Origin: a virus | Reading direction: 5' to 3' (one strand) | DNA length: 64,000 nucleotides | Virus record (IMG/VR): IMGVR_UViG_3300048597_000118 | Span: 37,170-101,169 of that record | Part shown: positions 1 through 64,000 of the stretch, in pieces | How the letters are laid out: each line of letters begins with the position of its first letter | How positions within the stretch are numbered: the first letter of the stretch is position 1 | The notes under the pieces: model-generated | Seen by the model: only the letters and a program-made list of their open reading frames with translations | The model's database searches: none | What the model was told of the DNA's origin: nothing | Made by a program: the position numbers and the translations under genes

Positions 1-1058
1 CGGTCTCTACACTGTACAGTCCATACTATGCCAGCTGATGCCCCACCACTTTTAGTTACAGTGTCAACTACCCAAACCCCGCGCCGTAATAATCTATTCT
101 CAGCTATATCCTTCTGAGTAACAGGACGCATGGTGTCTAAATAACCGAAGAAGATACATACCTCGTCTAATATGTCTAAAGGGGGAGCCTCTATTTCATC
201 TTGGGTGGCTACTTTTTGTACTTCGGCCTGCTCCGCACTTTGTTCTACTTCGCTAGCTGCGCTGAAGAATTGCGACAAGCTAGAATTTTTGTCACCTAAA
301 ACCGTCTGTATATTCTCTTTAGAGACGACTTTACTAACCTCTCCATTAACAGATGTTCCCAACTCCTGTAATTCTTTTACCAGGTCTCGTATTACCGGCG
401 TATATTGTTTCTTTCCTTCCTCGTCCAATCCATCTTGAGAAGTACCTTCTTCTATCCCAGGCAGTCTGTTTATAAACAAGTCTTGGATACGGCTTATAGG
501 AATACCTACTATCTTCCCGCCTTGGTTTCCAGGTTCGGTGTATTCCCTGTAAAGGCTGTCATTTAATAGTTCTAACTTGAGCTCTTCCGCTCTTTTCGGG
601 CCATACCTTTTAGCTAACGTCTCTCCTGCTTGACTAGCGTCTGAGAATTTAACACCACCACTAAAATTCTGTCTATTCAGCATATGTCTAGCTATGCCAC
701 CAGGACTAGGAGGGATATCAGTGGTTGTATCTGTGGCAGACAGCGTACATTGAAAGAAGGCGGTTGATGCGTCCCAATAATTGTTGATATTCGTTCTAGC
801 CTTAAGCACAACCCATTCACCAGCTTTATTGGTGTTGCTCATTATAATCTTGTTCTCTAAGTCTGTAATGGCACAGACTGGTACCGCCGCAGGCCTTTGT
901 TGATGACAAAGCGCCCCAAAAGACGGAGCAGAATTACCTTTGTCGTCAGTAGTATACCCATAAAAATACGGCGCAAGTTTATTAGGTTTAGCTACTTGTT
1001 CCGTCTTCTTTTCTGTAGATGGCGGCGCTGGAGGAGTAGTATTAGGTTGAGTAGCCAT
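1..1058 (-). CDS. Baseplate hub-like / tail protein, partial (runs off the window start; not in the ORF track)
   Basis: Minus-strand frame from ATG at 1058 (MATQPNTTPPAPP...); both ends translated by hand in the same frame. Near the window edge it reads VCIFFGYLD...RGVWVVDTVTKSG...WTVQCRDR, a pattern typical of gp27/GpD/XkdQ-like hub proteins. Lies directly downstream of the tail tube gene. Confidence 0.6.
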   Translation of the reverse strand, partial: MATQPNTTPPAPPSTEKKTEQVAKPNKLAPYFYGYTTDDKGNSAPSFGALCHQQRPAAVPVCAITDLENKIIMSNTNKAGEWVVLKARTNINNYWDASTAFFQCTLSATDTTTDIPPSPGGIARHMLNRQNFSGGVKFSDASQAGETLAKRYGPKRAEELKLELLNDSLYREYTEPGNQGGKIVGIPISRIQDLFINRLPGIEEGTSQDGLDEEGKKQYTPVIRDLVKELQELGTSVNGEVSKVVSKENIQTVLGDKNSSLSQFFSAASEVEQSAEQAEVQKVATQDEIEAPPLDILDEVCIFFGYLDTMRPVTQKDIAENRLLRRGVWVVDTVTKSGGASAGIVWTVQCRD

Positions 1059-1079
1059 AGGTTATGTTTATACGGCAAA

Positions 1080-1105
1080 ACGCTGAGCTATTACTAGTCA
1101 GCGTC
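1080..1105 (-). terminator. Hairpin after tail tube gene
   Basis: ACGCTGA...TCAGCGT inverted repeat followed by TTT on the minus strand. Confidence 0.45.
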
Positions 1106-1129
1106 TTACATTACATATTAGCTTATAAG

Positions 1130-1885
1130 CTATTGCCCTACAGTGGGCACAATTAGGTCTTGATATTCGTTTAACCAAGAAGGAGCTGTATTCTCAAAAT
1201 CACCGGTGGCGCGAATGACGTTATCAGCTTCAATTTGATTACGGTCATAAGCGTAATTAGTGTCACGATCACCAAGGTCAGTTTGACCTGTTTGGATACC
1301 AGCCCAACCACTGACTTCGTCAGACCGGTAAATACCTTCACATAATCCTTCCCAACGGTTAGCTACGACAGAACCACCAGCCATAGCACCGAATGTTAAC
1401 GCGTCAGTCTTAGCATAAACTAAGCGGATACGACCCTTGGCCATCCGAGTAGAACCACTAGCACCTGCGTCATTATCAGTGCCAGCTTTTACATACGCCA
1501 CGCTTCCATCAATGGGGTTACCATCCAGTTCCGGCGCATTCATTTCCAAAGTGATTTGGAAACGAGGGCTTCGGTTAACACGAAGTTCCCTACCAATAGA
1601 ACGGAACCCAAAGGTTTGTTCAACAAACCGAACATCTAAGCAACCACGTTCTAATACCCAACCAAATTGGAATACACCGTCTAATAGGCGGGGCACACGT
1701 TGATTTAATTCTAGATAGGGTTCAGTGGCATTCCGCATGGTGAATTGGAACGAGGTAAAGGAGCCTGCCAGAACCTGAACACCAGTAGCTTGGTCTTGTA
1801 CAAATACGTCAATGTCAAACCCTTGAAAAGGGTCTAGGATGGCGTTGTTAATTGCCGCCCGAGAAATAATATTGCCAGTAGCCAT
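1130..1885 (-). CDS. Tail tube protein
   Basis: 251 aa directly downstream of the sheath; beta-rich tube-like pattern (DPFQGF...YLELNQRVPRLLDG...WVLERG). Confidence 0.75.
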   Translation of the reverse strand: MATGNIISRAAINNAILDPFQGFDIDVFVQDQATGVQVLAGSFTSFQFTMRNATEPYLELNQRVPRLLDGVFQFGWVLERGCLDVRFVEQTFGFRSIGRELRVNRSPRFQITLEMNAPELDGNPIDGSVAYVKAGTDNDAGASGSTRMAKGRIRLVYAKTDALTFGAMAGGSVVANRWEGLCEGIYRSDEVSGWAGIQTGQTDLGDRDTNYAYDRNQIEADNVIRATGDFENTAPSWLNEYQDLIVPTVGQ

Positions 1886-1910
1886 ATAATTTTAATCCGA
1901 AAAAGTAAAT

Positions 1911-1938
1911 GGGGCAGGCACCGCAAGATACCTACCCC
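1911..1938 (-). terminator. Hairpin between sheath and tube genes
   Basis: GGGGCAGG...CCTACCCC stem followed by T-rich sequence on the minus strand. Confidence 0.45.
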
Positions 1939-1963
1939 ATAACTAGAACAACAGATACTCTAT

Positions 1964-4900
1964 TTAGAACTGGTCGACACGAGGTCCAGGCAGTGCATTA
2001 ATAGTTAGGGAAGAACGGAAGTCTAAAATGTCCGTAACCTTCAGATAATCTCCAGGGAAGATAGGACGAGCTTGAATCAAAATGTTGATGATACCCCGGC
2101 GGGCATCGTCTTCAGAGTTGTTTCGCGCATCACAAATGGTTGGCTGGTAAGCAGACAACATTTCATTCCGTACAAACTCAGCCAGCACAGCGTCACAAGC
2201 ACTTGCAATACGACTTAGTAACTGAGGGCTGATGTTCTGAGAGCGGTAGCTCAACAAAGACTTGTAGATGCGGTCACGTGCTTGGTCCCAAGAGTGGACT
2301 ACAGACACATGACGTAACAAGTTATTGGTGGTAGAGCTAATACCGTTCAAGAACTTAAACACATTCAATCCGGGGTCTAAGTAAAAGACTTCAGTGCCGG
2401 ACTGAGTGTAAGCTTCTAAGTTAGACGGAGTAGGATTGATAGAGCTATAAGTAAAGCCGATTACAGAACGTTCACCGTAGGTAGACGCGGGGCTCAAGTG
2501 AGGTCCACGGCTAGCACCTAGTCCGATGTATGCACCAACTACGGGCTCACTACGATAAGCAATACCGCTCATGCTCCGACCTTGAGCCATCCCTGCAATT
2601 TGGATGAACCGAGGAGAGTTAACTTGGGTACGCATGGTACCGGCAGAACGAGGAGTAACCGTAGGAGATAACTGGACTACCGCCCGACGGAAACCACCAG
2701 TAGAAGGTCCGCTAGAATCTACAATCTCTTTGAGCTTCTCAAAGACTTCTTTGTAGTCATTGTCGCCGTAGTAAATACCTACGACACCAATCCAAGTAAC
2801 GTCAATAGAGCGGACTAATTCTAACGCTTCTAAATAGCCGGCCTTACGGGCTTCAATAGCAGACGTTGCATCTCCAGCTGCCGAGAAGTTAGTTCCTTTA
2901 CGAAGGAACACATCTGAAATAGTAGAAGACCCTTGAGCTCCAAATCGAGTAAACCCAGTGGAGTAGGAATTGTCCTGAGCTTCTAGCGCAGGAGCTAAGC
3001 GTAGAGGTAGCTGAGTGTAAATGTCAGGTGTTAACCGTGCAGCACGCACTATAGGATTACTAGGCTCAATAGCAGGAATCAAGTAAACTCGAACCAAGTT
3101 AGAAGTTTCGGTCTCTACATAAACACCAGTGTCAGTGTTGACAGCTTTGTTATCCAGGTAGAAAGACTCTACTTTGGGTCCGCCTAAGCTTACTTCAGCA
3201 GAGGTATCTTCTACTTGTAAGTAAAACCGAGCACTGCCTTCGCTTACTTCATCTGGGATAATGGTCACGCGGATGTTATTACCATAATCACCAGGGCTTA
3301 AAGCTTGTATACGGACTAAAGGGCGCCCGTCTAAAGCGTAGAAGTCACGGTATGCAAAGGAGCCGCTGTCCCGTCCACCCGTATAAGCATAATACTTATC
3401 AGGACCATAGTTATCCTGAGTGTAAATGCCGTCTTTAGTTAGAGACATCAACACATCACGAGTTTGGTCTTGACTTTCTAAACTAATAAGAGCTCCAACG
3501 TATAACTCGTCAGAGAATGCGCTCTGAACTTCAGAGGGCATGTCAAACTCTACATAATTGGTGCTAGCTGCACTAATGGGGTAGTAAGTACCGTTAAAGG
3601 TTACGCCGTAGTCCTCGTAGTTGTTAATAACAACATTAGACACAGACTCGACCATGAACTTGTCATCGTCCATTGCTGAAAACACTAGCTCAGGTCCAGC
3701 AACATAACGAACTAAATTCCACAAGCACCGGTTAGATTCCAATCCAGTGATGCTGGGTCGCACTTGGAACATGTACGGCGTCATACCAATGACATTTTCT
3801 ACCGCACTAGTCATAGAAGAGAATGCCGGGTCAGCGTAAATGGCATACTCTAAGTCCCGCATAATGTTAGCCAGTGGAGTGCCTTTTGCATACGCTTCTG
3901 GGGTACCGGCTCGACCACCTACAACAACTTGAGTCCGCACAAAAGGTACGGTCCATTGCGTGCCCTGAGTTAAGTTCAGGCGACTATCATTAGGAAGTCC
4001 ATAAAGGATTTTAATGCCGACAGATTCCTGACCTAAGACAGTAGCAGTGGAATAAGATAAAGGCGCTACTAAGTATTTGAACTCGATAGCTTTATTGCCG
4101 TTACCTTCAGTTAACACATAGTAAGCGTCAGCACCGGTCAGGTTAGGCACTTTGAAGTAGTTGTAGCCATCCTGTTGTGCAGACAAGTTGGCGAAAGTAT
4201 CAGTCTGTACATATCCATAGGAAACTAAGATTTTACTCTTAGAAGGAAAATGTACACGGAAAGGTTTAGTTACAGCGGCGGTGTTGGGCGCAGTTAACAC
4301 AATGTAATCATTTACTTTGGTTTTTTCTGCGACGTTGCCTGCTACAGTAACGGTAACCAACCCAGTAGTGGCTACATAAGGAGTAGTAACGGAATCAACT
4401 ACAAAGGTTTCTTTAGAGTGACCAAAGGTTAATTTAGTTCCTACTACAATAGTTGAGCTAGTTAAACCTTTAATAGCAACCGTAGAAGTCGTGGCTCCAG
4501 GAGTAATTGAAGCAACTCGTGGTGCGATAGTAACCCTAGAGTCTTCCTCCACTGTGGAGCTTAAGTTGTTACCAAGTTCCAAAGTTACCGATGCATCGGT
4601 GTTAGCAGCGCTTTCAATTAGATATACAGACTCGTTAATTAACAATGCCGAGTCTTCTAAGATAGTCAGCTGATCAGCAGTAGGTTCCCAATCTGCTCCT
4701 AACGCACCAAAAGTGGCGTCAAAGGTAATCTCACGTAGTCCAGAAATGGAAGTTACAACACCGTTAACAGTGGTACTGGGGCTAAAATGACCAGTTACTA
4801 CGATGCCTTTTAGTCCAGCGTCTTCGTTAATGTAAAAGGGCTGTGAGGCAATAGTCAGTCCTTCTTGCTGCCCATTTTCGCTAGATAGTAGTGAGAAACC

Positions 4901-5563
4901 AGGATTAAGGAAATTCTCAACGTAGGCGTTGTTGCCTTCAGTGTAAGAAACAATCTGGTACTCTTCAGGTGCTGTATTACGAACAGTCATTTGTAGAGCC
5001 TGTACAGAGTCTTCATACACTACAGGCTCAGCAAAGTTACCCTTTTGAATATATTGAGCATTAAAGTTAAATTGACCGCGCCCAAAGAAATTGGGGTGGG
5101 TCACATGACCAGTTTCAGTACGCAACTCTCCGTAATGAGTCACAGCACTTACCGGGCTGCCAATATAATCAAAAGTCAGTCTAAGACCTGTAGTGCGGTT
5201 GAATACGTCTAATACGTTAGTAGTGCTGACGCCAGACTCAAAACCAGTCTTAGGAACTACGTTGGGGTCTTCACCGGCCAAATAAAACCGGAGATAGCCA
5301 GGCTGGGTGCTGGGTACAACACGAATAGCAGTAGCGTTGGCAGCGCCCTGTTGTAAGGCTTGCTGTAACGCAATAGAACCAGAGCTACTATCTTCACCAA
5401 AAAGAGAGGCTAAAACAGAACGTTGTTTAGAAGTTACAGGGCGCAAAGGACCACGGTTAAATTCCCCGATGATAGCGTAACCATCACGCCAGGGAGCAGT
5501 AGAAGGAACGGGGCCTAAGATCCGAGAATCAAAAGAAATATGTGGGAAAGTATAATCAGCCAT
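1964..5563 (-). CDS. Contractile tail sheath protein with large inserted domains
   Basis: N-terminal IIGEFNRGP...LFG sheath motif; C-terminal sheath fold (ICDARNNSEDD...GIINILIQARPIFPGDYL); ALSPGDYGNNIRVTI; 1199 aa. Confidence 0.9.
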   Translation of the reverse strand: MADYTFPHISFDSRILGPVPSTAPWRDGYAIIGEFNRGPLRPVTSKQRSVLASLFGEDSSSGSIALQQALQQGAANATAIRVVPSTQPGYLRFYLAGEDPNVVPKTGFESGVSTTNVLDVFNRTTGLRLTFDYIGSPVSAVTHYGELRTETGHVTHPNFFGRGQFNFNAQYIQKGNFAEPVVYEDSVQALQMTVRNTAPEEYQIVSYTEGNNAYVENFLNPGFSLLSSENGQQEGLTIASQPFYINEDAGLKGIVVTGHFSPSTTVNGVVTSISGLREITFDATFGALGADWEPTADQLTILEDSALLINESVYLIESAANTDASVTLELGNNLSSTVEEDSRVTIAPRVASITPGATTSTVAIKGLTSSTIVVGTKLTFGHSKETFVVDSVTTPYVATTGLVTVTVAGNVAEKTKVNDYIVLTAPNTAAVTKPFRVHFPSKSKILVSYGYVQTDTFANLSAQQDGYNYFKVPNLTGADAYYVLTEGNGNKAIEFKYLVAPLSYSTATVLGQESVGIKILYGLPNDSRLNLTQGTQWTVPFVRTQVVVGGRAGTPEAYAKGTPLANIMRDLEYAIYADPAFSSMTSAVENVIGMTPYMFQVRPSITGLESNRCLWNLVRYVAGPELVFSAMDDDKFMVESVSNVVINNYEDYGVTFNGTYYPISAASTNYVEFDMPSEVQSAFSDELYVGALISLESQDQTRDVLMSLTKDGIYTQDNYGPDKYYAYTGGRDSGSFAYRDFYALDGRPLVRIQALSPGDYGNNIRVTIIPDEVSEGSARFYLQVEDTSAEVSLGGPKVESFYLDNKAVNTDTGVYVETETSNLVRVYLIPAIEPSNPIVRAARLTPDIYTQLPLRLAPALEAQDNSYSTGFTRFGAQGSSTISDVFLRKGTNFSAAGDATSAIEARKAGYLEALELVRSIDVTWIGVVGIYYGDNDYKEVFEKLKEIVDSSGPSTGGFRRAVVQLSPTVTPRSAGTMRTQVNSPRFIQIAGMAQGRSMSGIAYRSEPVVGAYIGLGASRGPHLSPASTYGERSVIGFTYSSINPTPSNLEAYTQSGTEVFYLDPGLNVFKFLNGISSTTNNLLRHVSVVHSWDQARDRIYKSLLSYRSQNISPQLLSRIASACDAVLAEFVRNEMLSAYQPTICDARNNSEDDARRGIINILIQARPIFPGDYLKVTDILDFRSSLTINALPGPRVDQF

Positions 5564-5815
5564 GAGAGTGCTACTAGCGTGATGTTTATTACACTACAAA
5601 GGGTTATTAACCGTTCACAAAACCTGTAGAAATACGAGGTAATGCTTTTAGATTGGATTAACCAATTTAGGGCACAACGGCTGGGCCTCTATCAACTCGG
5701 AGATAATCTCGTCGCTGAATACTTTTAGTGTGATGTTAATGGAATTACGTTGTGTAACCCCTATTCATATAATTAGTTGATTTTCACTGAATATCAGTCC
5801 GTGAGCCTAAAATCC

Positions 5816-6658
5816 TTACGGCACAAAGGATTCCACATTGTCTATTTCTGGGTTACCAGACTGCAATACAAAATTCGGCTTCGGTAAGACATAGTCTTCG
5901 GCGCGGGGCGGCTCGTATAAATCATACGATACCAACATATACGCAGAGTGGAATACTAAGTTCAACTTATCATTACCTTCCCAGTTAGGAGTCTCGTAAT
6001 TCACAGACATAATGTTAGGATTGCGGACTGTAAAAGGTTTTAATACGTTGATGTCTCGTATGACGCCGCGCAATATAGCCATCCAATTCCTTAATATCTC
6101 CTCCCCGGGTAAGATGTTAACCTGTAACATCTTTTGCTCTACAAAATGCGTCTCAGGTAAATGCTCTTGTAATGTATCTCCTGGTAGATCTACAGGAGTG
6201 TCAAACCCTTCTTTATACTGCAGTATCCTACCATGAGGTAAAGCGTTGACTATATCATTGATAGGATTAGACTGTTCAGAATAGATAATACTTGGAGCGT
6301 TGTAGCTAGACTCCCGATAATATAAGTGGACGACTAAGCGCACGGTGGCCTTAACAGACCACTCCTTCATAGATGCATTACCCAGATTATGGTTCTCATA
6401 GGTTATTGCCCGCCCTAATCCTTGGTTAGTTCCAGGCAAATATACAGATAGCGTTAGCCCATCTTCTATATACTCAGTACCTGCAAAAGTACGATATGAG
6501 GCTAACGGTATCTTACGCGCTATATTACGGTCACCTGTGATATACGGGTAATAAACATCAGCGTTGGCTATGTCTCTATGGTTAGCTATGGCGTTAATTA
6601 AGGCTCTTACTATTTGCCCCTCAGTGGGGTATAAAGATTTGATTCTAGGGTATCCCAT
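5816..6658 (-). CDS. Putative tail completion/terminator protein
   Basis: Position between head-tail adaptor and sheath; 280 aa. Confidence 0.45.
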   Translation of the reverse strand: MGYPRIKSLYPTEGQIVRALINAIANHRDIANADVYYPYITGDRNIARKIPLASYRTFAGTEYIEDGLTLSVYLPGTNQGLGRAITYENHNLGNASMKEWSVKATVRLVVHLYYRESSYNAPSIIYSEQSNPINDIVNALPHGRILQYKEGFDTPVDLPGDTLQEHLPETHFVEQKMLQVNILPGEEILRNWMAILRGVIRDINVLKPFTVRNPNIMSVNYETPNWEGNDKLNLVFHSAYMLVSYDLYEPPRAEDYVLPKPNFVLQSGNPEIDNVESFVP

Positions 6659-6663
6659 AATTA

Positions 6664-8382
6664 TTAGAGCCTAAAGTCCTGTACAGATTCGTGTTCGTCC
6701 ACAATGGCCCGCCATAAGTTATTTGGCTTACGACTTACTAATTTAACTGTCTCATTAGCAGCCATAGCACCTAATTCTTGGAAGTAACTGCGGGATTTAA
6801 CAGAAATCACTAAACTCCTGGGTTTACTACTAAACGGCGTTCTAGGTCCAACGTAGTCACCAGTAGCTATTTCTATGTCCGGCGGCACTTTGATAATATC
6901 CATGGTGATGTGAGACATACTTTTGGTCAAAGACCAACCAACTAACTCTACAGCAGACATAGGTTGAGCTACTTCTGTTGGGTCATTCCGTATGATGGCC
7001 CCCGTAGCTTTAGTCTTAAGATTTATGCGCGCTAACCCTTCTAACAATTGCAATGCTATCTGTGAGAACCTAGAGTTGTCTAAGTTTAATTGTTCTGTAG
7101 CGTCTCCACTGCCATCCATAATCCTGTCAAAGGTCTCTTCTAGCAGAACTGGTTCTTCATCTACTTCAGATAGATTAGGCTGCCAAGGTTGCAGTCTATA
7201 AGCAAACTCAGTCATCTGTAAGGGCGGCGCATCTCCTTCTTCGTACACCTTCTTATTACGGAAATACAAGACTATAGGTGTATAGGCTTCATTTAACTGC
7301 TTAGCGTTGAGGGAAGACGCACGGTTAAAGTAAAGGATGATTATAGAGCCATTTACTGGATAGTCCTGTAAAGACTCAGGAGAGGTGCCCCATCTAAAAG
7401 GAGGTTTACCAAAAACAGACCCGCTAGGATCAGTCTTGGTAGCGCCAATTACTAATTGCTCAGTGTCAGGAGTGGTTATAGGTTTAGTCTGTATCCTGAC
7501 ATTAATAGAATGACCCACTACACCATTGATAGGCCTCCGGGGATAGAAAGATAGAGCGTGGCATTTACCTTCATTAACTACGTCCCTACCTCCTAACTCA
7601 GCTATAGCTAATAGCGCGCCATCAACACTCTGAATCGTATATTGGTTTATGCAATCAGCTAAATCAGACACTAAATGCCAAGTAGATACACTACCTCTAT
7701 AAGTTTGGACAACAGACCAAGCAGTGGTAAACGAAGGGCAGTACCACTCAAGGACTAATTCTCTATCGTTAGGCAATTCAAAGTCGGCAGGTACAAAATA
7801 AAACGCTACTGGCGGTTTGTCTTCGTCTTTAGCTGTAGACCCACCGCCTGTAGACGCTTCAGACCTTTGATAGGTGACTACAATACGGTCTATATCCGCA
7901 ATGGCGTCAGCTCTTAGTTCTGATGCATATTCTCGTTGTACTTCCGGTAACTTAGCCAGTAAAGTAGCGGCAGTTAAAGCGGCGCTAGCCCTACGAATAC
8001 CATCAGAAAACAAGGTCATATTCAACTTGTTCTGGTTGATGGCCCCTGCTGCTCTATTTGGGTCGCCAAACATCAGAGTTTGAATTTCATCTAACCCTGA
8101 AAATACATTGTTGTTGGTGTTTTTATCTTTAGCCCCTGCTAACTTCAAAGCAATCTTAGGGTCTGACTGCTTAGTGATTACGTTAAATATTTCTAAGGTA
8201 CGGGTTCTATTAAGCAAGACTGAATAATCCCTGACCATCTGGGCCATGGTGGCCAGTTCTGGAGAGACTGCTTCTAAATCTGCGTCCTCTAGCTCTTGGG
8301 CAGTAGAAAAAGAGATACCAGACCCTACACCGTCTGCCTCGGGGTAGCTAAATCTATTTCCAAAGGAGTAGTTAGTGCTCAT
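6664..8382 (-). CDS. Head-tail adaptor-like protein (Mu gp36-like N-terminal domain) with C-terminal extension
   Basis: IRRASAALTAATLL...YASELRADAIADIDRI resembles gp36-type adaptor helices; synteny after capsid genes. Confidence 0.5.
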   Translation of the reverse strand: MSTNYSFGNRFSYPEADGVGSGISFSTAQELEDADLEAVSPELATMAQMVRDYSVLLNRTRTLEIFNVITKQSDPKIALKLAGAKDKNTNNNVFSGLDEIQTLMFGDPNRAAGAINQNKLNMTLFSDGIRRASAALTAATLLAKLPEVQREYASELRADAIADIDRIVVTYQRSEASTGGGSTAKDEDKPPVAFYFVPADFELPNDRELVLEWYCPSFTTAWSVVQTYRGSVSTWHLVSDLADCINQYTIQSVDGALLAIAELGGRDVVNEGKCHALSFYPRRPINGVVGHSINVRIQTKPITTPDTEQLVIGATKTDPSGSVFGKPPFRWGTSPESLQDYPVNGSIIILYFNRASSLNAKQLNEAYTPIVLYFRNKKVYEEGDAPPLQMTEFAYRLQPWQPNLSEVDEEPVLLEETFDRIMDGSGDATEQLNLDNSRFSQIALQLLEGLARINLKTKATGAIIRNDPTEVAQPMSAVELVGWSLTKSMSHITMDIIKVPPDIEIATGDYVGPRTPFSSKPRSLVISVKSRSYFQELGAMAANETVKLVSRKPNNLWRAIVDEHESVQDFRL

Positions 8383-8413
8383 ACAGGGTCTGGTTATCTA
8401 TGTTGTTGGATTA

Positions 8414-8992
8414 TTATTCTTCAACAGTAGGCTCAACTTCAGCCCCTTCTGTTTTAAGGATGCGGTCACATTCACGCACTACGGCCTGCATGGTATCAAA
8501 CCCTTCTTTGATTTCCCGAATGGCGTCATAGTCAATAGGAGTCTCGTCTTCTAGCTCTAGAACACGAGAGCGAACCTTAGACCAATGAGCTTTAGGATCT
8601 AGACCAGCTATTAACTCTGCTTCTTCTGCTTCAATAACAGGTTCGGGTTCGGGCTGGGGTTCCGGTTCAGCAGGAGCAGAATACTGAGAGTTAGGGTCAG
8701 CTAAAGTCCCAGGAGCGTAAGGAGTAGCCCATTCAGCATGTTTAGTAATCTTAGGTACTTCTACCTTAGGTTTTACTACTGGACTAATATTGCGTTTATG
8801 AATAGTTAAAGGAGTGCCTTGAGCAGAAGAGGATACTAGACGGAAGTTACCGCCAGCTTCTGACCCTAAAATGGCTCGGGCTTCGTTATCTGGTAATAGC
8901 AAGGATTCCCCCACATTTTCGTTGGTAAATTGATAAGTTTTGCCCGCTACAGTGACCTTAGTCGGGGCGGTGATAATAAGTCGATACGCCAT
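8414..8992 (-). CDS. Hypothetical virion-associated protein with Pro/Glu linker
   Basis: 192-aa ORF in the head operon; EPEPQPEPEP linker. Confidence 0.55.
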   Translation of the reverse strand: MAYRLIITAPTKVTVAGKTYQFTNENVGESLLLPDNEARAILGSEAGGNFRLVSSSAQGTPLTIHKRNISPVVKPKVEVPKITKHAEWATPYAPGTLADPNSQYSAPAEPEPQPEPEPVIEAEEAELIAGLDPKAHWSKVRSRVLELEDETPIDYDAIREIKEGFDTMQAVVRECDRILKTEGAEVEPTVEE

Positions 8993-9025
8993 AATACTTT
9001 CTAGTCTAAGTGGTTATAAGAGAAT

Positions 9026-9052
9026 GCCCAGCCCTATTCAATAGAGCTGGGC
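9026..9052. terminator. Hairpin after capsid/decoration genes
   Basis: GCCCAGC...GCTGGGC inverted repeat; related to hairpins at 15591 and 18115. Confidence 0.55.
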
Positions 9053-9082
9053 AAACTCCCAAGGCTATTCTAAGTTATTAGC

Positions 9083-10132
9083 TTATACAGCTAATACTCC
9101 GTGAACATCAAGTAAGTCACTCTTATTCCGGTCGAACAAGTAGAAACGACCAGCAGTTTGAGGCTCGATCACAAACACAGCATCAGTCATATTACCAGTC
9201 AGGTTGGCAGCCACCGTTACGGTGTTGCCAGTAATGCCAGTAACGTTACTAGATACAGTAGCGGGACTACCTGCAAAAGCAGCGGTGGTGTGGGTGAGCT
9301 TAACAGCCAAATTACTTACGTTGCCGGCAGCAGCGACCATATCGGCCAAGATGGCGGCGGTATCATCATCTACCAGCAAGTCATTATCACCAGATACACC
9401 AGTAGCTACAACGCTAAGGGGCAAGGTGTAATAGTAGAGGCTTAACCGACCTAACTCTAAAGAAGCGCCCGCACGGAGCAGTGCTTTAGAAGCAGAGTTG
9501 GTGTAAGGAGGATAGTTGGGCTCGATGTAAACCCGTTTCTCTAAGGCGCCAACAGTAAAGTTAGTAGCAGCCACAGTAGGCAACATGTCATTGCCGAAAC
9601 TACGGTTCTTACCTTTTTGAGCAGGCAGAGAAGGAGCACTGAAAATGGGGTTGAATTGTTCCCAATTAGCCCCGTCATACTCGTAGAATTTGGTGGCACT
9701 GAGGTAGTCACCGAAGTCAATGCACTCAGCGTATTGAGCGCCTTTACCCACAGAAGCACCATTGAGATAAGTAGTGGGAGCAGAGTCGCCCATAGGAACA
9801 GGTTGAAGTACCCGAGTGGGGTTTAGATAGATGTAATAGTCGTTAACACCGTTAACCGGGGGCATAACAGACAGAGGAGCAACAGTGACGTTAGCGCTAG
9901 AGGCTAATACTGCTAGCTCACCGTCTAAATACGCTTTGCCGGCGGCTACGGCAACTGTGTAGCTAGGAGTGGCTACGGGTCCAGCGGCGGCGGGTTTAGA
10001 CCAGCTTAAGCCGAGACCAGAGAGGATCTCAGTGTACTGAGAGTAGTAGCTGAGACCTCCAGTCCGACCAGAGGGCCATAGCTGCCATAGAAAGCGGTAC
10101 CCGGGCGTGCCATTGAGTGGAATAGTAGGCAT
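9083..10132 (-). CDS. Putative capsid decoration/minor structural protein
   Basis: Follows major capsid; beta-rich, Ala/Val/Thr-rich; VAVAAGKAYLDGE motif common in virion proteins. Confidence 0.55.
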   Translation of the reverse strand: MPTIPLNGTPGYRFLWQLWPSGRTGGLSYYSQYTEILSGLGLSWSKPAAAGPVATPSYTVAVAAGKAYLDGELAVLASSANVTVAPLSVMPPVNGVNDYYIYLNPTRVLQPVPMGDSAPTTYLNGASVGKGAQYAECIDFGDYLSATKFYEYDGANWEQFNPIFSAPSLPAQKGKNRSFGNDMLPTVAATNFTVGALEKRVYIEPNYPPYTNSASKALLRAGASLELGRLSLYYYTLPLSVVATGVSGDNDLLVDDDTAAILADMVAAAGNVSNLAVKLTHTTAAFAGSPATVSSNVTGITGNTVTVAANLTGNMTDAVFVIEPQTAGRFYLFDRNKSDLLDVHGVLAV

Positions 10133-10177
10133 GATTAATTATCAGTTAGTCGAAGAATAAGAAACAGGAGAACGAGT

Positions 10178-11473
10178 TTAGAAGGTACCGAAGCTGAGGT
10201 CAGACTGGAGAATCTGATTAGCACGGATATCATCGGGCTCGCACACATCCAAGATGCAAATCCACTCAGGATATACAGCAAACGGTAAGAACGCGTCACC
10301 CATTTGCATAACCCGTCCAGGAGGTGCGGGAGGCTCTTGGGTTCCACTAATCCGAACGTATACGCCGGGGTTACCATCTTCAGCTTCACCCACACAATGT
10401 TGAGTCATACCCAACTTCGCACTGGGGTCATTCATGTGCTGAGCAGCAACTAAAGCAACCTTATGAGCAGGCCACCAATGCTTAATAGTGTTGTCTACAG
10501 GGTCACGATACAGACCGTTAACTACCCGAATCCGGAGACCACCTAAGGAATAAAGGTCGCCGCCAGGACCCAAGGTTACAAAAGAGCTGGGGGGTTGTTG
10601 ATTAGCAGTAGCAAAATCAGCACTGCCATTGTTCATAAACAAAGCAGCCGGAATACCCATGTAAGACTTGACGAGGTTATTCTCTTGGAGAATGGTCAAC
10701 AAGTCAGAGTGCATGATGATCTCAGTCACCATGTTTTTGTTGGTGTTGAGCAACCACTGCTTCAACTGACGGATAGTGTAAGCGAGGTCAGCTCTATCAT
10801 CAGTCCAGGGCACACCAAAGCGCTCATCAGTAGACCGGAATAAAAACGCTTCAGGGCGTCCTTTATCGTTGGTCATAGTTTGGTTAGCAGTGTAACCATG
10901 GAATAGACCACCGGAAGCGATATCACCGCTAAACCCTTTATAGGAGAAAAAGTTGTGCGCGGGAATCTGGGTGCTGACATCAATGGAGTAGTTAGTCCGA
11001 GGGTCAGTGTAGCTTACTCCGCCTAAGAGGATTTTGGCACGGAATAAGTCAACGGTACGACGGTGACGGTTAACAAGTTTTTGAATCCGACGTTCAATAA
11101 TTTGTTGAGGACTCCACTGGCTATTCATGGTGCCAGGTTGACGGAGTTGGTTAATGAAAGACTGTTCGATGAAGTCTTCTTCACGTACAACTACAGGAGT
11201 AATCAACCGACGTTGAATCCGGTCGTCTTCGATGAAGCCGCCGCCGGGCACACCGAAGCGGACGATGGGCATAATACCCAGTCCTTCTACGATTTGCTCG
11301 ATGACGATGGTGCGTTCGTTGATCATCGTAGAAGGGAATAGGTCGTCAAATTGACCCTGCTCTACAATGTCAAAGCCCCGCGCTAGCATAGTCAGCTGGA
11401 GACTACCTAAAGAATGTAGGTCTCCAACGTAACTGTAATCTGTAATCTCAGGATGAAACTCTTGGACTGGCAT
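10178..11473 (-). CDS. Major capsid protein (HK97 fold, lambda gpE-like)
   Basis: 431 aa after the protease/scaffold; LFPS...ERTI, PIVRFG, C-terminal FLPFAVYPEWI typical of the major capsid E family. Confidence 0.85.
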   Translation of the reverse strand: MPVQEFHPEITDYSYVGDLHSLGSLQLTMLARGFDIVEQGQFDDLFPSTMINERTIVIEQIVEGLGIMPIVRFGVPGGGFIEDDRIQRRLITPVVVREEDFIEQSFINQLRQPGTMNSQWSPQQIIERRIQKLVNRHRRTVDLFRAKILLGGVSYTDPRTNYSIDVSTQIPAHNFFSYKGFSGDIASGGLFHGYTANQTMTNDKGRPEAFLFRSTDERFGVPWTDDRADLAYTIRQLKQWLLNTNKNMVTEIIMHSDLLTILQENNLVKSYMGIPAALFMNNGSADFATANQQPPSSFVTLGPGGDLYSLGGLRIRVVNGLYRDPVDNTIKHWWPAHKVALVAAQHMNDPSAKLGMTQHCVGEAEDGNPGVYVRISGTQEPPAPPGRVMQMGDAFLPFAVYPEWICILDVCEPDDIRANQILQSDLSFGTF

Positions 11474-11512
11474 TGCTTTAACTGATTAGGAAGAAAGGAT
11501 AGGATTAAACTA

Positions 11513-12682
11513 CTAAACAGGGAGATTAAACTCTCTACCTAAGTCAGTAGCACGCTGCTTGAGTCGCTCAAGAGTGCTCAAGTAGGGAGTCATTTCTACC
11601 GTGGTAGATTTAGCGGTAGGAGCACCATTTACATTGGTGAACTTGTGGGCTTCAGAGGTAGACAGCTGATTTAACAGTTGCCACATCATTTCTTCAGACT
11701 CAGGGCTCATACCAGCATTTAGCTTATTGGTGTACAGCTCTTTAGTCTCAGCGGAGATGTTCAACTTATTAAGACGTTGCAGCTTAGCGTTGGTCTCTTG
11801 ACGACGGAAGGTTTCCGTATGCTCGTTAAGAGTGGTTTCTAAGTTGGAGAACTTTTCTAACAATTCGGAATACTTACGGTCACGGTCTGCGAGCTCTTGG
11901 CGGAGAACTAAGTTCTCTTCTTTAAGAGTTTCAACATCAGCAGCAGGGTCGGCTACAGCGCCACTAAACGCTTGGACGGAACCTTGCTCGTTGACTTCAG
12001 TATTAGTAATCGGGGCTGTAGAGCTTTGCTCGGCCGCCGGCGTAGTAGTAGGCGTAGTAGACGTCGTAGTCATAATAGAGGGTTGAGAAAATACTTCTTC
12101 TTCTTTAGATATAGTAGATTGTTGAGTAAATACAAAACGCACTGTTTCAGTAGGCTGTGTAAACGCTTCAACTTCAACTACTTCTACCCTAGGTAATTTG
12201 GTAAAAAAAGGCTCATTTGTCAAAGCGTGACGCTCTAGTACAGTGCCTACTTTCTCTCCATTCTCACGATTAACAGCATTACGGGCTAACTCAGGACTGG
12301 CATATCTATACTTCCCAGATTCCACGTCATTTAATGCTTGCTCATCTACAGGGTCATATAACCCAAATAACGCTTCGCCTTCCTGCACAATGTTATCTAA
12401 AAAGGCTACTGCGGGCGTTCCCCCAGAACTAAAAACATTATTAGGGTGACCAAGATACAAAGGCGGTTCATAACCTAAGACCCCAGATTCCCAATTACTG
12501 ATAATCTGGTCAAAGTCTTTCTGGTCTTCTACTACCTGACCGTATTTAGGGTGTTCCCACGAGCCAATACGACTGATAGGCACCTTGATTAATTTCTTGC
12601 CCTTAGACTCAACCACCTCAGCAGCAGGAGCCGGGCTAAGCACTTCTAAATTTTCCATGGGTGATTCCACACTATTAGGCAT
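11513..12682 (-). CDS. Mu-like prohead protease / scaffold
   Basis: GSWEHPKYG, LYLGH, AVAFL, YRYASPE, ALTNEPF motifs of Mu gpI-type proteases; coiled-coil C-terminal scaffold. Confidence 0.88.
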   Translation of the reverse strand: MPNSVESPMENLEVLSPAPAAEVVESKGKKLIKVPISRIGSWEHPKYGQVVEDQKDFDQIISNWESGVLGYEPPLYLGHPNNVFSSGGTPAVAFLDNIVQEGEALFGLYDPVDEQALNDVESGKYRYASPELARNAVNRENGEKVGTVLERHALTNEPFFTKLPRVEVVEVEAFTQPTETVRFVFTQQSTISKEEEVFSQPSIMTTTSTTPTTTPAAEQSSTAPITNTEVNEQGSVQAFSGAVADPAADVETLKEENLVLRQELADRDRKYSELLEKFSNLETTLNEHTETFRRQETNAKLQRLNKLNISAETKELYTNKLNAGMSPESEEMMWQLLNQLSTSEAHKFTNVNGAPTAKSTTVEMTPYLSTLERLKQRATDLGREFNLPV

Positions 12683-12695
12683 AACTGATTACCAC

Positions 12696-13373
12696 CTATT
12701 CCAAAAAGGCGTTGTCTAAATTACCGTGTTTGGACTCATACGCCCGACGGTAACGCAGCTTTAGAAACTCATCGGCATACGCACTCCGAGTACTAAACCT
12801 TTGGACTACTACATCCAAAGCCTCAGAAGCCAAGTCCCCATCACTAAACTTTTCTAAAATAGGCTCGTAAGCCTCCGCTGCCTTAGAAATACTACTGTCT
12901 TTACTGCCGGTTTCTAACGGTTCTAAACTCTGAGCTTCCTTAGGTTTCTCAAAATACTCAGTAGTCTTTACAGGCTTAAGCTCAAAGTCCCCGCAAGAAT
13001 AAAGATGGTGATTGGGAAAAGAATGTAACTTACATCCGCCATAGTCGTCGTAAGCACAATTTCCACAAGCCTGTGCTGGACCGTAACCATTAGGAATAGC
13101 TCCGACCAGGTTATAGCCAAATTTCTCTACCTCTTTAGCAGGTGTAGTGACTGTTACCTTTGGTTGAGATTTTACTTCAGTCGTTGGAGCGGGAGGTTGT
13201 GATTCTGGCTCTACATTACTAAACTTCTGAGTTTGTGCGGGTGCTAGAGTAGTAGCCCTACGAGTATCGTAATTAGTAGAGTTAGCTACTCCTAAGTTAC
13301 TAATCACATCCTTCGGAGGCTTAACGTTTGTCGTAGACAACTCTCGGAGCACATTAAGTTCATTACTGCTCAT
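12696..13373 (-). CDS. Hypothetical head-operon protein with Cys cluster
   Basis: CGNCAYDDYGGCKLH...YSCGDF four-Cys motif; lies between portal and protease. Confidence 0.55.
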   Translation of the reverse strand: MSSNELNVLRELSTTNVKPPKDVISNLGVANSTNYDTRRATTLAPAQTQKFSNVEPESQPPAPTTEVKSQPKVTVTTPAKEVEKFGYNLVGAIPNGYGPAQACGNCAYDDYGGCKLHSFPNHHLYSCGDFELKPVKTTEYFEKPKEAQSLEPLETGSKDSSISKAAEAYEPILEKFSDGDLASEALDVVVQRFSTRSAYADEFLKLRYRRAYESKHGNLDNAFLE

Positions 13374-13439
13374 TTGTTCCTAGCTTGGGGGAGTGGTACA
13401 AAAAGAAATTAGACAAGGCAACCAAAACGATTATCAACC

Positions 13440-14069
13440 ATGGAAAGTAACAATCCTACGTACCTATTAGCCACTTTAGACCAACTACGCTCATATCTAA
13501 CAATTACAGAGTCCTCTTTCAGTGAAGGAGCTTTCAACTGCTCTCTAATAACCCGCAACACTAAAGTAGCACCTCTTAAATTTCAAGCCCTTGAATTAGC
13601 GAAGAAATTAACCTATGAGTGGGACCAACTAAAGACTAGAGTCAACGTATATCAAACATTAACCGACTTACCGGAGTCAAAAGACTTGGCTAGTGCCGCC
13701 TGCTTTTATTACTGCCACAGTCTTATCCTTGACTCTGTGGGTTGGGCTAATTTTGTCTCAGGAAAGCTACGGTACCGCATATATGGTACCCCTTATATGC
13801 GAGAAGAATCAGAATTGTTAGACCGTAAAACCGTAGTAGGTGCAGCAGCAATATTATACGGGCTGTCCATAAATGAATATATAGGCTCCCACTACACAGT
13901 CAAAACACCAGAGGGGAAAGAACACTTCCTTCGTGGGGCAGAAAATCATTGCTCTTGTAGTAGATACTCAATAGGACCCAATGGATTCTGCGAGCATTCT
14001 GCTTTAGGTAAAGTCTATTGTGATAATAGAGCTTTGCTGGTTAATACTGGTTTAGCCTCCTTCTTTTAG
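13440..14069 (+). CDS. SWIM zinc-finger protein
   Basis: YTV...HCSC-x10-CEH SWIM-like signature near the C-terminus. Confidence 0.7.
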   Translation: MESNNPTYLLATLDQLRSYLTITESSFSEGAFNCSLITRNTKVAPLKFQALELAKKLTYEWDQLKTRVNVYQTLTDLPESKDLASAACFYYCHSLILDSVGWANFVSGKLRYRIYGTPYMREESELLDRKTVVGAAAILYGLSINEYIGSHYTVKTPEGKEHFLRGAENHCSCSRYSIGPNGFCEHSALGKVYCDNRALLVNTGLASFF

Positions 14070-15539
14070 GTTCTTTTTGGGGTTGCCGGCGGCCGGCTTA
14101 GCTGGCTGTCGGTCTTGTTGTTGAGGCTTGACATTACCAGTAGGTCTACCAGGCTCTGCTTTCTTAACCGCTTCACCTGTGGGCTTTTGTAGTGGCTCAA
14201 TTAATATCTGTTTAATGAACTTAACGTCAGCAGAAGTTTGTTCACGCTCGCTAAGACCAGCCATTTGACGCACCATGGCCCAGTCCATACTATCCAATGG
14301 GTTAAGATAAGCCTTCTCAGTTAGACCAGTTACTACTTGCATAGTAGCTACCCGGTCTTCAGGTCGGTCACTATATTGATTAGCAAAAGTAGGCGGTATC
14401 TTAGCCGAAGCCCTATTAAAATTCCATTGCTGTACAGTCATTAGACACTTCTGTACAACATGGTTGATTAAAGCCCGCCGCTCATTATAAATGGTCTTAA
14501 AGTAAACCTCCATACGACGCTCACGAGCAGCCTCTAAGGAGTTAGTGTCCATAATCAGAAAGTATGGCACTATATGCCGGATAGACTCAGCATCTACAAA
14601 CCGGAGGGTGTTTAGAAACACATCACCAAAGTTGTCACTAGAAGGAATAGAACCAATTTCCGGCTTAAAGTCGTTACCAGCCTGAAGTTGCGGCAGTAGT
14701 ATATGCCGTAAGTCTTCTTGGTTAATTTCTAGCTGCTCTTGGATATACTCCAGAGTAGTCTTTGGTCTTTCATTACCAGTGGCTGGGTCTAATATCATCT
14801 CATCTCCTAAAGAAGTAGAGGGAGACCTAATCCAGGTAACACGTTTCCCTACGTCATTCATAGCGCTGACCATCATTTCGACCAGCACCTCTTTTAACCG
14901 GAACCACTTATACGAGGGCGCCACTAAAGAATGACCATAGTAATTCCCATACTCAGAGTTAGACGCCAGATAGATATGCTTCCACATCTGTAATTGACGT
15001 TCACCCCTAGGGTCTAAAGTATGATGTTGGAAGATGCCAGACTTATGACCGCTTAACGTCTTAGAGCCTTCAGTTAAGAGCCCATCTTTATCCGGGTAAA
15101 TAGTAATAGTGGTTGGATGATAAGTTAAAACATCTTTTAAGGTGAGCGCCCCAAAGGTTAAGTTATAGCAAACCTCAGATACAGAGAAGCCCGCCCAGTC
15201 CTTAGTAAACTGTATTTCCCGTAAAACTTGTTCCCATGCTTTTCCAGAGTGGTCTTCTAAGGCTAATAGACTATTACGGTGGAACTCTTGAATTTCTTCA
15301 TCTGGATGAACTGGAAGCCCAATAGACCCAACAATAGAGTTAACTCTTGTCTGTTCTGCTGAGTGAATGGTTAAGTCTTGTCGCACCATCTTTTCATAGG
15401 TACGGAGCTTAGCTTGTAGCGGTCGGTTTAATAATAGTTGGTTAAACTGGCCTTGTTGTTGTAGTTTGTACCGTGCGCTGCGTCTATCTGCGTAGCGTAT
15501 ATCACCGGCCGGGAACGGATTAGTAGGTTGAGTAGGCAC
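14052..15539 (-). CDS. Portal protein (Mu gp29/DUF935-like)
   Basis: 495 aa; YEKMVRQD..I, WAGFSVSEV, GNYYGHSL; first gene of the head operon. Confidence 0.88.
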   Translation of the reverse strand: MPTQPTNPFPAGDIRYADRRSARYKLQQQGQFNQLLLNRPLQAKLRTYEKMVRQDLTIHSAEQTRVNSIVGSIGLPVHPDEEIQEFHRNSLLALEDHSGKAWEQVLREIQFTKDWAGFSVSEVCYNLTFGALTLKDVLTYHPTTITIYPDKDGLLTEGSKTLSGHKSGIFQHHTLDPRGERQLQMWKHIYLASNSEYGNYYGHSLVAPSYKWFRLKEVLVEMMVSAMNDVGKRVTWIRSPSTSLGDEMILDPATGNERPKTTLEYIQEQLEINQEDLRHILLPQLQAGNDFKPEIGSIPSSDNFGDVFLNTLRFVDAESIRHIVPYFLIMDTNSLEAARERRMEVYFKTIYNERRALINHVVQKCLMTVQQWNFNRASAKIPPTFANQYSDRPEDRVATMQVVTGLTEKAYLNPLDSMDWAMVRQMAGLSEREQTSADVKFIKQILIEPLQKPTGEAVKKAEPGRPTGNVKPQQQDRQPAKPAAGNPKKNLKEGG

Positions 15540-15590
15540 AAGAATAGGAGTTTGTTTACTAAGCTCTACTGTTAATATTAGTTTATTGGC

Positions 15591-15618
15591 TAGCCCAGAC
15601 TAACGATAAGCTGGGCTA
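15591..15618. terminator. Hairpin upstream of portal
   Basis: TAGCCCAG...CTGGGCTA inverted repeat. Confidence 0.5.
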
Positions 15619-15672
15619 ACCTATAAATAGTAGTACCGAGTCTGTTAAGCTCCTTGCTAAGGACCACTTAAC

Positions 15673-15824
15673 TTGACATCCTCCACTTCCCTAAAGGGAA
15701 GGGATTCCTACGAAGCAAACAGATTTAACTGAATAGCTTTTCGGTGGGTTGACGCTTCACAGGATGCCGCTACCGAAGTAGTCTTACGCTTTCCTCCACG
15801 TCCGTTTTCAGTCTCCGAACGTCC
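15673..15824 (-). ncRNA. TnpB-type omegaRNA (reRNA) scaffold overlapping a residual tnpB C-terminal tail
   Basis: 15824-15708 translates as GRSETENGRGGKRKTTSVAASCEASTHRKAIQLNLFAS*, resembling cyanobacterial TnpB C-termini that overlap the omegaRNA; followed by the RE hairpin and TCAA. Confidence 0.7.
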
Positions 15825-16384
15825 TATGAACTTACAGATACAATATTTGACCCCTGACATCGACTTTTGTGGCGGGACCAACCGTTAATTGTACTCAAAG
15901 GAATATCTAAATTTCTTGATATATCACTTTGCGTAACGCCTTCGTTTAAGAGACTTAACACAGTAGTGATGGTGGAGTCTCTATATTTACATTTACCGTG
16001 TTTTTCCCCCGTTACATATTTAGCTCGACCATTCTTTAACTTATGGTCTGTGTTTGCTTGGGGCGTTACCCATTCCAGGTTAGAGACGCAGTTGTTTAAT
16101 GGGTTTGAGTCTATATGATTCACCTGTAAATTAGAGCTTATCGGTCTGCCGATAAACGTTGTGGCTACTAGCGTATGGACACATATATGCTTTTTGACAG
16201 CATTCTTACTTAAAGCTACGCAAGGATAACCTTTTCTAAGAGTAGGACTTAACTTTTTGCGTGGAGCATGTCTGTAAGAGCCTCCTTTAGCCTTAACCAT
16301 CTTGTCCGTAGCGTAAATTGACCCATCAGACCCGCACTCATAGAGTCCCTCATAACCTGCTATCGGTCTAAATTCTATTTCCAT
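15824..16384 (-). CDS. NUMOD4-HNH homing endonuclease with C-terminal HTH
   Basis: EFRPIAGYEGLYE (NUMOD4); VHTLVATTF...VNHIDSNPLNNCVSNLEWVT..N (HNH_3); GVTQSDISRNLDIPLSTI (HTH). Confidence 0.92.
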   Translation of the reverse strand: MEIEFRPIAGYEGLYECGSDGSIYATDKMVKAKGGSYRHAPRKKLSPTLRKGYPCVALSKNAVKKHICVHTLVATTFIGRPISSNLQVNHIDSNPLNNCVSNLEWVTPQANTDHKLKNGRAKYVTGEKHGKCKYRDSTITTVLSLLNEGVTQSDISRNLDIPLSTINGWSRHKSRCQGSNIVSVSS

Positions 16385-16444
16385 AATTAATAGTTTAAGT
16401 CGTGATTATGTTATTATAACAATCTGTACGTACATTGGCTACCC

Positions 16445-16582
16445 ATGGCAAAAGAAAGATTAAACCTGCGAATAGAAGTAGGGCGTTTAGATAAGTTAAG
16501 GAAGCTTGCGTCTAAGAAGAAAAAGACAATGACACAGATAATAGAAGATTGGCTTGATACTCTTGATATAGATAAAGATTGA
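16445..16582 (+). CDS. CopG/ribbon-helix-helix protein (45 aa, below the ORF track cutoff)
   Basis: MAKERLNLRIEVGRLDKLRKLASKKKKTMTQIIEDWLDTLDIDKD; RHH pattern, inside the IS remnant. Confidence 0.75.
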   Translation: MAKERLNLRIEVGRLDKLRKLASKKKKTMTQIIEDWLDTLDIDKD

Positions 16583-16781
16583 GTTTCCGCCCAAGTTGTC
16601 TGTATCGCAAATAGTAAATGCCCTCAAGGGTGTCTCTAGTCGTCGCTATGGACAAGCTAATTTACCAAAGCCATACGGTAAGGATGCCCTCTGGAGTCCG
16701 TCTTATTTTGCTTCTAGTGTTGGCGGCGCACCCATTAAAACCATTAGACTGTACATAGAAAACCAATTAAAGCCGTCCTAA
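16578..16781 (+). pseudogene. tnpA: IS200 transposase (Y1 HUH) C-terminal remnant
   Basis: IEFPPKLSVSQIVNALKGVSSRR...LWSPSYFASSVGGAP...YIENQ matches the TnpA C-terminus with the catalytic Tyr helix; the N-terminal HUH half is missing. Confidence 0.9.
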
Positions 16782-16829
16782 AGGACGGGGTTTTAAACCC
16801 ATTCTTTTGATAATTAGGATTTCTCCTCA

Positions 16830-17633
16830 ATGAATCGTCTACCAGAAACTATCACTATCAGCCGTGAAGACCTTCCCTCCGGCGAGTATGATGTGATCCT
16901 TAAATGCCCGTACTTTGGAGATTGGCGTAAAGCTCGTAAACTTTACCCCAACGATATGGACTCCCAAGGTCGTCGCAAAAGCCCTGGTTATGCCGCCGAA
17001 GAACTCCTGCTCTGTCAGCAGATTGTTGATGTTGTAGACAAAGATAATCGCTCTGCTATGGGTCGCCGCCCTAAAGATGTTATTGACCGTCTTAAGTTAT
17101 TCACTATCCCAGACCGTCAAGCTCTTCTAACCATCTTTTTGGAATTGTTCTGGGTAGGTGCAGACCAGGCTAAACAAGCCCGCGATTTAGCCAATGAATT
17201 CATGGTGACTGCTGCTCTTACTTACACTATCGAAGCAGATAAAATGCCCATGGCTGGGGTCAGCGTTACCTATAATGCTGTTAACACTGGTACTCAAATG
17301 GCGGCAGACCGCCGTTATATCGGAGTGCAAGAACAAGGTTGCACCCTAGAAGAACTTCTATTTGCTACTTGTGTGGCAGCAGTAGATGGTGACCCAGTAG
17401 AGCAACCTAAAGACAGTATCAGTCTGTTAGATGAATGGACTATCTCTGATGTTCAGTTTGCTAAGTTGGTCTTTGTTAACCAATTTACTTTAGATGAAGC
17501 CGGAGAAGACCGGGCAAAGGAAGCGGGAAAGCGCTACTTGGAAAAACTTGGTTTGAGCAAGCTCGCTTCAACGCCCGCACCCAAACCCAAGCAAACCTCC
17601 AAGCCGCCGGCCAACAATGTTCAAGAATTGTAA
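16830..17633 (+). CDS. Tail assembly chaperone (gpG-like, two repeated domains)
   Basis: Immediately upstream of the giant gene; internal repeat (EELLLCQQI...PKDVIDRL / EELLFATCV...PKDSISLL); contains an in-phase slippery heptamer. Confidence 0.8.
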   Translation: MNRLPETITISREDLPSGEYDVILKCPYFGDWRKARKLYPNDMDSQGRRKSPGYAAEELLLCQQIVDVVDKDNRSAMGRRPKDVIDRLKLFTIPDRQALLTIFLELFWVGADQAKQARDLANEFMVTAALTYTIEADKMPMAGVSVTYNAVNTGTQMAADRRYIGVQEQGCTLEELLFATCVAAVDGDPVEQPKDSISLLDEWTISDVQFAKLVFVNQFTLDEAGEDRAKEAGKRYLEKLGLSKLASTPAPKPKQTSKPPANNVQEL

Positions 17634-18106
17634 ACTCCGCTCTTCTAATTAACCCCGGTTTATTCGAGTGTGGTGTAGCCTCATACGACCCAGAAATACC
17701 TACTGCAGGTAGATTCTGGATTTTACCCACAGGCTACCCACATCGACGCTGGGATATCACCGAAGACCAACTAAAGAATCTATCTATTGTTAGGTCCCGG
17801 GTAAATGAAGACGCAGCTAAAATTCTTAGCCAGAGATACCAAATAGCCAATTGGCTCTCAGTTAGTCAGTTAGCCCCAGTATCGTTAGCAGAATGGTTAG
17901 GCGTTAGTGAAGACCCTTTTATAAGACAATATGGCTATCCCATGTTGATTATAGAAGCAGTCAAAATGGAAGTAGAGAACCTAAGCCGCAAGATTAAGCA
18001 AAAGCAAGCTGAACAAGAACAAAGACTAAAAGAAGCCGTCCATAATCCTACCTTGTCTGCCCTAGGAGGAAAACACGGTGACCCGCTATCTAAAGTCTTC
18101 CGTTAA
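17525..18106 (+). CDS. Frameshift-extended tail chaperone segment (gpT-like), reached by -1 frameshift at G GGA AAG
   Basis: GGGAAAG at 17525-17531 is in XXXYYYZ phase (GCG GGA AAG); the -1 frame is open from 17498 to TAA at 18104-18106 with no ATG near its 5' end. Confidence 0.85.
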   Translation, partial: GKALLGKTWFEQARFNARTQTQANLQAAGQQCSRIVNSALLINPGLFECGVASYDPEIPTAGRFWILPTGYPHRRWDITEDQLKNLSIVRSRVNEDAAKILSQRYQIANWLSVSQLAPVSLAEWLGVSEDPFIRQYGYPMLIIEAVKMEVENLSRKIKQKQAEQEQRLKEAVHNPTLSALGGKHGDPLSKVFR

Positions 18107-18114
18107 GTTTGCCG

Positions 18115-18147
18115 AGCCCGACTCAACTAGAGCCGGGCTTCTTTTTT
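18115..18147 (+). terminator. Rho-independent terminator-like hairpin
   Basis: AGCCCG...CGGGCT followed by TCTTTTTT. Confidence 0.6.
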
Positions 18148-18194
18148 AGAAGTAGAGTAAGACTATAGCCCCCTCTATTTGAAGCGCCCTTACC

Positions 18195-21100
18195 GTGTCA
18201 GATTTTACTTACACTTCAGACCCGGCTCTACAAAAACTTATAGAGCTTCTAAAAAACCAAGAAATAGTCCAGGCAGTTAAGGAGAAGCTTGCTGCTAGTG
18301 GACCGGCTATGACAGCCACTATCTTCTCAAGACAGTTAGCACAAGCCTTAAATGAAGTAGTAAGTGATAAAGGACTTCAAGCTGAATATAGTATCACAGT
18401 AGAGCTGGTAGACGCCTATTTAAAATCGGAGAACAGAGAAAGAGATGTTTTTCCAGAACAACAGGCACAATGGGCGCGGCTTAGATCCAACGTAGCTGGA
18501 CATTCTATAACCGCCGACTTTGTAGAAGATGTACACACTAAGCATTTAGACCCTTACAAAGCCATAAAGGACTTCTCAGATAAGTTCAAAGGCAATGTAG
18601 AGACTAAGGGGTTTGCTTCTAGCATCGGAGCCCGTGGACTAAACGTAGACCAAAGTTCTGAGCGGACGTTTACTTACTATGACGACAATGCCAGATTCCA
18701 GGGTAATAGACTAGCTGAGTCTATAGATAGTGACGGTAGGTTTAGTAGGCAACTAAAACTTACTTCTGATAGTTACGCTACCCCGCAAGGGTATATCAGT
18801 AGACCAGCTACCCAAGATTATTACAACCTATTTGCCGATAAAGAGCGGTCTGGTATGGGCTTTAGAGGCTCTATCTTCCAAGTTCAAGAGGCGGGCTTTA
18901 TGTCGGGTATAACACAGCGCACTGGCAGTACTGAGTTAGTCACCCAAAGATTATCTTCTGTACAAGTCATATCAGCTGCATATGACAAAGAGGAAGAAGC
19001 TTCCAGCCCTATGAACTTATATGGATCTAACGATGTCAGCATATATGCTTCTGAAGTCTTAGCCGAGCGTCACAAAAGACCATTAAAAATGATGGGCATA
19101 GAAATGCCCGGAGGGTCTGTACACGCTAAATTGGGTTACTGGTATAAAGAAGGTACAGCCGGCGATGTAAACGATGTGCAGTCTTTCTTCATCAGCTCTC
19201 AGAACTTAACCCATACTTTATCTCGGTCTAACACAGTAGAAGACATGCTGTTGATTAATAGACCGTCTGACGAAGCAGGGCTGTCTACTTTTAATTCTGT
19301 AGCTAAAGAATTAAAGATAGCCGCCGATGCTCTGATTAGTGTCGCCAGAGACCAAGCTCAGAATAATACTGCTATAACTAGCCTTTCTGATATATCAGCC
19401 TCTAGGAGCTTCTTCAGACGTTTTACAGACAATATAACGGCAGCAGCGGGTACAGAGGTTAACAAAGAAAACCGGACTATCTTCGCTAACCAAGAGATTA
19501 AAGGTCAGTTTAGCCGTATGTTTAAGGAAGCTGCTGAGTCTAAGTCTAACAAGCTTATCATTACACAACAGTACTTTGAGCAGTCCTTAATAGGCAGAGA
19601 AGGAGATTTTGGCTCAACATTACTATCTGACTCTGATGTTGGTTATTTACAAAGTTTGGCGTCTAGAGGCGGCATCAAAATTGGTGTGACCGGCTCTAGT
19701 ATGGGCGGCGACTCCCAAGGTCTTTTTAGTTTGTTAGATAAGTTCGAAGCTGCAAAACCTGGAAAGCTGACTGGGTCTCAGCTAAAGCGGTATAACCTGC
19801 TTAAAACATTAATTAGTGGTCAGCCTGGTCAGGAAAGTGCCTTCACCTTAATGCCGAGCCAATATCTACATAGTAAGTCTATGGCTATGTTTAGTGGCTC
19901 TGGAAGACTATTGGAGTACGCGTTGGGCTCTGCCAACTTCAGTGAAAAAGCTCTGGTGCCAGCGTCGAGGCAAGAGCCATCAGATGAATTTGGGTTAAAG
20001 ACTACAGACAACATAGAAGTAGCTGGTTTCTTTAGGACTAAAAACAATAGTCTGAGTCTGCTATCCAAAGCTGACCAACAGCGTATAAAAGACAATTACT
20101 TCTACGGCATAGGTAGATACCAAGAAGGAAAAGAGTCAGAGGAAGAGATAGACGACCCTAACGGTCGATTAATTAACAGGTATGGTCGTGATTTACGCCA
20201 CCGCTATCAAGGTGCCCAAGTACAGCAAAAAGGCAGCGCTAAATTCGTTAAGTCTGCCATAGAAATGATAGAAGGTATGGGCGGCAAAGAATATTCTGCT
20301 GAAGGGTCTTCAGATGCACTGTTCAGGTATAAAAAAGAATATATCCTCGACTCCCAGTCTGACTCTGGGTACAGATTAGTAGGGCTGAAATTAAACATAG
20401 CCCAGCCAATTTCAAGTGGCAAAGACTACTCTATTAGTCTAACCATAGGTTCAGAGTTCAAATCTATACAAACTGGTCGTGGTGGAGGGTATAAGACTGT
20501 AGAGTCGCCTATGGTCTACATCAATAAGACCCAGCGCTTTATGACTGGTGCAGTCTTTAAAAACGCCACGGATACTACCTTCCATTTCATGCGCTACAAC
20601 GAACTGGATGGAAAAATAGGTTTGGCGGCGCTCAAACCACAAGAAAGTTATGAAGCTAACTCTTTAGATGTGTTGGGTGGCTTCCTAACTACCATGCAAA
20701 CCAGCATGAATTACGAAGCTAAAGTCCGTGGTATTGCTTATACCTATGAAGCATTAGGCGCAGACATAATGAAAAAGTCCGCCGAGAGGGTAATTGCAGA
20801 AAAAGTAACTGCTTTATACCTATACTCTTCTGCTGGTGAAACACCTACAGAAACCCAAATAAGGACTGTACTCGACGCCAGACGACAAGGGCTAGGTGCT
20901 TTGTTGTCGTTGGTCCAAAAGAGTGGACGATTAGGCGACGTACTTCAAAATACACAATACGACTTCTCTGGCAATATCACTAAATCGGACATCATACCTA
21001 ATAACTGGGGTGACTCTTCCGCAGTCAGACGTGAAAGGAGAGTAGGTTTACAAAACATATTTAAAGATGTTATTCGCGACGCCAACTCTGCTAACACTCA

Positions 21101-24100
21101 AGACTTAGCAAAAAAACTAGTCAACAACTTTAATGCCGCCCTACAGAAATCCGTCGGACTTCTACCTGACGACATACGAGACTATACTTCCGGCTTCACT
21201 GGGCAATATAACGACATCATCATGCAGATATTTGCTGCCACTCCAGTAGGCATGCAGATTTATAAGGATGCTGTTAGCGCCGGTTATAGCGAATCTTACT
21301 CCAGACAAGTAGACGCTTATTCTCAACCACACACCGAAAACTATAGCCACGGTCAGTCCTTGCACTCTAAACCAGTGGTAGGTATCACTCCAGAGAATAT
21401 GGACCTATTCCGCTTAGTTTCCCCTATGTTAGGAGCTAACCCTGATGCTGTGGGCGGTAAAGTTGGTGGTTTAATCCTTAATCCTTATCCTTTAAGTCAT
21501 GGAGAACAGTTAGGTAATAGCACCGGCGGACAATATCTACGCACAGTAAGTAAGTCAGTAGGGCGTGCCCAGGTCCAACCATTTACACAACAAATAGGTG
21601 GCCTCACTAAGATTCAAGGCGGCGCCCCAGTCGTCTATAACATGCTTGGCGTGGCCAGCTCTATGCCCACACTCCAAGCTATAGACCGCCAAGGGTATAA
21701 GGAGAGGTCTGCCCAAGTCTTGTCAAAAATGGGACTCAAGGACGCGGAGGCAACTAACATAGTTAAGAGCTTAGAATCTCAAACCTTTGACCCTGTATTT
21801 GGTGGGAAAAGTAAAGAAGAAGACGAAGAAGCTAAAGAGTACGACCTGCTCTACTACTTCCCTTATGCCAAGACAGAGCAAATCATGCAACGGATGAAGA
21901 ACCTACTCTCCACCCGTCCTATGTTTGACGCTTCTAGGGAATTCATAGACTACTCTTATTCTCTAGGGCTTTTAGGTCGTTATTCTAATTACCAAATGGA
22001 AGGGGGTGATAAGAAAGACTTCTTAACCTCTCCATCTGACCTGATCGGTGGTCGGCTCTTAGATAGCATGCCAATCCAACAATTTGAATCCATAGTAGCC
22101 AGAACTGAGGCTAAATACACAGACAAGCAAAGAGAAGCAGCAACTGAATATAAAAAGATACTTAGTGACCCAAAGGCTAGTCGTGAACAAAAGATAGCTG
22201 CCGGTCGAGCATTACAGGAAATAGACCAGCCTATAATGCTCCAACTGGCTAAAGACAATGCTATTGATGTCTATGCAGTTGGCAAAGGGTATATGGGTAG
22301 TGAGCGCCCACGACTTAATATCCTTGTGGCCGGAGCTACTCAATTAGCAGACTACGGGATATATAACACTAGTTACCGTAAAGACACCTATAAATATGGG
22401 ATGAAGTTGTTAAAACCTCACCCAGTTCAAACGAATATCACTTTGAGTGGGGGGCAGATAGGTCCGGCGTCTTTACAGAGCGCAGTTCAGAAATATCTAC
22501 AACCTGGTACTGTCTTCATCGCTAGAGATACCACCATACAACACACGCAAGTAATTCAAGCCTTTAATGAGCAACTTAAGGATGCTTTAGAGGTTTCAGT
22601 TAAAGAAGTAGGTGTCACTAAAGGTCTGGAGGCAGTGAAGTTTAGTGTAGACACCAGTAGTAGTCTTACTAGACAAAGCATTAGGCAGAGTATAGTAACG
22701 GCTTTAGGGAGCGCAAATATAGACAACACTGAGATAGATGCTATATACAAAGGTGCCGTAGCTAAACTAAGGGGCGAAAACCAAGGTATTCGTGTAATAA
22801 CTGACTACAAGACCGGGCAAGTTGGGTATGTTTTGGGTCGTGGGGCTTACCAAAGCGGACGCCAAGTAGGGGAAGTATCTTCACTAAATACCACTAACGT
22901 CAAAATAGGGGATTTAGACCCTGGGGACGCCGCATTTAAGATGTGGGGTTTTATGTCTTATGACGGCGGACATGCTCAACCTCTACAAATTAGAGTGCCT
23001 GCTATTACTGGGGATGAACTTAACTCCATAAGTGTTTTAGGTGAGACTACCGTTATAGCTATGACAGGTAATACTGCCACTATAGATACCCAGTTCTACA
23101 ACGTAGAAGATTTTATGAGTGGTATGCGGGCCGGCTCTATCATTCCTAAAGGACCTATGAAGGGCGGTAAGAGAGAGTTATTCGAAGCCGCTGTTGGTCT
23201 AATAGGTCAAGAGTCTATTAACTTACTTCCGTCTACGGTAAAAGGACCTGGCGAGACTAGTATCAAAGCCGAAGATGTTTACTCTATGATCAGCCCTTCT
23301 CAAGTCAAAGCCTTTAACTTTGAGATTGGTTTGATGATGCTTGCCGATAAACAAGAGAGTGGCATCTATAAACGTCTGACTGACGCTGATACGGGCGGCG
23401 TTAACGTGGCCATGGCGCTGTCTATGCTATTCCTTAACTCCAAAGCAGATGATATTGGAGGTAAAGATAATCTGGCTATGTTATATGACCGTCTCAGTAA
23501 CACTTTATCTAGTGAGCAAAGAGATGGTAAAAGTGCTTATGGTAAGCAATATGCCGCCGCCCTACGGGCTAAAAAGTCTCTATTAAAGTTAGGGCAGACA
23601 GACTCAACTACAGCCTTTACTTCTTTTAGTAGTGCGCCAGGCTCTGCATCTTTAGCTATGTTCAGTGCTTTGGCGGGCTTTGGTAAATGGACTAGTGACT
23701 CTGAAAGTATAGAATCAGCACTTCTAAATCAAATCATTACAGCCTTAGGTACTGATAAGAAAGAGGCTGAAGCTGCTCAAAAGAGACTATCTGACGCAGC
23801 TAAAGGTCTGATGGACTATGCCTTTGCTGAAAAGTCTCGGGGTGGTGTCATTATAGAAGACTTTGAGACTAAGCCTTTAGGGCTATTGTCGTTCTTAACT
23901 AAAGCTAGTGCTGATATTTATAGAGACTTAGATAAAGAACAGTTGAGGAAAACCCGCGCCTTGGGCGAAGTTATTCTCAGCAGCAAAAGCCTATTTACCT
24001 CGCCAGAGAGTCTAATAGTTGATGTTGATGGTTTAGATGAGACTTATAAAAAATCCAGGGATTCCGTTCTGGTAGCCCTGAGTAATCTATTCTCTGTAGG

Positions 24101-27100
24101 AGAATCTACTTCTCGTAGGAAGCAAATACAAGTAGAGATGCAGCGCCGTAAGGCTTACTTGTTAGCAGGAGAAATCCATAAGATATCAGGGGGTGATATA
24201 GATGCGGCACAGCGAATACTTAATCCGACCCTAAGCGTAGACGAATTCTTAACTAGAGCAGGTATAGCACAGCAACGTAGGATTCTACCTGAAGGTATGA
24301 AGCCCCGCACAGGGTTAGAATCCCGCTTTGCTACTGTAGACCTCTGGAGCTCCATGCAGAGTATGTATGCTAAATCAGGGTCGGAACCAAGTCTAAAACA
24401 GCTGGGTGTCAGAGAGTTTAATCCTTACTTAGAAGCCATCAATCAATTAGTAGGCAAAGGTCAAACTCAAAGGTCTGTCTTAGATGACCTTATTGCTTCT
24501 ACAGGAAGTACCGCTACAGATTCTCAAAAGACGTTGCGGTCTAATTTCGAAGACACCCTCCGCAAATTAGTTGTTCGACGTAGTGCTATGGGTCCACAAC
24601 TCCTTGAAGTGCAGGAAAGATTGGAGAAACTGGGTATTACCGACTTTTCTGCTAATTCTGAATTTGGCAAGCTACTAGGTTCTTATCAAGAAGGAATAGT
24701 GGAGTCTATAGACACCTATGAGGTATCTAAGGTATCTACAGTAGACGCATTGATGGGCTTTTATAGTTCTACAGAAGCCTACGCCGGTTTAGCTGATGAG
24801 ACTATACAGAAGGCTATGCTGACACAAGCTCAACGTATGGGATACTCTTTGCCTAGTCAAAAACTAATCAGAAGCATACTAGATAAAATCAGTAAGAGCA
24901 CCCAAGATTCTGACATTACAGAAGGTGAGTACCGGGCGTTAAAAGAAGTGGAGTTGGTGTTTGAAGGTATTACGGCGGCTATTCAGCAGGCCCGCACCAT
25001 TACTCTACCAATGGAGACTAACTTCAGCAAAATTAGCACGCCGGCGGGTAGTAAAGACTCTACGGCCCTAGAAGGTCATCTTAGTCGTTCTATGACTGAG
25101 CGGCAGCTAAAACAGTATACTTATGCGCTGGAAGAGTTTGCTGATTTAACCTCCGTACAAAACGCTCTGATGAGTCTTACTAAGGCTTACTACGGCTCTA
25201 TACCAAACGCTAAACAGCGACAGTCTTTAATCAGTATGGACTTGTCTAACATCAATTCTTGGCGTTGGAATGACTTAGAACGTAATAAACAGGGCAAATT
25301 GGTTAGGTCTCAAGGTGAGGCTAAAGGTCAAACACAGGACGCTCACTCTAAACAGTTCCTATGGGATTACTTGGCTAATTACAACAGTCTTTATCGTAAT
25401 GCACTACCTGGAGAAGACAGTGAAGTCGGCTTCTCTCGCATAAGCATAGACAATTTTATTAATACGGGTAGGGCTCAAACAGATGTTATGAGCACAATGG
25501 AGCGTATTAATATCATCGCCTACGGTCCAGCTGGTAAGTCTGATGACCCTGCTGAAGAATTACAACGCCGTGCCACTAATTCAGCCACGTTTACTTTTGA
25601 TGAGCTCAGTGAAGGTATTTCACGTAAACGCACTACGGATAAACTCGTTAAATTGGCTTCTTCTGGTTTAGACCAGTATCTAGCATATATAGACAGTACC
25701 GATTTACCTGAATCAGATAAAAAGGCAGTAAGTGAGATACTAGCTAAAGAAAGAGGGCTATATAAGTCTCAAATAAACTACTTTGTCGCAGAGAGTATTA
25801 AAGGGAAAAGGTCTAAAGATGAAATTCTTGGCGATGATATATTCAGACAAGGTATAGATGACGCAGAAGTGCAGCGTATTAAACCATTTATTCCTGGAGA
25901 TAGAGGGATATTAGGTTACTTCAACTTCTTAGAAGAGTCACTAACGCCATTGAAGGAAAGCGAATCTAAGACTTGGCTGTCTACTGTTTTAAGTGGTGAT
26001 TCTGCAAGAGCTAACGCCAAACTGCGTCAAGACGAGATAGAACGACTGGCGGCGCCTGGTGGTAACATACACCAGAAAATACAACACGCCCAGGCACAAG
26101 ACCAAGGCGCTGCGTATTTAGAAGGAATGAAAAGTATATATAAGACCCTTCAAGGTATGCCTACAGGCAGGAAGTCTGTTAGCACACGAGGCAGACGTAT
26201 AAATGCACTAAAACGAAGCATTGAAAAAACACAGTTTATATCGCTCTACTCCTATGAAATAGCTTCTACTGAAGGTGGGCTACTAAGACTACAGCACCGC
26301 ACTAACATGCGCGGCGAGAAGTACAGTGAGACCGGTTTAATCTTAGGGTTAGATGTCTTAGAGAAGATGTCTCTACTATTCCAAAACAGCAGTCACGAGG
26401 CCTTGGTAGCTCAACAGGATTTGGTGACTAAGTTAGCTGCTGCTAAAAACATCATTGACCGCGTAGAAACTGGTTTAGTTAAAGGTTATCTAGGCGAAGA
26501 GGTAGATGTTAAGGCCACTGGTGTCACTCAAGAAGAATGGCAGCAGTTACGCGACCTTCAACAGGCCATGATGGCGTCCAAAATAACCGCTGTCAGTATT
26601 TTGCAGAATGAGAACAGTATTAGACAAGCCACTGGCAACCGTCTTAATATGATGGGCTCTTCTTTCATTGCCATGAATAGCTTCTTAGTAGGCGCTACTG
26701 AAGTGGCATTAGGGGCACGGTTTGATTCCGCTGCTGGTGTAACTACAGCCGGTGGGTATATGCGGTTTATGGCTAACGTAGCGCCGCGCACCAGAGATAT
26801 GGATAAATACCTTTTGGTAGACCCAGACCAACGTAAATTCCTCATTGGGCATTACAAAGAAGAGCATGACCTACAAAAACAAATAGCTGCAGCTGAAGAA
26901 ATAGGCGCTGCAGATAAAGTCCAAGCGTTGACTAATGAACTTCGTAGGTGGCAAGACTTACTCAGTATGGACCCTGAAAATCAGGTTACATCTCTAAACG
27001 AGAAGTTATTATCTATAGATGAGCAGATTGCACGGCAGAAAAATACAGTCGAATTTAAAAGCTTAGTTGACCCTGCTTCAAAGCGTGATGCAGAAGAGCG

Positions 27101-30100
27101 CCTAAATGCATTACAGAAAAAAAGAGGCATGATTAGTGATACTGCGTCAGCTATTACTAAGAGAGTGGGGAGTTATGTAGCACCTATACAAAAGACTAAA
27201 ATAAGCGAATCCCAGCTTAGCACTTTCGAAGAACTATATGGTCATCTAAAAACTATAGAGGCTCACGGTGAAAGTCAGGCTACCTTTGGTGGGTCTGAAG
27301 ATGAGAGTAAAGATAAGTTATTATCTATGCTTTCTAGACTAGAAAGCCTTATTGCTGGAGCAGAGTCTGATGAAGGTATGGATATAGCTTCTTATAGACT
27401 ATTTAAGTCAGAAGATATATTTTCGTATGTAGGCAGAGGGCAAAACGCACTTAAGAGTATTGTTTCCTCTGTTGTAGATATAACCAGCTATGAAGGCTCT
27501 AATAGTGACCAGCCTCTAGTAACGACAAAACAGAGAAGTGATGCGGTTAAGCAAACCACCGACAACATAATAAAAGAATTTTCTGATATAGACCTAAGCA
27601 TCAAACAACAATCTATGGGTCAAGACGCTACTAAGACAGCTAGAGTGTCTCAGGTCAATAAGGTAGCTGAAGCCGCCAAGATGAAAGACCTTTACTCTGA
27701 CCTATCTAAAGTCAAGGAGTCTAAACAGTATGACCGTAAAACCCTCAGTAAAGTGCTTCAAGTTCTTCGTTATAGCGGCGACCAAATCACAGATGGTGGG
27801 CTTACTGTTACAGACAGTGTTATCTCAACTATATTCTCCAGTTTTGACAGGCTAAACAAAGGCGAGTCATTAGATATCGACACTTACAGACTTTTTAATT
27901 TAGATGGTGGAGACCATAGGAAAGCCTTTGATGGATTCTTAGGTAAGATACTTACCATGTCCGAACAAGGTACTTTTACGGCTGATGAAGCTAACCAGTT
28001 ACTAGATTCAGAAGATAAAAACCACAAAAAGGCATTCAAAGACTTTTTAGATAAAGTACTAACTAAAACGAAAAAAGACCCGTCTCTAGCCGGCGATGTT
28101 TATAAGTTATTTGAAGTAGAAGGGGAAAAATATAGGAATATCTATGACCAAGGAGTTTATAACAGTTTTCTAAGTAAACTCTTAACAAAGGCTAAAAAGG
28201 AGTCCTTTGCCGCAGACCGTGCTTATCAAAAACTAGGTAAATGGCATGACTTACTCTCTGATTACGCTTTGGCCTACGCAGAAGGTGAAGGAGACTCAGG
28301 TAAGGCCCGCACTTTTACCCAAGCTGAACTCTTAGAAGCTTATGAGTCTAGCGGTAAGTCCCGCACTCTTATCGAACTAGAACTTATAACAGGTCAGACG
28401 GTAACTAGCCAAAATCGTAACGAAGTGATGGCTAAAGTGGACTCCCACTTCCTACGTTCTGATATCCTGGCTAACCGTCAAGGTATGCCTTCTTATGCCG
28501 CAGCTGGTCCAAGAGGTGTCGCCGCTGCCATTAGCTCCCTACAAGGCGTCACTATGGAAGAAATGCGTAAACGAGGTCAACTCGTTAATAGTCTTTTCAC
28601 ACCAGATGAAAGCGCCGACAATACTTTAATGATGATAAGCGCCTTCGGGTTCCAATTCATGGGATTAGGTGACTACGACGGTGACTCTTATCAAGCTGCT
28701 TTAAGCAGCGTAACTAAAGCACAAAGTACCATAGCGCGAACTAATGAAGAGTTAACTACCTTAGAAGAAAGGCTTAATCGTCTTAAAAAAGATAGGAAAC
28801 AGCAAGAAGAACGCAGAGCAATAGTAAAAACTAGCGCCGACACTGAAGAGCGTAGCAGAGTAAATAAAAGAATAGAGGAGTTAAACCAGCAGATTAGGAT
28901 TACTGAAGCCAAGCGCAGACAAGTTAAAGACTCTAATTACAGGGCTACTAGAGACCTACGGGATATTAACCGTGAGGCACGCGAGACTCAGTCTGTTAAA
29001 TCAGGGAAGGCTTATAAAGGATTGCGTTCTTATGTGTCTTCCTATCTAGCTTTACCTTCTTACCTATTTGGGGATTCAGTAACTGGTTCTGATGACACGT
29101 CTATCTATGAGTTTGGCCTTCAAGACGACGAGTTGGCGGGCACAGTTAAGCAATACAGAGACACAATTAGTGGGTATAGTGACCGGTCTACGGACTCTAC
29201 TAACTCTGTTGGTGCTTTTGCTTGGTTGAAGACAGCAAAAGGCGGTGCTGTAGCCATTGATAAGTCTGGAAAACTAGACTTTGACGTTGATGGTATACGT
29301 AAAAGCCGTGGTTCTACTGCTAGCACTATGACCATTAATAAGATGGTCGCTGCCGCCGAACAGTGGAATCAAGCCCTTATCAAAGAAAAAATACACGAGA
29401 AGATAGCGAAGAATAGCGCTTTAGATGAGGCCAAAGCTCGGCAGTCAGTAATAGAAGATATACAAAAGATGTCAGTAGATAGTTATATGAAGGAGGTTAC
29501 TGAGTTTCAGAACAGGTCTGAGGCTATATTCATGTCTATGTCTACATCAGGCAAGATATTTACTAATGTAGCTGGGAGCCAGATTAGTCCTGCGGACCTT
29601 AACTCTATCCAGTCAATTATGGGAACGACTGGTGGCGGGCTACTAGGTAAAGTCTATAACACTGTAGTGCCCAGCGCCGCCACTCAATTAACAGACTCGC
29701 TGATGAACCGTATGATGAGCAATGACTCCGTGCGGGCAGATTTCTTACGGTCAGTTAGTAACCTACAAGAGTCAGCAAGTGGATATACCTCTGTTTCTGT
29801 CTTGGGTAATACTTTAGGAAAAATAGCTGAAAGCTTAGGATCTATGACCAATGTTGGCGGCGTGCCTTGGGAACTCAGCATGGCAGATAAGGAAGCCAAG
29901 GCTTCTACTGCTTATAGGTTTATGCTGACGACTCAACAGTACCTCCGAGATGCTGCTTTGAAACCTAAAGGTAAAGTTGGTCTGGTAGAGATGGCGCGTA
30001 AATTCCGCCTAAGTGCTAGCGCCATTAGTCAAATAACAGACTTAGGTATACAAGGCATAGACGAAGATGTTCTGAGTAAGACTGTAGGCTATGACAGTCT

Positions 30101-33100
30101 GCTAAAACTTCAACCACAAGCAGCAGAAGAGGAAGTATCTAGACAGTTCCTAGATATAATCAGCCAGGACTTTTTAGGTGCCAAAGCAGGTGAAGTACTT
30201 AGTTATAGCTATGACAAGTCAAAGGCTAATACTAGCGCAGATGTGGACGCAGACATGACAGCTTTCGCCATGTTGAAGTTATTGACTGATTACACTGGTA
30301 GCCGCGCTATGACTGCATCAGAGATGATGGAGAAAGGGCATTACAGCGCTTCTCTTAAGGCTTCTAGGGATGAACTGTCTTCTAAACTAACTACTCATAG
30401 TCAGCAGGTTACAGAGTACTTAGAAAGTAAAAAAGGCACCGACAATACTCGCATAGAAGCCGCTAAACAAGAACTGAGAAACGTCGGCGTAAAACCTGAA
30501 ATGGTGGACCGTGTAGTAAAAGGCCAGAGCAATAGTTGGTACATAGACGATGACGCTTTTGTCCAAAATACCATAGCTAACCTCATAGGCAAGTTTCAGT
30601 CTCAGTTCTTAGGCGGCAACTCTGTGGCAGATGACTTTAAGTCTGTAGATCCACTCTCTACTGAGCGCACTCTCTACACCCACGGTTTAGAAGTAGAGGT
30701 TGACGAGTCTGGTGATAGTCCGACCTACAAAATAGTAAGGAGAGAAGACTCTGATAAAACTATCCGTCGGAATGCTGCATATCAAATGCAGGATAAAGTA
30801 GACGCTTATAATCGCAAGTTTAATCTGTCTGGTCAAGATGCTTTACAAGTAACCGACTTAGTAAAGACAGATGATAAAGGCAATTTTATAGACTGGGATT
30901 TAGAAACGGCATCTAGCAAGATTAAAGAAAGGGCTAAACAAGAAGCCCTCCGTAAACTAAATAAAACTTTAGGGCTTGAACACTCAGCAGAATTACAACT
31001 CTCTGCTGAAGAAGCTACTAGACTATCTTCTGGTGATATAGGCATGGCGCAAGCTGACTTACGCACTAGACTTGATGGGGTCAAAGGCGTGTCTAATCTA
31101 GATAGACTTGCCACTGAAACCGAGTCTAATGCTAAGTCTTACCTTGAAATTCTAGGTAATAAACAGTCTGAATCAAAAGCAGGTAAAGCGGCGCTCAAAC
31201 AGATAAATGAGGGTAGAGCTACTGAAGATGCATTTACTTCAGTAGACCAAGCGCGAGCCTGGTCTACTAAAGTCTTAGAAAATGAAAACAGATTACTAGC
31301 CGACTTAAATTCAATAAATGAGGCTAAGTCTGCCACTCAACAAGAGTTACAGACTATAGAGTCTCGCCGTAAAAGAGTTCAACGAGTAGATTCTACAGTT
31401 AATCAGTCCGCAGACGCATTTAAATCTTGGCAGACTACTTCAGATACCATTGATGCTCAAGTAGACTCTTTCGAGGCTACTATGCGGCAGAACATGGAGA
31501 ATAGAGTCTCTGAGTTGACCTCTAACCGTGATGCCATTGAGACGGAGGCCGAAGGTCGCAATATGAGCGTCGATGAAGTCGCTGCCACCACGTTTAGAAC
31601 TCTACAAGAGATAACTACCCGTAATCAGGCTGACGACCTTATGGATGTCTTAGTGAAGACTAAAAAGCTAAACCAAGCGGTCCAAGGAGTAGTTACTGAA
31701 GGTCAATCAGAACAGTTTGCCGCTGTTAAAGACTCTCTTATCTCAGCCAACAACTTAACTTCATTGACCTTATTAGAGTCTATGGAAATATTGGGAGGTG
31801 AGGTTACAGCCCACGCCCAAGGTATAGACTCAGCCAAGCTCAATCAGGCATCTTTAGCCCAAGCGATGTCTACCGGTCTAACTAATGTGTTAGAAGCTGT
31901 CAGGACTTATTCTGACAGTCTTAGTGATGGTAGTCAGTTTGATAACAAATTGGGCGGCGCTATCATGTCTTTCCTGTCTATGGGTGGCGTACTTCCTGAT
32001 GAAATAAGCCAGATAGTAAACCAGAATGTAGCTCAACAGGTAGGCACGACAAAAGACTATGTTGAGCAGATGCAAACAGAACAAGGTAGAACAGCCTTGG
32101 CTAATAAGCTAGCTAAGTACGGCGGTAGTGACCTAGATATCACTACTGCTGAAGGTCAAGTAGAAGCAGCTAACCGTATAGTTAGAGGACAAACAGATGA
32201 GCTTCAAACTGGCGTCCTTAAAAACTTGATGCGGGCCGGCGTTATAGATGCTATTGCTTCTGGTTCTGGCTTTACTGGACATATGTCTAAGTGGTCTGAC
32301 TTGATGCAAGACACTATTGAGTTAGGCAATATGGACCCAGCAAATTTATCAGAGTCACAGCAAAGTATTTTAGACACTGCTCGCCAGATGCCTACACCTG
32401 AATATCAATGGGGTCAGCGCCTAGAGGCCAGTCAAGAAATGGTAGATAGGTTTAACTCTGGCTTAGAAAAGCGCGGTGTAAAACAACGGATCAATGCCAA
32501 CCAACTCTCTCGGTTAGCAAACAGCGATAATACTATGACTGTTCTAGAAGAACTAGGTCTAAATAAAGATACTAAAGTGGCTACACAGTTAGGCGCTCAA
32601 CTAGAAGAGTTTAGGTCTGAGCAGCGGACAGAATCAGTCTTACAAACACCTGACACTGTACGTAATCCAGGAGTAGCGCCCTCGATGTCTACTCCTGCCG
32701 TCGAAGACTTATCTGGCGGTAATACCGGCTTGGGTTCTAGTAGACCCCAAGATATGCAAATGTTATCTATAGATAAAGAGCAGGAAATGGTACGACAAAC
32801 TCTTGCAGATGTACATCGTACAAGACATGTAAGAGAAAAAGAAGCGGAGCAAAGTAAAGCAGAGTCTGCTTTAAGACGTAACTACGGTTTCACTGAAGCG
32901 TTAAGTATCTTAGCTATACCCGCCTTGTTTGCAGCTATGCAAGGTGATATTCCGGTCACAGAACAAGTGGGCGGTTTAGTTCAGGATGTTGTGACCTCTA
33001 CTCTGACCTCAGGTACCTTTGAGCAGTCCGCTACGTCTTTAATGTTGGCTGATGGTAAGTCAGAAGAAGAGCGGGCGGCCAGACTGGCTCAAGTACGTAG

Positions 33101-33716
33101 GGCATCTGATAACCTACAGACTGCTCGTATGCGCGACTACTTCCGTTACTATGATTCTCCTACTGAAGCTTTAGCCCGTGGTGTCCTTAATGAGACCATT
33201 TATCAAGGTATGGGTCGTATAGCTGCTGGTGCAGGCACGGCCATGGATGTAGTCAGAGGTCATGGTCTAGATAAACATGGCAATGCTATTGTTGGCGAAG
33301 CTTTAACTGTAGGAGATTCTAGTTTAAGTAGGATTATTACAGAAGTAGGTGCAGGACTTTTAGGTCGTGTAGTAGGTGGTGTGCTTAGTGGTAGACCAGT
33401 TAACCATGGTTTTTACAGTGCTACCGAAGATGACTTTGCTAACGAGTTAGTGTCAGCCGCCGCATCAGCAGCGGCCCAAGTGGTGAACTACGTTGGTGAC
33501 ACTATGGAAGACCTATGGGAAGGCGACCCGGGTGAAGTTAGTCTAGATGACGGCAACCATGTCAGCATGATAGACACCGATACTGGGGAAGCTCTAACTT
33601 TCACCGTGGCTAATCCAGATAAAATTAACGTCGCTTCTGCTTTGGATGAAGATGAATACCTTCAAATCATCCATGGTGACCAAGGAGCCGTTTCTACCTA
33701 CGAAGAGCTAGCTTAA
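18195..33716 (+). CDS. Giant tape-measure-position protein with two PLD-like domains and a putative two-barrel (virion) RNA polymerase
   Basis: Follows the frameshifting chaperone. HAK...SSQNLT (~19122-19210) and HSK...GSANFS (~19869-19943); NRQGMP (~28473) then GLGDYDGDSY (DYDGD at 28671-28685); long helical/coiled-coil C-terminal third. Confidence 0.7.
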   Translation: MSDFTYTSDPALQKLIELLKNQEIVQAVKEKLAASGPAMTATIFSRQLAQALNEVVSDKGLQAEYSITVELVDAYLKSENRERDVFPEQQAQWARLRSNVAGHSITADFVEDVHTKHLDPYKAIKDFSDKFKGNVETKGFASSIGARGLNVDQSSERTFTYYDDNARFQGNRLAESIDSDGRFSRQLKLTSDSYATPQGYISRPATQDYYNLFADKERSGMGFRGSIFQVQEAGFMSGITQRTGSTELVTQRLSSVQVISAAYDKEEEASSPMNLYGSNDVSIYASEVLAERHKRPLKMMGIEMPGGSVHAKLGYWYKEGTAGDVNDVQSFFISSQNLTHTLSRSNTVEDMLLINRPSDEAGLSTFNSVAKELKIAADALISVARDQAQNNTAITSLSDISASRSFFRRFTDNITAAAGTEVNKENRTIFANQEIKGQFSRMFKEAAESKSNKLIITQQYFEQSLIGREGDFGSTLLSDSDVGYLQSLASRGGIKIGVTGSSMGGDSQGLFSLLDKFEAAKPGKLTGSQLKRYNLLKTLISGQPGQESAFTLMPSQYLHSKSMAMFSGSGRLLEYALGSANFSEKALVPASRQEPSDEFGLKTTDNIEVAGFFRTKNNSLSLLSKADQQRIKDNYFYGIGRYQEGKESEEEIDDPNGRLINRYGRDLRHRYQGAQVQQKGSAKFVKSAIEMIEGMGGKEYSAEGSSDALFRYKKEYILDSQSDSGYRLVGLKLNIAQPISSGKDYSISLTIGSEFKSIQTGRGGGYKTVESPMVYINKTQRFMTGAVFKNATDTTFHFMRYNELDGKIGLAALKPQESYEANSLDVLGGFLTTMQTSMNYEAKVRGIAYTYEALGADIMKKSAERVIAEKVTALYLYSSAGETPTETQIRTVLDARRQGLGALLSLVQKSGRLGDVLQNTQYDFSGNITKSDIIPNNWGDSSAVRRERRVGLQNIFKDVIRDANSANTQDLAKKLVNNFNAALQKSVGLLPDDIRDYTSGFTGQYNDIIMQIFAATPVGMQIYKDAVSAGYSESYSRQVDAYSQPHTENYSHGQSLHSKPVVGITPENMDLFRLVSPMLGANPDAVGGKVGGLILNPYPLSHGEQLGNSTGGQYLRTVSKSVGRAQVQPFTQQIGGLTKIQGGAPVVYNMLGVASSMPTLQAIDRQGYKERSAQVLSKMGLKDAEATNIVKSLESQTFDPVFGGKSKEEDEEAKEYDLLYYFPYAKTEQIMQRMKNLLSTRPMFDASREFIDYSYSLGLLGRYSNYQMEGGDKKDFLTSPSDLIGGRLLDSMPIQQFESIVARTEAKYTDKQREAATEYKKILSDPKASREQKIAAGRALQEIDQPIMLQLAKDNAIDVYAVGKGYMGSERPRLNILVAGATQLADYGIYNTSYRKDTYKYGMKLLKPHPVQTNITLSGGQIGPASLQSAVQKYLQPGTVFIARDTTIQHTQVIQAFNEQLKDALEVSVKEVGVTKGLEAVKFSVDTSSSLTRQSIRQSIVTALGSANIDNTEIDAIYKGAVAKLRGENQGIRVITDYKTGQVGYVLGRGAYQSGRQVGEVSSLNTTNVKIGDLDPGDAAFKMWGFMSYDGGHAQPLQIRVPAITGDELNSISVLGETTVIAMTGNTATIDTQFYNVEDFMSGMRAGSIIPKGPMKGGKRELFEAAVGLIGQESINLLPSTVKGPGETSIKAEDVYSMISPSQVKAFNFEIGLMMLADKQESGIYKRLTDADTGGVNVAMALSMLFLNSKADDIGGKDNLAMLYDRLSNTLSSEQRDGKSAYGKQYAAALRAKKSLLKLGQTDSTTAFTSFSSAPGSASLAMFSALAGFGKWTSDSESIESALLNQIITALGTDKKEAEAAQKRLSDAAKGLMDYAFAEKSRGGVIIEDFETKPLGLLSFLTKASADIYRDLDKEQLRKTRALGEVILSSKSLFTSPESLIVDVDGLDETYKKSRDSVLVALSNLFSVGESTSRRKQIQVEMQRRKAYLLAGEIHKISGGDIDAAQRILNPTLSVDEFLTRAGIAQQRRILPEGMKPRTGLESRFATVDLWSSMQSMYAKSGSEPSLKQLGVREFNPYLEAINQLVGKGQTQRSVLDDLIASTGSTATDSQKTLRSNFEDTLRKLVVRRSAMGPQLLEVQERLEKLGITDFSANSEFGKLLGSYQEGIVESIDTYEVSKVSTVDALMGFYSSTEAYAGLADETIQKAMLTQAQRMGYSLPSQKLIRSILDKISKSTQDSDITEGEYRALKEVELVFEGITAAIQQARTITLPMETNFSKISTPAGSKDSTALEGHLSRSMTERQLKQYTYALEEFADLTSVQNALMSLTKAYYGSIPNAKQRQSLISMDLSNINSWRWNDLERNKQGKLVRSQGEAKGQTQDAHSKQFLWDYLANYNSLYRNALPGEDSEVGFSRISIDNFINTGRAQTDVMSTMERINIIAYGPAGKSDDPAEELQRRATNSATFTFDELSEGISRKRTTDKLVKLASSGLDQYLAYIDSTDLPESDKKAVSEILAKERGLYKSQINYFVAESIKGKRSKDEILGDDIFRQGIDDAEVQRIKPFIPGDRGILGYFNFLEESLTPLKESESKTWLSTVLSGDSARANAKLRQDEIERLAAPGGNIHQKIQHAQAQDQGAAYLEGMKSIYKTLQGMPTGRKSVSTRGRRINALKRSIEKTQFISLYSYEIASTEGGLLRLQHRTNMRGEKYSETGLILGLDVLEKMSLLFQNSSHEALVAQQDLVTKLAAAKNIIDRVETGLVKGYLGEEVDVKATGVTQEEWQQLRDLQQAMMASKITAVSILQNENSIRQATGNRLNMMGSSFIAMNSFLVGATEVALGARFDSAAGVTTAGGYMRFMANVAPRTRDMDKYLLVDPDQRKFLIGHYKEEHDLQKQIAAAEEIGAADKVQALTNELRRWQDLLSMDPENQVTSLNEKLLSIDEQIARQKNTVEFKSLVDPASKRDAEERLNALQKKRGMISDTASAITKRVGSYVAPIQKTKISESQLSTFEELYGHLKTIEAHGESQATFGGSEDESKDKLLSMLSRLESLIAGAESDEGMDIASYRLFKSEDIFSYVGRGQNALKSIVSSVVDITSYEGSNSDQPLVTTKQRSDAVKQTTDNIIKEFSDIDLSIKQQSMGQDATKTARVSQVNKVAEAAKMKDLYSDLSKVKESKQYDRKTLSKVLQVLRYSGDQITDGGLTVTDSVISTIFSSFDRLNKGESLDIDTYRLFNLDGGDHRKAFDGFLGKILTMSEQGTFTADEANQLLDSEDKNHKKAFKDFLDKVLTKTKKDPSLAGDVYKLFEVEGEKYRNIYDQGVYNSFLSKLLTKAKKESFAADRAYQKLGKWHDLLSDYALAYAEGEGDSGKARTFTQAELLEAYESSGKSRTLIELELITGQTVTSQNRNEVMAKVDSHFLRSDILANRQGMPSYAAAGPRGVAAAISSLQGVTMEEMRKRGQLVNSLFTPDESADNTLMMISAFGFQFMGLGDYDGDSYQAALSSVTKAQSTIARTNEELTTLEERLNRLKKDRKQQEERRAIVKTSADTEERSRVNKRIEELNQQIRITEAKRRQVKDSNYRATRDLRDINREARETQSVKSGKAYKGLRSYVSSYLALPSYLFGDSVTGSDDTSIYEFGLQDDELAGTVKQYRDTISGYSDRSTDSTNSVGAFAWLKTAKGGAVAIDKSGKLDFDVDGIRKSRGSTASTMTINKMVAAAEQWNQALIKEKIHEKIAKNSALDEAKARQSVIEDIQKMSVDSYMKEVTEFQNRSEAIFMSMSTSGKIFTNVAGSQISPADLNSIQSIMGTTGGGLLGKVYNTVVPSAATQLTDSLMNRMMSNDSVRADFLRSVSNLQESASGYTSVSVLGNTLGKIAESLGSMTNVGGVPWELSMADKEAKASTAYRFMLTTQQYLRDAALKPKGKVGLVEMARKFRLSASAISQITDLGIQGIDEDVLSKTVGYDSLLKLQPQAAEEEVSRQFLDIISQDFLGAKAGEVLSYSYDKSKANTSADVDADMTAFAMLKLLTDYTGSRAMTASEMMEKGHYSASLKASRDELSSKLTTHSQQVTEYLESKKGTDNTRIEAAKQELRNVGVKPEMVDRVVKGQSNSWYIDDDAFVQNTIANLIGKFQSQFLGGNSVADDFKSVDPLSTERTLYTHGLEVEVDESGDSPTYKIVRREDSDKTIRRNAAYQMQDKVDAYNRKFNLSGQDALQVTDLVKTDDKGNFIDWDLETASSKIKERAKQEALRKLNKTLGLEHSAELQLSAEEATRLSSGDIGMAQADLRTRLDGVKGVSNLDRLATETESNAKSYLEILGNKQSESKAGKAALKQINEGRATEDAFTSVDQARAWSTKVLENENRLLADLNSINEAKSATQQELQTIESRRKRVQRVDSTVNQSADAFKSWQTTSDTIDAQVDSFEATMRQNMENRVSELTSNRDAIETEAEGRNMSVDEVAATTFRTLQEITTRNQADDLMDVLVKTKKLNQAVQGVVTEGQSEQFAAVKDSLISANNLTSLTLLESMEILGGEVTAHAQGIDSAKLNQASLAQAMSTGLTNVLEAVRTYSDSLSDGSQFDNKLGGAIMSFLSMGGVLPDEISQIVNQNVAQQVGTTKDYVEQMQTEQGRTALANKLAKYGGSDLDITTAEGQVEAANRIVRGQTDELQTGVLKNLMRAGVIDAIASGSGFTGHMSKWSDLMQDTIELGNMDPANLSESQQSILDTARQMPTPEYQWGQRLEASQEMVDRFNSGLEKRGVKQRINANQLSRLANSDNTMTVLEELGLNKDTKVATQLGAQLEEFRSEQRTESVLQTPDTVRNPGVAPSMSTPAVEDLSGGNTGLGSSRPQDMQMLSIDKEQEMVRQTLADVHRTRHVREKEAEQSKAESALRRNYGFTEALSILAIPALFAAMQGDIPVTEQVGGLVQDVVTSTLTSGTFEQSATSLMLADGKSEEERAARLAQVRRASDNLQTARMRDYFRYYDSPTEALARGVLNETIYQGMGRIAAGAGTAMDVVRGHGLDKHGNAIVGEALTVGDSSLSRIITEVGAGLLGRVVGGVLSGRPVNHGFYSATEDDFANELVSAAASAAAQVVNYVGDTMEDLWEGDPGEVSLDDGNHVSMIDTDTGEALTFTVANPDKINVASALDEDEYLQIIHGDQGAVSTYEELA

Positions 33717-33739
33717 CTTAGAACCTTAATTATTTAGTC

Positions 33740-34414
33740 ATGGCTAAAATACCCGTCGTAAATTCTCACTTACTTCACAACCAAGACTTACTAGAGGAAG
33801 ATTGGTTACCCAGAAATGACGCGCCCAAACGTTCTTGTTTTTTAAACGACTGGCTTGACCAAACCTGGACTCTACAAGAAGTGTTAGACCTGATGGCTAA
33901 GCCTAACAGCCTGGCCTGGGGTTTTGGGCACACTAGTCCTTGGCCATTAGACATTTGGTCTGAGCCGGTATTACCTTGGACTAAACAACAACAAGAATGT
34001 TTTGGTTATATAAAGGCCCGTGGTTATGTAGTGACTGCCTTAGAAAATGGTGAATATGAGCGAGTGCCGTTGGTACCAGGCACTACGGATTTAGTTGATG
34101 AAGAGTATGATGAGCCCGGCGATTATTGGTTAGTCATGGTAAATGGTAAGCTCAAACATGATGATATTAAAGCGGCTAGTGCTCCTATAGCGTATAGGTC
34201 TATAGGACTTTACGAGAGCGTTAAGTATAAAGTCACTGACCCTGTTAAGTTAGCGGCTGGTTATGATACCAGGACTAACCCTTGGTTTATGACCCATGAG
34301 TTGTCAGGTAATTTGGTATGGTTACAGCACTTAGACCCGCCGAGATATATCACCCCTAGGTTAGAAGTGGATATCAACGTTTTACTAAGGTTTAAGAAGG
34401 CTCCAGTAATATGA
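33740..34414 (+). CDS. Hypothetical tail/baseplate-region protein
   Basis: 224-aa ORF directly after the tape-measure-position gene. Confidence 0.55.
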   Translation: MAKIPVVNSHLLHNQDLLEEDWLPRNDAPKRSCFLNDWLDQTWTLQEVLDLMAKPNSLAWGFGHTSPWPLDIWSEPVLPWTKQQQECFGYIKARGYVVTALENGEYERVPLVPGTTDLVDEEYDEPGDYWLVMVNGKLKHDDIKAASAPIAYRSIGLYESVKYKVTDPVKLAAGYDTRTNPWFMTHELSGNLVWLQHLDPPRYITPRLEVDINVLLRFKKAPVI

Positions 34415-35973
34415 ATCCAGATGAATTAGCCGCCGCCCTAGTTGCCACTCTAAACAGTAGTGGCTCTTTAGACCGTAGGACACTAGAGACCAAGGCGGCT
34501 AATACTCTTGCTGACCTTTTAGACGAGTGGAGTCTAACAGAAAGTAAAGTAGGCAGTATTATTCAAACTGCTCTCGACGAGTATGTGCCTGACACTATTG
34601 CTTTAAACGAAGCTCAACAGTTAGCTGTAATAGATAACGTCGTTGACTATGTAGACATTTGGGCTCAGTCTACTGAACAGCAAATAGCTCAGACAAAAGA
34701 AGTCATACAAAACCTACTGACAGCTTGGGAATTATCTGAAATAACTGACGAAGTAGTTAGTGATATTGCAGGCTCTGTCATATCCCTTATTGATGAACAA
34801 AAACTAGTAAACGACCAAAAAGCTGAGCAAGTAGCTGAACAAGTAGTAAATGAAGTTATAGAGTCCTGGGAATCGGAAAACTTAGAATTAACACCGGCGC
34901 AAGAACAGGCTTTAGTGCAAGCAGTCACGGAGAATCTTACTCCAGTAGAATATGTTGGTCCTGGTCAGGGCGGCGGCAATCAATCCATAGGCTCTTTACT
35001 TATAGCTGGTTCTATTGGCGCGGCTATTTCTGCTGTGGTTCTAAGTTTGACTCGTTCTGGGTCCATATCTACAACAGAGCAGCCACAAGTGGTAGCTGAG
35101 ATAATCGGTCAGATGATGGACTCTGGTGATATAGATGAGGCTCAGCAAGAACAAGGTATGGTCTCGGCTATCATAGCTGCGTTAGTCAGTTCTGGTCAGT
35201 TAAGTGGTGTGGACTCTATAGAGCAAATACAATCTATTATGGTCACCCCAGCGCCGCCGGCCCAACCAATAACTAACACTGATTTTAAATGGGAAGATGT
35301 CAGAGAAGCTCTAACAGTAGAAATAACAGAAGCAGACCGACGTATAGGTACCCAACCTACTAACGAAGACTTCCGCTATAACCCTAAAGACATATTTACA
35401 ATCACTTACCGAGACCATAAAAACGTTCAGAAGACATTTACCTTTGACTTGTTGCCTGCTGTAGAGGCACGAGGTTCTGGTATCCCAGGAGGCTCAGATG
35501 TTCCTGAAGTAAAACCTGGTTTGTTACGGGTTGTAGAAACTCGCCATAAGAATATAATCGTGCCTGGCGCGGCACCAGTTCAACAATCTATAGGTCTGAA
35601 GTCCACCATTATTAACTTGGTAGGTATGTTTAGTGGGCTAGAAACCTCCACTGTAGGAACGTCCCCAGCTATACCTGGTCGATCTCAAGAGAACGATGTA
35701 TTTTTGGCAGAGTCTGGTCCGAACGGCGTTTATAAACCAGAACCACCTAGTAAAGCTCCTGGCACAGCGGACGCCTTCTACCGTGAGGTAGTATCCCCAA
35801 TGACTGAAGTAAAAGTTTATGTACAGGTATCTAACGGGAATGAAGGCGTAACTAAATTAACTTATTACGGCGTTATTATCCGCTTTAAAGACTATTACGC
35901 CAGGGAAAACCGGGTTTACTACGTCATCGACCTACTCTTAACTCGTTATCCCATACAAGGCTCTGGAGGCTAA
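34411..35973 (+). CDS. Putative tail tube initiator/baseplate protein with acidic helical N-terminus
   Basis: C-terminal domain (HKNIIVPGAAPVQQSIG...INLVGMF) resembles GpU-like tube initiators; possible TM segment SIGSLLIAGSIGAAISAVVLSL; ATGA overlap with the upstream gene. Confidence 0.4.
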   Translation: MNPDELAAALVATLNSSGSLDRRTLETKAANTLADLLDEWSLTESKVGSIIQTALDEYVPDTIALNEAQQLAVIDNVVDYVDIWAQSTEQQIAQTKEVIQNLLTAWELSEITDEVVSDIAGSVISLIDEQKLVNDQKAEQVAEQVVNEVIESWESENLELTPAQEQALVQAVTENLTPVEYVGPGQGGGNQSIGSLLIAGSIGAAISAVVLSLTRSGSISTTEQPQVVAEIIGQMMDSGDIDEAQQEQGMVSAIIAALVSSGQLSGVDSIEQIQSIMVTPAPPAQPITNTDFKWEDVREALTVEITEADRRIGTQPTNEDFRYNPKDIFTITYRDHKNVQKTFTFDLLPAVEARGSGIPGGSDVPEVKPGLLRVVETRHKNIIVPGAAPVQQSIGLKSTIINLVGMFSGLETSTVGTSPAIPGRSQENDVFLAESGPNGVYKPEPPSKAPGTADAFYREVVSPMTEVKVYVQVSNGNEGVTKLTYYGVIIRFKDYYARENRVYYVIDLLLTRYPIQGSGG

Positions 35974-35978
35974 CCATA

Positions 35979-36866
35979 ATGGCTCTGAATACTATTGCAG
36001 ACACTATTAGATTAATGACCGCCGAATGGCCCATCCGTAATAACTTCGGTGAGGTCTTGGAAGACCCAGAAACTCTGGCAGACGCCACTATAGGTTGGTA
36101 TGGACCCACTTGGTTTGCTTCTTCCACTTATCTTAAAGGCGGCGTTCCTTATTACTTAGTAGACCTTGGCGACCCCAATTTAGGCGGTTATACTCCCGGC
36201 ACAAAATGTAAGGTATTTGACTACCGTTGGCGTCATGCTCTGACCATTGAGCCGATCAGTAACCGTTCTATAGACAACGTTGAAGGATATTGGTGGGGTT
36301 TTAGCCAAGCAGAGCGGGAATTAGTAGAAAATGCTGTCCACGGTAGTCGTTGGTTTCTCACTTGTAATGATGTTCTTAGTCAGTTCTTTATAGACAAAAG
36401 TATGGGTCCTGGTATGGCTCAAGCCCGTGCCAAATATATCGAAGGTCTACGCGTTAGATTAGGCGGTTCTCTAGTCTTAGCTCATGAAGCATTTATAGAC
36501 GGATATACACAAGGAGACTATTGGACTTACGTCTTGATGGATACAGGGGCCGGCGCTGTTAAAACGGCGGAAGAATTCTTTAAAGCTAAAGGACAACAAC
36601 GTTTCGTCAATAAATATAAGTCCGGCTCTCCTAGTTATGTAAGAGTGCCATTAGGTCAAGATGCCTGGGTAGTTATGACTAACGCCGCCACTGGCGAGGT
36701 CATACCTTTAGAAGTATTACCTGAAGTCCCTGGAGTGGGACCCAATCCTATTTCAGTTAATCACTGGGCTCGGGTAAGTGATTGGGGTGGTGTACATTTG
36801 GGCGGTGACCGACGAGTTAGAAAAGGCGAGCGGTTAAAGGTCTATCTCGCCGCCGCGCCAGTGTAA
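35979..36866 (+). CDS. Hypothetical protein (probably structural)
   Basis: 295-aa ORF ending the + strand tail operon. Confidence 0.55.
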   Translation: MALNTIADTIRLMTAEWPIRNNFGEVLEDPETLADATIGWYGPTWFASSTYLKGGVPYYLVDLGDPNLGGYTPGTKCKVFDYRWRHALTIEPISNRSIDNVEGYWWGFSQAERELVENAVHGSRWFLTCNDVLSQFFIDKSMGPGMAQARAKYIEGLRVRLGGSLVLAHEAFIDGYTQGDYWTYVLMDTGAGAVKTAEEFFKAKGQQRFVNKYKSGSPSYVRVPLGQDAWVVMTNAATGEVIPLEVLPEVPGVGPNPISVNHWARVSDWGGVHLGGDRRVRKGERLKVYLAAAPV

Positions 36867-37160
36867 CCCAATATTGGGTAATGACTCGGCTATCCTTGTC
36901 AATATTGTGTACAACACGGATAGCTGAGCCATTTGCACAAGACTCGGTCCATATACCTCTAGCCGACGTATTTGTTTAGTGACGTCATCTATATGCTTCA
37001 TGTCATGGAAGTCTACGAGGTATTGAATAACGTCGGTTGTTTTCTCTAAGTTTAATTCGGCGGCTATTTCTTTGAGTCTGTTTTGGTAATGAGCCTTGGG
37101 CTTTCTAAAGTCTATGGGGTCTGGGCGCTTTGGCGGCTTCCTTCTATTTACTCTCGGCAT
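36834..37160 (-). CDS. Small basic putative DNA-binding protein
   Basis: RLKEIAAELNL..TTDVIQYLVD is RHH-like; basic N-terminus. Confidence 0.45.
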   Translation of the reverse strand: MPRVNRRKPPKRPDPIDFRKPKAHYQNRLKEIAAELNLEKTTDVIQYLVDFHDMKHIDDVTKQIRRLEVYGPSLVQMAQLSVLYTILTRIAESLPNIGLHWRGGEIDL

Positions 37161-37534
37161 GGATTTCTAAATTGTAGAGACAGCTTTAGGAGATAGTTGG
37201 CGTCAGTAGCTTTAGCCTTATTTAACGTGACAAATACGTCTAAGAAATCTTTGCTTAGTGTTGGTGCAGCCTTAACGTAAGAAATGACGTTATTCAGAGA
37301 ATAAGAATGTTTCCATGGCCGGCGAGCTCTTACAGCTTCGTAAGCGTCGCCTATACGAGTTTCATCTTTAGATAACCATACGTGTGTAGGTGCCAAGCGG
37401 ACATGTCGTAGTACCCAGACGTAGTCCTTCGTAGCCAATTCATAGAGGCCTTGAACTTCCGATATGTTAACCATGGTAAAAGAATAGAATGGGGCTTTGC
37501 TTTCAGTTTGGAATATACATAATATTCCTCCCAC
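37148..37534 (-). CDS. Hypothetical protein
   Basis: 128-aa ORF in a minus-strand operon. Confidence 0.5.
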   Translation of the reverse strand: MGGILCIFQTESKAPFYSFTMVNISEVQGLYELATKDYVWVLRHVRLAPTHVWLSKDETRIGDAYEAVRARRPWKHSYSLNNVISYVKAAPTLSKDFLDVFVTLNKAKATDANYLLKLSLQFRNPCRE

Positions 37535-37541
37535 CGGAGAC

Positions 37542-38429
37542 CTAACAGCTTACACCCTCCGGCAGCGCAGCCCTAGCCCTCAAATGGCGCTGAGAGCACA
37601 GGACATACGCCGGGTAGTAACGGTACGGCAGCATCTTCAAAGGAAGACGACCACACCGCTCACCATCAGGCAACTTAATCTGCTTTGGGGCAAAGAAGCC
37701 TGATTCAAGTGGGCTGCCAAAATTCTCTGACGCTTCAAACACAGCGCGATGCCAATACTTCCAACTAACCCGCTGGGCTACTTGGAGTTTTTCTTTAACA
37801 TTACTCAGTAAACCTTGGGCACAAGACCATGAGATGTTTAAAGATTTGGCCACGCCATTAATCGAAGCACCATAAGTGGCGGGGGTAGAACTCAACAACG
37901 CAACTTTCTGGCCATTAAACTCAAAGTAGCCCTTAATCTTGTTCTTTCTAGCAGCCCGACTCCCTGGGAATATATCAGACAGCGGGTTACCTTCAGAATC
38001 AAAATATAACTCTGGTTTAATAATCAGAGCGTTAGGGTCACTCAGCTCGGCCAAATACATTGACTGCTGTTGAATCTTTATCGCCTCAATATGGGCCGCT
38101 TGCACAGCTAAGTTATCTACTGTGTCAGACCACCCAATCCCTCCTAATCCTCTTACTCTTAATTCAGCACATACCGCAGGCAAACTCCTATACATAATCA
38201 CATAGGACTTTAGCTTACGGTCATACCGATAAGTATGGAAAAGTCTACGGTCGTTTAGGTACCGCCAGGTGGTAGTATTACCACGACGACATAACTCCTT
38301 CACTTCCTTTGCACTCACTACAGCTCGTCCAGACCCATTTAGGTCTAAAGCCCTAGCTAGATACCATAACTTTAAAGCTGGCACCTCTAGAACTTTAATG
38401 GCTAACTTGGCGTGAATGCGGACTTCCAA
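37542..38429 (-). CDS. Hypothetical basic protein with HTH-like segments
   Basis: 295 aa; GASINGVAKSLNISWSCAQ is HTH-like; TATAAT upstream on the minus strand. Confidence 0.55.
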   Translation of the reverse strand: MEVRIHAKLAIKVLEVPALKLWYLARALDLNGSGRAVVSAKEVKELCRRGNTTTWRYLNDRRLFHTYRYDRKLKSYVIMYRSLPAVCAELRVRGLGGIGWSDTVDNLAVQAAHIEAIKIQQQSMYLAELSDPNALIIKPELYFDSEGNPLSDIFPGSRAARKNKIKGYFEFNGQKVALLSSTPATYGASINGVAKSLNISWSCAQGLLSNVKEKLQVAQRVSWKYWHRAVFEASENFGSPLESGFFAPKQIKLPDGERCGRLPLKMLPYRYYPAYVLCSQRHLRARAALPEGVSC

Positions 38430-38481
38430 AGAAGATTAGAAAAAAGACGATAAGCTAATTATATCATAGGTTTTCGAACGG

Positions 38482-38880
38482 TTAGAACTCACCTCCGCCG
38501 GCGACCCACGCCTTAATTACTTCCCTCAACACCGACGCACGTTCACTAGGCTCCGGCAAGACATCCTCTGCATAATACCGGACCACTGCATTTATTACCG
38601 CTGACGGTAAATACTCTACATCCTTATAATTAAACCCCGCTATTTCCCGTAATGACGGCGGTAATTCCTCAGGCTCACACATATATATACGCCAAAATAT
38701 TCCCCGGGGGCGCCGCCCAGCAACTCCCACCAAACGCTTATCCGTAAACGTAGACGTAGATACACCCAACATGCGGGCTAATCCTCGGATAGAGCAACAA
38801 TAATCGCCGGGCGGCTCCATTAAAGGAATCAACTCCATCAACACCGTAAAGCACACCGACTCTAACAAAGCCTCATCCAT
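38482..38880 (-). CDS. Putative DNA-binding protein, paralogue of the N-terminal domain of 44944..45759
   Basis: Shared CSIRG..R.L, LP.SL..IAGF.YK, LP..V....V.YYA.D with the AP2-domain protein. Confidence 0.6.
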   Translation of the reverse strand: MDEALLESVCFTVLMELIPLMEPPGDYCCSIRGLARMLGVSTSTFTDKRLVGVAGRRPRGIFWRIYMCEPEELPPSLREIAGFNYKDVEYLPSAVINAVVRYYAEDVLPEPSERASVLREVIKAWVAGGGEF

Positions 38881-38928
38881 AACCGACTAATATCGTAAGT
38901 AAAGTATTAATCTTACCGCCGCCCTTAG

Positions 38929-39186
38929 ATGAAAGTAATTCATACTGTCCCTGATAATGACCGCGCCGGGCTTCAACATTACCTGACACCACGGTGCCAA
39001 TGCAACCCCTTCTATATACACGACCAACACCTCGTACACAACTCCTATGACCACCGAGAAGTCTTTGAAAAGCATTGGCGCCGGCTTCCACTAGATAAGC
39101 TACTACTAAGACTCTGGCTAATACTCACTAATCAAGTCCCAGACCTAGAAAACACCACTTGGACTAATTGGGAGGTGGAAGATTAA
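38929..39186 (+). CDS. Small His/Cys metal-binding phage protein
   Basis: HTVPDND...H...CQCNP...VHNSYD.RE motif seen in phage hypothetical proteins. Confidence 0.6.
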   Translation: MKVIHTVPDNDRAGLQHYLTPRCQCNPFYIHDQHLVHNSYDHREVFEKHWRRLPLDKLLLRLWLILTNQVPDLENTTWTNWEVED

Positions 39187-39619
39187 CCGTCACCTTGCCG
39201 TCTATATTGATCTGTAAAGACCGCGCGCCGCCGGCTAAATCAAACAAGTAGTCACTAAAGTAGTCTGACTCTTGTTGCGTGATGTCTAAAACTACATTAT
39301 TAATGTCCTTGGTCTTTATACTTACCTGCCCTGAAGTGTAACTAATGTCGAACGCTTTGGCACCAAACATAGCATGGTGGGCTAATCTACCAGTCACAGA
39401 CTCCAAATGCTTAGCTCGTAGCTCTGCCGTAGGAAATAAACAAAGCATATCTTCCTTGGTTAAACGTAATTCACCTGTAAGAGCCTCAGGACAATATACA
39501 ACCATGGTTTTCCTAATAAGCTCTGTGGTGACGGCATACACCTTCGATAATGTATCTCTGTCTAGACAAAGTCCTTCCACAAGTTCGACGTGGTACTTAG
39601 TCAGTTCTGCTGGAGTCAT
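39164..39619 (-). CDS. Hypothetical protein
   Basis: 151-aa ORF with protein-like composition. Confidence 0.55.
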   Translation of the reverse strand: MTPAELTKYHVELVEGLCLDRDTLSKVYAVTTELIRKTMVVYCPEALTGELRLTKEDMLCLFPTAELRAKHLESVTGRLAHHAMFGAKAFDISYTSGQVSIKTKDINNVVLDITQQESDYFSDYLFDLAGGARSLQINIDGKVTVNLPPPN

Positions 39620-39654
39620 GATTACAAACCATAAACAATAACCAAGCTAACATA

Positions 39655-40161
39655 GTGAAATCCTTAACCTTCCGAAAAAGACTAAAAGACGGGCGCCATG
39701 CCCGGTTACGCATATCCCACTATTACCGCAACACCGGCGAGTTCGCCGCCGTTTCCCTGGTAGCTCACCACCATAGACGCTTTGCTAATGACTGGCTTCG
39801 TAAGCCTAATCGTTCTTGGCGCAGTAAGACTATTGATGACACGAATACAGGGCAGGGGATGGAAGTAATGGTTTGGGCGGCGCAATGCGTATCTCAAAGC
39901 ATCCCTACTTTACTCCGCGCCGGCTATAGTTACTTATTAATAGAAGCCACCAACCAACGACGGCTAGAACTGTACAAAGCTATATTGGAGCGCCGCTATG
40001 GAGTAATAACAGAACCACATGAGTATGAGGATAGATTAATGCTTCAAGTGGATTTGCGGCGGTGTATGATTGAAAGCTTCTTACAGAAAATGCAGATGCA
40101 AGAACGTATGCCTAGTGAATATTCGAAGATACTTGATGACAACTTTTGGGACTTAACATGA
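39655..40161 (+). CDS. Hypothetical protein (possible GNAT-like fold)
   Basis: 168 aa; TGQGME...LLIEATNQRRLELY. Confidence 0.5.
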   Translation: MKSLTFRKRLKDGRHARLRISHYYRNTGEFAAVSLVAHHHRRFANDWLRKPNRSWRSKTIDDTNTGQGMEVMVWAAQCVSQSIPTLLRAGYSYLLIEATNQRRLELYKAILERRYGVITEPHEYEDRLMLQVDLRRCMIESFLQKMQMQERMPSEYSKILDDNFWDLT

Positions 40162-40358
40162 CTAAACATTACCAAGACTCACCAGTAAATGAATTAGAGG
40201 ATATTGAAAACGAATTAGAGGATATTGAAAACGAATTAGACCCAAGTATACAGATAGATAACTCCCTGTTATCAACACATATAACGGTTAAATCTACATT
40301 CAAACTGGTTGGCTATTACATACCCCGTCCTTCAGAAGTAGAGACCTTAAGTGAATAA
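40158..40358 (+). CDS. Small acidic hypothetical protein with tandem repeat
   Basis: ATG at 40158 overlaps the upstream TGA; NELEDIE repeat. Confidence 0.45.
   Translation: MTKHYQDSPVNELEDIENELEDIENELDPSIQIDNSLLSTHITVKSTFKLVGYYIPRPSEVETLSE
40188..40240 (+). repeat. 21-bp tandem repeat (about 2.5 copies)
   Basis: GAATTAGAGGATATTGAAAAC x2 plus GAATTAGA. Confidence 0.9.
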
Positions 40359-40387
40359 GACCACTTACTTCGTTTAAGTGGTCTTAT
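40355..40387. terminator. Bidirectional terminator between convergent genes
   Basis: Perfect ATAAGACCACTT / AAGTGGTCTTAT inverted repeat. Confidence 0.7.
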
Positions 40388-40430
40388 ATGGCTTGGGCTT
40401 CCTCATCCACTATTATTTTAGACCACAGGG

Positions 40431-40637
40431 TTAAGCCCGCCCTAAAAACTTCATCACGGCTAAAACCACTGACTCAAATCGGTTGGGCACAGGAATGGTA
40501 AAGGCTGGACCTCCAATAAGTCGCCCATTAGCTTTAATACACCGAAGCCTTCTCTCTGCATCCTCTAAAGACTCAGCTTCTATGATGTGACTATAAGTTT
40601 CACCGTCCATGTTGAAATCTACTAAATACTTGTCCAT
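40431..40637 (-). CDS. Small hypothetical phage protein
   Basis: Y...F..DG..YS..IEAES.EDAE.RL pattern common in small phage proteins. Confidence 0.65.
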   Translation of the reverse strand: MDKYLVDFNMDGETYSHIIEAESLEDAERRLRCIKANGRLIGGPAFTIPVPNRFESVVLAVMKFLGRA

Positions 40638-40641
40638 GCGT

Positions 40642-41394
40642 TTAAAGGTGAATTTCGTTCACACTATAGCCTAATGGGATAGCTGTAAAGCTCTGCACTT
40701 TGCCATATCCAGTCATGTCCGTTGTTCTTCCCATATTAATAGAAGGGAACCTGTCTCGAATCCAAGGTTCCACCCACTTACAAGTCGCCACATAAGCATT
40801 AAACTCAGCCATTGTACAAAGTTTACATGGATGGTCTTTGTTATCGTCTGTCCAACGATAAATTTTGTGGGTATCTCCTAGACTACGTTTCCAAGCATTT
40901 ACCAAGCGGTCTTTGTGACGCGATAAGATTTCTAAGTCTTCTTTAATCAAAGGCAACTCTGCTCCATCACCGTGCCCCGGCGCGTGTACCGACTCGCCAC
41001 CAACAAACTTATACTCAGTTACTACTAAGCCTGTGACTTGATGATGTTCCTGAATGCGGTGTAAGGTACGACCATGTTTATCCTTAATGTCGCGGATTAA
41101 GTCAAAACGCCCTAAGATTTTATCTCGGTCTTCTAAAGTAGGGTACTTAAATCCATTAAAGTCTAACTCTAATTTGATCTTGTCAAATTCTATCTTCGGA
41201 GTTTCTAATCCAAACGCTTCGTTCATAGCTGTCTTTAACCCTAGACGGGCGAAGATAGACATTAAATCTAATAATTGACACCATTCATCGTAATAAAGGG
41301 AGTCTACCTTCTCGTGGGCTGCTATCAGCCGCTTTTTCATATTTAATTGATGCTCAGATTGCTCTACGTAAAAGCTTATATCAATATCCATCAC
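40642..41394 (-). CDS. Hypothetical protein
   Basis: 250-aa ORF; TATAAT upstream on the minus strand. Confidence 0.6.
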   Translation of the reverse strand: MMDIDISFYVEQSEHQLNMKKRLIAAHEKVDSLYYDEWCQLLDLMSIFARLGLKTAMNEAFGLETPKIEFDKIKLELDFNGFKYPTLEDRDKILGRFDLIRDIKDKHGRTLHRIQEHHQVTGLVVTEYKFVGGESVHAPGHGDGAELPLIKEDLEILSRHKDRLVNAWKRSLGDTHKIYRWTDDNKDHPCKLCTMAEFNAYVATCKWVEPWIRDRFPSINMGRTTDMTGYGKVQSFTAIPLGYSVNEIHL

Positions 41395-41454
41395 TTTTGG
41401 GAAGGCATTACTGCCTCTATTATACTAAGCATAGATTCCTTAACTTAACTACTC

Positions 41455-41604
41455 ATGCTATTCATACTCGGATATCTTACCCTTGGCATCTGCGCCCTCC
41501 TCTACATGGACTACCAAAACAGAGTAGTTCACGACATAGGCATAGTCGAATCAATCACAGAGAAAACCGCTGTAACCAGTAACCTAGAGCCAACCTTCGG
41601 CTAG
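41455..41604 (+). CDS. Small membrane protein (49 aa)
   Basis: MLFILGYLTLGICALLYMDYQNRVV...; N-terminal hydrophobic helix. Confidence 0.45.
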   Translation: MLFILGYLTLGICALLYMDYQNRVVHDIGIVESITEKTAVTSNLEPTFG

Positions 41605-42024
41605 CGCCCATTATCCTTACCTTTGTTTCCCCCATTGTCTTATTGCTTACCTTAGACGAGGCACAGAGTTTAGGAAGGAGACTACTAGATAAAGCTGAAG
41701 AGTATAGGAATAAAGGGGACTAACAACGGCTGTAATCATTAATAAGGCAATAGCTGGGAATTTAAGTCGTAATAATACTAGTCGCTGTAGAGTGACGGAA
41801 CAGGCGGGAAATGGTATATAGCCGGAAATTCAATTCGCATATGGGTGCAAAAATATACGCGCCAGAAAATGGAATGGTATATGTCTAGTGTGCCTAAGCC
41901 CCCTACGCCTGAGTGAGAAATTCCTGGCACTAGGGTCACTTAAGCCCGTTACCTTAACCTCCCTTGCTTATGGCTTGGGAGGTTATTTCATGACCTTCCT
42001 AACCGGTTCGACCGGTGTTTAATT

Positions 42025-42177
42025 ATGAAAATCTTACTAAAAGGTTGCTTAGCTTTCATACTTCTCTCCGGCTTGACCGGAGGGGCTGAATCCGCCCTAG
42101 TGGCAGCGAAAAATGTGCCTCGTAGGAGGCACTGCCACTGCTGCCATGGCAGTGGCGGGGGTAATAAGCCCCCGTGA
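42025..42177 (+). CDS. Small secreted Cys/His-rich peptide (50 aa)
   Basis: MKILLKGCLAFILLSGLTGGAESA-LVAAKNVPRRRHCHCCHGSGGGNKPP; first gene after the first promoter cassette. Confidence 0.55.
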   Translation: MKILLKGCLAFILLSGLTGGAESALVAAKNVPRRRHCHCCHGSGGGNKPP

Positions 42178-42267
42178 ATAACTAATCTTTAACCCCCTAT
42201 ATGCCCCCATATAGGGGGGTTATTTCATGATCAACTTTACCGCTAGGACCACTAGCAGGAGATCATT

Positions 42268-42690
42268 ATGTCCGTAGTTAAGCAAGCTGTAAGTATCCTG
42301 CTCCTAGCAGGCTCCCGTGTGGGAGAGGGTGAGAGGGTGACAGCTAGGCTGTTTATCCACTACCTGGGTGGTAGTGGAGATGCAGTGACCCTGCATAACG
42401 ATGCTCTTACTGAGCACTGTACCTCTGCCCCCAGGACATGGGACAAAGGGTACAAGTGGGGTGTTATAGCGCCCGGAGCCTACGTTAATGCTGTAGGAGG
42501 TTATACATGTTATCCAGATGGTACTGGATATGACTTGTATGACTTCGAATCTTGGGAGTTAGACCCTAAGATATGCAGCAGGCTATATAAGGTTAATACC
42601 TTGTATAAGCTAAGAATGCTGCCCCCTAACCTGGGGCGGTGCATAACCAGCACTGGTGTAGGTAAGCCCTACACCATCCAAATCAAGTAA
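42268..42690 (+). CDS. Hypothetical early protein
   Basis: AGGAG RBS; inside a promoter/terminator cassette. Confidence 0.7.
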   Translation: MSVVKQAVSILLLAGSRVGEGERVTARLFIHYLGGSGDAVTLHNDALTEHCTSAPRTWDKGYKWGVIAPGAYVNAVGGYTCYPDGTGYDLYDFESWELDPKICSRLYKVNTLYKLRMLPPNLGRCITSTGVGKPYTIQIK

Positions 42691-42776
42691 AACGTAACCC
42701 CCTCTATATGCCCCCTTGGTGTATAGAGGGGGTTATTTCATGTAAACTATAGCCGGTACTACCGGCAGGAGGCTAT

Positions 42777-43346
42777 ATAGCCAAACGGAGGAAACAGAAA
42801 TTCGATGATGATCCGTCTGGGTATTACCAGACTATGGATTATACAGAAACTTTCTGTGTGCCTATGGCTATAGGCAGTCACGCATCCCCTTTTGGGGAGA
42901 TAGTAATCGGCAAAGATTACTGTCCTGGACACGACATACCTGAAAGGTATGATGTGTCTAGTTTTGTCGTGCTGCTTTCGGGGGTATGGTTCCAGACCCA
43001 GGAACATTCTGACTGGGTTTGGGACTTGTATTGCCGCAAATATTTCTACTCTGGTGAAGACCAAGTAGATTTTGTGGTAATGCAGGATGGGCAGGTTTTA
43101 ATTCTCGTTAATGGGAGTTATGACTATGCTCACTTGCCCCCTGCTAAAGGATTCTCTATTATCCGTAAACTAAAACGGATATTTAAAGAGTTCTTAGGCA
43201 GTAAGCCAACCCATCTACAGCTTTATGCTGTGCCTTATGGCAATGATGGGCTCGAAGACTACAGAGTTAAAGTATTTAGCTCTGTGGGCTTTAACTCCTC
43301 TTCTGAAGATAAACAGAAGATGGTCTTCGAGGGTACTGACTGCTAG
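42777..43346 (+). CDS. Hypothetical early protein (ATA in frame after AGGAGG; first ATG at 42834)
   Basis: Open frame from ATA 42777, 4 nt after AGGAGG; cassette context. Confidence 0.6.
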   Translation: MAKRRKQKFDDDPSGYYQTMDYTETFCVPMAIGSHASPFGEIVIGKDYCPGHDIPERYDVSSFVVLLSGVWFQTQEHSDWVWDLYCRKYFYSGEDQVDFVVMQDGQVLILVNGSYDYAHLPPAKGFSIIRKLKRIFKEFLGSKPTHLQLYAVPYGNDGLEDYRVKVFSSVGFNSSSEDKQKMVFEGTDC

Positions 43347-43558
43347 GAAAGACTAGCGGTGCGTCTTTATCCGCACGCGGAAGCATAGATAAAGCTCTGA
43401 AATAACCCGCCCCACCGCTTCATGGTGGGTTATTTCATGGGTGTAACAACCGGTATGTAAAGCTAGCAGGCGCGCATATCTCTTTAGTAATCCACGCTCC
43501 CTAACAAGGTCTAGTCAACCGAGGTAAAGGAGAAGTCTGCTCCAAGGAGGTGATTTAC

Positions 43559-44149
43559 ATGACCTTCAAGTGCTTTTTAAGGACCGCAAGGGACCTTGAT
43601 TCCAGCTTGTTCATTAGTGATGGGCTGAAACTCAAGTATACCTTGGGTCCTGATAAAGGACGCCCCGCTGAAGAAAAAGCTCTACTACTAGTAGAAACTT
43701 TCTTCGACGGTGTAGAACAGGCTTTTCTCGCAAGGAAAGGCTATGTACTTGACGTCAGCTTCAAAGTTGACCTAGTTGTCAAGTTCTATGAGCAAAAAGT
43801 GAAGGATGAAGAGGGTAAAACCATCAAAGTCCTAAACAAAAGAGCTCTAGGCTTACAAGTCAAGTCTTCTGCGTTCGGGGCGCTAAAGCACGAAGACCTG
43901 CGGTTCTCAAGAGATTGGGAATTCGGGTTTCCAGAATGCTTAACTTTGGCTATGGGTACCAATATGGTTTCCCAATTAGTCAGGTTATTGCGGAGGAAGC
44001 CGAATAAGCGGTTCTTCGATGCTTTGGAACTAGCCCGTAACTTGGGTGGAGAAACTTGGCCAGAAGGCATACCGGGTATGAAAGACCTGGTTGTGCTGGG
44101 ATTGGCTAAGCCTACCAAACAAGGCTACGTGGTGCGTCCCACCCGTTAA
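43559..44149 (+). CDS. PD-(D/E)xK-type nuclease-like protein
   Basis: E..A...DVSFKVDLVV...LGLQVKSS motif; AAGGAGG RBS before ATG 43559. Confidence 0.6.
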   Translation: MTFKCFLRTARDLDSSLFISDGLKLKYTLGPDKGRPAEEKALLLVETFFDGVEQAFLARKGYVLDVSFKVDLVVKFYEQKVKDEEGKTIKVLNKRALGLQVKSSAFGALKHEDLRFSRDWEFGFPECLTLAMGTNMVSQLVRLLRRKPNKRFFDALELARNLGGETWPEGIPGMKDLVVLGLAKPTKQGYVVRPTR

Positions 44150-44281
44150 TGATATGACGAAATCATTAACAAATAAAAGCCCCCGTTTATGTAGATGAAT
44201 GAACGCTACAGACCCCCTCGCATAAGCTTGGGGGCTTTTTTCTCCGTGAAATTACCGGCGGTACAACCGCCAGGAGACAAC

Positions 44282-44572
44282 ATGGAAGGTTGTGTTAAGT
44301 ATTTAGTCTCTGCTTCTAAAAGCGTAAACCTAGAACTAGAGGGTGAAATTCCCCTAGATTTAGGGTATCGCTGGGAAGTGGGCGTGACAGATTGGGAAGT
44401 TCTATCTGAGTTAACCGGAGAGCCGGTTAAAGTTCTCCAAAACATCTTGTCAGAGATGACTGGAGACGATCAAGAGGCCGCATACGCCTGGTTAGACGCC
44501 GGGCAGACCTTTGACTGGTTATTAGGGGGTGATGTCCCCTACTTCGTGGAAAAAGAGCTGTATAAGCTCTAA
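44282..44572 (+). CDS. Small acidic early protein
   Basis: AGGAG RBS then ATG 44282; the track's longer start runs through the terminator/promoter. Confidence 0.65.
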   Translation: MEGCVKYLVSASKSVNLELEGEIPLDLGYRWEVGVTDWEVLSELTGEPVKVLQNILSEMTGDDQEAAYAWLDAGQTFDWLLGGDVPYFVEKELYKL

Positions 44573-44659
44573 TCCACCCCAATTAAGTAAAACAAAAAGC
44601 CCCCAAATTAATGGGGGCTTTTTTCTTGTTCTATCTGACCGGTACGACCGGTGAAGATT

Positions 44660-44830
44660 ATGCAAGTCATCAGCATTCGTATTTCTAAGCTATCTATCAC
44701 CTTGGGCGTAACACCTGAGGTAGTCACTCAGTGGTTATACGCGGAGTTTATTCGAGTAGAAGAACCTGCCCTTCGGGGTGGGGATAAAGAAGACGAATTT
44801 CCCACTAGTGGGAAATCTTCCCGCTGGTAA
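44660..44830 (+). CDS. Small early protein (56 aa)
   Basis: MQVISIRISKLSITLGVTPEVVTQWL..., directly after the promoter hairpin. Confidence 0.5.
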   Translation: MQVISIRISKLSITLGVTPEVVTQWLYAEFIRVEEPALRGGDKEDEFPTSGKSSRW

Positions 44831-44943
44831 TTAACTAAATAACCCTCAACAAGAGGAGGCAAGCTAATCAAACCTGGATTGAAAGCCAGTAAGGAATAGC
44901 GCGCCCCCGAGTTGGGGGTTTTTTACCGATTAGAATACCGCAG

Positions 44944-45759
44944 TTAAAAATTAAGTTTGGCTTTGTCTCCATACACGATTATGGCGTAGGAGTCATACAC
45001 TCTTGCAGCTTCTTCAGGAGTAGGATAAGTACCTATAGGGCGTGAGACTCCATTGACGCTAATCTGTGCTCTCCAACCTGATTTATGCTTAACGACGCCT
45101 CTATAAGTAGTATTGACAGGCTCGTCATCTACACTAAGCAGATTAGTACGTATAAAATTGTTTATCTGCTGAGTAGATAACCGTGCGCTGTCTAATCGTT
45201 GAAATAATCGTAGTGCTTTATCTACTTCTGTTTCAGCATATAAAAGGTTATCTACTGAGGGTATTGGGACAGACCGTACCTCTGAGACAGCTAAACACTC
45301 TGGAGCTTGTTTAATCTTACTAAATACAGAGCGGACTCCTATAGAACTAAATAAGGCATCAAGCCTCTTGGCACGCTCACTTGTCTCTCTTGCATCGTAG
45401 GCGTAGTACTTAACTAAAGAAGAAACTACTACCTCAGGCAGCATATAATTCTGATGGGTTCGTGTAGTGGCGGCCGTCGTAAGTTGTGGTTGGTTCTTAT
45501 AATCAAAGCCAGCTATAGGTTTTAACGAATCAGGTAAATCTTCAGGCCGCCAGTCAGGTAACCGCCGCAGCAAACCTTTTGCTAGCCCGTTTGCTTGTTT
45601 GCGCCCATCTATAAGAGATGAATGGTGCATATTAAGTAGACGGCTGGCTCCGCGTATAGAGCAGAAATAGTTGTTATCTCTTACTTCTAGCTCTGCATTA
45701 AGAAGCTGTCCTAATTCCGCATAGGACACTTCTGGTGGACATGGTGTTATTTGTGCCAT
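44944..45759 (-). CDS. AP2-domain DNA-binding protein
   Basis: C-terminal YRGV...WRAQI...IGTYPTPEEAARVYD..A...YGDKAKLNF is a canonical AP2 domain. Confidence 0.85.
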   Translation of the reverse strand: MAQITPCPPEVSYAELGQLLNAELEVRDNNYFCSIRGASRLLNMHHSSLIDGRKQANGLAKGLLRRLPDWRPEDLPDSLKPIAGFDYKNQPQLTTAATTRTHQNYMLPEVVVSSLVKYYAYDARETSERAKRLDALFSSIGVRSVFSKIKQAPECLAVSEVRSVPIPSVDNLLYAETEVDKALRLFQRLDSARLSTQQINNFIRTNLLSVDDEPVNTTYRGVVKHKSGWRAQISVNGVSRPIGTYPTPEEAARVYDSYAIIVYGDKAKLNF

Positions 45760-45997
45760 GATAGACCTTAGATATACAACAAGCTAATTATAACGTTATA
45801 AGCAGCACCAGCGGGCACTCCTATGTATACAAGGAGTGTTCTTTTTATGGCTATTTGAGCCCTATTTTTATGACCAAGACAACCGCTAGGTACTGAGTGC
45901 AAGACGGCTGGTAAGTATATGGTGCGACTCCATACGCCTTTATCAAATGGACTGTCAAGGTTATAAACATCGTCCCAGTACGACTGGGCAAAACAGA

Positions 45998-46519
45998 ATG
46001 TCTTTCTTAAACGCGATTAAAGAAGCTCTTTCCACCAAAACCGTAAAAGTAGAGGAAAAGGAGACTGCTAAAACCCGGACCCAAAAGTTCGTAGGTGAGT
46101 TCAAGGAGGTGGCTCAAACCCATCCCGCTGAACTACTTGATGCAGCCCAAAAACTGCATGGTATTGAAGTTATTAAAGACAAAGCCACAGAGAAGGCTGC
46201 CCAAATTGCTGAAGCTCGCAAAGCTAAAGAACGTTTGGTGTTTGCGGTAGACTCTGTCATAGAACAAATCGGTGTGGTAGCCGAAGAAATTCTGTGTCTT
46301 GAGGACGCCATTCTGGCTGATCAAGAGGCTATTAAGGTAGCCGAAGACGCATCGAAAGATGTGTTAGACGCTATGTCCAAAATGGACCCTGCTACTGTGT
46401 TAGCTGCTGCCCGTGCAGAACGAGCTAAAAAAGCTAACAAAAAGCAAGAGCCTGTAGTAAAACAAACTACTACCACTAAAGGCAATGGGCAACCAGCGCC
46501 TAAAGTGAACGTCGTCTAA
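45998..46519 (+). CDS. Coiled-coil early protein, paralogue A
   Basis: MSFLNAIK start shared with 46963; Ala/Lys/Glu-rich helices. Confidence 0.75.
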   Translation: MSFLNAIKEALSTKTVKVEEKETAKTRTQKFVGEFKEVAQTHPAELLDAAQKLHGIEVIKDKATEKAAQIAEARKAKERLVFAVDSVIEQIGVVAEEILCLEDAILADQEAIKVAEDASKDVLDAMSKMDPATVLAAARAERAKKANKKQEPVVKQTTTTKGNGQPAPKVNVV

Positions 46520-46596
46520 ATAAACAAGGGGAGTTTCCACCAGGATTCTCCCCTGTTTTATTGACGTTTACAGCCGGTACAACCGGGGAGGTCAAG

Positions 46597-46893
46597 GTGA
46601 GTTTCTCCAACCACCAACAGCGGTTTATCCGCAAAGCTCGGGCTACTGTCAAGTATGCCCAGTCCTTGGGGTGCCCCTCAGCCCCTATTGGACATGTCGA
46701 CTTCAGTAATGGGTCGGCGGGCTATGCAGTATGTAATCAGGTGATTCATTCCCTAACATACTGTCAAAACTACTTGACACGGGAGTTGACCCGTAACCCA
46801 ACCCTGGAGCAAGCTCAGGAGGTGCGTAAGTGCCTGAATGCTATAGCAACAACTATCAGACTCGGGACTAAATCAGTTTTGAGTCGAGATTAA
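46597..46893 (+). CDS. Hypothetical early protein
   Basis: GGAGG then in-frame GTG 46597 after the promoter hairpin. Confidence 0.6.
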   Translation: MSFSNHQQRFIRKARATVKYAQSLGCPSAPIGHVDFSNGSAGYAVCNQVIHSLTYCQNYLTRELTRNPTLEQAQEVRKCLNAIATTIRLGTKSVLSRD

Positions 46894-46962
46894 GAATTCC
46901 CGGGAATATTACTTCCCGGGTTTTTTTCTTGATCTATTTCACCGGTACGACCGGCTAGAATC

Positions 46963-47424
46963 ATGTCTTTTCTAAATGCTATCAAGTCTGTTTTAACAAC
47001 CGAAGCCCCCAAGGCTGAGGTTCAAGACAATGCATTGACTCGTACCCAAACTTTCGTGAAAGAGTTTTCGGACGTGGCTGACCACCACAAACCCGAACTT
47101 TCTGTAGCGGCGCAAAAGTTACACGGTATTGAAGTAATAAAAGACCGTGCATCTGCTAAAGCAAAACAAATCTCTGAGGACCGTAAGGCCAAAGAGCGTC
47201 TCGTGTTTGCTTTAGATAGTGTTGTAAAACAAATTGGTGTGGTTGCCGAAGAAGTTTTAACCCTAGAGGATGCTATTTTGGCAGACCAAGAGGCTGCCGC
47301 TATTGCTAAGGACGCGTCGAAAGACGTATTAGATACGTTAGCTAAACTTGATGCAGCCACCGTGCTTAAAGCTGCTCGCGCAGAACGGGCTAAAAAGGCG
47401 GCTGAAGCCAAAAAAGTCGTATAG
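46963..47424 (+). CDS. Coiled-coil early protein, paralogue B
   Basis: Shares AAQKLHGIEVIKD, RKAKERLVFA, QIGVVAEE, LEDAILADQEA and AARAERAKKA with paralogue A. Confidence 0.8.
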   Translation: MSFLNAIKSVLTTEAPKAEVQDNALTRTQTFVKEFSDVADHHKPELSVAAQKLHGIEVIKDRASAKAKQISEDRKAKERLVFALDSVVKQIGVVAEEVLTLEDAILADQEAAAIAKDASKDVLDTLAKLDAATVLKAARAERAKKAAEAKKVV

Positions 47425-47678
47425 ACTTTAATTAAATAGAGGGGTGTAAGCCCCCTCTTTTTATGTGGGTGACAACCGCTACTTCCTATCTCTGAGACCC
47501 TATGGGCAGACTCGTGTATCGAGCCAGGGTTGGAAGTAGCGCATTACCCACACGACAGTATTCAATACTGTCAGCCCGCCACAGCCGGAGTCAGACAACC
47601 GCACCTCGATACCCTTACCCCTACCTGGGCATATTTTTAACACCCTAACAGCCGATAAGCTCGGCAGGAGTTAAATTT

Positions 47679-47981
47679 ATGTTATTTGAAATGACTGTAG
47701 GCGCACATCAGACATACGAGAGATTCCAGACTAATCCTGGTGTCCCAGTAGTTATGTTGGTATTGGCCGAAGGGAGAGAGGTAAAAGTGCTTCTCTCCCA
47801 CTCTGGGACTTGGATTCGTCCAGGTAGGGAGAAAACAGTAGATTACTATGTCTGCTGCCATCCAGAGCGATTGGAGCCACGACTAAGGGAAAAACACCCC
47901 TTCCCAGACCATATAGGTCCTGTCCGTGGACGGGTATACGCGAAAGATAAAAAACTTTGGTGGGAGGTGACTCCCGCATAG
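47679..47981 (+). CDS. Hypothetical early protein
   Basis: AGGAG RBS; cassette context. Confidence 0.65.
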   Translation: MLFEMTVGAHQTYERFQTNPGVPVVMLVLAEGREVKVLLSHSGTWIRPGREKTVDYYVCCHPERLEPRLREKHPFPDHIGPVRGRVYAKDKKLWWEVTPA

Positions 47982-48228
47982 ATCAACTAACCACTTATGC
48001 CCCTCGGTATAGGTGGTTTTTTACTGTCATCTATTTTGCATAGTTACATAAAAGCAGAGGGCTGCATTCCTGACCCGGCAAGGGTTCTAAGGTTTTGATT
48101 AAGTGCTCACTCGAACAGCATTAAAGAAGCAAACTACATAGAAGGCTCTAATTTGAGCCCTATTTTATTGACTGTCTTTACCGGTAGTCATCACTATATC
48201 CGGCGTCTACAAGGCGTCGTGTTTTCGT

Positions 48229-48459
48229 ATGGACATTTTCGTTGTCTTGACTTTGTGGGTCTACGGACTTTTTGTCGTATTCTGCCTGAACGCTGTGGTA
48301 TCTGCCACAGCCCGGGCAATTTATTCCGTTTATGGGGTGACAGCCCAAGACATTCTCGTATGGGGGATTCAGAACCCCCTGTGGTTTTACAACCTGCTTG
48401 ATCAGGTAGCCCCCCAAGCTACCCAACAACACAATTACTTCGGAGGGTTGAATGACTAA
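48229..48459 (+). CDS. Small membrane protein
   Basis: Hydrophobic N-terminus (IFVVLTLWVYGLFVVFCLNAVV); downstream of the promoter copy at 48180. Confidence 0.55.
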   Translation: MDIFVVLTLWVYGLFVVFCLNAVVSATARAIYSVYGVTAQDILVWGIQNPLWFYNLLDQVAPQATQQHNYFGGLND

Positions 48460-48664
48460 TCCCAACACGGCGCCTAGCGGCGGCGCCTTACAAATAGTCG
48501 CTGGTAGTCCAGCTGGGAGGACTCAAATTAGTCCCAGTGGGTTCCAGGCAGGGTCCCATCAAAACCCTGGTCAAATCGTGTCCGTTGAGGGTGGAGCGCC
48601 TATGGCTCAGCTCTCGACGGGCAAAAGTTCACAGCCGGTCCTTACAAACAAAAACGAGGTAATT

Positions 48665-51600
48665 ATGAAAGTTAATCGACGCTTTGAATTAGGTATGTCT
48701 CTAAATAAAGAATGCCTTGATTATGTTGTCCATTTAAATCAAAAAGGCAATCCAAACTCGGAAAGCCAAAAACTGATCGATAAAGCCCGCGCTTTTCGTC
48801 GGGCAGCTCCCGTCCGGGCTGGTTTAAGTATCACATTCAGTAACACTCCTGTTGCTGGCGTTGTCATTAACCAGGAAGGCCGTGATGCTTCCGTTGCTTA
48901 TTGTGCTGCCCGCACCATTTACAAAGCTACCCGTCGGGTGGCTAATCGTGAGGCTTTCACTTTGATTAATATCCTGGGCTTGGTAACCCGCCGTCACGGC
49001 AAAGTTACTCGTAACTCTACCAAAGGATTTGGTACTGTTACTATCGTATCTTCCGGCACCTCTGCCGGTAAAACCGTGAACAACCGTAAAATCAACCAAC
49101 AGATTGCCCGTGCCCAGCGGGTATCTCGTCAGCGCCGTAATGGTCGGCGCTCCCAAGTTAGTAAAACAAGTCAGCAACGTGGTGCTGACCGTGCAGCCCG
49201 TGCTGCCAAACAGGGGGCAAAATTAGCCCGTCGTCGGGCTGCCCAGGCCTTCCTGGATGCTCAACGCAAGGCGGCAGTTATGGCTCTTGGGGTAACTCCC
49301 AAAGGGCATAAAGCCCCAGCTATGGTCCGTGGTGTACGGGTGAGCACCACCCCAATACCCACCACCCGGTCGGCTAAGTCCAGTGCCCTCCGTGGGGCAC
49401 ATGACGGTGTATATTACGTTAACGGCACTGAGGTGCCGGTGGTTAAAACAGTAGTTGCCCACCGTCAGGCAATTCTGCGTAAAGAGCGTAATGCTCTACC
49501 CTTAGCGGTACGTAACCGCCGTCTAGCGGCGGAAAACGGAACCCGGTTCCACCGGGATGCTGAGTTCGGCGCACGGCGCGCCTTGAGTCGGCACATTGTA
49601 GAAGTCCCTGTTATGCCTGTATGGCGTATGGTGCCCACTGCCCCAGCACCTGAGGTAACAGTGGCAGACTTTGAAGCCAAGGCTAAAGCCATTATGGCTG
49701 AGGCTAAAGTCAAATACGGCGCTGGTGACCTCCAGATGTCGTTAAATAGTAATTCTAGCGACCGCGATATAAAAAGCGGACTAGAAGCTCTACCGGTAGG
49801 AGACTCCATGGATAATATCGTAAAACTCGTCAGTGACCTTATGCCCACGGCTCAACCCGTAGCATCTATCCACGCTGACCACGCCTCTAATGACCGCTCC
49901 CTCGGCTATTACGTCAGCCTCTGCTGCGTATACGTCGACGGTTCCGGTCGTCAGACTATCAAAGGCAATATCAATTTGCCTATCCAAGCTCACTTCAGCA
50001 AGAAGCAATGGCCTGTCATCGGTGAACCTATGACCTCCGAAGACGCTAGCCTTAATGAGTCTTCTCTGCTTAAAGTGAGCGCCGAGCAACCTGTGCTCAA
50101 GTTCCGCACCAGTGCGGCCTACAACACAGGGAATTACACTCCTTGTGGTATGTGGCTATCTAAAGCCTGGGAGCGACCATATCCATTGAGGAAGAAATAC
50201 CCTGAAATCTCCCCCGAGATTTCGGTTATGCTGGATGGCAAAATGACGGTAGCTAACCTAGCCAAACCTGCTGAAGGCAAAGACAATATCACCCTTCAAC
50301 GGGCTATCGTCGACGCCCGTCTAGAGGTATGGAACGCCATCATGGGCGCCACCACTGAGGTCAAAGCCGGTGGCTGTACCGTTAAAGGCGGACTCGGTGC
50401 CAAATTACAACCCGGTCGTAACTGGGTGGTAGTTGTTGCTGATGTCACTGCGATCAACGGTGCCTCTAAAGAGAAAGGCGGCTTTGACATGTTGTTCAAC
50501 GTTACCCGTCCTGATGGTGTGGTATCCGTTGAGGGCTCCCTAGCCAAAGAAGACCTATACGGTCATGGTCGGGACTTTGCCTATGAGCGCATGGCAGCCC
50601 AGTCCATTGAGGTGCTCTATGTGCCTAACCTCAGTGATATTTATGCTGAGAAAGTGTTGGGTCCTTGGCACCCCAGCATCTCTGAAGGCTTAGCCCGTGG
50701 TTTCTACGGTGATTTACCTGAGTTAGCTGTAGACACCAAGAGCGGTAAGTTCAAGTATGCCGCTGCGTCTAAGGGCATAGCAGACCCCAAACGGGTTCGG
50801 CTATGTGACTTACTTGACTGGTCCTATGAGGCTTACGTCATGATTCAGTGCTGTCGGGAGAATCTACTGAATCAACGTGGACTACCCAGTGGTTCACGGG
50901 TAGTTACCAAACCAGCCGCACCGGTGGTCAAAGCAAAAGCAGCGCCCACTGTAACTACTGAGCCCACCAAACCTGTAGATGTAGCCCCTGTTATTGCTAG
51001 CCTCTTGGAAGCAGTGACCGCCGCACCTGCCCCTGCCCCGGCTCAACAAGTAGCCATAGTAGAACCAGAAGTAGAGGTTAAAGAACCTACTTCGCCACCC
51101 AAAGTAGAGGTGGTAGCAACGAAACTCCCTGAGCGCCCTGTAGTGCCTACCGTAGAACCTAACCTACAAGGTTACGCCGGTGCGCTCAGCCAATACCTTA
51201 ACCACATGGAAGGTATGTGGGTTAACCGCGAGTTAGCAAATATCACTGATATCAGTGTGTATTGCCAGGAACACGTCCAAGCGTGGGCTAACCTTGACAA
51301 GACTACAGGATTCAACGCTGAAGGTGTACAAGCCCGCACCAATGGTGTATCTGGTGCTTTTGGCGTTATTCGTTATCTAGCTGATGTCACCAAGACTGAA
51401 GGTGATTGTAAGCCTAACCTCAGTTTCTATGGCTTTGATTGGCAGCCCGAACACGTTATGAACGTGATTGCCATTCTCCGTAGCTATGAGTCTACCAATC
51501 ACCAGGATGATTTGTGCTACTTCAAACCTGAAGCTGGTGGGTATATCTTCAGTTTCCTTGGTAAAGAATTCGCCTGGATTCCTGAACTCAACGGTGTCAT

Positions 51601-54600
51601 CGACCTACCCCGTGGTCGGATGTTCAAGAACGTCGTTATGGCGTGCTACTCAGAAGAGCTCACAGAGAATGACCAACTAGTCAAAATCTACCGTGGGGCT
51701 CAAGCTATGTCCTCTATGGGTAGCTTCATGCGTTACCTATACATGGTGGTATTGCCTGTGATGGCTCATCTACCCGCTTCGGACGACTGGTCTGCCGTGG
51801 GTGCGAACCTTAACCAGTATCTCAATAAAGATGCGGGAGTCATGTTCCCCATGTCCTCTGACAATATCCTGTCAGAGAATGCTAACTTCCGTTGGGCTGA
51901 GTCCAATAGCTGGGCTCCCATGGGTCTAGACGTAGGCTCTACAATGCCTACTCCTGTAGTCAACGTAGATAAGAAATTCGCCTTAATTAACTGCTGGGGT
52001 ATCTACGCTGACAAACTCATCAAGGCATACGCAACTAACTATAAGCAGGCGAAGTTAACCAACGCTGAGTTTGCCGAGAACTTGTTGCCCGAAGCTATGA
52101 GTCAATTGGGTATTACCTGGTCGTTCAACAAGAACGTTGGGTATTCTATGCCTAACTTTGCTATTAACTGTCTTGTATTAGCTGAGCATGCCCCCGCTAT
52201 TTACGAACTAGTTAAAGCCCAGTTCGTCATAGATATGGGCGGTAGTAAAGCGGTAGATGAGTTCCTAGCCGCCTCCAAGTTCGAATCGTTAGATTTGTTC
52301 TTGCGCGGATGCGTAGTGAATAGTAACGGTAAAGTTGCTAAAGGAACTAAGCGTCAGCTATTGCGGGCACCTAACTCAGTGCAGTCTGGTAGCTATATCA
52401 ACTGTGATCGCAAACCTAAATTGGCTAAGATGCTAGCGGCTGGTCGTGGTGTCAAACCAGTTGATACCTTGTGGGCTGGTATGTTACCGGAGAACTTCTA
52501 CGCTGTAGGTGCCGGACACAAATTCAGCACTCAACCTGAGCCTATCACTGGCACAGCTATCCGTGTAGCTCTTGGTCTAACGGCTGTTGGTCCTGCTGGT
52601 GTAGTTGCTTGGATTGGTGGGCCTAATCAAATGCCCCATGGCTTTGGTTCTAATATTGAGCAGTCTAACTTTGAGATTCCCCAACGGGCTATCGAAGTTC
52701 AGCCTGGTGTTGGCTTTGGCGCCGATGATATCCAGCTAGTCCGCCCTGAACTGGCTGTAGACTTCCGTCAGCCTGAATGCGTGTTGGCTGATGTTGAATT
52801 GGTGACTGAAGTTCATCGGGTGCGGGGTATTGAATATTACTACTTCAAACCTCAAACTGCTGTGTATGTACATGGCAATGGTGGGTCTGTGGTGTGTAAT
52901 GTATTCACCAATGATGAACTTGCTCCTAGCAAACCGTTTGCCTATGAGAGTAATAACGGCGACGGCATCTTGGAATGGGTACGTGTCCACGTAGCACCAG
53001 AGATTACCGGTAAGAACCTAGAGGTGGAATTCAAAGTCACCACTATGGAACGGCAGGCTAAGATTCGTAGCTCTGTGGCTAAGGCTAACCTAATGCCCGT
53101 TAAGTCTTCGTTCTTGAAGTTGAACGGTGTGGCTGGGAAACTGGTTGACGCTGTATATCTGCAAGACGCCATGAAAATTGACGTTGATGGGTGTCTTATC
53201 AGTGTTATTGGTGTCACGTTGGTGCTTAACCCTGACTGTAATGACCCTGAGTTCTTAGCCATGGTTGAATTGGCTAAGGATATCAACGAGATGGTTGAAG
53301 GGCGCCGCCACTTGGATTACTTGGTAGAAGACCACGTGTCTATGGTTGCTCAACCTAAGTACACCGAACTGCAAACTCGGTTCTACAACTACTTCAAGCG
53401 TGAAAACGTTTGGACAATGTGGGAAGAACTAGAGCATGGTGACTTTGGCTATGCCATTGACCGCCTATACACCGATATGTCCAATGAAGGGTTGGACTCT
53501 TGGCGTGCTGTTACTGATGCCTTAGAAGCACGTGAGTTGGTAATGAACCTAGCGGCCGATGTAACTGATGAGTATACCTACAAATGCTTCACCAATGATA
53601 AAGACAATGTCTTTGTCTTGTTCATTAATGAAGCCGGGCGTGTAGCTAAAGTAGCTCAACGGTCCACTATGCTGGTTGGTCGCAATAATTGCCCCATCTA
53701 TGATGTGGTGCTCTATGAAGCGGCTACTACTCGCCAGGGTATCAACAATAATACCTCGGGTCAGATGGATGTCTGCATGCGTTCCTTGCGTGCTATGACT
53801 GATGCTTGGGGTATTGGTAATGATGGGTTGGCTAAAGACCTTATCCGTCGCCAAGGTATTTCTGGTAAGACTAACGCTATGTGGCGTGCCAAAATGCTAC
53901 ACCTTAGCGCCCATTGTGGTCTCAGCAAAGCCATTGATGGTCGTCAAGTCATCAAACTAGGCGAATGGAAAGAGGCAGATAAAGGGCAAGCCACCTGGGT
54001 ACCTAACTCTGAAGTAGTGGCTACCATCAAGTCCATCTTGGGCAATGCTGATGTGTCTAACGTGTCTAACTTTGGTGGGCTATGTGAAGCCCTTAAAGGT
54101 TATATCTTCACTGTTGATGCGTCTCGTAAAGAGTATAAAGTAGACGAGGAGAGCGGTGAAGTCTATGCCGTGTCTAAGTCTATTGAGGTATGGACTCCGT
54201 TCTTGTATTACCTCAACGGACGTAGTGCTGAAGATAATAGCCATAGCACCGCCAGTGGTCTATTCCAGGCTTACTTGGCCAAAGCATTATCCATTAACCC
54301 TGACGCCCGTAGTCTTGGCATCATTGCCAATCAACTATGTGGTCGTATGGACTCCTGGGCATCTTCTGAAGGTGTCCGTAAGTTTATCTCTGGTGGTGAG
54401 GTATTCGGCGGTAAGGTTATCGCTATGCCTAATCTACCTACTGGGGTGATGTTACTCTATGAGGGTGATGACCAATGGGCTAATGCCCGCCGCGTGGCTA
54501 AACATTATGGCTTAGACCTACGCAATGTACCCACTTGGGCTGACTATAAAGCCTTTGGTGAGGCGGTATGGGATATGCCTGAGCGTACCGAGGCGTTTAA

Positions 54601-57600
54601 CCATCTCACTCGTAGTCCTATTAAAGACGGTCCGGTTCAACGAGTACTTCGCATGCCCAAGTCCGTTGAAGCCTACAAGGATACGTTCTATTGCTTCAGC
54701 AATCCTTGGGTATATAACCCATTGAGTAGCAAGAACGTCTTGGCTAATCCATATCCCTATACCATTGGCGTATCTGTTATCGCCATGACTGGTGTTACTA
54801 AGGGTGACTCTGACGGTGATGGTGTGAGTGCTACGTTCTTAGTTAGCAATGTACCCGGCCTTCGTGGTTTGGTTACTGCTGAAGATAAAGCGTGGGAAAG
54901 TTGTGATAAATGTGCCGGGTTACCCGGGGCACAAGCTCGCCTGGAAGTATATCTAGGTGACCACTTGAGTGCCCCTAGTTTGGCTAAGAAAGCTAATATC
55001 TTCTTCCGTAAAGGTATGTTAGCTGTGTCCTTCAAAGACGGTGGTGTTAGTGGTAAGCATTTAGTATTAGCCGAGACCTATAACACAACCAACGTTCGCT
55101 CTTTGATTCTGCAAACTATGCAGGTCGGGGTGAGCTATAAAGTTTACCGTTTGACCGAGGCTATCACGGATATTCTCAATGGTCTTGTCAAAGGTGGTGT
55201 GTTTAAAGCAGCTGGTTTAGAAGTACCTGAGATGTTCAAGCCCTTCGTCGGTCCTCAATCCTACTATGCAGTAACTGCCTGTGCAGATATCTATGAGTAT
55301 GTATTGGGTGCTGTTGATGCGTTGGGTTGGCAACTCTGGGGTATGCTTAAATCCGTAATGGAAGCCAAGTTTGCTCCTATGTGGCACGCTCCGTTAATCC
55401 ACATAGACAAGACAGACGGCAATACAGTGGACCATAATGCTGAGGCTGAAGCCAAAGCAGTTCTGTTTCGTCAGAGTAAAGTAGCTGAGCTGACTGGAAT
55501 CCTCGGTAAGGCTGGTGTAAATACCAGTCAAGCCGACGCCATGGCTACTGCTTTCTGGTTGGCATCTTATGCTAACGGAACTGTTAAGCAACAGTCTATG
55601 TTCATGTTTGACGTTCAACGTAGTGACCGTCGGCTTGCACAGTTCATTATTGCTGCCGCCATGTTGGTCACCGAAGCAGGTCGTGCTAAATGGCATGGCT
55701 TCAATCATGGTCCTCTCAATAGCACTGCTTTGGCTAGTGACGAGAAGGTAGCTAACCATAAGAAGATGACTACAGTGACCTTAGACTACCTGACTAAAGG
55801 TGTAGCCGCCCATGATGTATGGGTTAACGCTGTATCTGAAAGCCATTGTTTGCAGTTGCTTATGGATATGGCTGACCCTGAGACTTTAGGTGACTTGGTA
55901 GTTGGTCCCCCGGCTAACACTGCTATTGATTACTTTGTCAATGCAGACTTGGTTGCCCATTATGAGTCTCAGTTGGCTGCTCGTGTTGGTGATGTCAACA
56001 TGGTCGAGATTAAAGAAACCGTGGTTGATGTGGAAGTATGTCTTGATATCTTTGTCACTGACGAAGACGAGGAGTTCGACTTAGTTGACCCTGATGCAGA
56101 TATATATGACGATTATCAACCGACTTATGACGAGGAGGAATATATGGAAATGCTCGCTAACCAGGCGATGTTGGCTCAAATGTTGGCTGCCCCCACTGCC
56201 GTAATTGAACCCACGGATAATACTCCAACTCCTCACTGTGTTGATGAGGATATGTATATCCCCGAGGAACAGACTGAAGAAGACCGGTTGGCTACTCAAC
56301 AAGTTATGGCTCAGCTGATGACTAAACCTCAGGCTGCCCCTGCTCCTGTAGTAATGCCTGCTCCTACTGAAGACCAAATCTTCTTAGCCAAACAGGCTGC
56401 TGTAGAAGCTGAGATTAGTGACCTAGAAACCCGTTTGGTTAAAGCCCAAGAGCTATTAGCTAAACAAGAAGCTCAGGCAAAAGCCCTGCGGAAGCTAGAA
56501 GACAAAAAGGCTAAATTATCGGCTAAACTAGCTGACGTTGTTGCTAAACTCAGCCCTGAGTACCTCGCCATGTTAGAAGATAATACCCAACCAGAAGAAG
56601 ACGAGGATAATGGCGGTGGCAATGTTAAGCCTGAGCCTGATGCCCCCAAACCTCCTTCTGATGACCATGGTCAGAATCTAAGCATCGATGCAGAAGTTCA
56701 GAAGGTACGCCATGATTTAGAACAGTTGGCTGCCCGTGCTCGGGATGGTGAGGTGATTGGTCGTCCTAGCCCTGAGCCTGCGCCTTCTGATGAGGATATG
56801 TATATCCCTGAAGAAGGTAATCCTGCGGAGAATATGGCGGCCTTTGCCGCCGCCGCTGCCACTTCCGTTACTGCCACTACTAACGAAGTAGTAACGGAGC
56901 CCACCTGGGCTGACTTTGTCCAAAGCATCAAATGGGAGCGTGGTGACGTATGTGAAGTCGAATACGAAGACGGCACCATCGGTTGGATGTTAGGCCAAGA
57001 GGTTATCCCTAACATAGTCAGCTCTGATTATGTAGATGGTCGCTTGTGGTTCTACCATGAGAAGCCCAACGTTCTCTTTATTGAAGATGGCTTGACCATC
57101 AATGACGTACCCGACGTTCAAGGATGGGAACTAGACCTATGTGATGACATTCGGTACGTTACTGGGTATGTAGGAGGAACTATTACTACCACCCCAGAAG
57201 CTAAAAAGGAAACTAGTGAAGTAAAATCACCGGATGACATCGTGGCTACACTAATAGAAAGTTACGCAAAAAAGTCTCAGCCCAAAAACCTTATTGAGGC
57301 TAAGACTAAAGCTCGCTCCCTTCCATGTCCACCTATAGACGATGAAGGTGCCACCGACTGCCAGAAACGCTTCTTCGAAGCCGCCTGCACCGGTGATAAC
57401 ATCTTCTTATCTGGGGAAGCTGGCACAGGGAAAACCTACGCCCTAGAGTCAATGATTAACCATTGGTTAGAACTGGGAGATAAAGTCATCGTTACCGCCA
57501 CCACTGGTCGCGCTGCTATGAACATGGGCGCCCGCTTTGATATCGAAGACTTAGCTGGCTACGGTACCTTTAACTCTGTGTTGGGTCTGGGCATCGGTTT

Positions 57601-58810
57601 TGGTGAGAAAGATGCTGAAGCCATGACTCCCTACGCTTGGAGCCAACGCATGATTAGTCGTGGTCAGAGCAACGATGAGCTAGAAGTGATGCTTAAAGGA
57701 AGTAACCAAGACCAACGAGTCCACTTCGTCTTAGACGAGGTATCTATGTTGGATGCCCGCATGCTTTGGGTTATTTGGAATATCCTTTATTACCACAACC
57801 CCTGCATTCAAGTTATCCTAGCTGGCGACGGTGACCAACTCAAGGTAATCGGTAAAGGTGCTCGGGACTTCTGGCAACGTCCTTACCTTGAAGGATGTAA
57901 CGGAACTTTAGAGACTATCATCGACAAGTTTCGCTGCATTAACCTGAAGACCAACGTAAGGCAAGCTGATGACCCTGAGTTGGCTGCTGCGTTGAAACAC
58001 CTTTCTGAAACCAATGAGATTACTGGGGTGTTACTTGAACGATTCCGTTTATGTGCAGAAGAAGGTCTAAAGCCCAGCGACGACTTAAATACGACTTATA
58101 TTCGTTATAACAACGTATCTGTTGAGCGGATTAACCGTCGTATGACCCGCGCCATGGGTACAGAAACCCGTGTATATAAAGCACAAGTAGTGGGCAATAA
58201 TGGTCCCGTCACTGTTAATAATGACCGTTATCCTGGTTGGGTATACGCCTTTAGCCCTATTGCTCCTGTGATGGAGTTTGCGGTAGGTATGCCTGTTAAG
58301 CTCCGCAAGAATCGTAAAAAAGATGGTGTGTTAGAAGCTTCTAATGGTAGCCGTGGGTTCATTACCAAGCTAGGTAAGGAGCATGTATGGGTTGAATTTG
58401 AAGATGGTAAGGAGTTAAAGATTAACTTCGAACGATTCGAAGGACCCCATGTAAACGGTAATAGCGTCGGCGCTTTCTACCAATTACCTATCCATCCTGA
58501 CTTCGCTACCACGGGGCATAGTGTCCAAGGTATGACTATCACTAACGAGGGTGTCATCTCTGTTAGTCAGGAATGGAAGTGCAAAGATAACCATAAGCAA
58601 TTTATCTTTGAAGAAGATGGCGAGCATAAGGTTTATAAGGTTGCTTTGAATGACGCCCAGTGGTTATTGGTTGCGTGTTCACGGTTCACTAAGGCTTCGG
58701 ACATTTACTTCCAGTATGATGGTCCCGAAGATTTGCATTGGCTATTCCAAGCACAAGGTAATAAAGATTTGAGCTACCGTGAGTGGCTTGCTTCTAAAGC
58801 TAAGCAATAG
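48665..58810 (+). CDS. Giant protein: putative single-chain two-barrel RNA polymerase fused to a C-terminal RecD/Pif1-like SF1B helicase
   Basis: AKIRSSVAKANL (~53057), HLTRSP (RSP at 54611), KGDSDGDG (DSDGD at 54806-54820). Helicase motifs GEAGTGKT (57413), ATTGRAA, LDEVSML, GDGDQL, NVRQ, ATTGHSVQGMT, VACSR. Start taken at ATG 48665 after GAGGT; the ORF is open from 48452. Confidence 0.75.
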   Translation: MKVNRRFELGMSLNKECLDYVVHLNQKGNPNSESQKLIDKARAFRRAAPVRAGLSITFSNTPVAGVVINQEGRDASVAYCAARTIYKATRRVANREAFTLINILGLVTRRHGKVTRNSTKGFGTVTIVSSGTSAGKTVNNRKINQQIARAQRVSRQRRNGRRSQVSKTSQQRGADRAARAAKQGAKLARRRAAQAFLDAQRKAAVMALGVTPKGHKAPAMVRGVRVSTTPIPTTRSAKSSALRGAHDGVYYVNGTEVPVVKTVVAHRQAILRKERNALPLAVRNRRLAAENGTRFHRDAEFGARRALSRHIVEVPVMPVWRMVPTAPAPEVTVADFEAKAKAIMAEAKVKYGAGDLQMSLNSNSSDRDIKSGLEALPVGDSMDNIVKLVSDLMPTAQPVASIHADHASNDRSLGYYVSLCCVYVDGSGRQTIKGNINLPIQAHFSKKQWPVIGEPMTSEDASLNESSLLKVSAEQPVLKFRTSAAYNTGNYTPCGMWLSKAWERPYPLRKKYPEISPEISVMLDGKMTVANLAKPAEGKDNITLQRAIVDARLEVWNAIMGATTEVKAGGCTVKGGLGAKLQPGRNWVVVVADVTAINGASKEKGGFDMLFNVTRPDGVVSVEGSLAKEDLYGHGRDFAYERMAAQSIEVLYVPNLSDIYAEKVLGPWHPSISEGLARGFYGDLPELAVDTKSGKFKYAAASKGIADPKRVRLCDLLDWSYEAYVMIQCCRENLLNQRGLPSGSRVVTKPAAPVVKAKAAPTVTTEPTKPVDVAPVIASLLEAVTAAPAPAPAQQVAIVEPEVEVKEPTSPPKVEVVATKLPERPVVPTVEPNLQGYAGALSQYLNHMEGMWVNRELANITDISVYCQEHVQAWANLDKTTGFNAEGVQARTNGVSGAFGVIRYLADVTKTEGDCKPNLSFYGFDWQPEHVMNVIAILRSYESTNHQDDLCYFKPEAGGYIFSFLGKEFAWIPELNGVIDLPRGRMFKNVVMACYSEELTENDQLVKIYRGAQAMSSMGSFMRYLYMVVLPVMAHLPASDDWSAVGANLNQYLNKDAGVMFPMSSDNILSENANFRWAESNSWAPMGLDVGSTMPTPVVNVDKKFALINCWGIYADKLIKAYATNYKQAKLTNAEFAENLLPEAMSQLGITWSFNKNVGYSMPNFAINCLVLAEHAPAIYELVKAQFVIDMGGSKAVDEFLAASKFESLDLFLRGCVVNSNGKVAKGTKRQLLRAPNSVQSGSYINCDRKPKLAKMLAAGRGVKPVDTLWAGMLPENFYAVGAGHKFSTQPEPITGTAIRVALGLTAVGPAGVVAWIGGPNQMPHGFGSNIEQSNFEIPQRAIEVQPGVGFGADDIQLVRPELAVDFRQPECVLADVELVTEVHRVRGIEYYYFKPQTAVYVHGNGGSVVCNVFTNDELAPSKPFAYESNNGDGILEWVRVHVAPEITGKNLEVEFKVTTMERQAKIRSSVAKANLMPVKSSFLKLNGVAGKLVDAVYLQDAMKIDVDGCLISVIGVTLVLNPDCNDPEFLAMVELAKDINEMVEGRRHLDYLVEDHVSMVAQPKYTELQTRFYNYFKRENVWTMWEELEHGDFGYAIDRLYTDMSNEGLDSWRAVTDALEARELVMNLAADVTDEYTYKCFTNDKDNVFVLFINEAGRVAKVAQRSTMLVGRNNCPIYDVVLYEAATTRQGINNNTSGQMDVCMRSLRAMTDAWGIGNDGLAKDLIRRQGISGKTNAMWRAKMLHLSAHCGLSKAIDGRQVIKLGEWKEADKGQATWVPNSEVVATIKSILGNADVSNVSNFGGLCEALKGYIFTVDASRKEYKVDEESGEVYAVSKSIEVWTPFLYYLNGRSAEDNSHSTASGLFQAYLAKALSINPDARSLGIIANQLCGRMDSWASSEGVRKFISGGEVFGGKVIAMPNLPTGVMLLYEGDDQWANARRVAKHYGLDLRNVPTWADYKAFGEAVWDMPERTEAFNHLTRSPIKDGPVQRVLRMPKSVEAYKDTFYCFSNPWVYNPLSSKNVLANPYPYTIGVSVIAMTGVTKGDSDGDGVSATFLVSNVPGLRGLVTAEDKAWESCDKCAGLPGAQARLEVYLGDHLSAPSLAKKANIFFRKGMLAVSFKDGGVSGKHLVLAETYNTTNVRSLILQTMQVGVSYKVYRLTEAITDILNGLVKGGVFKAAGLEVPEMFKPFVGPQSYYAVTACADIYEYVLGAVDALGWQLWGMLKSVMEAKFAPMWHAPLIHIDKTDGNTVDHNAEAEAKAVLFRQSKVAELTGILGKAGVNTSQADAMATAFWLASYANGTVKQQSMFMFDVQRSDRRLAQFIIAAAMLVTEAGRAKWHGFNHGPLNSTALASDEKVANHKKMTTVTLDYLTKGVAAHDVWVNAVSESHCLQLLMDMADPETLGDLVVGPPANTAIDYFVNADLVAHYESQLAARVGDVNMVEIKETVVDVEVCLDIFVTDEDEEFDLVDPDADIYDDYQPTYDEEEYMEMLANQAMLAQMLAAPTAVIEPTDNTPTPHCVDEDMYIPEEQTEEDRLATQQVMAQLMTKPQAAPAPVVMPAPTEDQIFLAKQAAVEAEISDLETRLVKAQELLAKQEAQAKALRKLEDKKAKLSAKLADVVAKLSPEYLAMLEDNTQPEEDEDNGGGNVKPEPDAPKPPSDDHGQNLSIDAEVQKVRHDLEQLAARARDGEVIGRPSPEPAPSDEDMYIPEEGNPAENMAAFAAAAATSVTATTNEVVTEPTWADFVQSIKWERGDVCEVEYEDGTIGWMLGQEVIPNIVSSDYVDGRLWFYHEKPNVLFIEDGLTINDVPDVQGWELDLCDDIRYVTGYVGGTITTTPEAKKETSEVKSPDDIVATLIESYAKKSQPKNLIEAKTKARSLPCPPIDDEGATDCQKRFFEAACTGDNIFLSGEAGTGKTYALESMINHWLELGDKVIVTATTGRAAMNMGARFDIEDLAGYGTFNSVLGLGIGFGEKDAEAMTPYAWSQRMISRGQSNDELEVMLKGSNQDQRVHFVLDEVSMLDARMLWVIWNILYYHNPCIQVILAGDGDQLKVIGKGARDFWQRPYLEGCNGTLETIIDKFRCINLKTNVRQADDPELAAALKHLSETNEITGVLLERFRLCAEEGLKPSDDLNTTYIRYNNVSVERINRRMTRAMGTETRVYKAQVVGNNGPVTVNNDRYPGWVYAFSPIAPVMEFAVGMPVKLRKNRKKDGVLEASNGSRGFITKLGKEHVWVEFEDGKELKINFERFEGPHVNGNSVGAFYQLPIHPDFATTGHSVQGMTITNEGVISVSQEWKCKDNHKQFIFEEDGEHKVYKVALNDAQWLLVACSRFTKASDIYFQYDGPEDLHWLFQAQGNKDLSYREWLASKAKQ

Positions 58811-59056
58811 AATAGTCGTGTAATGATTAGTCAGTAATGAGGCGGCACCGCAATGGGGTGGCACAGTCCCTAAGGCTAGTTACAAGGCAAAGCCAGGGGA
58901 GTAATAGTGGGAACGAGGAGTGTCTGAAAAAGAGGATTATCCGGCGAGCTGTCTGTCATAGCGAGAGTTATGGGGGACAGCTGCTTAGTAGTGTTTGACT
59001 GCGCCGAGAGGTGTATGAAAAAGACTACTAATTGGAAAATTAATGAGGTAATCCCA

Positions 59057-59716
59057 ATGTCTAAAATCTATCTGACCACTCCAGAAGCTATTGCCGCTAA
59101 CCAAGAGGTACTAGCTAAATGCATTGCTGAACAAGGTATCCCCATGGATATCATCAAAATGCTGGGGGGTTTAGTAGTATTACCAACTAAGTTCGTTAAC
59201 AGTAAAGTATTTAGCATCACTCGTCATGCAGATGGCGAATATGGTGTTTTGGTATCCTTAACTGGGACGTGCCGCGAAGGTCAATTGGTGCCCGGAGAGA
59301 AAGGTAACTATAATTTCTCATTGAAAGGCTGGCTCAATATGAGTCTGTCTGCCGATGAGAATAGTGGTGTTATGCCCTTGACCGATAAGGAGGCCACGGT
59401 GTTAGAAACTTGGCTGACTGCGGCTAAAGACGAGAAAGAGAACTTATTCATCAATTTCAATGGGCATCCTATCGTCCTATGTCTTTGTATTGAAGAAGTT
59501 CGTCCCTATGTATTAGATAGTAACGGCAATAAAATCCAAGTCGGTGTAAAAACTGATGGGTCTCCTGTTTACCAACTATCTGAGCCTCAACCTATTCTTA
59601 CTTATTCAGCCGGATTTACTCATGGCAAGTTAGGTGGGAAAGGGACCTCTGGTTCTAGTTTGACCATGGATGCAGTAAATGAAGCTCTAGAACGCTTCGC
59701 TGCCATGACCAAATAA
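59057..59716 (+). CDS. Hypothetical protein
   Basis: GAGGT RBS then ATG 59057 (MSKIYLTT...), in frame with the track ORF. Confidence 0.7.
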   Translation: MSKIYLTTPEAIAANQEVLAKCIAEQGIPMDIIKMLGGLVVLPTKFVNSKVFSITRHADGEYGVLVSLTGTCREGQLVPGEKGNYNFSLKGWLNMSLSADENSGVMPLTDKEATVLETWLTAAKDEKENLFINFNGHPIVLCLCIEEVRPYVLDSNGNKIQVGVKTDGSPVYQLSEPQPILTYSAGFTHGKLGGKGTSGSSLTMDAVNEALERFAAMTK

Positions 59717-59730
59717 TCAATAATATAGTT

Positions 59731-59776
59731 GACTACTAGGTCCCCATCATCGGGGATTTAGTAGTCTTCTTTTTTA
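59731..59776 (+). terminator. Terminator
   Basis: GACTACTA...TAGTAGTC stem followed by TTCTTTTTT. Confidence 0.7.
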
Positions 59777-59853
59777 ATGCCTAGCGGCGGGCTTTTTATT
59801 TATCCACCTACAGGTAAAAAGACAATTAATTGGAATGTATAAGGTAAAAACCT

Positions 59854-60237
59854 ATGGCAATTATTAATTGCACACCCCACCCTATTAATATTTTCGACAG
59901 AAATGACGCAGACAGCTCCAATCCCCGCCGACTGATGTTGGCTGAAGGGGCTGAGTGTATCCGCACCATTGAGCCGTCTGGCACAGTGCTTAATGCACAA
60001 CGTGGGGACTCTGACATTGTGGACATGATTGATGGAGTGCCGGTGAAAAGCCGGGCAAAGTTCATCAGCTTCGATGCATTGCCTGAAGGTGATGACTTCG
60101 TTATCGTCAGCCAACTGTTTAAGTCCGCTGTGGTTGACTGTGGTGGCGACACCAGTCGACTACTCTGTGTGGCTGAAACTGTTTTCCGCGTTGATTGCCC
60201 CACACCTGTGGGCTGCTGTGCCTTAGAAGTAGGTTAA
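59854..60237 (+). CDS. Conserved phage protein of the N(L/C)TPH family
   Basis: IINCTPHPINI...IEPSG...LPE...IVSQ...VGC motif set. Confidence 0.7.
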   Translation: MAIINCTPHPINIFDRNDADSSNPRRLMLAEGAECIRTIEPSGTVLNAQRGDSDIVDMIDGVPVKSRAKFISFDALPEGDDFVIVSQLFKSAVVDCGGDTSRLLCVAETVFRVDCPTPVGCCALEVG

Positions 60238-60251
60238 TCAAGATTGTCATG

Positions 60252-60686
60252 GTCTCCTCCTAGGGGGCTAGACAGTCTTTCTTTTTATTTACCATCTACC
60301 GGTAAAAAGACAATTAGGTGGAAATAATTTGGTAAAAAAATGAACACCGAACAAATCCGTGCCGCGCTTAACGAGAAAGAACAGAGTCTCCGTACAGCCG
60401 TAGGACACACCAAATGGCAGTCTTCCACAGGCATCCTCCCCATTGGGACAATGGATGAGGACCATTTGATTAACTCGGCTATATATGCTCAGCGAAAAGC
60501 TGATGACATTGCCCGACTCAATCTGAAGTTCGTGCCAAAGTACTTCGGGCGAACCTGGGAGGACTGGGTCACGTTATTCAGGGCGGAATTAGAGTACCGT
60601 CACTCTGAAGAAGGATTGGCAGAAGTTCCCTGGTAAAGATTGCCTGCGTCTCCTCCTAGGGGACCAGACAGCCTTTCTTTTTATTT
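60252..60686 (+). terminator. Two near-identical terminators (at ~60252 and ~60648)
   Basis: GTCTCCTCCTAGGGG...AGACAG.CTTTCTTTTTATTT repeated after the 59854 and 60340 ORFs. Confidence 0.65.
60340..60636 (+). CDS. Hypothetical phage protein
   Basis: W...G..PI..M...HL.N pattern seen in small phage proteins. Confidence 0.7.
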   Translation: MNTEQIRAALNEKEQSLRTAVGHTKWQSSTGILPIGTMDEDHLINSAIYAQRKADDIARLNLKFVPKYFGRTWEDWVTLFRAELEYRHSEEGLAEVPW

Positions 60687-60967
60687 GTCTATCTATATCA
60701 GTTTAGCTAAATAAGAAAGCTTCTCGTCTGGGGACAAAGACGACTCGTTTAACCAAGATACTACGCCCCCCACCCTAAAACCACCGCGCTACAACAGTTT
60801 GAGGTATGAACGAAGATGAACTCCCCCCAGAGGCCGGTCATTCGTCCACCATAAGGTAAAAAGATAATTAAATGGAGTCTTAAAGCTCCTTACCCTGGCT
60901 CGCTGCTCGAGGGGTTATAAAAACTAAGGAAAGGCAAAACAGCTCAGGTTCTCTATGACCTGACTGT

Positions 60968-61310
60968 GGATGGATAATATAGAGCCCTGCACGATTCGCA
61001 GTAAGTCTGCGGCTATACCTAGTGGGTAAAACTAGGTTTTCTATAAACTACGGAGTAATCCCATGCGAATATGAAGCCTAACCACAGCCTAAATTGAATA
61101 ATACCCCGGTGCTTAGGCACCCAACCTAACAGAGCTTAAATCGGCTCGACCTCTGTTAACACTTGTAGCAAACACTGCACGATGTTAAGGTCCAAGTATA
61201 AACATGAGGACTTCTACCGCCTTAAAGGGTAGATAATGCCATGATTAAGCTACTGGGCATGAAAAACAGTTAGTAGTAGCGGGGAGGCATCGATCCTTCC
61301 CCACCCATCC
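60968..61310 (+). ncRNA. Putative ~340-nt multi-hairpin structured RNA closed by GGATGG/CCATCC
   Basis: No ORF; consecutive stems (CGCAG/CTGCG, ACCTAGT/ACTAGGT, GGTGC/GCACC, TAACAGAG/CTCTGTTA, TTAACA/TGTTAA, GTCC/GGAC, TCTACC/GGTAGA, ATGCC/GGCAT, GGGAGG/CCTTCC). Confidence 0.5.
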
Positions 61311-61503
61311 TAGTGAGTACGCCTAAAGGTAGGGCGGTACATTACTATTATCAAGACGGTGCAGATTGGTAACCTGACGTCAAAGTTATACTCAGCAACG
61401 AGTATAAAGAGAGAAAGTTCACATTGGGTGGACAAGACTCTTTGAATAATAAGACTGTAGCTGGGCCTATAGTCTCTTGCGGGTTCAACTCCCGTCTCAC
61501 TTC
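61311..61503 (+). ncRNA. tRNA-like RNA with expanded central domain (~190 nt)
   Basis: Acceptor AGTGAG/CTCACT, TA linker, D arm CGCC-TAAAGGTAG-GGCG, T arm GCGGG-TTCAACT-CCCGT; ~140-nt branched insert instead of an anticodon arm. Confidence 0.65.
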
Positions 61504-61527
61504 CTTTTTACCCCCTAATAAACTCTT

Positions 61528-61881
61528 ATGAACAAAGCACTAGCCCGCCCCAATGTTGATTTCTACCAAAAGCAAAACAATAAAACTCCACATAAAGTGG
61601 ACCGCTATGAGCAGTGGCTCAAACAGGAAGACGAAAGGTTACTAGGGTTCCTGGAAGCACAAGCTGAGGAAGCCGGGCGCCGTAAAGCTCAGGGGTTACC
61701 GTTTAAGCGCCCTAACCTTAAGGGATTTGAGAAGCGGTATTTCGAGGAGAATTTAACCTCTTATGAGGAGTTACAGCGCCGCTCTGATAAAGAGAATACC
61801 GAGCGCACTGAGTTGATTGAATACTATTTGGCTAATGCCAAAGACCAGGCTGAGTTTGACGGTATCGTTGCTACGCTCTAG
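61528..61881 (+). CDS. Hypothetical charged helical protein
   Basis: 117-aa ORF followed by a terminator-like hairpin at ~61895-61928. Confidence 0.7.
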   Translation: MNKALARPNVDFYQKQNNKTPHKVDRYEQWLKQEDERLLGFLEAQAEEAGRRKAQGLPFKRPNLKGFEKRYFEENLTSYEELQRRSDKENTERTELIEYYLANAKDQAEFDGIVATL

Positions 61882-62137
61882 GTTGTATTGTTAGGGGAGA
61901 GGCTCCATGGGGAGGCTCTTTCTTTTTAATTGTCTGGGAATAAAAAGCTTAGGTATTTAACTAGAGGAGGTGTAGAGATAATTACCTTTAGACCTAAGCT
62001 GGGGATAGGAATACAATCAATACAATCTTAGCCCATGTTCGACTCAGCGCACAGAACAGTATCCGCGAGTATCTACGAAGCGATTATGGCGGAGCTGCCA
62101 ACACCACGCATTTAGACACACGTATCCTGCGAATAGC

Positions 62138-63625
62138 TTAAAAACTAGGACTAAAACCAAAACCAATAAAGCCATCAGGCAGCTTATTGTAGTCATTTAA
62201 TGTATTCTTAGGGGCCTGTCCTTGGTTGTTGGCTGCTTCTTGCTCTGCTATGTGGCGGGTTCCTGCTGCCATGATGATGTCCACCATGTTCTTGGGCCCT
62301 GTTTGGGAGAATGGGATTATCTCTATGGTCTTCCCGCATATCTCCTGGGCGTATCTCTCGTCCGGCTTGGATATGGGTTTGGGGGTTACCTTGATGTACC
62401 CTGTGTTTATCGGGGGGAGCTCTTCTCCTAGCGGTATAAGTGCTCCGTCATGTTGGTCGTTTGTTTGAACCTTCTTGAGGTCTGCCAGCAGGGACACTTC
62501 TGTACTTTGGAGGATATGTGCCGTTAGTTTGATTCTGGTTTCTTTGTTGCTGAATTCTTTGAGCCATTGGCTCATGGCGCACTGGACTTTCTTGAGCGCT
62601 TCATTGAGTATTCTTAGTTGTTGCTTTAGGAATTCTTCTGGGCGTCCTTGGGTGTTAGGGTCTCTTTTCACAATGTTGGGGATTGTTAGGTTGGGGGCCA
62701 AGGAGTTAATGAGCTTAGCACCGTTGATTACTGCTAGCATGGCAATTTTCTGGGCTTGCTGCGTCAGCATGCATCCCGGGATGTTAACTTTTCCTTGCAG
62801 CAAATCCTTGAGGCCCGCGTCTAATCCTCTTTTTGAGGTTTCTATGTGTGCTATTGTTGCGTGGCATTTCTCGGCGTCCACATTGAGGACTGGGGAACTT
62901 ATGAGCAGGTATTCTCTGAAGTTTTGAGATGCACATTGCAGTCCTCCTCCTTTTTCATAGAGCCTTAGCCCCGGGTCGGGCTGGAACAGTTCTTGGGAGT
63001 ACTTGATTTGTAGCTTCTTCCAGTTTGCTTCTGTTTTGCGCTCAAGGATGCCTTTAAAGCAGTTTAGGTTGTGTATGTACTTTCTACGTTCTGCTTCTTT
63101 CTGTCTTGCACTGGGGTACTTATGGTTTTGGAGCCGTTCTTTCTCCCTTTGTAACCATTGTATTCCGTAACCTACGTCGATTTGCGTTGTTCTTGTGTGG
63201 GTTATAGGTTTGATGAATTTCTTACATGGTTGTCCTTGCTCGTCGACGAAGGGCTCTTCTTTAATTCTGTTAACGTTTAGCAGGTATCCTTCTCCGGCTC
63301 TTATGTAGTCGTCTACCCATTGTTCTTGAATTCTGTACCTGAAGCACTTCTTTTGTTCTTTGTCATACGGTGCGCGCCTCATTATGTGACTTACGTCCTG
63401 CCACTTATAGTTTCGGCAGTATACGTGGATAAAGGTCTCTCTCGGTAGAGGAACTCCTTTCCAATCTTCGTAGTCTTTTGTTACTCTTCGTTGGAGCTGA
63501 CATTTAAGGACGTGGATGAATAGCTTGAAACTATCAGGGTTTGCTCCTGCAGTTATTTGCGCCAGCATCTCATGTTGCTCGCGGGTTTGTTTAAGTCCTG
63601 ACTGAATGAATGGTTCCATGCTCAT
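62138..63625 (-). CDS. PolA-superfamily polymerase (TV-Pol-like primase/polymerase)
   Basis: GLRLY...GLQ...FRE, motif A VLNVDAEKCH, motif B K..MLAVING, LQSTE, motif C HDG; no exonuclease domain seen. Confidence 0.7.
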   Translation of the reverse strand: MSMEPFIQSGLKQTREQHEMLAQITAGANPDSFKLFIHVLKCQLQRRVTKDYEDWKGVPLPRETFIHVYCRNYKWQDVSHIMRRAPYDKEQKKCFRYRIQEQWVDDYIRAGEGYLLNVNRIKEEPFVDEQGQPCKKFIKPITHTRTTQIDVGYGIQWLQREKERLQNHKYPSARQKEAERRKYIHNLNCFKGILERKTEANWKKLQIKYSQELFQPDPGLRLYEKGGGLQCASQNFREYLLISSPVLNVDAEKCHATIAHIETSKRGLDAGLKDLLQGKVNIPGCMLTQQAQKIAMLAVINGAKLINSLAPNLTIPNIVKRDPNTQGRPEEFLKQQLRILNEALKKVQCAMSQWLKEFSNKETRIKLTAHILQSTEVSLLADLKKVQTNDQHDGALIPLGEELPPINTGYIKVTPKPISKPDERYAQEICGKTIEIIPFSQTGPKNMVDIIMAAGTRHIAEQEAANNQGQAPKNTLNDYNKLPDGFIGFGFSPSF

Positions 63626-63660
63626 AGCTTAATTATACCAAGGGTTTGAGCCTCCGTCCA
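63626..63660 (-). promoter_or_regulatory. Sigma70-type promoter giving a leaderless transcript
   Basis: Minus strand TGGACG-17 nt-TATAAT (with extended TGn), then 6 nt and ATG. Confidence 0.6.
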
Positions 63661-63910
63661 CCGTGCGGTAAGAAGAAAACTAAATGGATGGTTTAATAAA
63701 AGAGCCCTGCCTAATAAGACAGAGCTGTACGTTGTACGATTAACACAATGAAATACAACCATCGACCTGCCGTCATTCTGCAGGCTTAATACTATGTTAG
63801 CTTAGGCTCAGTACCTGCGATTATAAGTCCCGCTAATATGGTACAGTCTGCTATAATTAAAAGACACTACTCTATTATCAATACTTTATTTTTTTATTGA
63901 GGCAAAACCT

Positions 63911-64000
63911 ATGGACGGCAAAGAAGTAATAAAAGTCCGCGCGCAAATTGGAAACATGGTGTGGGTTGGGTCAGATGGTCAATCTTCTTCCCTACGGCTT
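63911..64000 (+). CDS. Partial CDS running off the window
   Basis: GAGG RBS, ATG 63911 (MDGKEVIKVRAQIG...); TGCTATAAT upstream at ~63849. Confidence 0.5.
   Translation, partial: MDGKEVIKVRAQIGNMVWVGSDGQSSSLRL

Follow-up and report, generated by a model that had tools for sequence, protein, structure and literature searches.

What are the short stem-loops that stand before the start codons of one gene block in a cyanophage-like virus, and are they read as DNA or as RNA? We addressed this question in a window of 64,000 nucleotides (positions 37,170 to 101,169 of IMG/VR record IMGVR_UViG_3300048597_000118). Some 11 small + strand genes, presumed to be early genes, form a block that ends with the operon of a 3452-aa protein, and in nearly all of them a short stem-loop precedes the start codon. 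The original prediction had listed seven perfect hairpins and two looser variants, and had proposed either an N4-like DNA hairpin read by the injected RNA polymerase or an mRNA element.

All seven perfect hairpins were recovered on the + strand. ACCGGT-tcg-ACCGGT (42002–42016; RNA MFE −7.7 kcal/mol) stands 8 nt before the ATG at 42025, GGCGGT-aca-ACCGCC (44257–44271), abutted by AGGAG, 10 nt before the ATG at 44282, and ACCGGT-acg-ACCGGT (44638–44652) 7 nt before the ATG at 44660. CCCAGT-acg-ACTGGG (45974–45988) adjoins the ribosome-binding site, 9 nt from the ATG at 45998; CCGGT-aca-ACCGG (46574–46586) is abutted by GGAGG, 10 nt from the GTG at 46597; and CCGGT-acg-ACCGG (46942–46954) lies 8 nt from the ATG at 46963. 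GCCGGT-act-ACCGGC (42752–42766; −10.4 kcal/mol) is abutted by AGGAGG, and the start of its gene is uncertain. The two looser variants also held, each with 5 bp, a 5-nt loop and an abutting AGGAG: GCTAG-gacca-CTAGC (42242–42256), 11 nt before the ATG at 42268, and GCCGA-taagc-TCGGC (47651–47665), 13 nt before the ATG at 47679. A tenth + strand hairpin, absent from the earlier list, was found at 48201–48219; CGGCGTCT-aca-AGGCGTCG forms eight pairs, two of them G.U, and adjoins the ribosome-binding site, 9 nt from the ATG at 48229.

Perfect 3-nt-loop hairpins with ..GT/AC.. closing and stems of 5 bp or longer number 13 in the whole 101-kb genome, and seven of these fall within this 5 kb. Between 41950 and 48250, we counted 21 perfect 3-nt-loop hairpins with stems of at least 5 bp and 12 with stems of at least 6 bp, compared with 6.7 ± 2.7 and 1.8 ± 1.3, respectively, in 300 dinucleotide shuffles. 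A hairpin ends 7–13 nt upstream of the start in nine of the 11 block genes, against a background of 5.3% of random positions and one of 42 other large ORFs. The expectation that each hairpin lies about 7–14 nt before a start codon was correct for these nine genes but not for the 42752 hairpin, which lacks a start codon in the next 14 nt and whose called ATG lies 67 nt downstream.

The claim that the stems change in a compensatory manner was borne out by matched substitutions. Among 16 hairpins from the window and the related phage L017, 90.6% of cells pair and five of the six pairs are altered on both sides, which was matched by none of 500 shuffles; in slid controls, the pairing collapses. 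The cells altered on both sides amount to 23, a count likewise reached in 0/500 shuffles. These data bear directly on the proposal that the 15-bp inverted repeat ACCGGT-N3-ACCGGT is a palindromic DNA operator, at which a dimeric repressor would shut off the block. In favour of this proposal, the two halves of the repeat are 3 bp apart, and the repeat coincides in part with the presumed start region and is found again in front of each gene. Where one half-site deviates, however, the other carries the complementary base (the 23 cells above), a pattern for which a base-reading protein would exert no selection. In addition, the stems at 45974, 42242 and 48201 have no half-site sequence in common with the others, and in L017 the arms are separated by anything from 3 to 10 nt. 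We consider a DNA operator extremely improbable. Counts of G.T and A.C mismatches (7 versus 5) gave no clear strand signal.

The hairpins are part of a cassette with a fixed order: a terminator-like hairpin, the motif T-tract..(A/T)TG(AC), exactly 9 nt, a box RCCG(G/C)T-A, a ribosome-binding site and a start codon. We found 12 cassettes in the window, 13 in L017 and two in a second relative, L016, which kept the motif though its giant protein is only ~29% identical. When the 27 cassettes of the three phages were aligned, TTT was conserved at −16 to −14 (1.8–2.0 bits), TG at −11/−10, CCG at +2 to +4 (1.6–2.0 bits) and T at +6. The motif is confined to the + strand of the block, with 10 pattern matches in the genome of the window and 10 in the L017 record, and a reversed-pattern control remained at background level. 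Along the + strand of the window, the sites are TTTCATG-N9-ACCGGT (site 1, 41986–42007), TTTCATG-N9-ACCGCT (site 2, 42223–42244), TTTCATG-N9-GCCGGT (site 3, 42736–42757), TTTCATG-N9-ACCGGT (site 4, 43433–43454), a variant with the box GGCGGT (site 5, 44241–44262), TTTCTTG-N9-ACCGGT (site 6, 44622–44643), TTTTATG-N9-ACCGCT (site 7, 45866–45887), TTTATTG-N9-GCCGGT (site 8, 46557–46578), TTTCTTG-N9-ACCGGT (site 9, 46925–46946), TTTTATG-N9-ACCGCT (site 10, 47459–47480), the variant TTTTTAAC-N9-GCCGAT (site 12, 47635–47656) and TTTATTG-N9-ACCGGT (site 11, 48164–48185). Site 4 has a 111-nt leader and a box without a local hairpin, site 7 heads a structured 117-nt leader, site 10 heads a conserved non-coding stretch of ~170 nt, and site 11 precedes a 76-aa gene and the 3452-aa gene.

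Terminator-like hairpins on the + strand lie at 42193–42218, where the T-tail is the start of cassette 2, and before cassettes 3 (42710–42733), 4 (43411–43429), 5 (44215–44234), 6 (44594–44623, 12 bp), 8 (46528–46551), 9 (46899–46920) and 10 (47438–47458). Such sites were enriched (32 versus 6.4 ± 2.1). Sigma-70-like promoters were not enriched (6 versus 9.1), and none was found upstream of these cassette genes; one, TTGGGA-18-TATACT (41397–41426), heads the + strand block.

The hairpin and the box are separable. In short leaders, the box doubles as the 5' arm of the hairpin, as at 42002, whereas long leaders carry a separate hairpin with an unrelated stem and the same U-A(C) loop start, about 7–14 nt upstream of the start codon. 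Even with the box ~90 nt away, the hairpin still tracks the start codon (45974, whose box at 45882 lies 92 nt upstream, and 6880 and 7603 in L017). A hairpin precedes 11 of 11 cassette genes in L017. Loop length among the homologous hairpins there is 3, 4, 5 or 10 nt, and the T-A closing pair has often been lost; a T frequently replaces the 3' A, and the resulting T.T mismatch in effect opens the loop to 5 nt. The L017 orthologue of the 42242 hairpin is GCCCTTAG-acac-CTAGGGGC, the homologues of the 45974 hairpin are CCCAAGT-aaa-ACTTGGG and CCTAGGT-aaa-ACCTAGG, and the orthologue of the 48201 hairpin, GGCGTCT-ata-GGGCGTC, needs three G.U pairs. The predicted T-NCN-A loop therefore stood in the window, where the central C is present in 7/7, and gave way in L017, where conservation is limited to the T and the A after it.

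These features weigh against an N4-like promoter, in which supercoiling would extrude the repeat and an injected phage polymerase would read one strand and start at a fixed distance downstream. The window does offer GC-rich, co-varying stems of 5–6 bp with 3-nt loops, a coding-strand central C, corresponding to a template-strand central purine, start codons 15–19 nt downstream of the loop centre, and three giant virion-type proteins, two of them with invariant DxDGD motifs; however, no N4 gp50-like or T7-like polymerase was detectable in any giant protein. Extrusion and recognition in N4 are determined by a G:C closing pair and a 5'G..3'A loop (PMC4496689), whereas here, with a T:A closing pair and the loops ACG, ACA, TCG or ACT, both determinants are absent. 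Homologous L017 sites show 4-, 5- or 10-nt or AAA loops and T.T closings, two hairpins form only with two or three G.U pairs, equivalent to A.C mismatches on the template strand, and 4/12 window cassettes lack a local hairpin. Transcription in N4 and LUZ7 starts 11–14 nt after the loop centre (PMC4496689, PMC9163698), and a start of this type would cut off the conserved AGGAG directly after the stem. With a hairpin that is separable from the box and follows the start codon, this half of the original prediction did not hold up, and we regard it as very improbable.

Longer helices point to RNA. In the leader of site 7, the outer helix P1 pairs TATGACC (45869–45875, part of the cassette motif) with GGTTATA (45959–45965, just upstream of the 45974 hairpin), both on the + strand; its 7 bp persist across three homologous leaders, in which one pair is altered on both sides and two changes are of the G.U type. 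In leader 10, TGTGGG (47464–47469) pairs with CCCACA (47547–47552) on the + strand, and the L017 orthologue reads TGAGGA/TCCTCA, with two changes on both sides. Co-varying outer helices thus occur in two leader families and include the ATGAC part of the motif, which shows that the motif itself is present in RNAs on which selection acts. Predicted pairing of the upstream motif was stronger with the cognate ribosome-binding region than with non-cognate regions (−7.46 versus −5.81 kcal/mol; 0/5000 permutations), and inclusion of the upstream 22 nt lowered the predicted accessibility of the ribosome-binding site (0.58 without, 0.37 with; p = 0.003).

The outer helices are equally compatible with read-through, a processing site and an upstream start. 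If the block were expressed as long read-through transcripts, which the promoter at 41397–41426 could drive, an endoribonuclease might cut between two hairpins, in the U-rich..AUGAC segment, after which the new 3' end would be protected by the upstream hairpin and the new 5' end by the downstream one, which would also free the ribosome-binding site from P1. The usual setting of RNase E sites is a single-stranded AU-rich segment with flanking stem-loops, which the segment here resembles, and the P1 helices reflect selection on RNAs that span the motif. However, a two-block motif whose 9-nt spacing never varies and which persists at 29% protein identity far exceeds the known specificity of RNase E, and the upstream hairpins and T-tracts look like competent intrinsic terminators, so that downstream genes would need new starts. 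We judge processing quite unlikely.

The best reading, to which we give about even chances, is an mRNA leader hairpin within a PeSL-like terminator/promoter-like cassette. An mRNA element, the other half of the original prediction, is supported as to level by the 5' leader position, the nesting in co-varying longer helices and the adjoining ribosome-binding site. We infer that the upstream motif is a promoter-like element of a non-sigma-70 type and that transcription restarts downstream of each terminator, at the box or close to it; no polymerase able to read such a promoter was identified beyond the short DxDGD motifs. Where the leader is short, the 3' arm would have evolved to complement the box. 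Cassette-initiated mRNAs would carry a stable hairpin (−6 to −10 kcal/mol) at the 5' end or just upstream of the ribosome-binding site. In the predicted fold of an RNA starting at the box, the hairpin occupies the 5' end and the Shine-Dalgarno sequence and AUG are open; Shine-Dalgarno sequences directly adjoin the stems. The hairpin may shield the 5' end and leader against nucleases and prevent pairing between the ribosome-binding site and the sequence upstream of it, while in read-through RNA the upstream motif would pair with the ribosome-binding region (P1) and lower its accessibility. A 5'-terminal hairpin cannot be the whole story, because boxes in long-leader cassettes are no more paired than shuffled controls; there, the hairpin adjoins the ribosome-binding site, not the 5' end.

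All 16 hairpins have the stem-closing T and nearly all the A that follows it, even with unrelated stems or a lost 3' partner, which hints at a trans-acting reader, and the conserved U-A at the loop start may keep a translational regulator in play. A phage or host protein could recognise the stem and the U-A-C loop start and repress or time translation of the block, as at the MS2 coat protein and thrS operators, or load an antitermination factor, as lambda N on boxB. A protein bound about 7–14 nt before the start or against the abutting AGGAG would block the 30S subunit, one hairpin for nearly every block gene is regulon-like, and the many terminators would be targets for an antiterminator. However, no candidate RNA-binding protein was identified, persistent antitermination requires one site per operon and not per gene, and a sequence-specific binder would poorly tolerate the variation in stem sequence, stem length (4–8 bp) and loop (3–10 nt) between homologous sites. 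Such an operator is possible but doubtful. With regard to the preferred terminator/promoter-like cassette, gene replacements and reordering between the phage of the window and L017 are bounded by cassettes, a feature shared with PeSL cassettes, which likewise bound gene exchange (PMC2839356, PMC4122927).

The window forms the final 64 kb of a linear virus record of 101,169 bp (estimated completeness, 68%). Genes for a major head protein, maturation protease, portal, and tail sheath were identified in it, and one of its proteins shares 46% identity with a protein from Microcystis phage Ma-LMM01 and related phages. On the basis of these genes and this match, we assigned the source to a phage of the myovirus type, with a cyanobacterium as the probable host. 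Cyanobacteria make weak use of Shine-Dalgarno (SD) sequences. The hairpins under study lie in a 6.2-kb block (41.98-48.23 kb) of approximately 11 small plus-strand genes, which looks like the early region of the phage; at its end stands the gene for a 3452-aa protein that carries a Pif1/Dda-type helicase at its C terminus. Using the central part of this protein as the query, we obtained seven homologues, and the contigs of two were compared with the window: the IMG/VR record L017, in which the homologue is 73% identical, and L016 (JACCDR010117045.1), in which it is approximately 29% identical and 1.1 kb of upstream sequence is covered. Scans of IMG/VR with the homologues P0008 and P0004 gave no match, GenBank phages contained nothing similar by DNA or by protein, the 190-aa gene had no relative in IMG/VR, and an Rfam search returned terminator-like noise only. 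The lineage is a rare one, with three giant proteins.

Within the block, 12 cassettes of a common order were observed, all on the plus strand and each behind a terminator-like hairpin; terminator-like sites were five-fold enriched in the block. The terminator-like hairpin is followed by a T-tract with (A/T)TG, usually then AC, exactly 9 nt, a box RCCG(G/C)T, an SD sequence (present in about half of the cassettes), and the start codon, and in cassettes with short leaders the box forms the 5' arm of a hairpin. The syntenic block of L017 contains 13 such cassettes, and the 1.1 kb of L016 contains two. The 27 aligned sites share TTT at -16 to -14, TG at -11/-10, CCG at +2 to +4, and T at +6. Because the motif is common to all of these sites, including those of L016 with its protein identity of only about 29%, the alignment indicates that the cassette motif is conserved far deeper than the genes behind it. 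Pattern scans of IMG/VR with the motif gave chance matches except for one relative record and revealed no further lineage, and a scan of genome contigs found nothing.

The cassette could not be read as a sigma-70 promoter. Six sigma-70-type promoters were found in the region against 9.1 expected, none ahead of the block genes or inside any cassette, and the -35 (TGAC) and -10 (N9) elements tried by hand give no usable register, as the T at -7 is absent. The ATG of the conserved motif was also considered as the start of a mini-ORF and rejected, as site 3 reads ATG-TAA and some sites carry ACG or TCG instead. A single good sigma-70-like promoter in the region (TTGGGA-18-TATACT, 41397-41426) heads the plus-strand block; the first gene behind it (41455-41730) has an apparent frameshift in the window and is whole in L017 (3442-3735, 97 aa). 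Just upstream of the first cassette of L017, three tandem units of approximately 24 nt (GGACGGGGAATTAACAGCGGAT) were observed at 3830-3915, with no counterpart found in the window.

All seven perfect hairpins of the original prediction (42002, 42752, 44257, 44638, 45974, 46574, and 46942) were recovered at their positions, as were the two looser ones (42242 and 47651), which are 5-bp stems with 5-nt loops, and a tenth was added at 48201-48219. Genome-wide, 13 perfect hairpins with stems of 5 bp or more, 3-nt loops, and GT/AC closing were found, and seven of them fall within 5 kb. Compared with dinucleotide shuffles, the block was enriched in perfect 3-nt-loop hairpins, both with stems of at least 5 bp (21 vs. 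6.7 ± 2.7) and of at least 6 bp (12 vs. 1.8 ± 1.3). Coding sequences of the block themselves contain several further perfect hairpins (stems of 6-7 bp, 3-nt loops; 42297, 42843, 42935, 43681, and 47324), which add to the enrichment count. To address co-variation, 16 hairpins from the window and L017 were aligned in one register. In this set 90.6% of the cells were paired and five of the six pairs had changed on both sides (23 cells); none of 500 shuffles reached as high a value, and the signal was lost once the partner was displaced by one to three columns. The compensatory change of the stems originally noted in the window was thus borne out across the two phages. Orthologous hairpin pairs showed a recurrent switch from CCGGT/ACCGG to CCGCT/AGCGG, and the 45974 family differed by one base-pair insertion and two double changes, the 3' arms of CCCAGT, CCCAAGT, and CCTAGGT being complementary in every case. 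Because the stems co-vary, including the double changes of the 45974 family, a dimeric operator whose protein reads the bases was ruled out. The hairpins of the paralogous genes 45998-46519 and 46963-47424 (MSFLNAIK...), each of which has a leader hairpin, likewise differ by a compensatory change (CCCAGT/ACTGGG vs. CCGGT/ACCGG); L017 also has two paralogue copies (6905 and 7627), which are adjacent to each other there.

The hairpins had been proposed either as N4-like DNA hairpin promoters or as an mRNA element, and several lines of evidence argued for the latter. The box and the hairpin can be separated: in four of the 12 window cassettes, and in several of those of L017, the motif and the box are present without a local hairpin, whereas the hairpins at 45974 and at L017 6880 and 7603 lie approximately 90 nt downstream of their box and have unrelated stems. 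In the long leaders of the cassettes without a local hairpin, pairing of the box was not above that of shuffled controls; thus, the idea that the box is always base-paired in RNA was abandoned, as it holds for the short leaders only. The position of the hairpin tracks the start codon, not the box. Its end lies 7-13 nt before the start in nine of the 11 block genes, compared with 5.3% of random positions and one of 42 other large ORFs, in line with the start-codon proximity first noticed, and in L017 a hairpin stands before all 11 cassette genes, whereas the two genes that lie upstream of the block have none. In addition, AGGAG or a near variant follows the stem directly in about half of the sites of both phages, at +8 to +12 from the loop center, and therefore the hairpin must be present in the mRNA. 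Two G·U pairs are needed in hairpin 48201 and three in its L017 orthologue, and these would be A·C mismatches on the template strand; an unbiased search over all hairpins gave seven G·T against five A·C mismatches, with no clear bias toward either strand.

The hairpins of N4 form in DNA and are read by a T7-like virion polymerase that starts 11-14 nt downstream (PMC4496689, PMC9163698), and their extrusion and recognition require a G:C closing pair and the loop bases 5'G and 3'A (PMC4496689). The N4 and LUZ7 early promoters resemble the hairpins described here in being short GC-rich inverted repeats with 3-nt loops and stem bases that are free as long as they are paired, with copies before early genes. 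However, the closing pair here is T:A (often T·T in L017), and the loops are ACG, ACA, ACT, and TCG on the coding strand, mostly ACG or ACA, or CGT, TGT, AGT, and CGA on the template strand, so that neither the G:C closing pair nor the 5'G/3'A loop bases of N4 are present. A 3-nt loop with a central template purine characterizes the window hairpins but not their L017 homologues, which have loops of 3, 4, 5, or 10 nt, some of them AAA, and the hairpin loop of L016 is a UUCG tetraloop; as a set, the hairpins thus depart from N4 in this feature as well. The retention of a T-NCN-A loop therefore described the window correctly (a central C on the coding strand in seven of seven) but did not extend to L017. 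A start of the N4/LUZ7 kind, 11-14 nt past the loop center, is unlikely because the abutting AGGAG would be lost from the transcript, and no T7-like virion polymerase of the gp50 family was detected in the record, which is approximately 68% complete. These differences in loop, closing pair, SD position, and polymerase, together with the separability of hairpin and box, the tracking of the start codon, the reliance of two hairpins on G·U pairs, and the nesting of the hairpins in the co-varying helices described next, led us to conclude with high confidence that the element acts at the level of RNA and is not of the N4 type.

Additional helices were nested around the leader hairpins. In the leaders of the paralogues 45998 and 46963 and of their two L017 counterparts, the motif segment TATGACC pairs with GGTTATA immediately 5' of the hairpin (45869-45875 with 45959-45965 in the window). 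This helix has 7 bp in three of three sequences, which differ in it by one double-sided change and two G·U changes. The outer helix of leader 10, behind the tenth cassette, changed from TGTGGG/CCCACA in the window to TGAGGA/TCCTCA in L017. With compensatory pairing in the hairpins, the outer helices, and the inner leader hairpins, the element qualifies as a structured RNA. In the leaders of the 45998/46963 family, a further hairpin (45917-45940; approximately 6823-6846 and 7545-7568 in L017) has a 7-nt loop, TGCGACT, that is invariant and a stem that co-varies (TATGG/CCATA vs. GGGG/CCCY) among the three homologous leaders.

In the predicted fold of an RNA that starts at the box, the hairpin (-6.4 to -10.4 kcal/mol) occupies the extreme 5' terminus, and the SD sequence and the AUG are unpaired. 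Addition of the upstream 22 nt lowered the predicted accessibility of the ribosome-binding site (RBS) from 0.58 to 0.37 (p = 0.003), and pairing of the upstream motif was better with the RBS region of its own cassette than with foreign ones, a difference matched by 0 of 5000 permutations; for example, a 9-bp helix, TTTCATGAT/ATCATGAAA, covers the start codon in the L017 orthologue of a 50-aa membrane peptide. We proposed that the motif would restart transcription after each terminator, that the mRNA initiated at the cassette would bear, next to an open RBS, a hairpin with protective and insulating roles, and that read-through RNA would be less translatable; we give this specific mechanism about an even chance. 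Two other explanations are in play. The hairpin may be the target of a trans-acting RNA-binding regulator, for which the U-A at the start of the loop speaks, as it is conserved even when unpaired and on unrelated stems, or the leader may be a processing site, a model favored by the co-variation of the outer helices. The gene of the 50-aa hydrophobic peptide lies at 42025-42177 in the window and 4125-4280 in L017; its start codon and the upstream TTTCATGAT motif form a perfect 9-bp helix in L017 and one of 6 bp in the window, an arrangement reminiscent of the way in which small toxic membrane peptides are controlled.

Stable hairpins at or near the 5' end or the RBS protect mRNA in the Escherichia coli ompA leader, the T7 gene 10 leader, and T4 gene e. 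In T4 gene e, the RBS is hidden by a helix in read-through early RNA, and RNA started inside the helix is translatable; by analogy, this start-dependent occlusion would parallel the TATGACC/GGTTATA helix of the 45998/46963 leader family. Unlike these single genes, the hairpin here is repeated before nearly every block gene and tied to a box at fixed spacing. The nut sites of lambda consist of boxA, a spacer, and the boxB hairpin, and likewise place a linear element, a short spacer, and a 5-bp hairpin whose small loop is conserved in terminator-rich early transcripts; however, lambda has one site per operon with a near-invariant boxB, whereas the present phages have one hairpin per gene, at the RBS, with variable stems and loops. 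The co-varying hairpins offer clean material for the effect of RBS-adjacent structure on mRNA stability and translation.

The reader of the motif was sought among the giant proteins, which comprise 5173 aa (18195-33716), 3452 aa (48452-58810), and more than 4659 aa (genome positions 2-13978, minus strand, before the window). GDSDGDG and an upstream R..P are invariant in eight homologues of the 3452-aa protein, and GLGDYDGDS and an upstream RQG.P are invariant in five homologues of the 5173-aa protein; in sequence, these motifs resemble the catalytic loop of two-barrel polymerases. The third giant protein gave kinase-like and tail-lysin-like matches. Searches of the three proteins against PHROG, Pfam, and PDB sequences gave no RNA polymerase match, and no N4- or T7-type polymerase was detectable in them, in a record that is approximately 68% complete. 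PF00940 found nothing in the genome or the relative, a model that also missed all control genomes. For the 3452-aa protein, the profile search against PDB recovered the helicase domain only, Pfam (E ≤ 10) returned helicase-type families only, the AlphaFold model from an eight-sequence alignment had a pLDDT of 48.5, Foldseek with this low-confidence model gave no match at E ≤ 0.001, and ESM Atlas gave no usable match.

A precedent comes from the Thermus phage P23-45, in which the tape measure protein is fused to a virion polymerase; a second phage polymerase is also present, and the two have separate promoter motifs (PMC10770324). It resembles the present phage in its giant virion proteins, its small early genes with a conserved non-host promoter-like motif, and a block that includes a second large enzyme gene, and P23-45 gp64 carries DYDGD, a short motif common to the 5173-aa protein. 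However, the polymerase role is putative here, the word "hairpin" is absent from the text of that paper (PMC10770324), and hhalign of the giant proteins with gp64 and gp96 gave probabilities below 1%, with no profile or fold similarity. The precedent may thus serve as a lead, not as a result. If the motif is a promoter, it would be the recognition sequence of an unrecognized transcription enzyme, and the function of the giant DxDGD proteins would become directly testable. A more specific reading, which we consider rather unlikely, is that the cassette is the promoter of a polymerase in one of the giant DxDGD proteins, and that the hairpin, the loop of which has a conserved U-A-C start, is read by this enzyme or by a new RNA-binding regulator, coordinating initiation, 5'-end protection, and translation of the early regulon; such a promoter and leader architecture, with dedicated hairpin recognition, would have no described counterpart. 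At L022 (G001:1-861, minus strand) and L017 28304-29401, a sigma-70-family ORF (regions 1.2 and 2), truncated where the relative's record ends, adjoins an IS605 tnpB-like gene, in a record classed as provirus by IMG/VR. The ORF may thus belong to flanking host DNA or encode a sigma factor of the phage and, because of the former possibility, was left out of the argument.

A comparison of the window with L017 showed conserved cassettes with changed genes behind them. Genes 42834, 43559, and 47679 were replaced by unrelated ones behind conserved cassettes, the orthologues of 44282 and 44660 are in swapped order in L017, and 46597 has been relocated. In addition, a 271-aa homing-type HNH/AP2 endonuclease gene with AP2 and NUMOD-like domains (44944-45759, minus strand) lies between two cassettes of the window and is missing from the syntenic place in L017. 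Judged from these comparisons, the cassettes look like recombination joints for the swapping of small genes in the lineage. The PeSL cassettes of T4-type phages combine a terminator stem-loop with a strong sigma-70 promoter (-35/-10), an SD sequence, and a start codon (PMC2839356, PMC4122927). Both are repeated composite intergenic cassettes of approximately 50-100 bp before small genes of little-known function in a plastic early region, and both mark the break points of gene replacement or reordering between related phages. However, the present cassettes have T-tract..TG-N9-RCCGST in place of sigma-70 elements and an extra co-varying hairpin beside the RBS. They are therefore best classed with the composite terminator/promoter cassettes, as a new form in which the mRNA leader bears a co-varying hairpin: a terminator, a non-sigma-70 promoter-like motif, and a leader hairpin, compact, strongly conserved, and placed before nearly every apparent early gene. 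As candidate recombination joints, they would extend the PeSL idea beyond T4-type phages.

Degenerate cassette remnants flank the endonuclease gene at 44915-44945 and 45838-45865. Between two other cassettes, a non-coding stretch of approximately 170 nt is conserved (47475-47650; L017 8570-8741), and its 3' half is more conserved than the neighboring proteins. Internally it has an 8-bp hairpin at 47554, GACAGTAT-tca-ATACTGTC, and two words, ACA-RCCG, that resemble the box, and it may represent a phage small RNA or a decoy for the reader of the box.

Follow-up and report, generated by a model that had tools for sequence, protein, structure and literature searches.

A predicted two-barrel RNA polymerase fused to an SF1B helicase in an uncultured cyanophage-like virus

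A 64,000-nucleotide stretch of viral DNA (the window; IMG/VR record IMGVR_UViG_3300048597_000118, positions 37,170 to 101,169) encodes a giant protein, P0001, in which a predicted two-barrel polymerase core is fused to a RecD/Pif1/Dda-like SF1B helicase, an architecture that had been proposed from the DNA letters and that is now supported by a structural model, sequence motifs, and profile matches. The reading of its function that we favor, at about even confidence and from a modeled core, is that of a phage transcription enzyme, in which a non-virion two-barrel DNA-dependent RNA polymerase (RNAP) would be tethered to a template-opening SF1B helicase. No description of this RNAP–helicase fusion was found in the literature or in domain libraries.

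Gene, linkers, and helicase domain

ORF analysis reveals a single stop-free frame of 3,452 codons for P0001 (Table 1). The original prediction had the ORF begin at 48665; its frame is real, but 48665 corresponds to Met72 and is not the likely start. The gene probably begins at 48452 instead, as the 71 residues ahead of Met72 are kept in the 84%-identical orthologue L002 and partly in P0005, a GGAGG sits 5 nt upstream of 48452, and the ATG at this position overlaps the stop of a conserved upstream ORF of 76 residues. This overlap suggests translational coupling of the two genes. Comparison of P0001 with L002 yields dN/dS values of 0.05–0.27 over the full length and 0.05–0.10 in the core and helicase, with all indels in frame and confined to linkers; purifying selection acts over the whole gene.

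Table 1. Positions of P0001, its domains and motifs, and neighboring elements in the window
Feature	Position	Strand	Basis and remarks
Promoter-like cassette TG-N9-RCCGST	48169..48185	+	After terminator-like hairpin and T-tract, ~280 nt upstream of start
Small upstream ORF, 76 aa	48229..48459	+	Hydrophobic N-terminus; stop overlaps P0001 ATG; conserved in L002
Predicted RNA polymerase–helicase fusion gene P0001	48452..58810	+	3,452 aa, one open frame
N-terminal conserved domain (~aa 80–190), then Arg/Lys-rich segment (~aa 190–400)	48452..49651	+	Homologous N-termini in 10 family representatives
Domain(s) at aa 400–830	49649..50941	+	phmmer matches in 6 representatives, closer relatives only
Pro/Ala-rich linker, aa ~830–900	50939..51151	+	32 P+A per 100 aa; small in-frame indels vs L002
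β N-terminal-half-like (lobe/protrusion) region, aa ~900–1350	51149..52501	+	AF2 model 2 and VIA, weak
Predicted β-like barrel module, aa ~1350–1925	52499..54226	+	Model residues 1–576 align with Pol I A135 746–1064, Z 6.0
KxRxxxxK basic loop (K1537, R1539, K1544; aa 1537–1544)	53060..53083	+	Conserved 24/24
Predicted β′-like module, catalytic double-psi barrel and helical C-terminal part, aa ~1980–2475	54389..55876	+	VIA
RxP (R2054, S2055, P2056)	54611..54619	+	R and P conserved 25/25
DxDGD metal-binding signature (D2119, D2121, D2123)	54806..54820	+	Conserved 25/25, 24/25, 24/25
Acidic, Pro/Ala-rich, coiled-coil-like linkers, aa ~2520–2830	56009..56941	+	Up to 28 D+E per 100 aa
Small Trp-rich domain ahead of helicase, aa ~2830–2955, variable	56939..57316	+	Two weak family matches only
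SF1B helicase, Dda/RecD2/Pif1-like, aa 2960–3452	57329..58810	+	Motifs intact; Pfam, PHROG, PDB, motifs

In terms of composition, the regions flanking the core are as originally described: the N-terminus is rich in Arg and Lys (aa 100–400; 25 K+R per 100 residues in its basic segment), and both the Pro/Ala linker and the acidic linkers (aa ~2500–2900) are present. The orthologue L002 lacks a 183-residue block of the Arg/Lys-rich segment and an 82-residue block of the Trp-rich domain. The acidic linker region shows the lowest identity to L002 of the entire gene and several indels, and the last residues of the model of the core (1165–1191 of AF2 model 1, aa ~2514–2540) have pLDDT values below 30. 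The region spanning aa 400–830 has no match in Pfam or PHROG. A glycoside-hydrolase-15-like assignment for this region was rejected, as its best ESM Atlas score of 0.89 is sub-threshold and few features are shared; we take this match as noise.

The C-terminal domain contains the full SF1B motif set that had been claimed for it, with motifs I, Ia, II, III, IV, V, and VI in order (Walker A GEAGTGKT at residue 2988, DEVSM at 3095, GDGDQ at 3125, NVRQ at 3168, HSVQG at 3356, and VACSR at 3407, with TATTGRAA also among them). Pfam families AAA_19 (6.5e-15), AAA_30 (7.8e-15), and PIF1 (2.9e-6) match above their cut-offs, PHROG 325 “Dda-like helicase” matches with an E-value of 1e-43, and a search of PDB sequences returns Pif1 chains. 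The closest proteins from cultured phages are stand-alone helicases of ~25% identity. A 5′–3′ polarity is suggested solely by family membership.

Predicted fold and conserved residues of the polymerase core

The center of P0001 models as a double-psi-barrel polymerase, in line with the original prediction, and Foldseek and VIA agree on this point for an AF2 model of aa 1350–2540 (model 1; pLDDT 82.4, pTM 0.80). All matches listed by Foldseek are RNAP β′ or β chains. In the VIA search of 48,161 chains, the best match is QDE-1 (Z 10.1–10.2 over 408–422 residues, with model residues 16–1134 covered in the 408-residue alignment), followed by the largest subunits of Pol I, Pol II, the archaeal enzyme, and Pol IV (Z 8.3–9.0), the phage proteins P74-26 gp62 (Z 8.2, 343 residues aligned) and P23-45 gp96 (Z 8.1, 267 residues aligned), RDR2 (Z 7.1), and PolD DP2 (Z 5.8). 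A second look found 140 chains with Z of at least 8, and the best 50 of these 140 are all QDE-1 or largest RNAP subunits. Z values of 8–10 are middling by VIA's own scale, and the weight of this model-based evidence lies in the uniformity of the match list and its coincidence with the motifs, not in Z alone.

The model divides into two barrel modules. Model residues 1–576, the β-like part, fall inside the ranges aligned to QDE-1, P74-26 gp62, and P23-45 gp96, and Foldseek matches this module to β and Rpb2 chains with probabilities of 0.9–1.0. Model residues 630–1124, the β′-like part, align with E. coli β′ 344–1355 and with Rpb1 ~340–1458 at Z 8.4–9.1, and isolated DPBB domains (designed DPBB and CDC48-N) match model residues 634–800 at Z 7–8.4. 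Upstream of the barrels, a second AF2 model covering aa 880–1400 (pLDDT 74.5, pTM 0.77) has just 118 VIA matches with Z of at least 2, of which the top seven are all second-largest RNAP subunits; Pol III C128 and Xanthomonas β lead (both Z 5.0), and AR9, plastid PEP, Pol IV, vaccinia, and phiKZ are matched further down at Z 3.7–4.2. Foldseek returned no match for this model at E ≤ 0.001. The resemblance of aa 880–1400 to the N-terminal half of RNAP β subunits is thus weak but consistent in the predicted structure. Within this β-lobe-like region, R1054, D1137, K1294, K1297, K1300, and R1301 are invariant in the family.

The polymerase motifs quoted in the original prediction are all in place (AKIRSSVAKAN at residue 1536, TRSP at 2053, and GDSDGDG at 2118), and the RxP-to-DxDGD spacing is the 65 codons given there, counted from R2054 to D2119. 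Conservation was assessed in a family alignment of 25 sequences, with relatives 20–84% identical (Table 1). G2118 and G2122 are conserved in 25/25, and the signature reads DFDGD or DYDGD in distant members. Taken at the level of sequence, the motifs are not due to chance.

Eight residues are invariant in all two-barrel RNAPs, among them R738 and K743 of QDE-1 (PMC2919709). Seven of the eight can be placed in P0001: K/R1537–1539, K1544, R2054, P2056, D2119, D2121, and D2123. The spacing of 5 between R and K in the KxRxxxxK loop is the same as that of R738/K743 in QDE-1, and R2054 and P2056 are the counterparts of Rpb1 R446 and P448 (PMC2919709). The location of the KxRxxxxK loop in the β-like barrel fits the structural alignment ranges, a fit of range and motif rather than a residue-level superposition. 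The eighth invariant is an Asp in the β-type barrel (Rpb2 D837, QDE-1 D709; PMC2919709), for which the family-invariant acidic residues D1137, D1572, and D1577 are possible candidates.

At the sequence level, the core gave no match in Pfam, PHROGs, or PDB sequences, and a core profile (alignment A4) gave none among all PDB sequences, including 8F5M and 8H2M/N. Likewise, 50,697 GenBank phage records contained no match to the core by nucleotide and protein searches including tblastn, and no sequence homology of the core to gp64, gp62, or gp96 was detected by PDB profile or tblastn. A Pfam scan of P0001 found no RNAP family, and PF00623 gave no hit in the contigs G000 or G001. The distant family member P0018 matches GenBank phage records with its helicase part only; P0018 and P0009 had no match in IMG/VR, and none of 185,579 species genomes yielded a relative in a close-pattern scan. 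Profile A4 likewise had no HMM-level match in Ma-LMM01 (AB231700). Because no sequence-level link to a known RNAP was found, the proposed homology of the core to RNAPs is argued from predicted structure and motifs.

Phage lineage, genomic setting, and likely role of the fusion protein

The fusion is no assembly artifact, as the two parts form one ORF on each of four independent contigs of 101–217 kb: G000, G001 (3,186 aa), G002 (4,239 aa), and G003 (4,182 aa). These contigs also have in common a capsid protein (identity 95, 74, and 47%), whose matches in cultured phages are only Microcystis and Microcoleus phages at ~30% identity, which makes cyanobacteria candidate hosts. The source is an uncultured large cyanophage-like virus, and the P0001 family is seen in metagenomes only. 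A metagenome search for the fusion found the C-terminal helicase in 20 of 27 family cluster representatives; the seven representatives without it are all shorter and may be truncated.

The head/tail block of the phage lies at 1–15.5 kb, and P0001 lies outside it, preceded by an array of small genes with terminators and the same TG-N9-RCCGST cassette that stands before P0001. This motif has 18 matches in the window versus 5.5 expected, 12 of them on the + strand within 41991–48185, and L002 carries it ~270 nt upstream of the orthologue start; the cassette may act as a promoter. Such an array resembles a region of early or middle genes. As P0001 lies outside the structural module and shares the cassette with the small genes, its product would be expressed after infection together with them, which suggests a non-virion enzyme, the least certain step in the reading that we favor.

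Alternatively, the same enzyme could travel inside the virion and enter the cell along with the DNA, as do N4 vRNAP, crAss-like gp66, and P23-45 gp96; the helicase/translocase would then assist in drawing in or opening the genome as it arrives, and transcription of the first genes would fall to the polymerase. We consider this unlikely. The size, the basic N-terminus, and the phage precedents (N4, crAss-like, P23-45 gp96) would nonetheless suit a packaged enzyme no less well. The protein is giant, with linkers that are long and flexible, and a strongly basic segment comes after its conserved N-terminal domain; two further giants of the phage are of the injected-protein type, and to our knowledge, the giant phage RNAPs characterized in this size class are all virion proteins. 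The position of the gene outside the head/tail block and behind the early/middle-looking array speaks against packaging, as does the fact that the 84%-identical relative can dispense with the basic segment. The two-RNAP programme of the original prediction would depend on the giant protein encoded at 18195–33716, which has a conserved DYDGD; alignment of profile A1 with its DYDGD region by hhalign gave a probability of 7%, and hence no detectable similarity of the two cores.

G000 and G001 yielded no RNAP gene of the T7 type or the multisubunit type. G001, a near-complete relative, has a sigma-70-family gene at its end, so the host enzyme may carry out some of the transcription.

Also encoded in G001 are a DnaG-type primase (PHROG 47, 7e-25) and, separate from the fusion, a helicase (PHROG 62, 2e-33); relatives further have PolA, a ligase, and an ATPase that resembles clamp loaders. 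The gene for PolA is intact in G003 but divided into two parts in G002 and into three in G001. A first scan of G001 had shown no PolA, PolB, DnaE, or DnaB above cut-off, the PolA being found later in pieces. With PolA present in G001, G002, and G003, the two-barrel enzyme as the sole replicase of the phage was rejected. Given that PolA, a primase, and a further helicase are encoded by relatives, P0001 more likely serves transcription, and the role in priming replication that the original prediction had also raised is less necessary.

In such a role, P0001 would be a replication primase-helicase with an architecture like that of T7 gp4 or of AEP/SF3-type primase-helicase fusions, making RNA primers or origin-priming or -activating transcripts on the strand exposed by its own 5′–3′ helicase. 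The order polymerase–linker–helicase is indeed the classical primase-helicase layout, the SF1B helicases Dda and Pif1 work at replication forks, and PolD, whose DP2 is among the structural matches, is an example of the two-barrel fold used in replication. We nevertheless regard this as very unlikely, as G001 already has its own primase and helicase, the fusion gene is not within the replication block (111–153 kb in G001), and a core of ~1,600 residues with β-lobe-like and β′ C-terminal modules far exceeds what priming needs.

A PolD-like DNA polymerase, a QDE-1/RDR-like RNA-templated polymerase making dsRNA, or a catalytically dead scaffold is highly implausible. In favor of such readings, the top structural match is QDE-1, with both DNA- and RNA-templated activity, and PolD DP2 is among the matches as well. 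Against them, the lineage encodes a PolA of its own, matches to the largest subunit of DNA-dependent RNAPs equal those to QDE-1 in strength and run on through the β′ C-terminal part, the region upstream of the barrels resembles β lobes, of which we know none in RNAi polymerases, and the strict conservation of catalytic residues together with the low dN/dS of the core argues against a dead enzyme.

Proposed mechanism, comparison with known systems, and significance

In the transcription enzyme that we favor, a single chain would carry a β-like and then a β′-like barrel, flexible acidic linkers, and a 5′–3′ SF1B DNA helicase. The polymerase would make RNA on phage DNA, and the helicase would open the duplex in cis, hand the single-stranded template to the polymerase, and replace the sigma-type promoter-melting factors that are missing in such minimal polymerases. 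Precedents for a need of this kind exist, as crAss-like gp66 transcribes single-stranded or denatured DNA and hardly any duplex, and QDE-1 requires the helicase QDE-3 and RPA, in trans (bioRxiv 10.1101/2020.03.07.982082).

Among phage enzymes, the non-virion P23-45 gp64/P74-26 gp62 and the tape-measure-fused virion RNAP gp96 are, like P0001, single-chain two-barrel polymerases that are undetectable by sequence (PMC10770324; PDB 8F5M, 8H2M/N). Both gp62 and gp96 match the P0001 model across both barrels, and gp96 is a precedent for a two-barrel core embedded in a giant multidomain protein. These Thermus phage RNAPs have a minimal core of ~600–800 residues and no helicase, whereas the P0001 core comprises ~1,600 residues with a β-lobe-like region. 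φ14:2 gp66 and SPβ YonO are also single-polypeptide two-barrel phage RNAPs with DxDxD, but they are without a helicase domain, and gp66 is a virion protein whose gene lies in a structural block; its preference for single-stranded DNA is the gap that a fused helicase would fill. Both gp66 and YonO are absent from the structural match lists and the sequence-search results for P0001.

Of the eukaryotic enzymes, QDE-1 shares DxDGD and the R-x4-K spacing with P0001, but QDE-1 and RDR2 act in RNA silencing, with a separate RecQ-type helicase and no β-lobe-like module (PDB 7Y7P, 5FSW, 2J7N, 7W84). With respect to the multisubunit enzymes (β/β′, Rpb2/Rpb1), the alignment of the predicted β′-like module starts at the catalytic barrel and extends almost to the C-terminus, and subunits of the split phage RNAPs of AR9 and phiKZ match upstream parts of P0001. 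In contrast to these enzymes, P0001 is one polypeptide, much compressed, with no Pfam RNAP domain; no other RNAP subunits and no sigma-binding flap were identified. The helicase has its complete motif set in common with Dda, RecD2, and Pif1, which are stand-alone proteins of 400–550 residues, whereas it forms the C-terminal domain of a far larger chain. T7 gp4 is an architectural analogue only: it too places an RNA-polymerizing domain N-terminal to a 5′–3′ DNA helicase, but its folds, DnaG/TOPRIM and hexameric SF4, are unrelated to a two-barrel core and a monomer-type SF1B helicase.

In YonO, crAss gp66, and P23-45 gp64/gp96, the enzyme of cellular transcription has its simplest relatives, and how such phage RNAPs open the duplex without sigma- or TFIIB-like factors is a standing question. 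With a helicase welded to the polymerase by selection, the idea that a helicase supplies the template becomes testable in one protein. The P0001 family would be a deep, fast-evolving RNAP family missed by every sequence profile, which bears on the evolution of two-barrel polymerases and on genome annotation, where members are now called “hypothetical” or even “DnaC”.

A bolder version of the transcription reading, which we judge distinctly unlikely, is that P0001 transcribes as a self-contained machine that needs no separate factors: its SF1B helicase, in place of a sigma-like factor or DNA supercoiling, would open the template for a cell-type RNAP. The same molecule might then start leading-strand DNA synthesis from its own transcripts and, by analogy with POLRMT and Twinkle or T7 RNAP and gp4, which are separate proteins, would be a fused transcription-replication coupler. 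If this were true, the P0001 family would represent a third solution to promoter opening among two-barrel RNAPs and a living example of the polymerase–helicase coupling that has been proposed for early replicators.

The polymerase–helicase frame and its relatives

The source record, a 101-kb linear IMG/VR virus record with an estimated completeness of 68% whose right-hand 64 kb form the window, encodes tail sheath, major head protein, protease, and portal in a structural block of the contractile-tail type, and has two giant ORFs besides the polymerase–helicase gene. The latter is a single frame of 3,452 codons without interruption. The original prediction began it at 48665, which is Met72 of this frame; we take 48452 as the start because the closest relative shares the 71 residues before Met72 and a 39%-identical relative shares part of them, GGAGG lies 5 nt upstream of this ATG, and the ATG overlaps (ATGACTAA) the stop of a 76-aa ORF. 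That ORF, conserved and with a hydrophobic N-terminus, may encode a small membrane protein whose translation is coupled to that of the polymerase–helicase. All motifs quoted in the prediction lie exactly where they had been placed.

The full SF1B helicase motif set expected at the C-terminus is present: residues 2960–3452 hold motifs I, Ia, II, III, IV, V, and VI, all of them intact, and these recur across the family. This region has Pfam AAA_19, AAA_30, and PIF1 matches, all above cut-off, matches PHROG 325 ("Dda-like helicase") at 1e-43, and matches Pif1 structures in the PDB at the sequence level. Its closest cultured-phage proteins are stand-alone helicases of ~25% identity. Residues 1–2950 are without any Pfam, PHROG, or PDB sequence match.

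The fusion is not an assembly artefact, the concern raised with the original prediction, and is under selection. The closest orthologue, at locus L002 of the 205.5-kb record G001 (84% identity), is likewise one ORF; all indels between the two are in frame and confined to linkers or the basic segment, and dN/dS in a codon comparison is 0.05–0.10 in the core and helicase and 0.13–0.27 elsewhere. Two blocks are cleanly missing from this orthologue and are thus dispensable or modular. Two further IMG/VR records came from a degenerate-pattern scan, G002 (216.6 kb, 96% complete) and G003 (155.9 kb), with ORFs of 4,239 and 4,182 aa, respectively, each with DxDGD and a C-terminal Walker A. All four records share a capsid protein, and the identity of the polymerase core to that of the window drops much faster (84, 27, and 22%) than that of the capsid protein (95, 74, and 47%), whose cultured-phage relatives are only from Microcystis and Microcoleus phages (~30%).

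Coordinates of features in the window and in related records
Feature	Location	Strand	Details
Polymerase–helicase gene	window 48452-58810	+	3,452 aa
Upstream ORF	window 48229-48459	+	76 aa
Block missing from L002 orthologue	window 49025-49651		183 aa of Arg/Lys-rich N-terminal segment, aa ~190-400
Block missing from L002 orthologue	window ~56930-57180		82 aa before helicase, aa ~2828-2910
TG-N9-RCCGST copies	window 41991-48185	+	12 of the window's 18
TG-N9-RCCGST copies	L002, 774-6255	+	11
AP2-domain/NUMOD-like ORF	window 44944-45759	-	homing-endonuclease type
Other giant	window 18195-33716	+	GLGDYDGDSY context at aa 3493
Orthologue of other giant	G001:C1:35305-51330	-	5,341 aa; context at aa 3645
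Third giant ORF	G001:C1:88772-107116	+	6,114 aa
Third giant ORF, window's own record	G000:C1:1-13978	-	>4,659 aa, runs off contig end
SF2 Rad25-like helicase	G001:C1:131439-133013	-	ResIII, Helicase_C, ERCC3/RAD25 C-terminal matches
PolA pieces (L015, L016, L017)	G001:C1:145300-147400	-	
PolA ORFs (L026, L027)	G002:C1:59545-62426		481 and 362 aa
Intein, ribonucleotide reductase small subunit	G001:C1:113703-116165	-	
Intein, ATP-dependent DNA ligase	G001:C1:151496-153766	-	
TnpB (OrfB_IS605/Cas12f-like TNB) gene	G001:C1:190626-191930	+	
Sigma-70 region-2 match (L018)	G001:C1:343-531	-	E 5e-16; ORF extends to contig end

Conserved residues and predicted fold of the core

An exhaustive HMMER search with residues 1350–2540 identified 27 proteins among 1.84 billion cluster representatives, mostly of 2,000–4,500 aa, the shorter ones resembling fragments. 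The C-terminal SF1B helicase is present in 20 of these representatives; the remaining 7, all shorter, could be truncated. The family profile detected no relative in phage Ma-LMM01. Members looked up are all metagenomic, their proteins nameless or misnamed "DnaC". DxDGD occurs at the homologous place in almost all full-length members, written DFDGD or DYDGD in distant ones, as in cellular β′ and QDE-1. A 25-sequence family alignment reveals conservation of R2054, P2056, G2118, D2119, and G2122 (25/25), D2121 and D2123 (24/25), and K1537, R1539, and K1544 (24/24). An invariant K-x-x-K-G-x-K-R-x-x-L at residues 1294–1304 may resemble the Rpb2 fork-loop-2 region. Two-barrel RNAPs have eight residues in common without exception: one barrel supplies R-x-P and DxDxD, and the other, β-type barrel supplies two basic residues and an Asp (Ruprich-Robert and Thuriaux, PMC2919709). 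Seven have counterparts among the conserved residues of the family, in which the R-x4-K spacing equals that of QDE-1 R738/K743 (PMC2919709); candidates for the eighth, the Asp, are D1137, D1572, and D1577, all family-invariant.

The AlphaFold2 model of residues 1350–2540, built from the family alignment, is confident (mean pLDDT 82.4, pTM 0.80). Among the Foldseek matches listed against the PDB, all are RNAP β′ (E from 3e-4) or β/Rpb2 (probability 0.9–1.0). In a second, Foldseek-independent search of 48,161 representative chains, QDE-1 ranked first (Z 10.1, rmsd 5.5, 408 residues aligned, model residues 16–1134), and by the tool's own warning Z 8–10 is middling for a model of such size. Also matched were the largest subunits of Pol I, Pol II, archaeal RNAP, and Pol IV (Z 8.3–9.0), the single-chain enzymes P74-26 gp62 (Z 8.2, 343 residues aligned, model residues 6–1129) and P23-45 gp96 (Z 8.1), isolated double-psi barrels (Z 7–8.4, model residues 634–800), maize RDR2 (Z 7.1), Pol I A135 residues 746–1064 (Z 6.0, model residues 1–576), and PolD DP2 (Z 5.8). 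A repeat search gave Z ≥ 8 for 140 chains, the 50 entries listed being all QDE-1 or largest RNAP subunits; model residues 630–1124 correspond to E. coli β′ 344–1355. We accept a two-barrel polymerase fold for the model, in keeping with the double-psi-barrel polymerase predicted for the central region, on three grounds: the match list is uniform, both halves of the model align with the single-chain enzymes, and the invariant motifs agree with the structural assignment.

A second AlphaFold2 model, of residues 880–1400 (pLDDT 74.5), had no Foldseek match, and a wide structure search gave Z ≥ 2 for 118 chains only. Each of the top seven is the N-terminal half of a second-largest RNAP subunit: Pol III C128 and Xanthomonas β lead with Z 5.0, followed by AR9, plastid PEP, Pol IV, vaccinia, and phiKZ. 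This modeled likeness is weak but consistent. From the matches of both models, the polymerase core appears to span residues ~900–2475, β-like then β′-like, and may retain lobe-like parts. To our knowledge, QDE-1-type enzymes are without such parts.

Replication genes and transcription context

G001 encodes two further helicases, one of PHROG 62 and one of the SF2 Rad25-like type, together with a DnaG-type primase (PHROG 47, 7e-25), a clamp-loader-like ATPase, an intein-containing ligase, a ribonucleotide reductase, and a PD-(D/E)XK nuclease; PolB, DnaE, and DnaB had no match above cut-off in this record. In phiKZ-like jumbo phages, a Rad25-like helicase co-occurs with phage RNAP (Iyer and Aravind, PMC7824862). 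Absence of PolA from G001 was considered and rejected, at least three PolA pieces being present, with motifs A, B, and C in separate frames; the motif B piece reads ...NFAK up to its stop, and ~1 kb separates it from motif C (...QVHD). PolA is two ORFs in G002 and intact in G003 (851 aa). The breaks, within conserved motifs, look like insertion of an intron or homing element rather than decay. Because PolA and the G001 replication genes are present, the phage has a conventional replisome.

The intein of the G001 ligase contains a LAGLIDADG endonuclease. Two mobile-element genes were also noted, the TnpB gene of G001 and the AP2-domain/NUMOD-like ORF of the window, which lies within the small-gene array.

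Searches of the window's record and G001 for T7-type and multisubunit RNAP genes gave no match. The sigma-70-family gene of G001 could be phage-encoded or host flank, the IMG/VR class of this record being "provirus". The polymerase–helicase gene sits outside the structural block, and upstream of it are a terminator-like hairpin and, on the side of the gene, a TG-N9-RCCGST element. Copies of this element are strongly enriched (18 observed vs 5.5 expected in the window; 11 vs 2.4 in L002), mostly directly follow terminator-like hairpins, and are spread through the 6 kb of small genes that lead up to the polymerase–helicase gene; the last, ~270–280 nt upstream of the gene, is conserved in both phages. 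The other giant and its orthologue have identical GLGDYDGDSY contexts, and its DYDGD region has no similarity to the polymerase–helicase family profile (hhalign probability 7%). DxDGD is absent from the third giant ORF.

Proposed function

In full-text literature searches, no paper turned up that describes a helicase fusion of a two-barrel RNAP, and a Thermus-phage RNAP paper nowhere mentions helicases (PMC10770324). Single-chain phage two-barrel RNAPs are known already; this polymerase family, its enlarged core, and its conserved helicase fusion appear undescribed so far.

For crAss-like gp66, denatured or single-stranded DNA is a good template and duplex DNA a poor one, and QDE-1 requires the helicase QDE-3 and RPA (bioRxiv 10.1101/2020.03.07.982082). 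By analogy, this template preference and this helicase need suggest the job of the helicase, which is separate in QDE-1, the best structural match, whereas it is fused in the window protein. From these facts, the conventional replisome, the gene position, and the upstream element, we therefore favor, with roughly even confidence, a phage transcriptase that brings its own helicase. With the gene outside the structural block, packaging of the same enzyme in the virion is a rather doubtful alternative; beside a conventional replisome, a primase–helicase is improbable. Very improbable are a polymerase with a role outside transcription, whether DNA- or RNA-templated, and a dead scaffold. In the favored reading, the polymerase–helicase would be expressed after infection, its fused helicase would open duplex DNA, and the opened DNA would be passed as template to the polymerase core.

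Follow-up and report, generated by a model that had tools for sequence, protein, structure and literature searches.

A candidate tRNA-ended structured RNA in a putative non-coding RNA operon of a probable cyanophage

An intergenic locus of a virus genome has been found to hold a 343-nt candidate structured RNA, here called Unit 1, a homologue of which stands behind the same promoter motif in a second virus genome. We think it reasonably probable that the locus encodes a genuine, processed, tRNA-ended structured phage RNA within a non-coding RNA operon; the anatomy of Unit 1, its conservation and its lack of a family match are shown by the sequences, and its transcription, its processing and a function are inferred. 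Judged from the window sequence alone Unit 1 could have been chance, and its significance comes from the homologue only.

The window, that is, the whole stretch of 64,000 nt analysed, covers the right-hand 64 kb of an IMG/VR virus record of 101,169 bp, with an estimated completeness of 68%. The virus is most likely a cyanophage, distant from anything cultured, an assignment based on a 495-aa protein with 46% identity to gp030 of Microcystis phage Ma-LMM01 and MaMV phages, and on a major head protein with ~30% identity to Ma-LMM01/MaMV phages and one Microcoleus phage. The second genome (G001), a 205,544-bp IMG/VR contig about 91% complete, surfaced through a scan of IMG/VR with the promoter motif. 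It is syntenic with the window, the giant protein being 80-86% identical and the homologue of ORF248 (the ORF at 58970-59716) 55% identical.

Organization of the locus

The first-pass annotation had pointed to a gap of about 890 bp free of coding sequences (60637-61527), and no ORF of at least 60 aa was found there. A recoded ORF was rejected, since every frame holds stops of all three kinds (15-22 stops in each of the six frames), and so was a decayed paralogue or pseudogene, as protein-level similarity of the gap region to the adjacent ORFs or to the remaining genome was not found. The features of the region, all on the + strand, are as follows.

60642-60686, +: intrinsic terminator belonging to the upstream gene; the terminator at 60246-60290 is another copy (79%, repeat family D2)
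60842-60877, +: promoter-like motif CCACC-N4-GGTAAAAAGAnAAnTAAATGGA, copy 3 of 4 (other copies near 59800, 60288 and 63654)
60874-60889, +: 5'-terminal hairpin GGAGU-CUUAAA-GCUCC, predicted by folding
60878-60967, +: leader of ~90 nt from promoter to Unit 1, including a hairpin at 60939-60967
60968-61310, +: Unit 1, 343-nt candidate structured RNA (homologue at L062, 3836-4123, - strand, in G001)
60968-60973/61305-61310, +: Unit 1 P1, closing helix
60978-60982/61013-61017, +: Unit 1 P2
60985-60996, +: Unit 1 conserved single-stranded CCCUGCACGAUU
60996-61001/61007-61012, +: Unit 1 P2a
61017-61023/61031-61037, +: Unit 1 P3, with conserved loop GGGUAAA
near 61093-61106, +: Unit 1 conserved block UUGA..UACCC
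near 61122-61140, +: Unit 1 conserved block CAACC-UAACAGAGCUUA
61281-61302, +: Unit 1 terminal hairpin GGGGAGG-CATCGAT-CCTTCCC(C), 2-3 nt before the P1 3' strand
61311-61504, +: tRNA-shaped RNA of 194 nt, reported by ARAGORN only with the intron option
61528-61881, +: 117-aa ORF (ORF117), predicted to be co-transcribed downstream, with no family match assigned
61893-61930, +: intrinsic terminator ending the unit, a stem of -19 kcal/mol followed by UUUCUUUUU (the T-run is repeat family D5)
63654-63764, +: promoter copy 4 and a 78-nt mini-paralogue of the Unit 1 5' end (TGGATGGTTTAATAAAAGAGCCCTGC ... CTGTACGTT ... AACCATC)

The apparent transcription unit thus runs in the order promoter, 5' hairpin, leader, Unit 1, tRNA-shaped RNA, ORF (61528-61881) and terminator, and is preceded by the terminator of the upstream gene, which folds into a stem followed by CUUUCUUUUUAUUU. 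The core of the promoter motif gave six matches against 0.8 expected; its strong copies are all on the + strand, each heading an apparent unit, where it either follows a terminator or stands in a divergent gap, and the motif also heads the homologous locus of G001. The copies of CCACC-N4-GGTAAAAAGAnAAnTAnnTGGA (59800-59835, 60288-60323, 60842-60877 and 63654-63689) carry a -10-like GAYAAT without a conserved -35, and each transcript from them would begin with GGA plus a 5' helix. After copies 1 and 2 an ORF begins about 25 nt downstream, and after copy 3 lies the non-coding RNA locus. Equivalents of the 5' hairpin follow two G001 promoters (GGAC-GAAUUA-GUCC and GGAGUC-AUAA-GGCUCC). The leader is bounded by TGGA direct repeats and is missing after promoter copy 4, and from its sequence it has the appearance of a segment inserted where transcription begins. 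ORF117 has two partial homologues, P0002 and P0003 (85% and 60% identity), on short contigs only.

The closure of Unit 1 by GGATGG (60968-60973) and CCATCC (61305-61310), on which the first-pass annotation had built its candidate, is present and pairs with a probability of 0.95-1.0 in every context folded. Nevertheless, the accompanying description of the locus as hairpin-dense, with at least ten adjacent stems, did not stand, folding z-score, hairpin count and long-range helix all being within the genome background. In fact, Unit 1 folds with a z-score of -2.6, the background of coding windows being -0.73 +/- 1.27 with 11% of windows at or below -2.5, and the 288-nt copy in G001 keeps P1 in its minimum free energy (MFE) fold but has a z-score of -1.1, which is background level. 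Perfect hairpins of at least 6 bp number four in 60880-61310, against a background mean of 1.9, and as many are found in 15% of windows; of random 431-nt windows drawn from this genome, 23.5% contain a long-range helix of at least 6 bp with P>0.9.

Comparison with the homologous locus

In G001 the shared promoter is followed, in this order, by a 5' hairpin, a 288-nt Unit 1 homologue, a 7-nt spacer, a 72-nt cloverleaf, a 59-aa ORF and a terminator. The two genomes are separated by about one substitution per neutral site, a Jukes-Cantor estimate from the codon-position identities of the giant protein (51% at third codon positions and 46% at four-fold-type sites), and their neutral sites are near saturation. 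Against these near-neutral codon positions (46-51%), the 5' domain of Unit 1 is identical at 50 of 77 positions (65%), and the best local alignment between the two units scores 33 against 17.7 +/- 2.2, with a maximum of 26, in 500 shuffles. Further collinear blocks are found in both units (UUGA..UACCC, CAACC(G)UAA.AG.GCUUA and the 3' end CCACCCA(G)UCC), while the central part (56 against 97 nt) and the 3' part (167 against 72 nt) could not be aligned. The GGGU loop could pair with UACCC or with CACCCA, both pairings being conserved in sequence. The conservation of the 5' domain is not protein-coding, because its 19-codon ATG frame in the window is stopped after two codons in the G001 copy.

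Across the four helices P1, P2, P2a and P3, 23 of 24 pairs are maintained between the two sequences available (15 unchanged, 3 kept after one-sided and 5 after two-sided change, 1 broken). The comparative support is that of a single homologue, and covariation therefore rests on two sequences. All six pairs of P1 are maintained (G-C, G-C, A-U, U-A, G-C, G-C in the window and G-C, G-C, A-U, U-G, U-A, G-C in G001), with one G-C becoming U-A and one U-A becoming U-G, and an insertion that shifts the register of the 3' strand makes up for the G-to-U change. P2 keeps four identical pairs and loses one, without covariation, and P3 maintains its seven pairs with a U-A to C-G and a C-G to U-G change, its loop being GGGUAAA in the window and GGGUUAA in G001. 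P2a is a hairpin of 6 bp with a 5-nt loop, in the same place but of different sequence, with three two-sided changes and one one-sided change; its register was set with knowledge of the structure, and with P2a excluded 4 of 5 changed pairs are maintained (rough p ~0.05), which gives modest support.

The first-pass annotation had also likened the hairpin before the P1 3' strand, with its 7-nt loop, to the T arm of a tRNA next to its acceptor. The position agrees with this comparison; the loop CAUCGAU is not a T loop, however, and the 2-3 nt spacer is unlike that of tRNAs. In G001 the corresponding hairpin is GUGG-UUCGAGU-CCAC, with the canonical T loop UUCGAGU, and this copy vindicates the comparison although the window loop is degenerate.

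The small ORFs flanking the locus lack homology between the two genomes, those downstream (117 aa in the window, 59 aa in G001) being unrelated, and the RNA block is common to both genomes, so that the RNA block is what has been kept. Phage genomes are compact, and the retention of a 600-nt non-coding block behind a promoter while small genes were swapped points to a working RNA.

The adjoining tRNA-shaped RNAs

As had been claimed, a tRNA-shaped element directly follows Unit 1, beginning at 61311 with a spacer of 0 nt. The element comprises acceptor and D arm, a T arm of canonical form (GCGGG-UUCAACU-CCCGU) and a 9-bp extra arm, and a branched cargo of about 100 nt replaces the anticodon arm. 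With introns allowed, ARAGORN reads it as a tRNA with a 97-nt insert, the predicted anticodon stem of which is not credible. Its T arm is the sole canonical one with a G+C-rich stem found across 101 kb. The promoter scan gave no + strand site in 59729-61989, and without a promoter of its own the element is predicted to be cut from a longer transcript. The polycistronic precursor proposed in the first-pass annotation fits the layout, since both genomes place the unit and a tRNA-shaped RNA (with spacers of 0 and 7 nt) between the shared promoter motif and a terminator.

The place of this cargo-bearing look-alike is occupied in G001 (L062, 3757-3828, - strand) by a perfect 72-nt cloverleaf with the anticodon loop CUCAUAA (CAU) and an aberrant T loop, GGCAGUA, which was called by neither ARAGORN nor Rfam. 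In three unrelated IMG/VR contigs (L035, L041 and L046), the T arm GCGGGUUCAAYUCCCGU is found together with acceptor strands that match each other across 131-229 nt. All three viral loci are tRNA-framed RNAs with inserts, and two have Leu-type 5' ends.

A smaller relative after the fourth promoter copy

The segment TGGATGGTTTAATAAAAGAGCCCTGC (63685-63710), which follows promoter copy 4, resembles the start of Unit 1 (local similarity p ~0.007), and the CTGTACGTT that comes after it is the G001 form of the conserved single-stranded block. In the MFE fold, GAUGGUU/AACCAUC closes the 78 nt. From its sequence, 63685-63764 looks like a mini-paralogue within the leader of the next gene. This leader, of 220 nt, belongs to the ORF starting at 63911, which is preceded by a U-rich tract at about 63885-63898.

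Relation to known RNAs

The novelty of the candidate, which a match to a known family would have removed, survived the Rfam check. Rfam 15 gave no match at the gathering score in the 64-kb window, and at E<=10 the matches in both copies were at chance level only, so that neither GOLLD and ROOL nor tmRNA, the group I and II introns or the ribozyme families are supported; as no family reaches its threshold in either copy, nothing removes the novelty. Furthermore, among GenBank phages no DNA match was found to the window copy or the G001 copy, and Microcoleus phage My-WqHQDG has no counterpart of the locus. In IMG/VR, alignment of the giant protein gave no relative beyond G001, the 117-aa and 495-aa neighbour proteins led to no homologous locus, the exact terminal-hairpin pattern gave nothing, and a scan with a P3-based pattern returned seven chance matches inside ORFs and one true match (L062). 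JGI metagenome contigs, searched by alignment and with the P0002 protein, held no homologous locus; the back-translated PFKRPNLKGFEK pattern gave nothing in IMG/VR and GTDB genomes, and neither did the exact T arm plus acceptor pattern in GTDB genomes. A covariance model of the 5' domain (R2) has the window and G001 copies as its only genuine matches; a weak match beside the Ma-LMM01 RNA described below is on the antisense strand of a tRNA-Tyr gene and thus spurious.

The cloverleaf of a tRNA combines a 7-bp acceptor, a D arm and an anticodon arm with a 7-nt loop, and its T arm (5-bp stem, UUCRANY loop) stacks immediately on the acceptor. Unit 1 is not a tRNA, having a 6-bp closing helix, a 2-3 nt spacer, the loop CAUCGAU and no D or anticodon arm, and no tRNA was reported in it by ARAGORN at a lowered threshold with introns or by Rfam. 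Group I introns possess a conserved P3-P7 core and their flanking exons form a functional gene; Unit 1 was also rejected as one of these, with no Intron_gpI match at E<=10 in either copy, its neighbours being the leader on one side and a whole tRNA-shaped RNA on the other instead of two halves of an exon.

The stable RNAs C and D of phage T4 (species 1 and 2), non-decoding RNAs of about 120-140 nt in a tRNA gene cluster, are co-transcribed with tRNA-type genes and freed by tRNA-processing enzymes through their tRNA-like ends. By analogy, the arrangement of Unit 1 may resemble these most in function, a comparison made by description only, although the T4 RNAs lie within a true tRNA operon, whereas Unit 1 is 288-343 nt long, has its own conserved 5' domain and adjoins a non-decoding tRNA look-alike and an ORF. 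In MALAT1-mascRNA and the TMERs of gammaherpesvirus 68, a tRNA-like module within the precursor attracts RNase P or RNase Z and thereby sets the end of the non-coding RNA adjoining it in that precursor; these systems are eukaryotic or from an animal virus, and the likeness to Unit 1 would be one of inferred mechanism only. GOLLD and ROOL (PMC5737381; bioRxiv 10.1101/2024.12.08.627333) are likewise large structured RNAs, described in the first-pass annotation as often phage-associated and near tRNA genes, whereas Unit 1 is smaller, carries a tRNA-like module at its end and has no Rfam match.

Within the same broad phage group, Ma-LMM01 itself was found to have an unannotated tRNA-like RNA of 197 nt (NC_008562.1, 144879-145075; L013, 1880-2076; + strand), in which tRNA ends likewise surround non-tRNA cargo; about 30 IMG/VR contigs carry this form. 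It has almost the same T arm as the tRNA-shaped RNA at 61311-61504, and a compensated acceptor stem. An 18-nt motif, CAACCGnAAAGGGnCUUA, is common to the Ma-LMM01 RNA and the G001 Unit 1 (p ~0.006), which hints at a wider family as far as sequence can tell. In the window, a covariance model of the Ma-LMM01 RNA (R1, 17 variants) scores 18.9 bits at 61406-61504 only, mostly on the T arm, that is, on the neighbouring element, so that Unit 1 was rejected as an RNA of this type; R1 has no match in L062 or L071, nor anywhere in G001, and, therefore, membership of the family is not claimed. The Ma-LMM01 RNA also differs in having its own sigma-70-type promoter and in lacking a leader and a second RNA. 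This promoter is TTGACA-N17-TAGAAT, and the RNA lies 100 nt from a convergent tRNA-Tyr gene. The invariant CAACCGAAAAGGGACUUA of the Ma-LMM01 RNA is similar to a conserved Unit 1 block.

Proposed mechanism and alternative explanations

In the scheme proposed here, transcription would start at the GGA of the promoter motif, near 60874, and end at the terminator near 61930, giving one transcript with the 5' hairpin, the leader of about 90 nt, Unit 1, the tRNA-shaped RNA and the small ORF. Unit 1 would be a structured RNA of about 290-340 nt whose 6-bp end helix, beside a T-arm-type hairpin, forms a tRNA 'top half', and whose interior comprises a conserved 5' domain (P2, P2a and P3, with the loop GGGUWAA), two conserved central blocks and a variable periphery. 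RNase P acts on such tRNA-like top halves, an acceptor-type helix coaxially stacked on a T arm being cleaved on its 5' side. The geometry of Unit 1 is plausible for such a substrate, especially in the G001 copy with its canonical T loop. By analogy with mascRNA and MALAT1, a cut by the host RNase P at the 5' end of the 61311-61504 RNA would create the 3' end of Unit 1, and a second cut by the same enzyme may take place ahead of P1. The stable RNA so freed would be non-decoding and would act by binding a host or phage factor that recognises tRNAs.

The most serious alternative, which we nevertheless hold unlikely, is that the block is a long structured 5' untranslated leader which regulates or merely precedes the ORF and is never released, the tRNA-shaped element being a signal for mRNA processing or stability. 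Both genomes have a small ORF and then a terminator in the same unit, with no separate terminator after the RNAs, and promoter copy 4 also drives a 220-nt leader ahead of an ORF, all of which such a leader would explain. However, the conservation of the RNA block ahead of unrelated ORFs (117 and 59 aa) would be unexpected for a gene-specific cis-regulator, no riboswitch or leader family of Rfam matches, and the tRNA-like ends resemble RNase P substrates. The shared block also contains -10-like hexamers, namely TAATAT (60975-60980), TATAGT in G001 and TAATAA after promoter copy 4, and for this reason a signal at the DNA level was kept as a rival: a second promoter (-10 TAATAT/TATAGT) or an operator, with a start near 60987, no P1 in the RNA and the remainder a fast-evolving spacer. 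The invariant pairs of P2 and the background-level folding statistics agree with this idea, which is improbable all the same, given that P1 keeps 6 of 6 pairs with compensation, P3 exchanges a U-A for a C-G pair, conservation extends to the T-arm hairpin and the block at the 3' end, some 300 nt away, there is no conserved -35, and the promoter scan of 59729-61989 was empty on the + strand.

In shape, the nearest known RNA is tmRNA (SsrA; RF00023 and related), of which phage-encoded forms exist: its ends pair beside a T arm, it has a large internal domain and it lacks an anticodon arm, as in Unit 1 with its 288-343 nt, and the Rfam tmRNA model touches the neighbouring T arm (61480-61494). A tmRNA is recognised by the alanine identity pair G3-U70 within an acceptor stem of 7 bp and by a tag frame with a resume codon. 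Unit 1 has no G3-U70 pair, its helix is of 6 bp with a 1-3 nt spacer, CCA is not encoded, and no conserved tag frame is seen, because the middle of the unit could not be aligned between the window and G001; moreover, the ARAGORN tmRNA search was negative in both genomes and the Rfam tmRNA families gave no match on the unit. A divergent phage tmRNA, or an RNA derived from one, thus failing on identity pair, tag frame, stem geometry and both detectors, is very improbable.

Beyond the processed, tRNA-ended RNA that we favour, a bolder reading can be offered tentatively. Unit 1 and the 78-nt mini-paralogue may represent a new family of 'cargo' RNAs with tRNA-like ends in cyanophages related to Ma-LMM01, perhaps including the Ma-LMM01 197-nt RNA through CAACCGnAAAGGG. 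In such a family host processing enzymes would take hold of the RNA by its tRNA-like end, and the 5' domain with its GGGUWAA loop would be the working part, for example as a decoy or sponge for a translation factor or for a host defence that targets tRNAs. Cyanophages of bloom-forming cyanobacteria are ecologically important, and tRNA-shaped decoys would be a plausible counter to host defences that target tRNAs. If confirmed, the locus would add a structured class of about 300 nt to the few large phage RNAs known, extend the non-decoding tRNA look-alikes of cyanophages to a larger form, and provide a case from a bacterial virus of a tRNA-like module setting the end of a neighbouring RNA.

Other observations in the window

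A 17-codon ORF (MNEDELPPEAGHSSTIR) lies at 60808-60861, with GAGG just upstream, and its stop overlaps the promoter motif. Farther away, a 271-aa ORF on the - strand (44944-45759) gives weak AP2 and I-HmuI NUMOD-like matches and, by its sequence, is probably a free-standing homing-type endonuclease.
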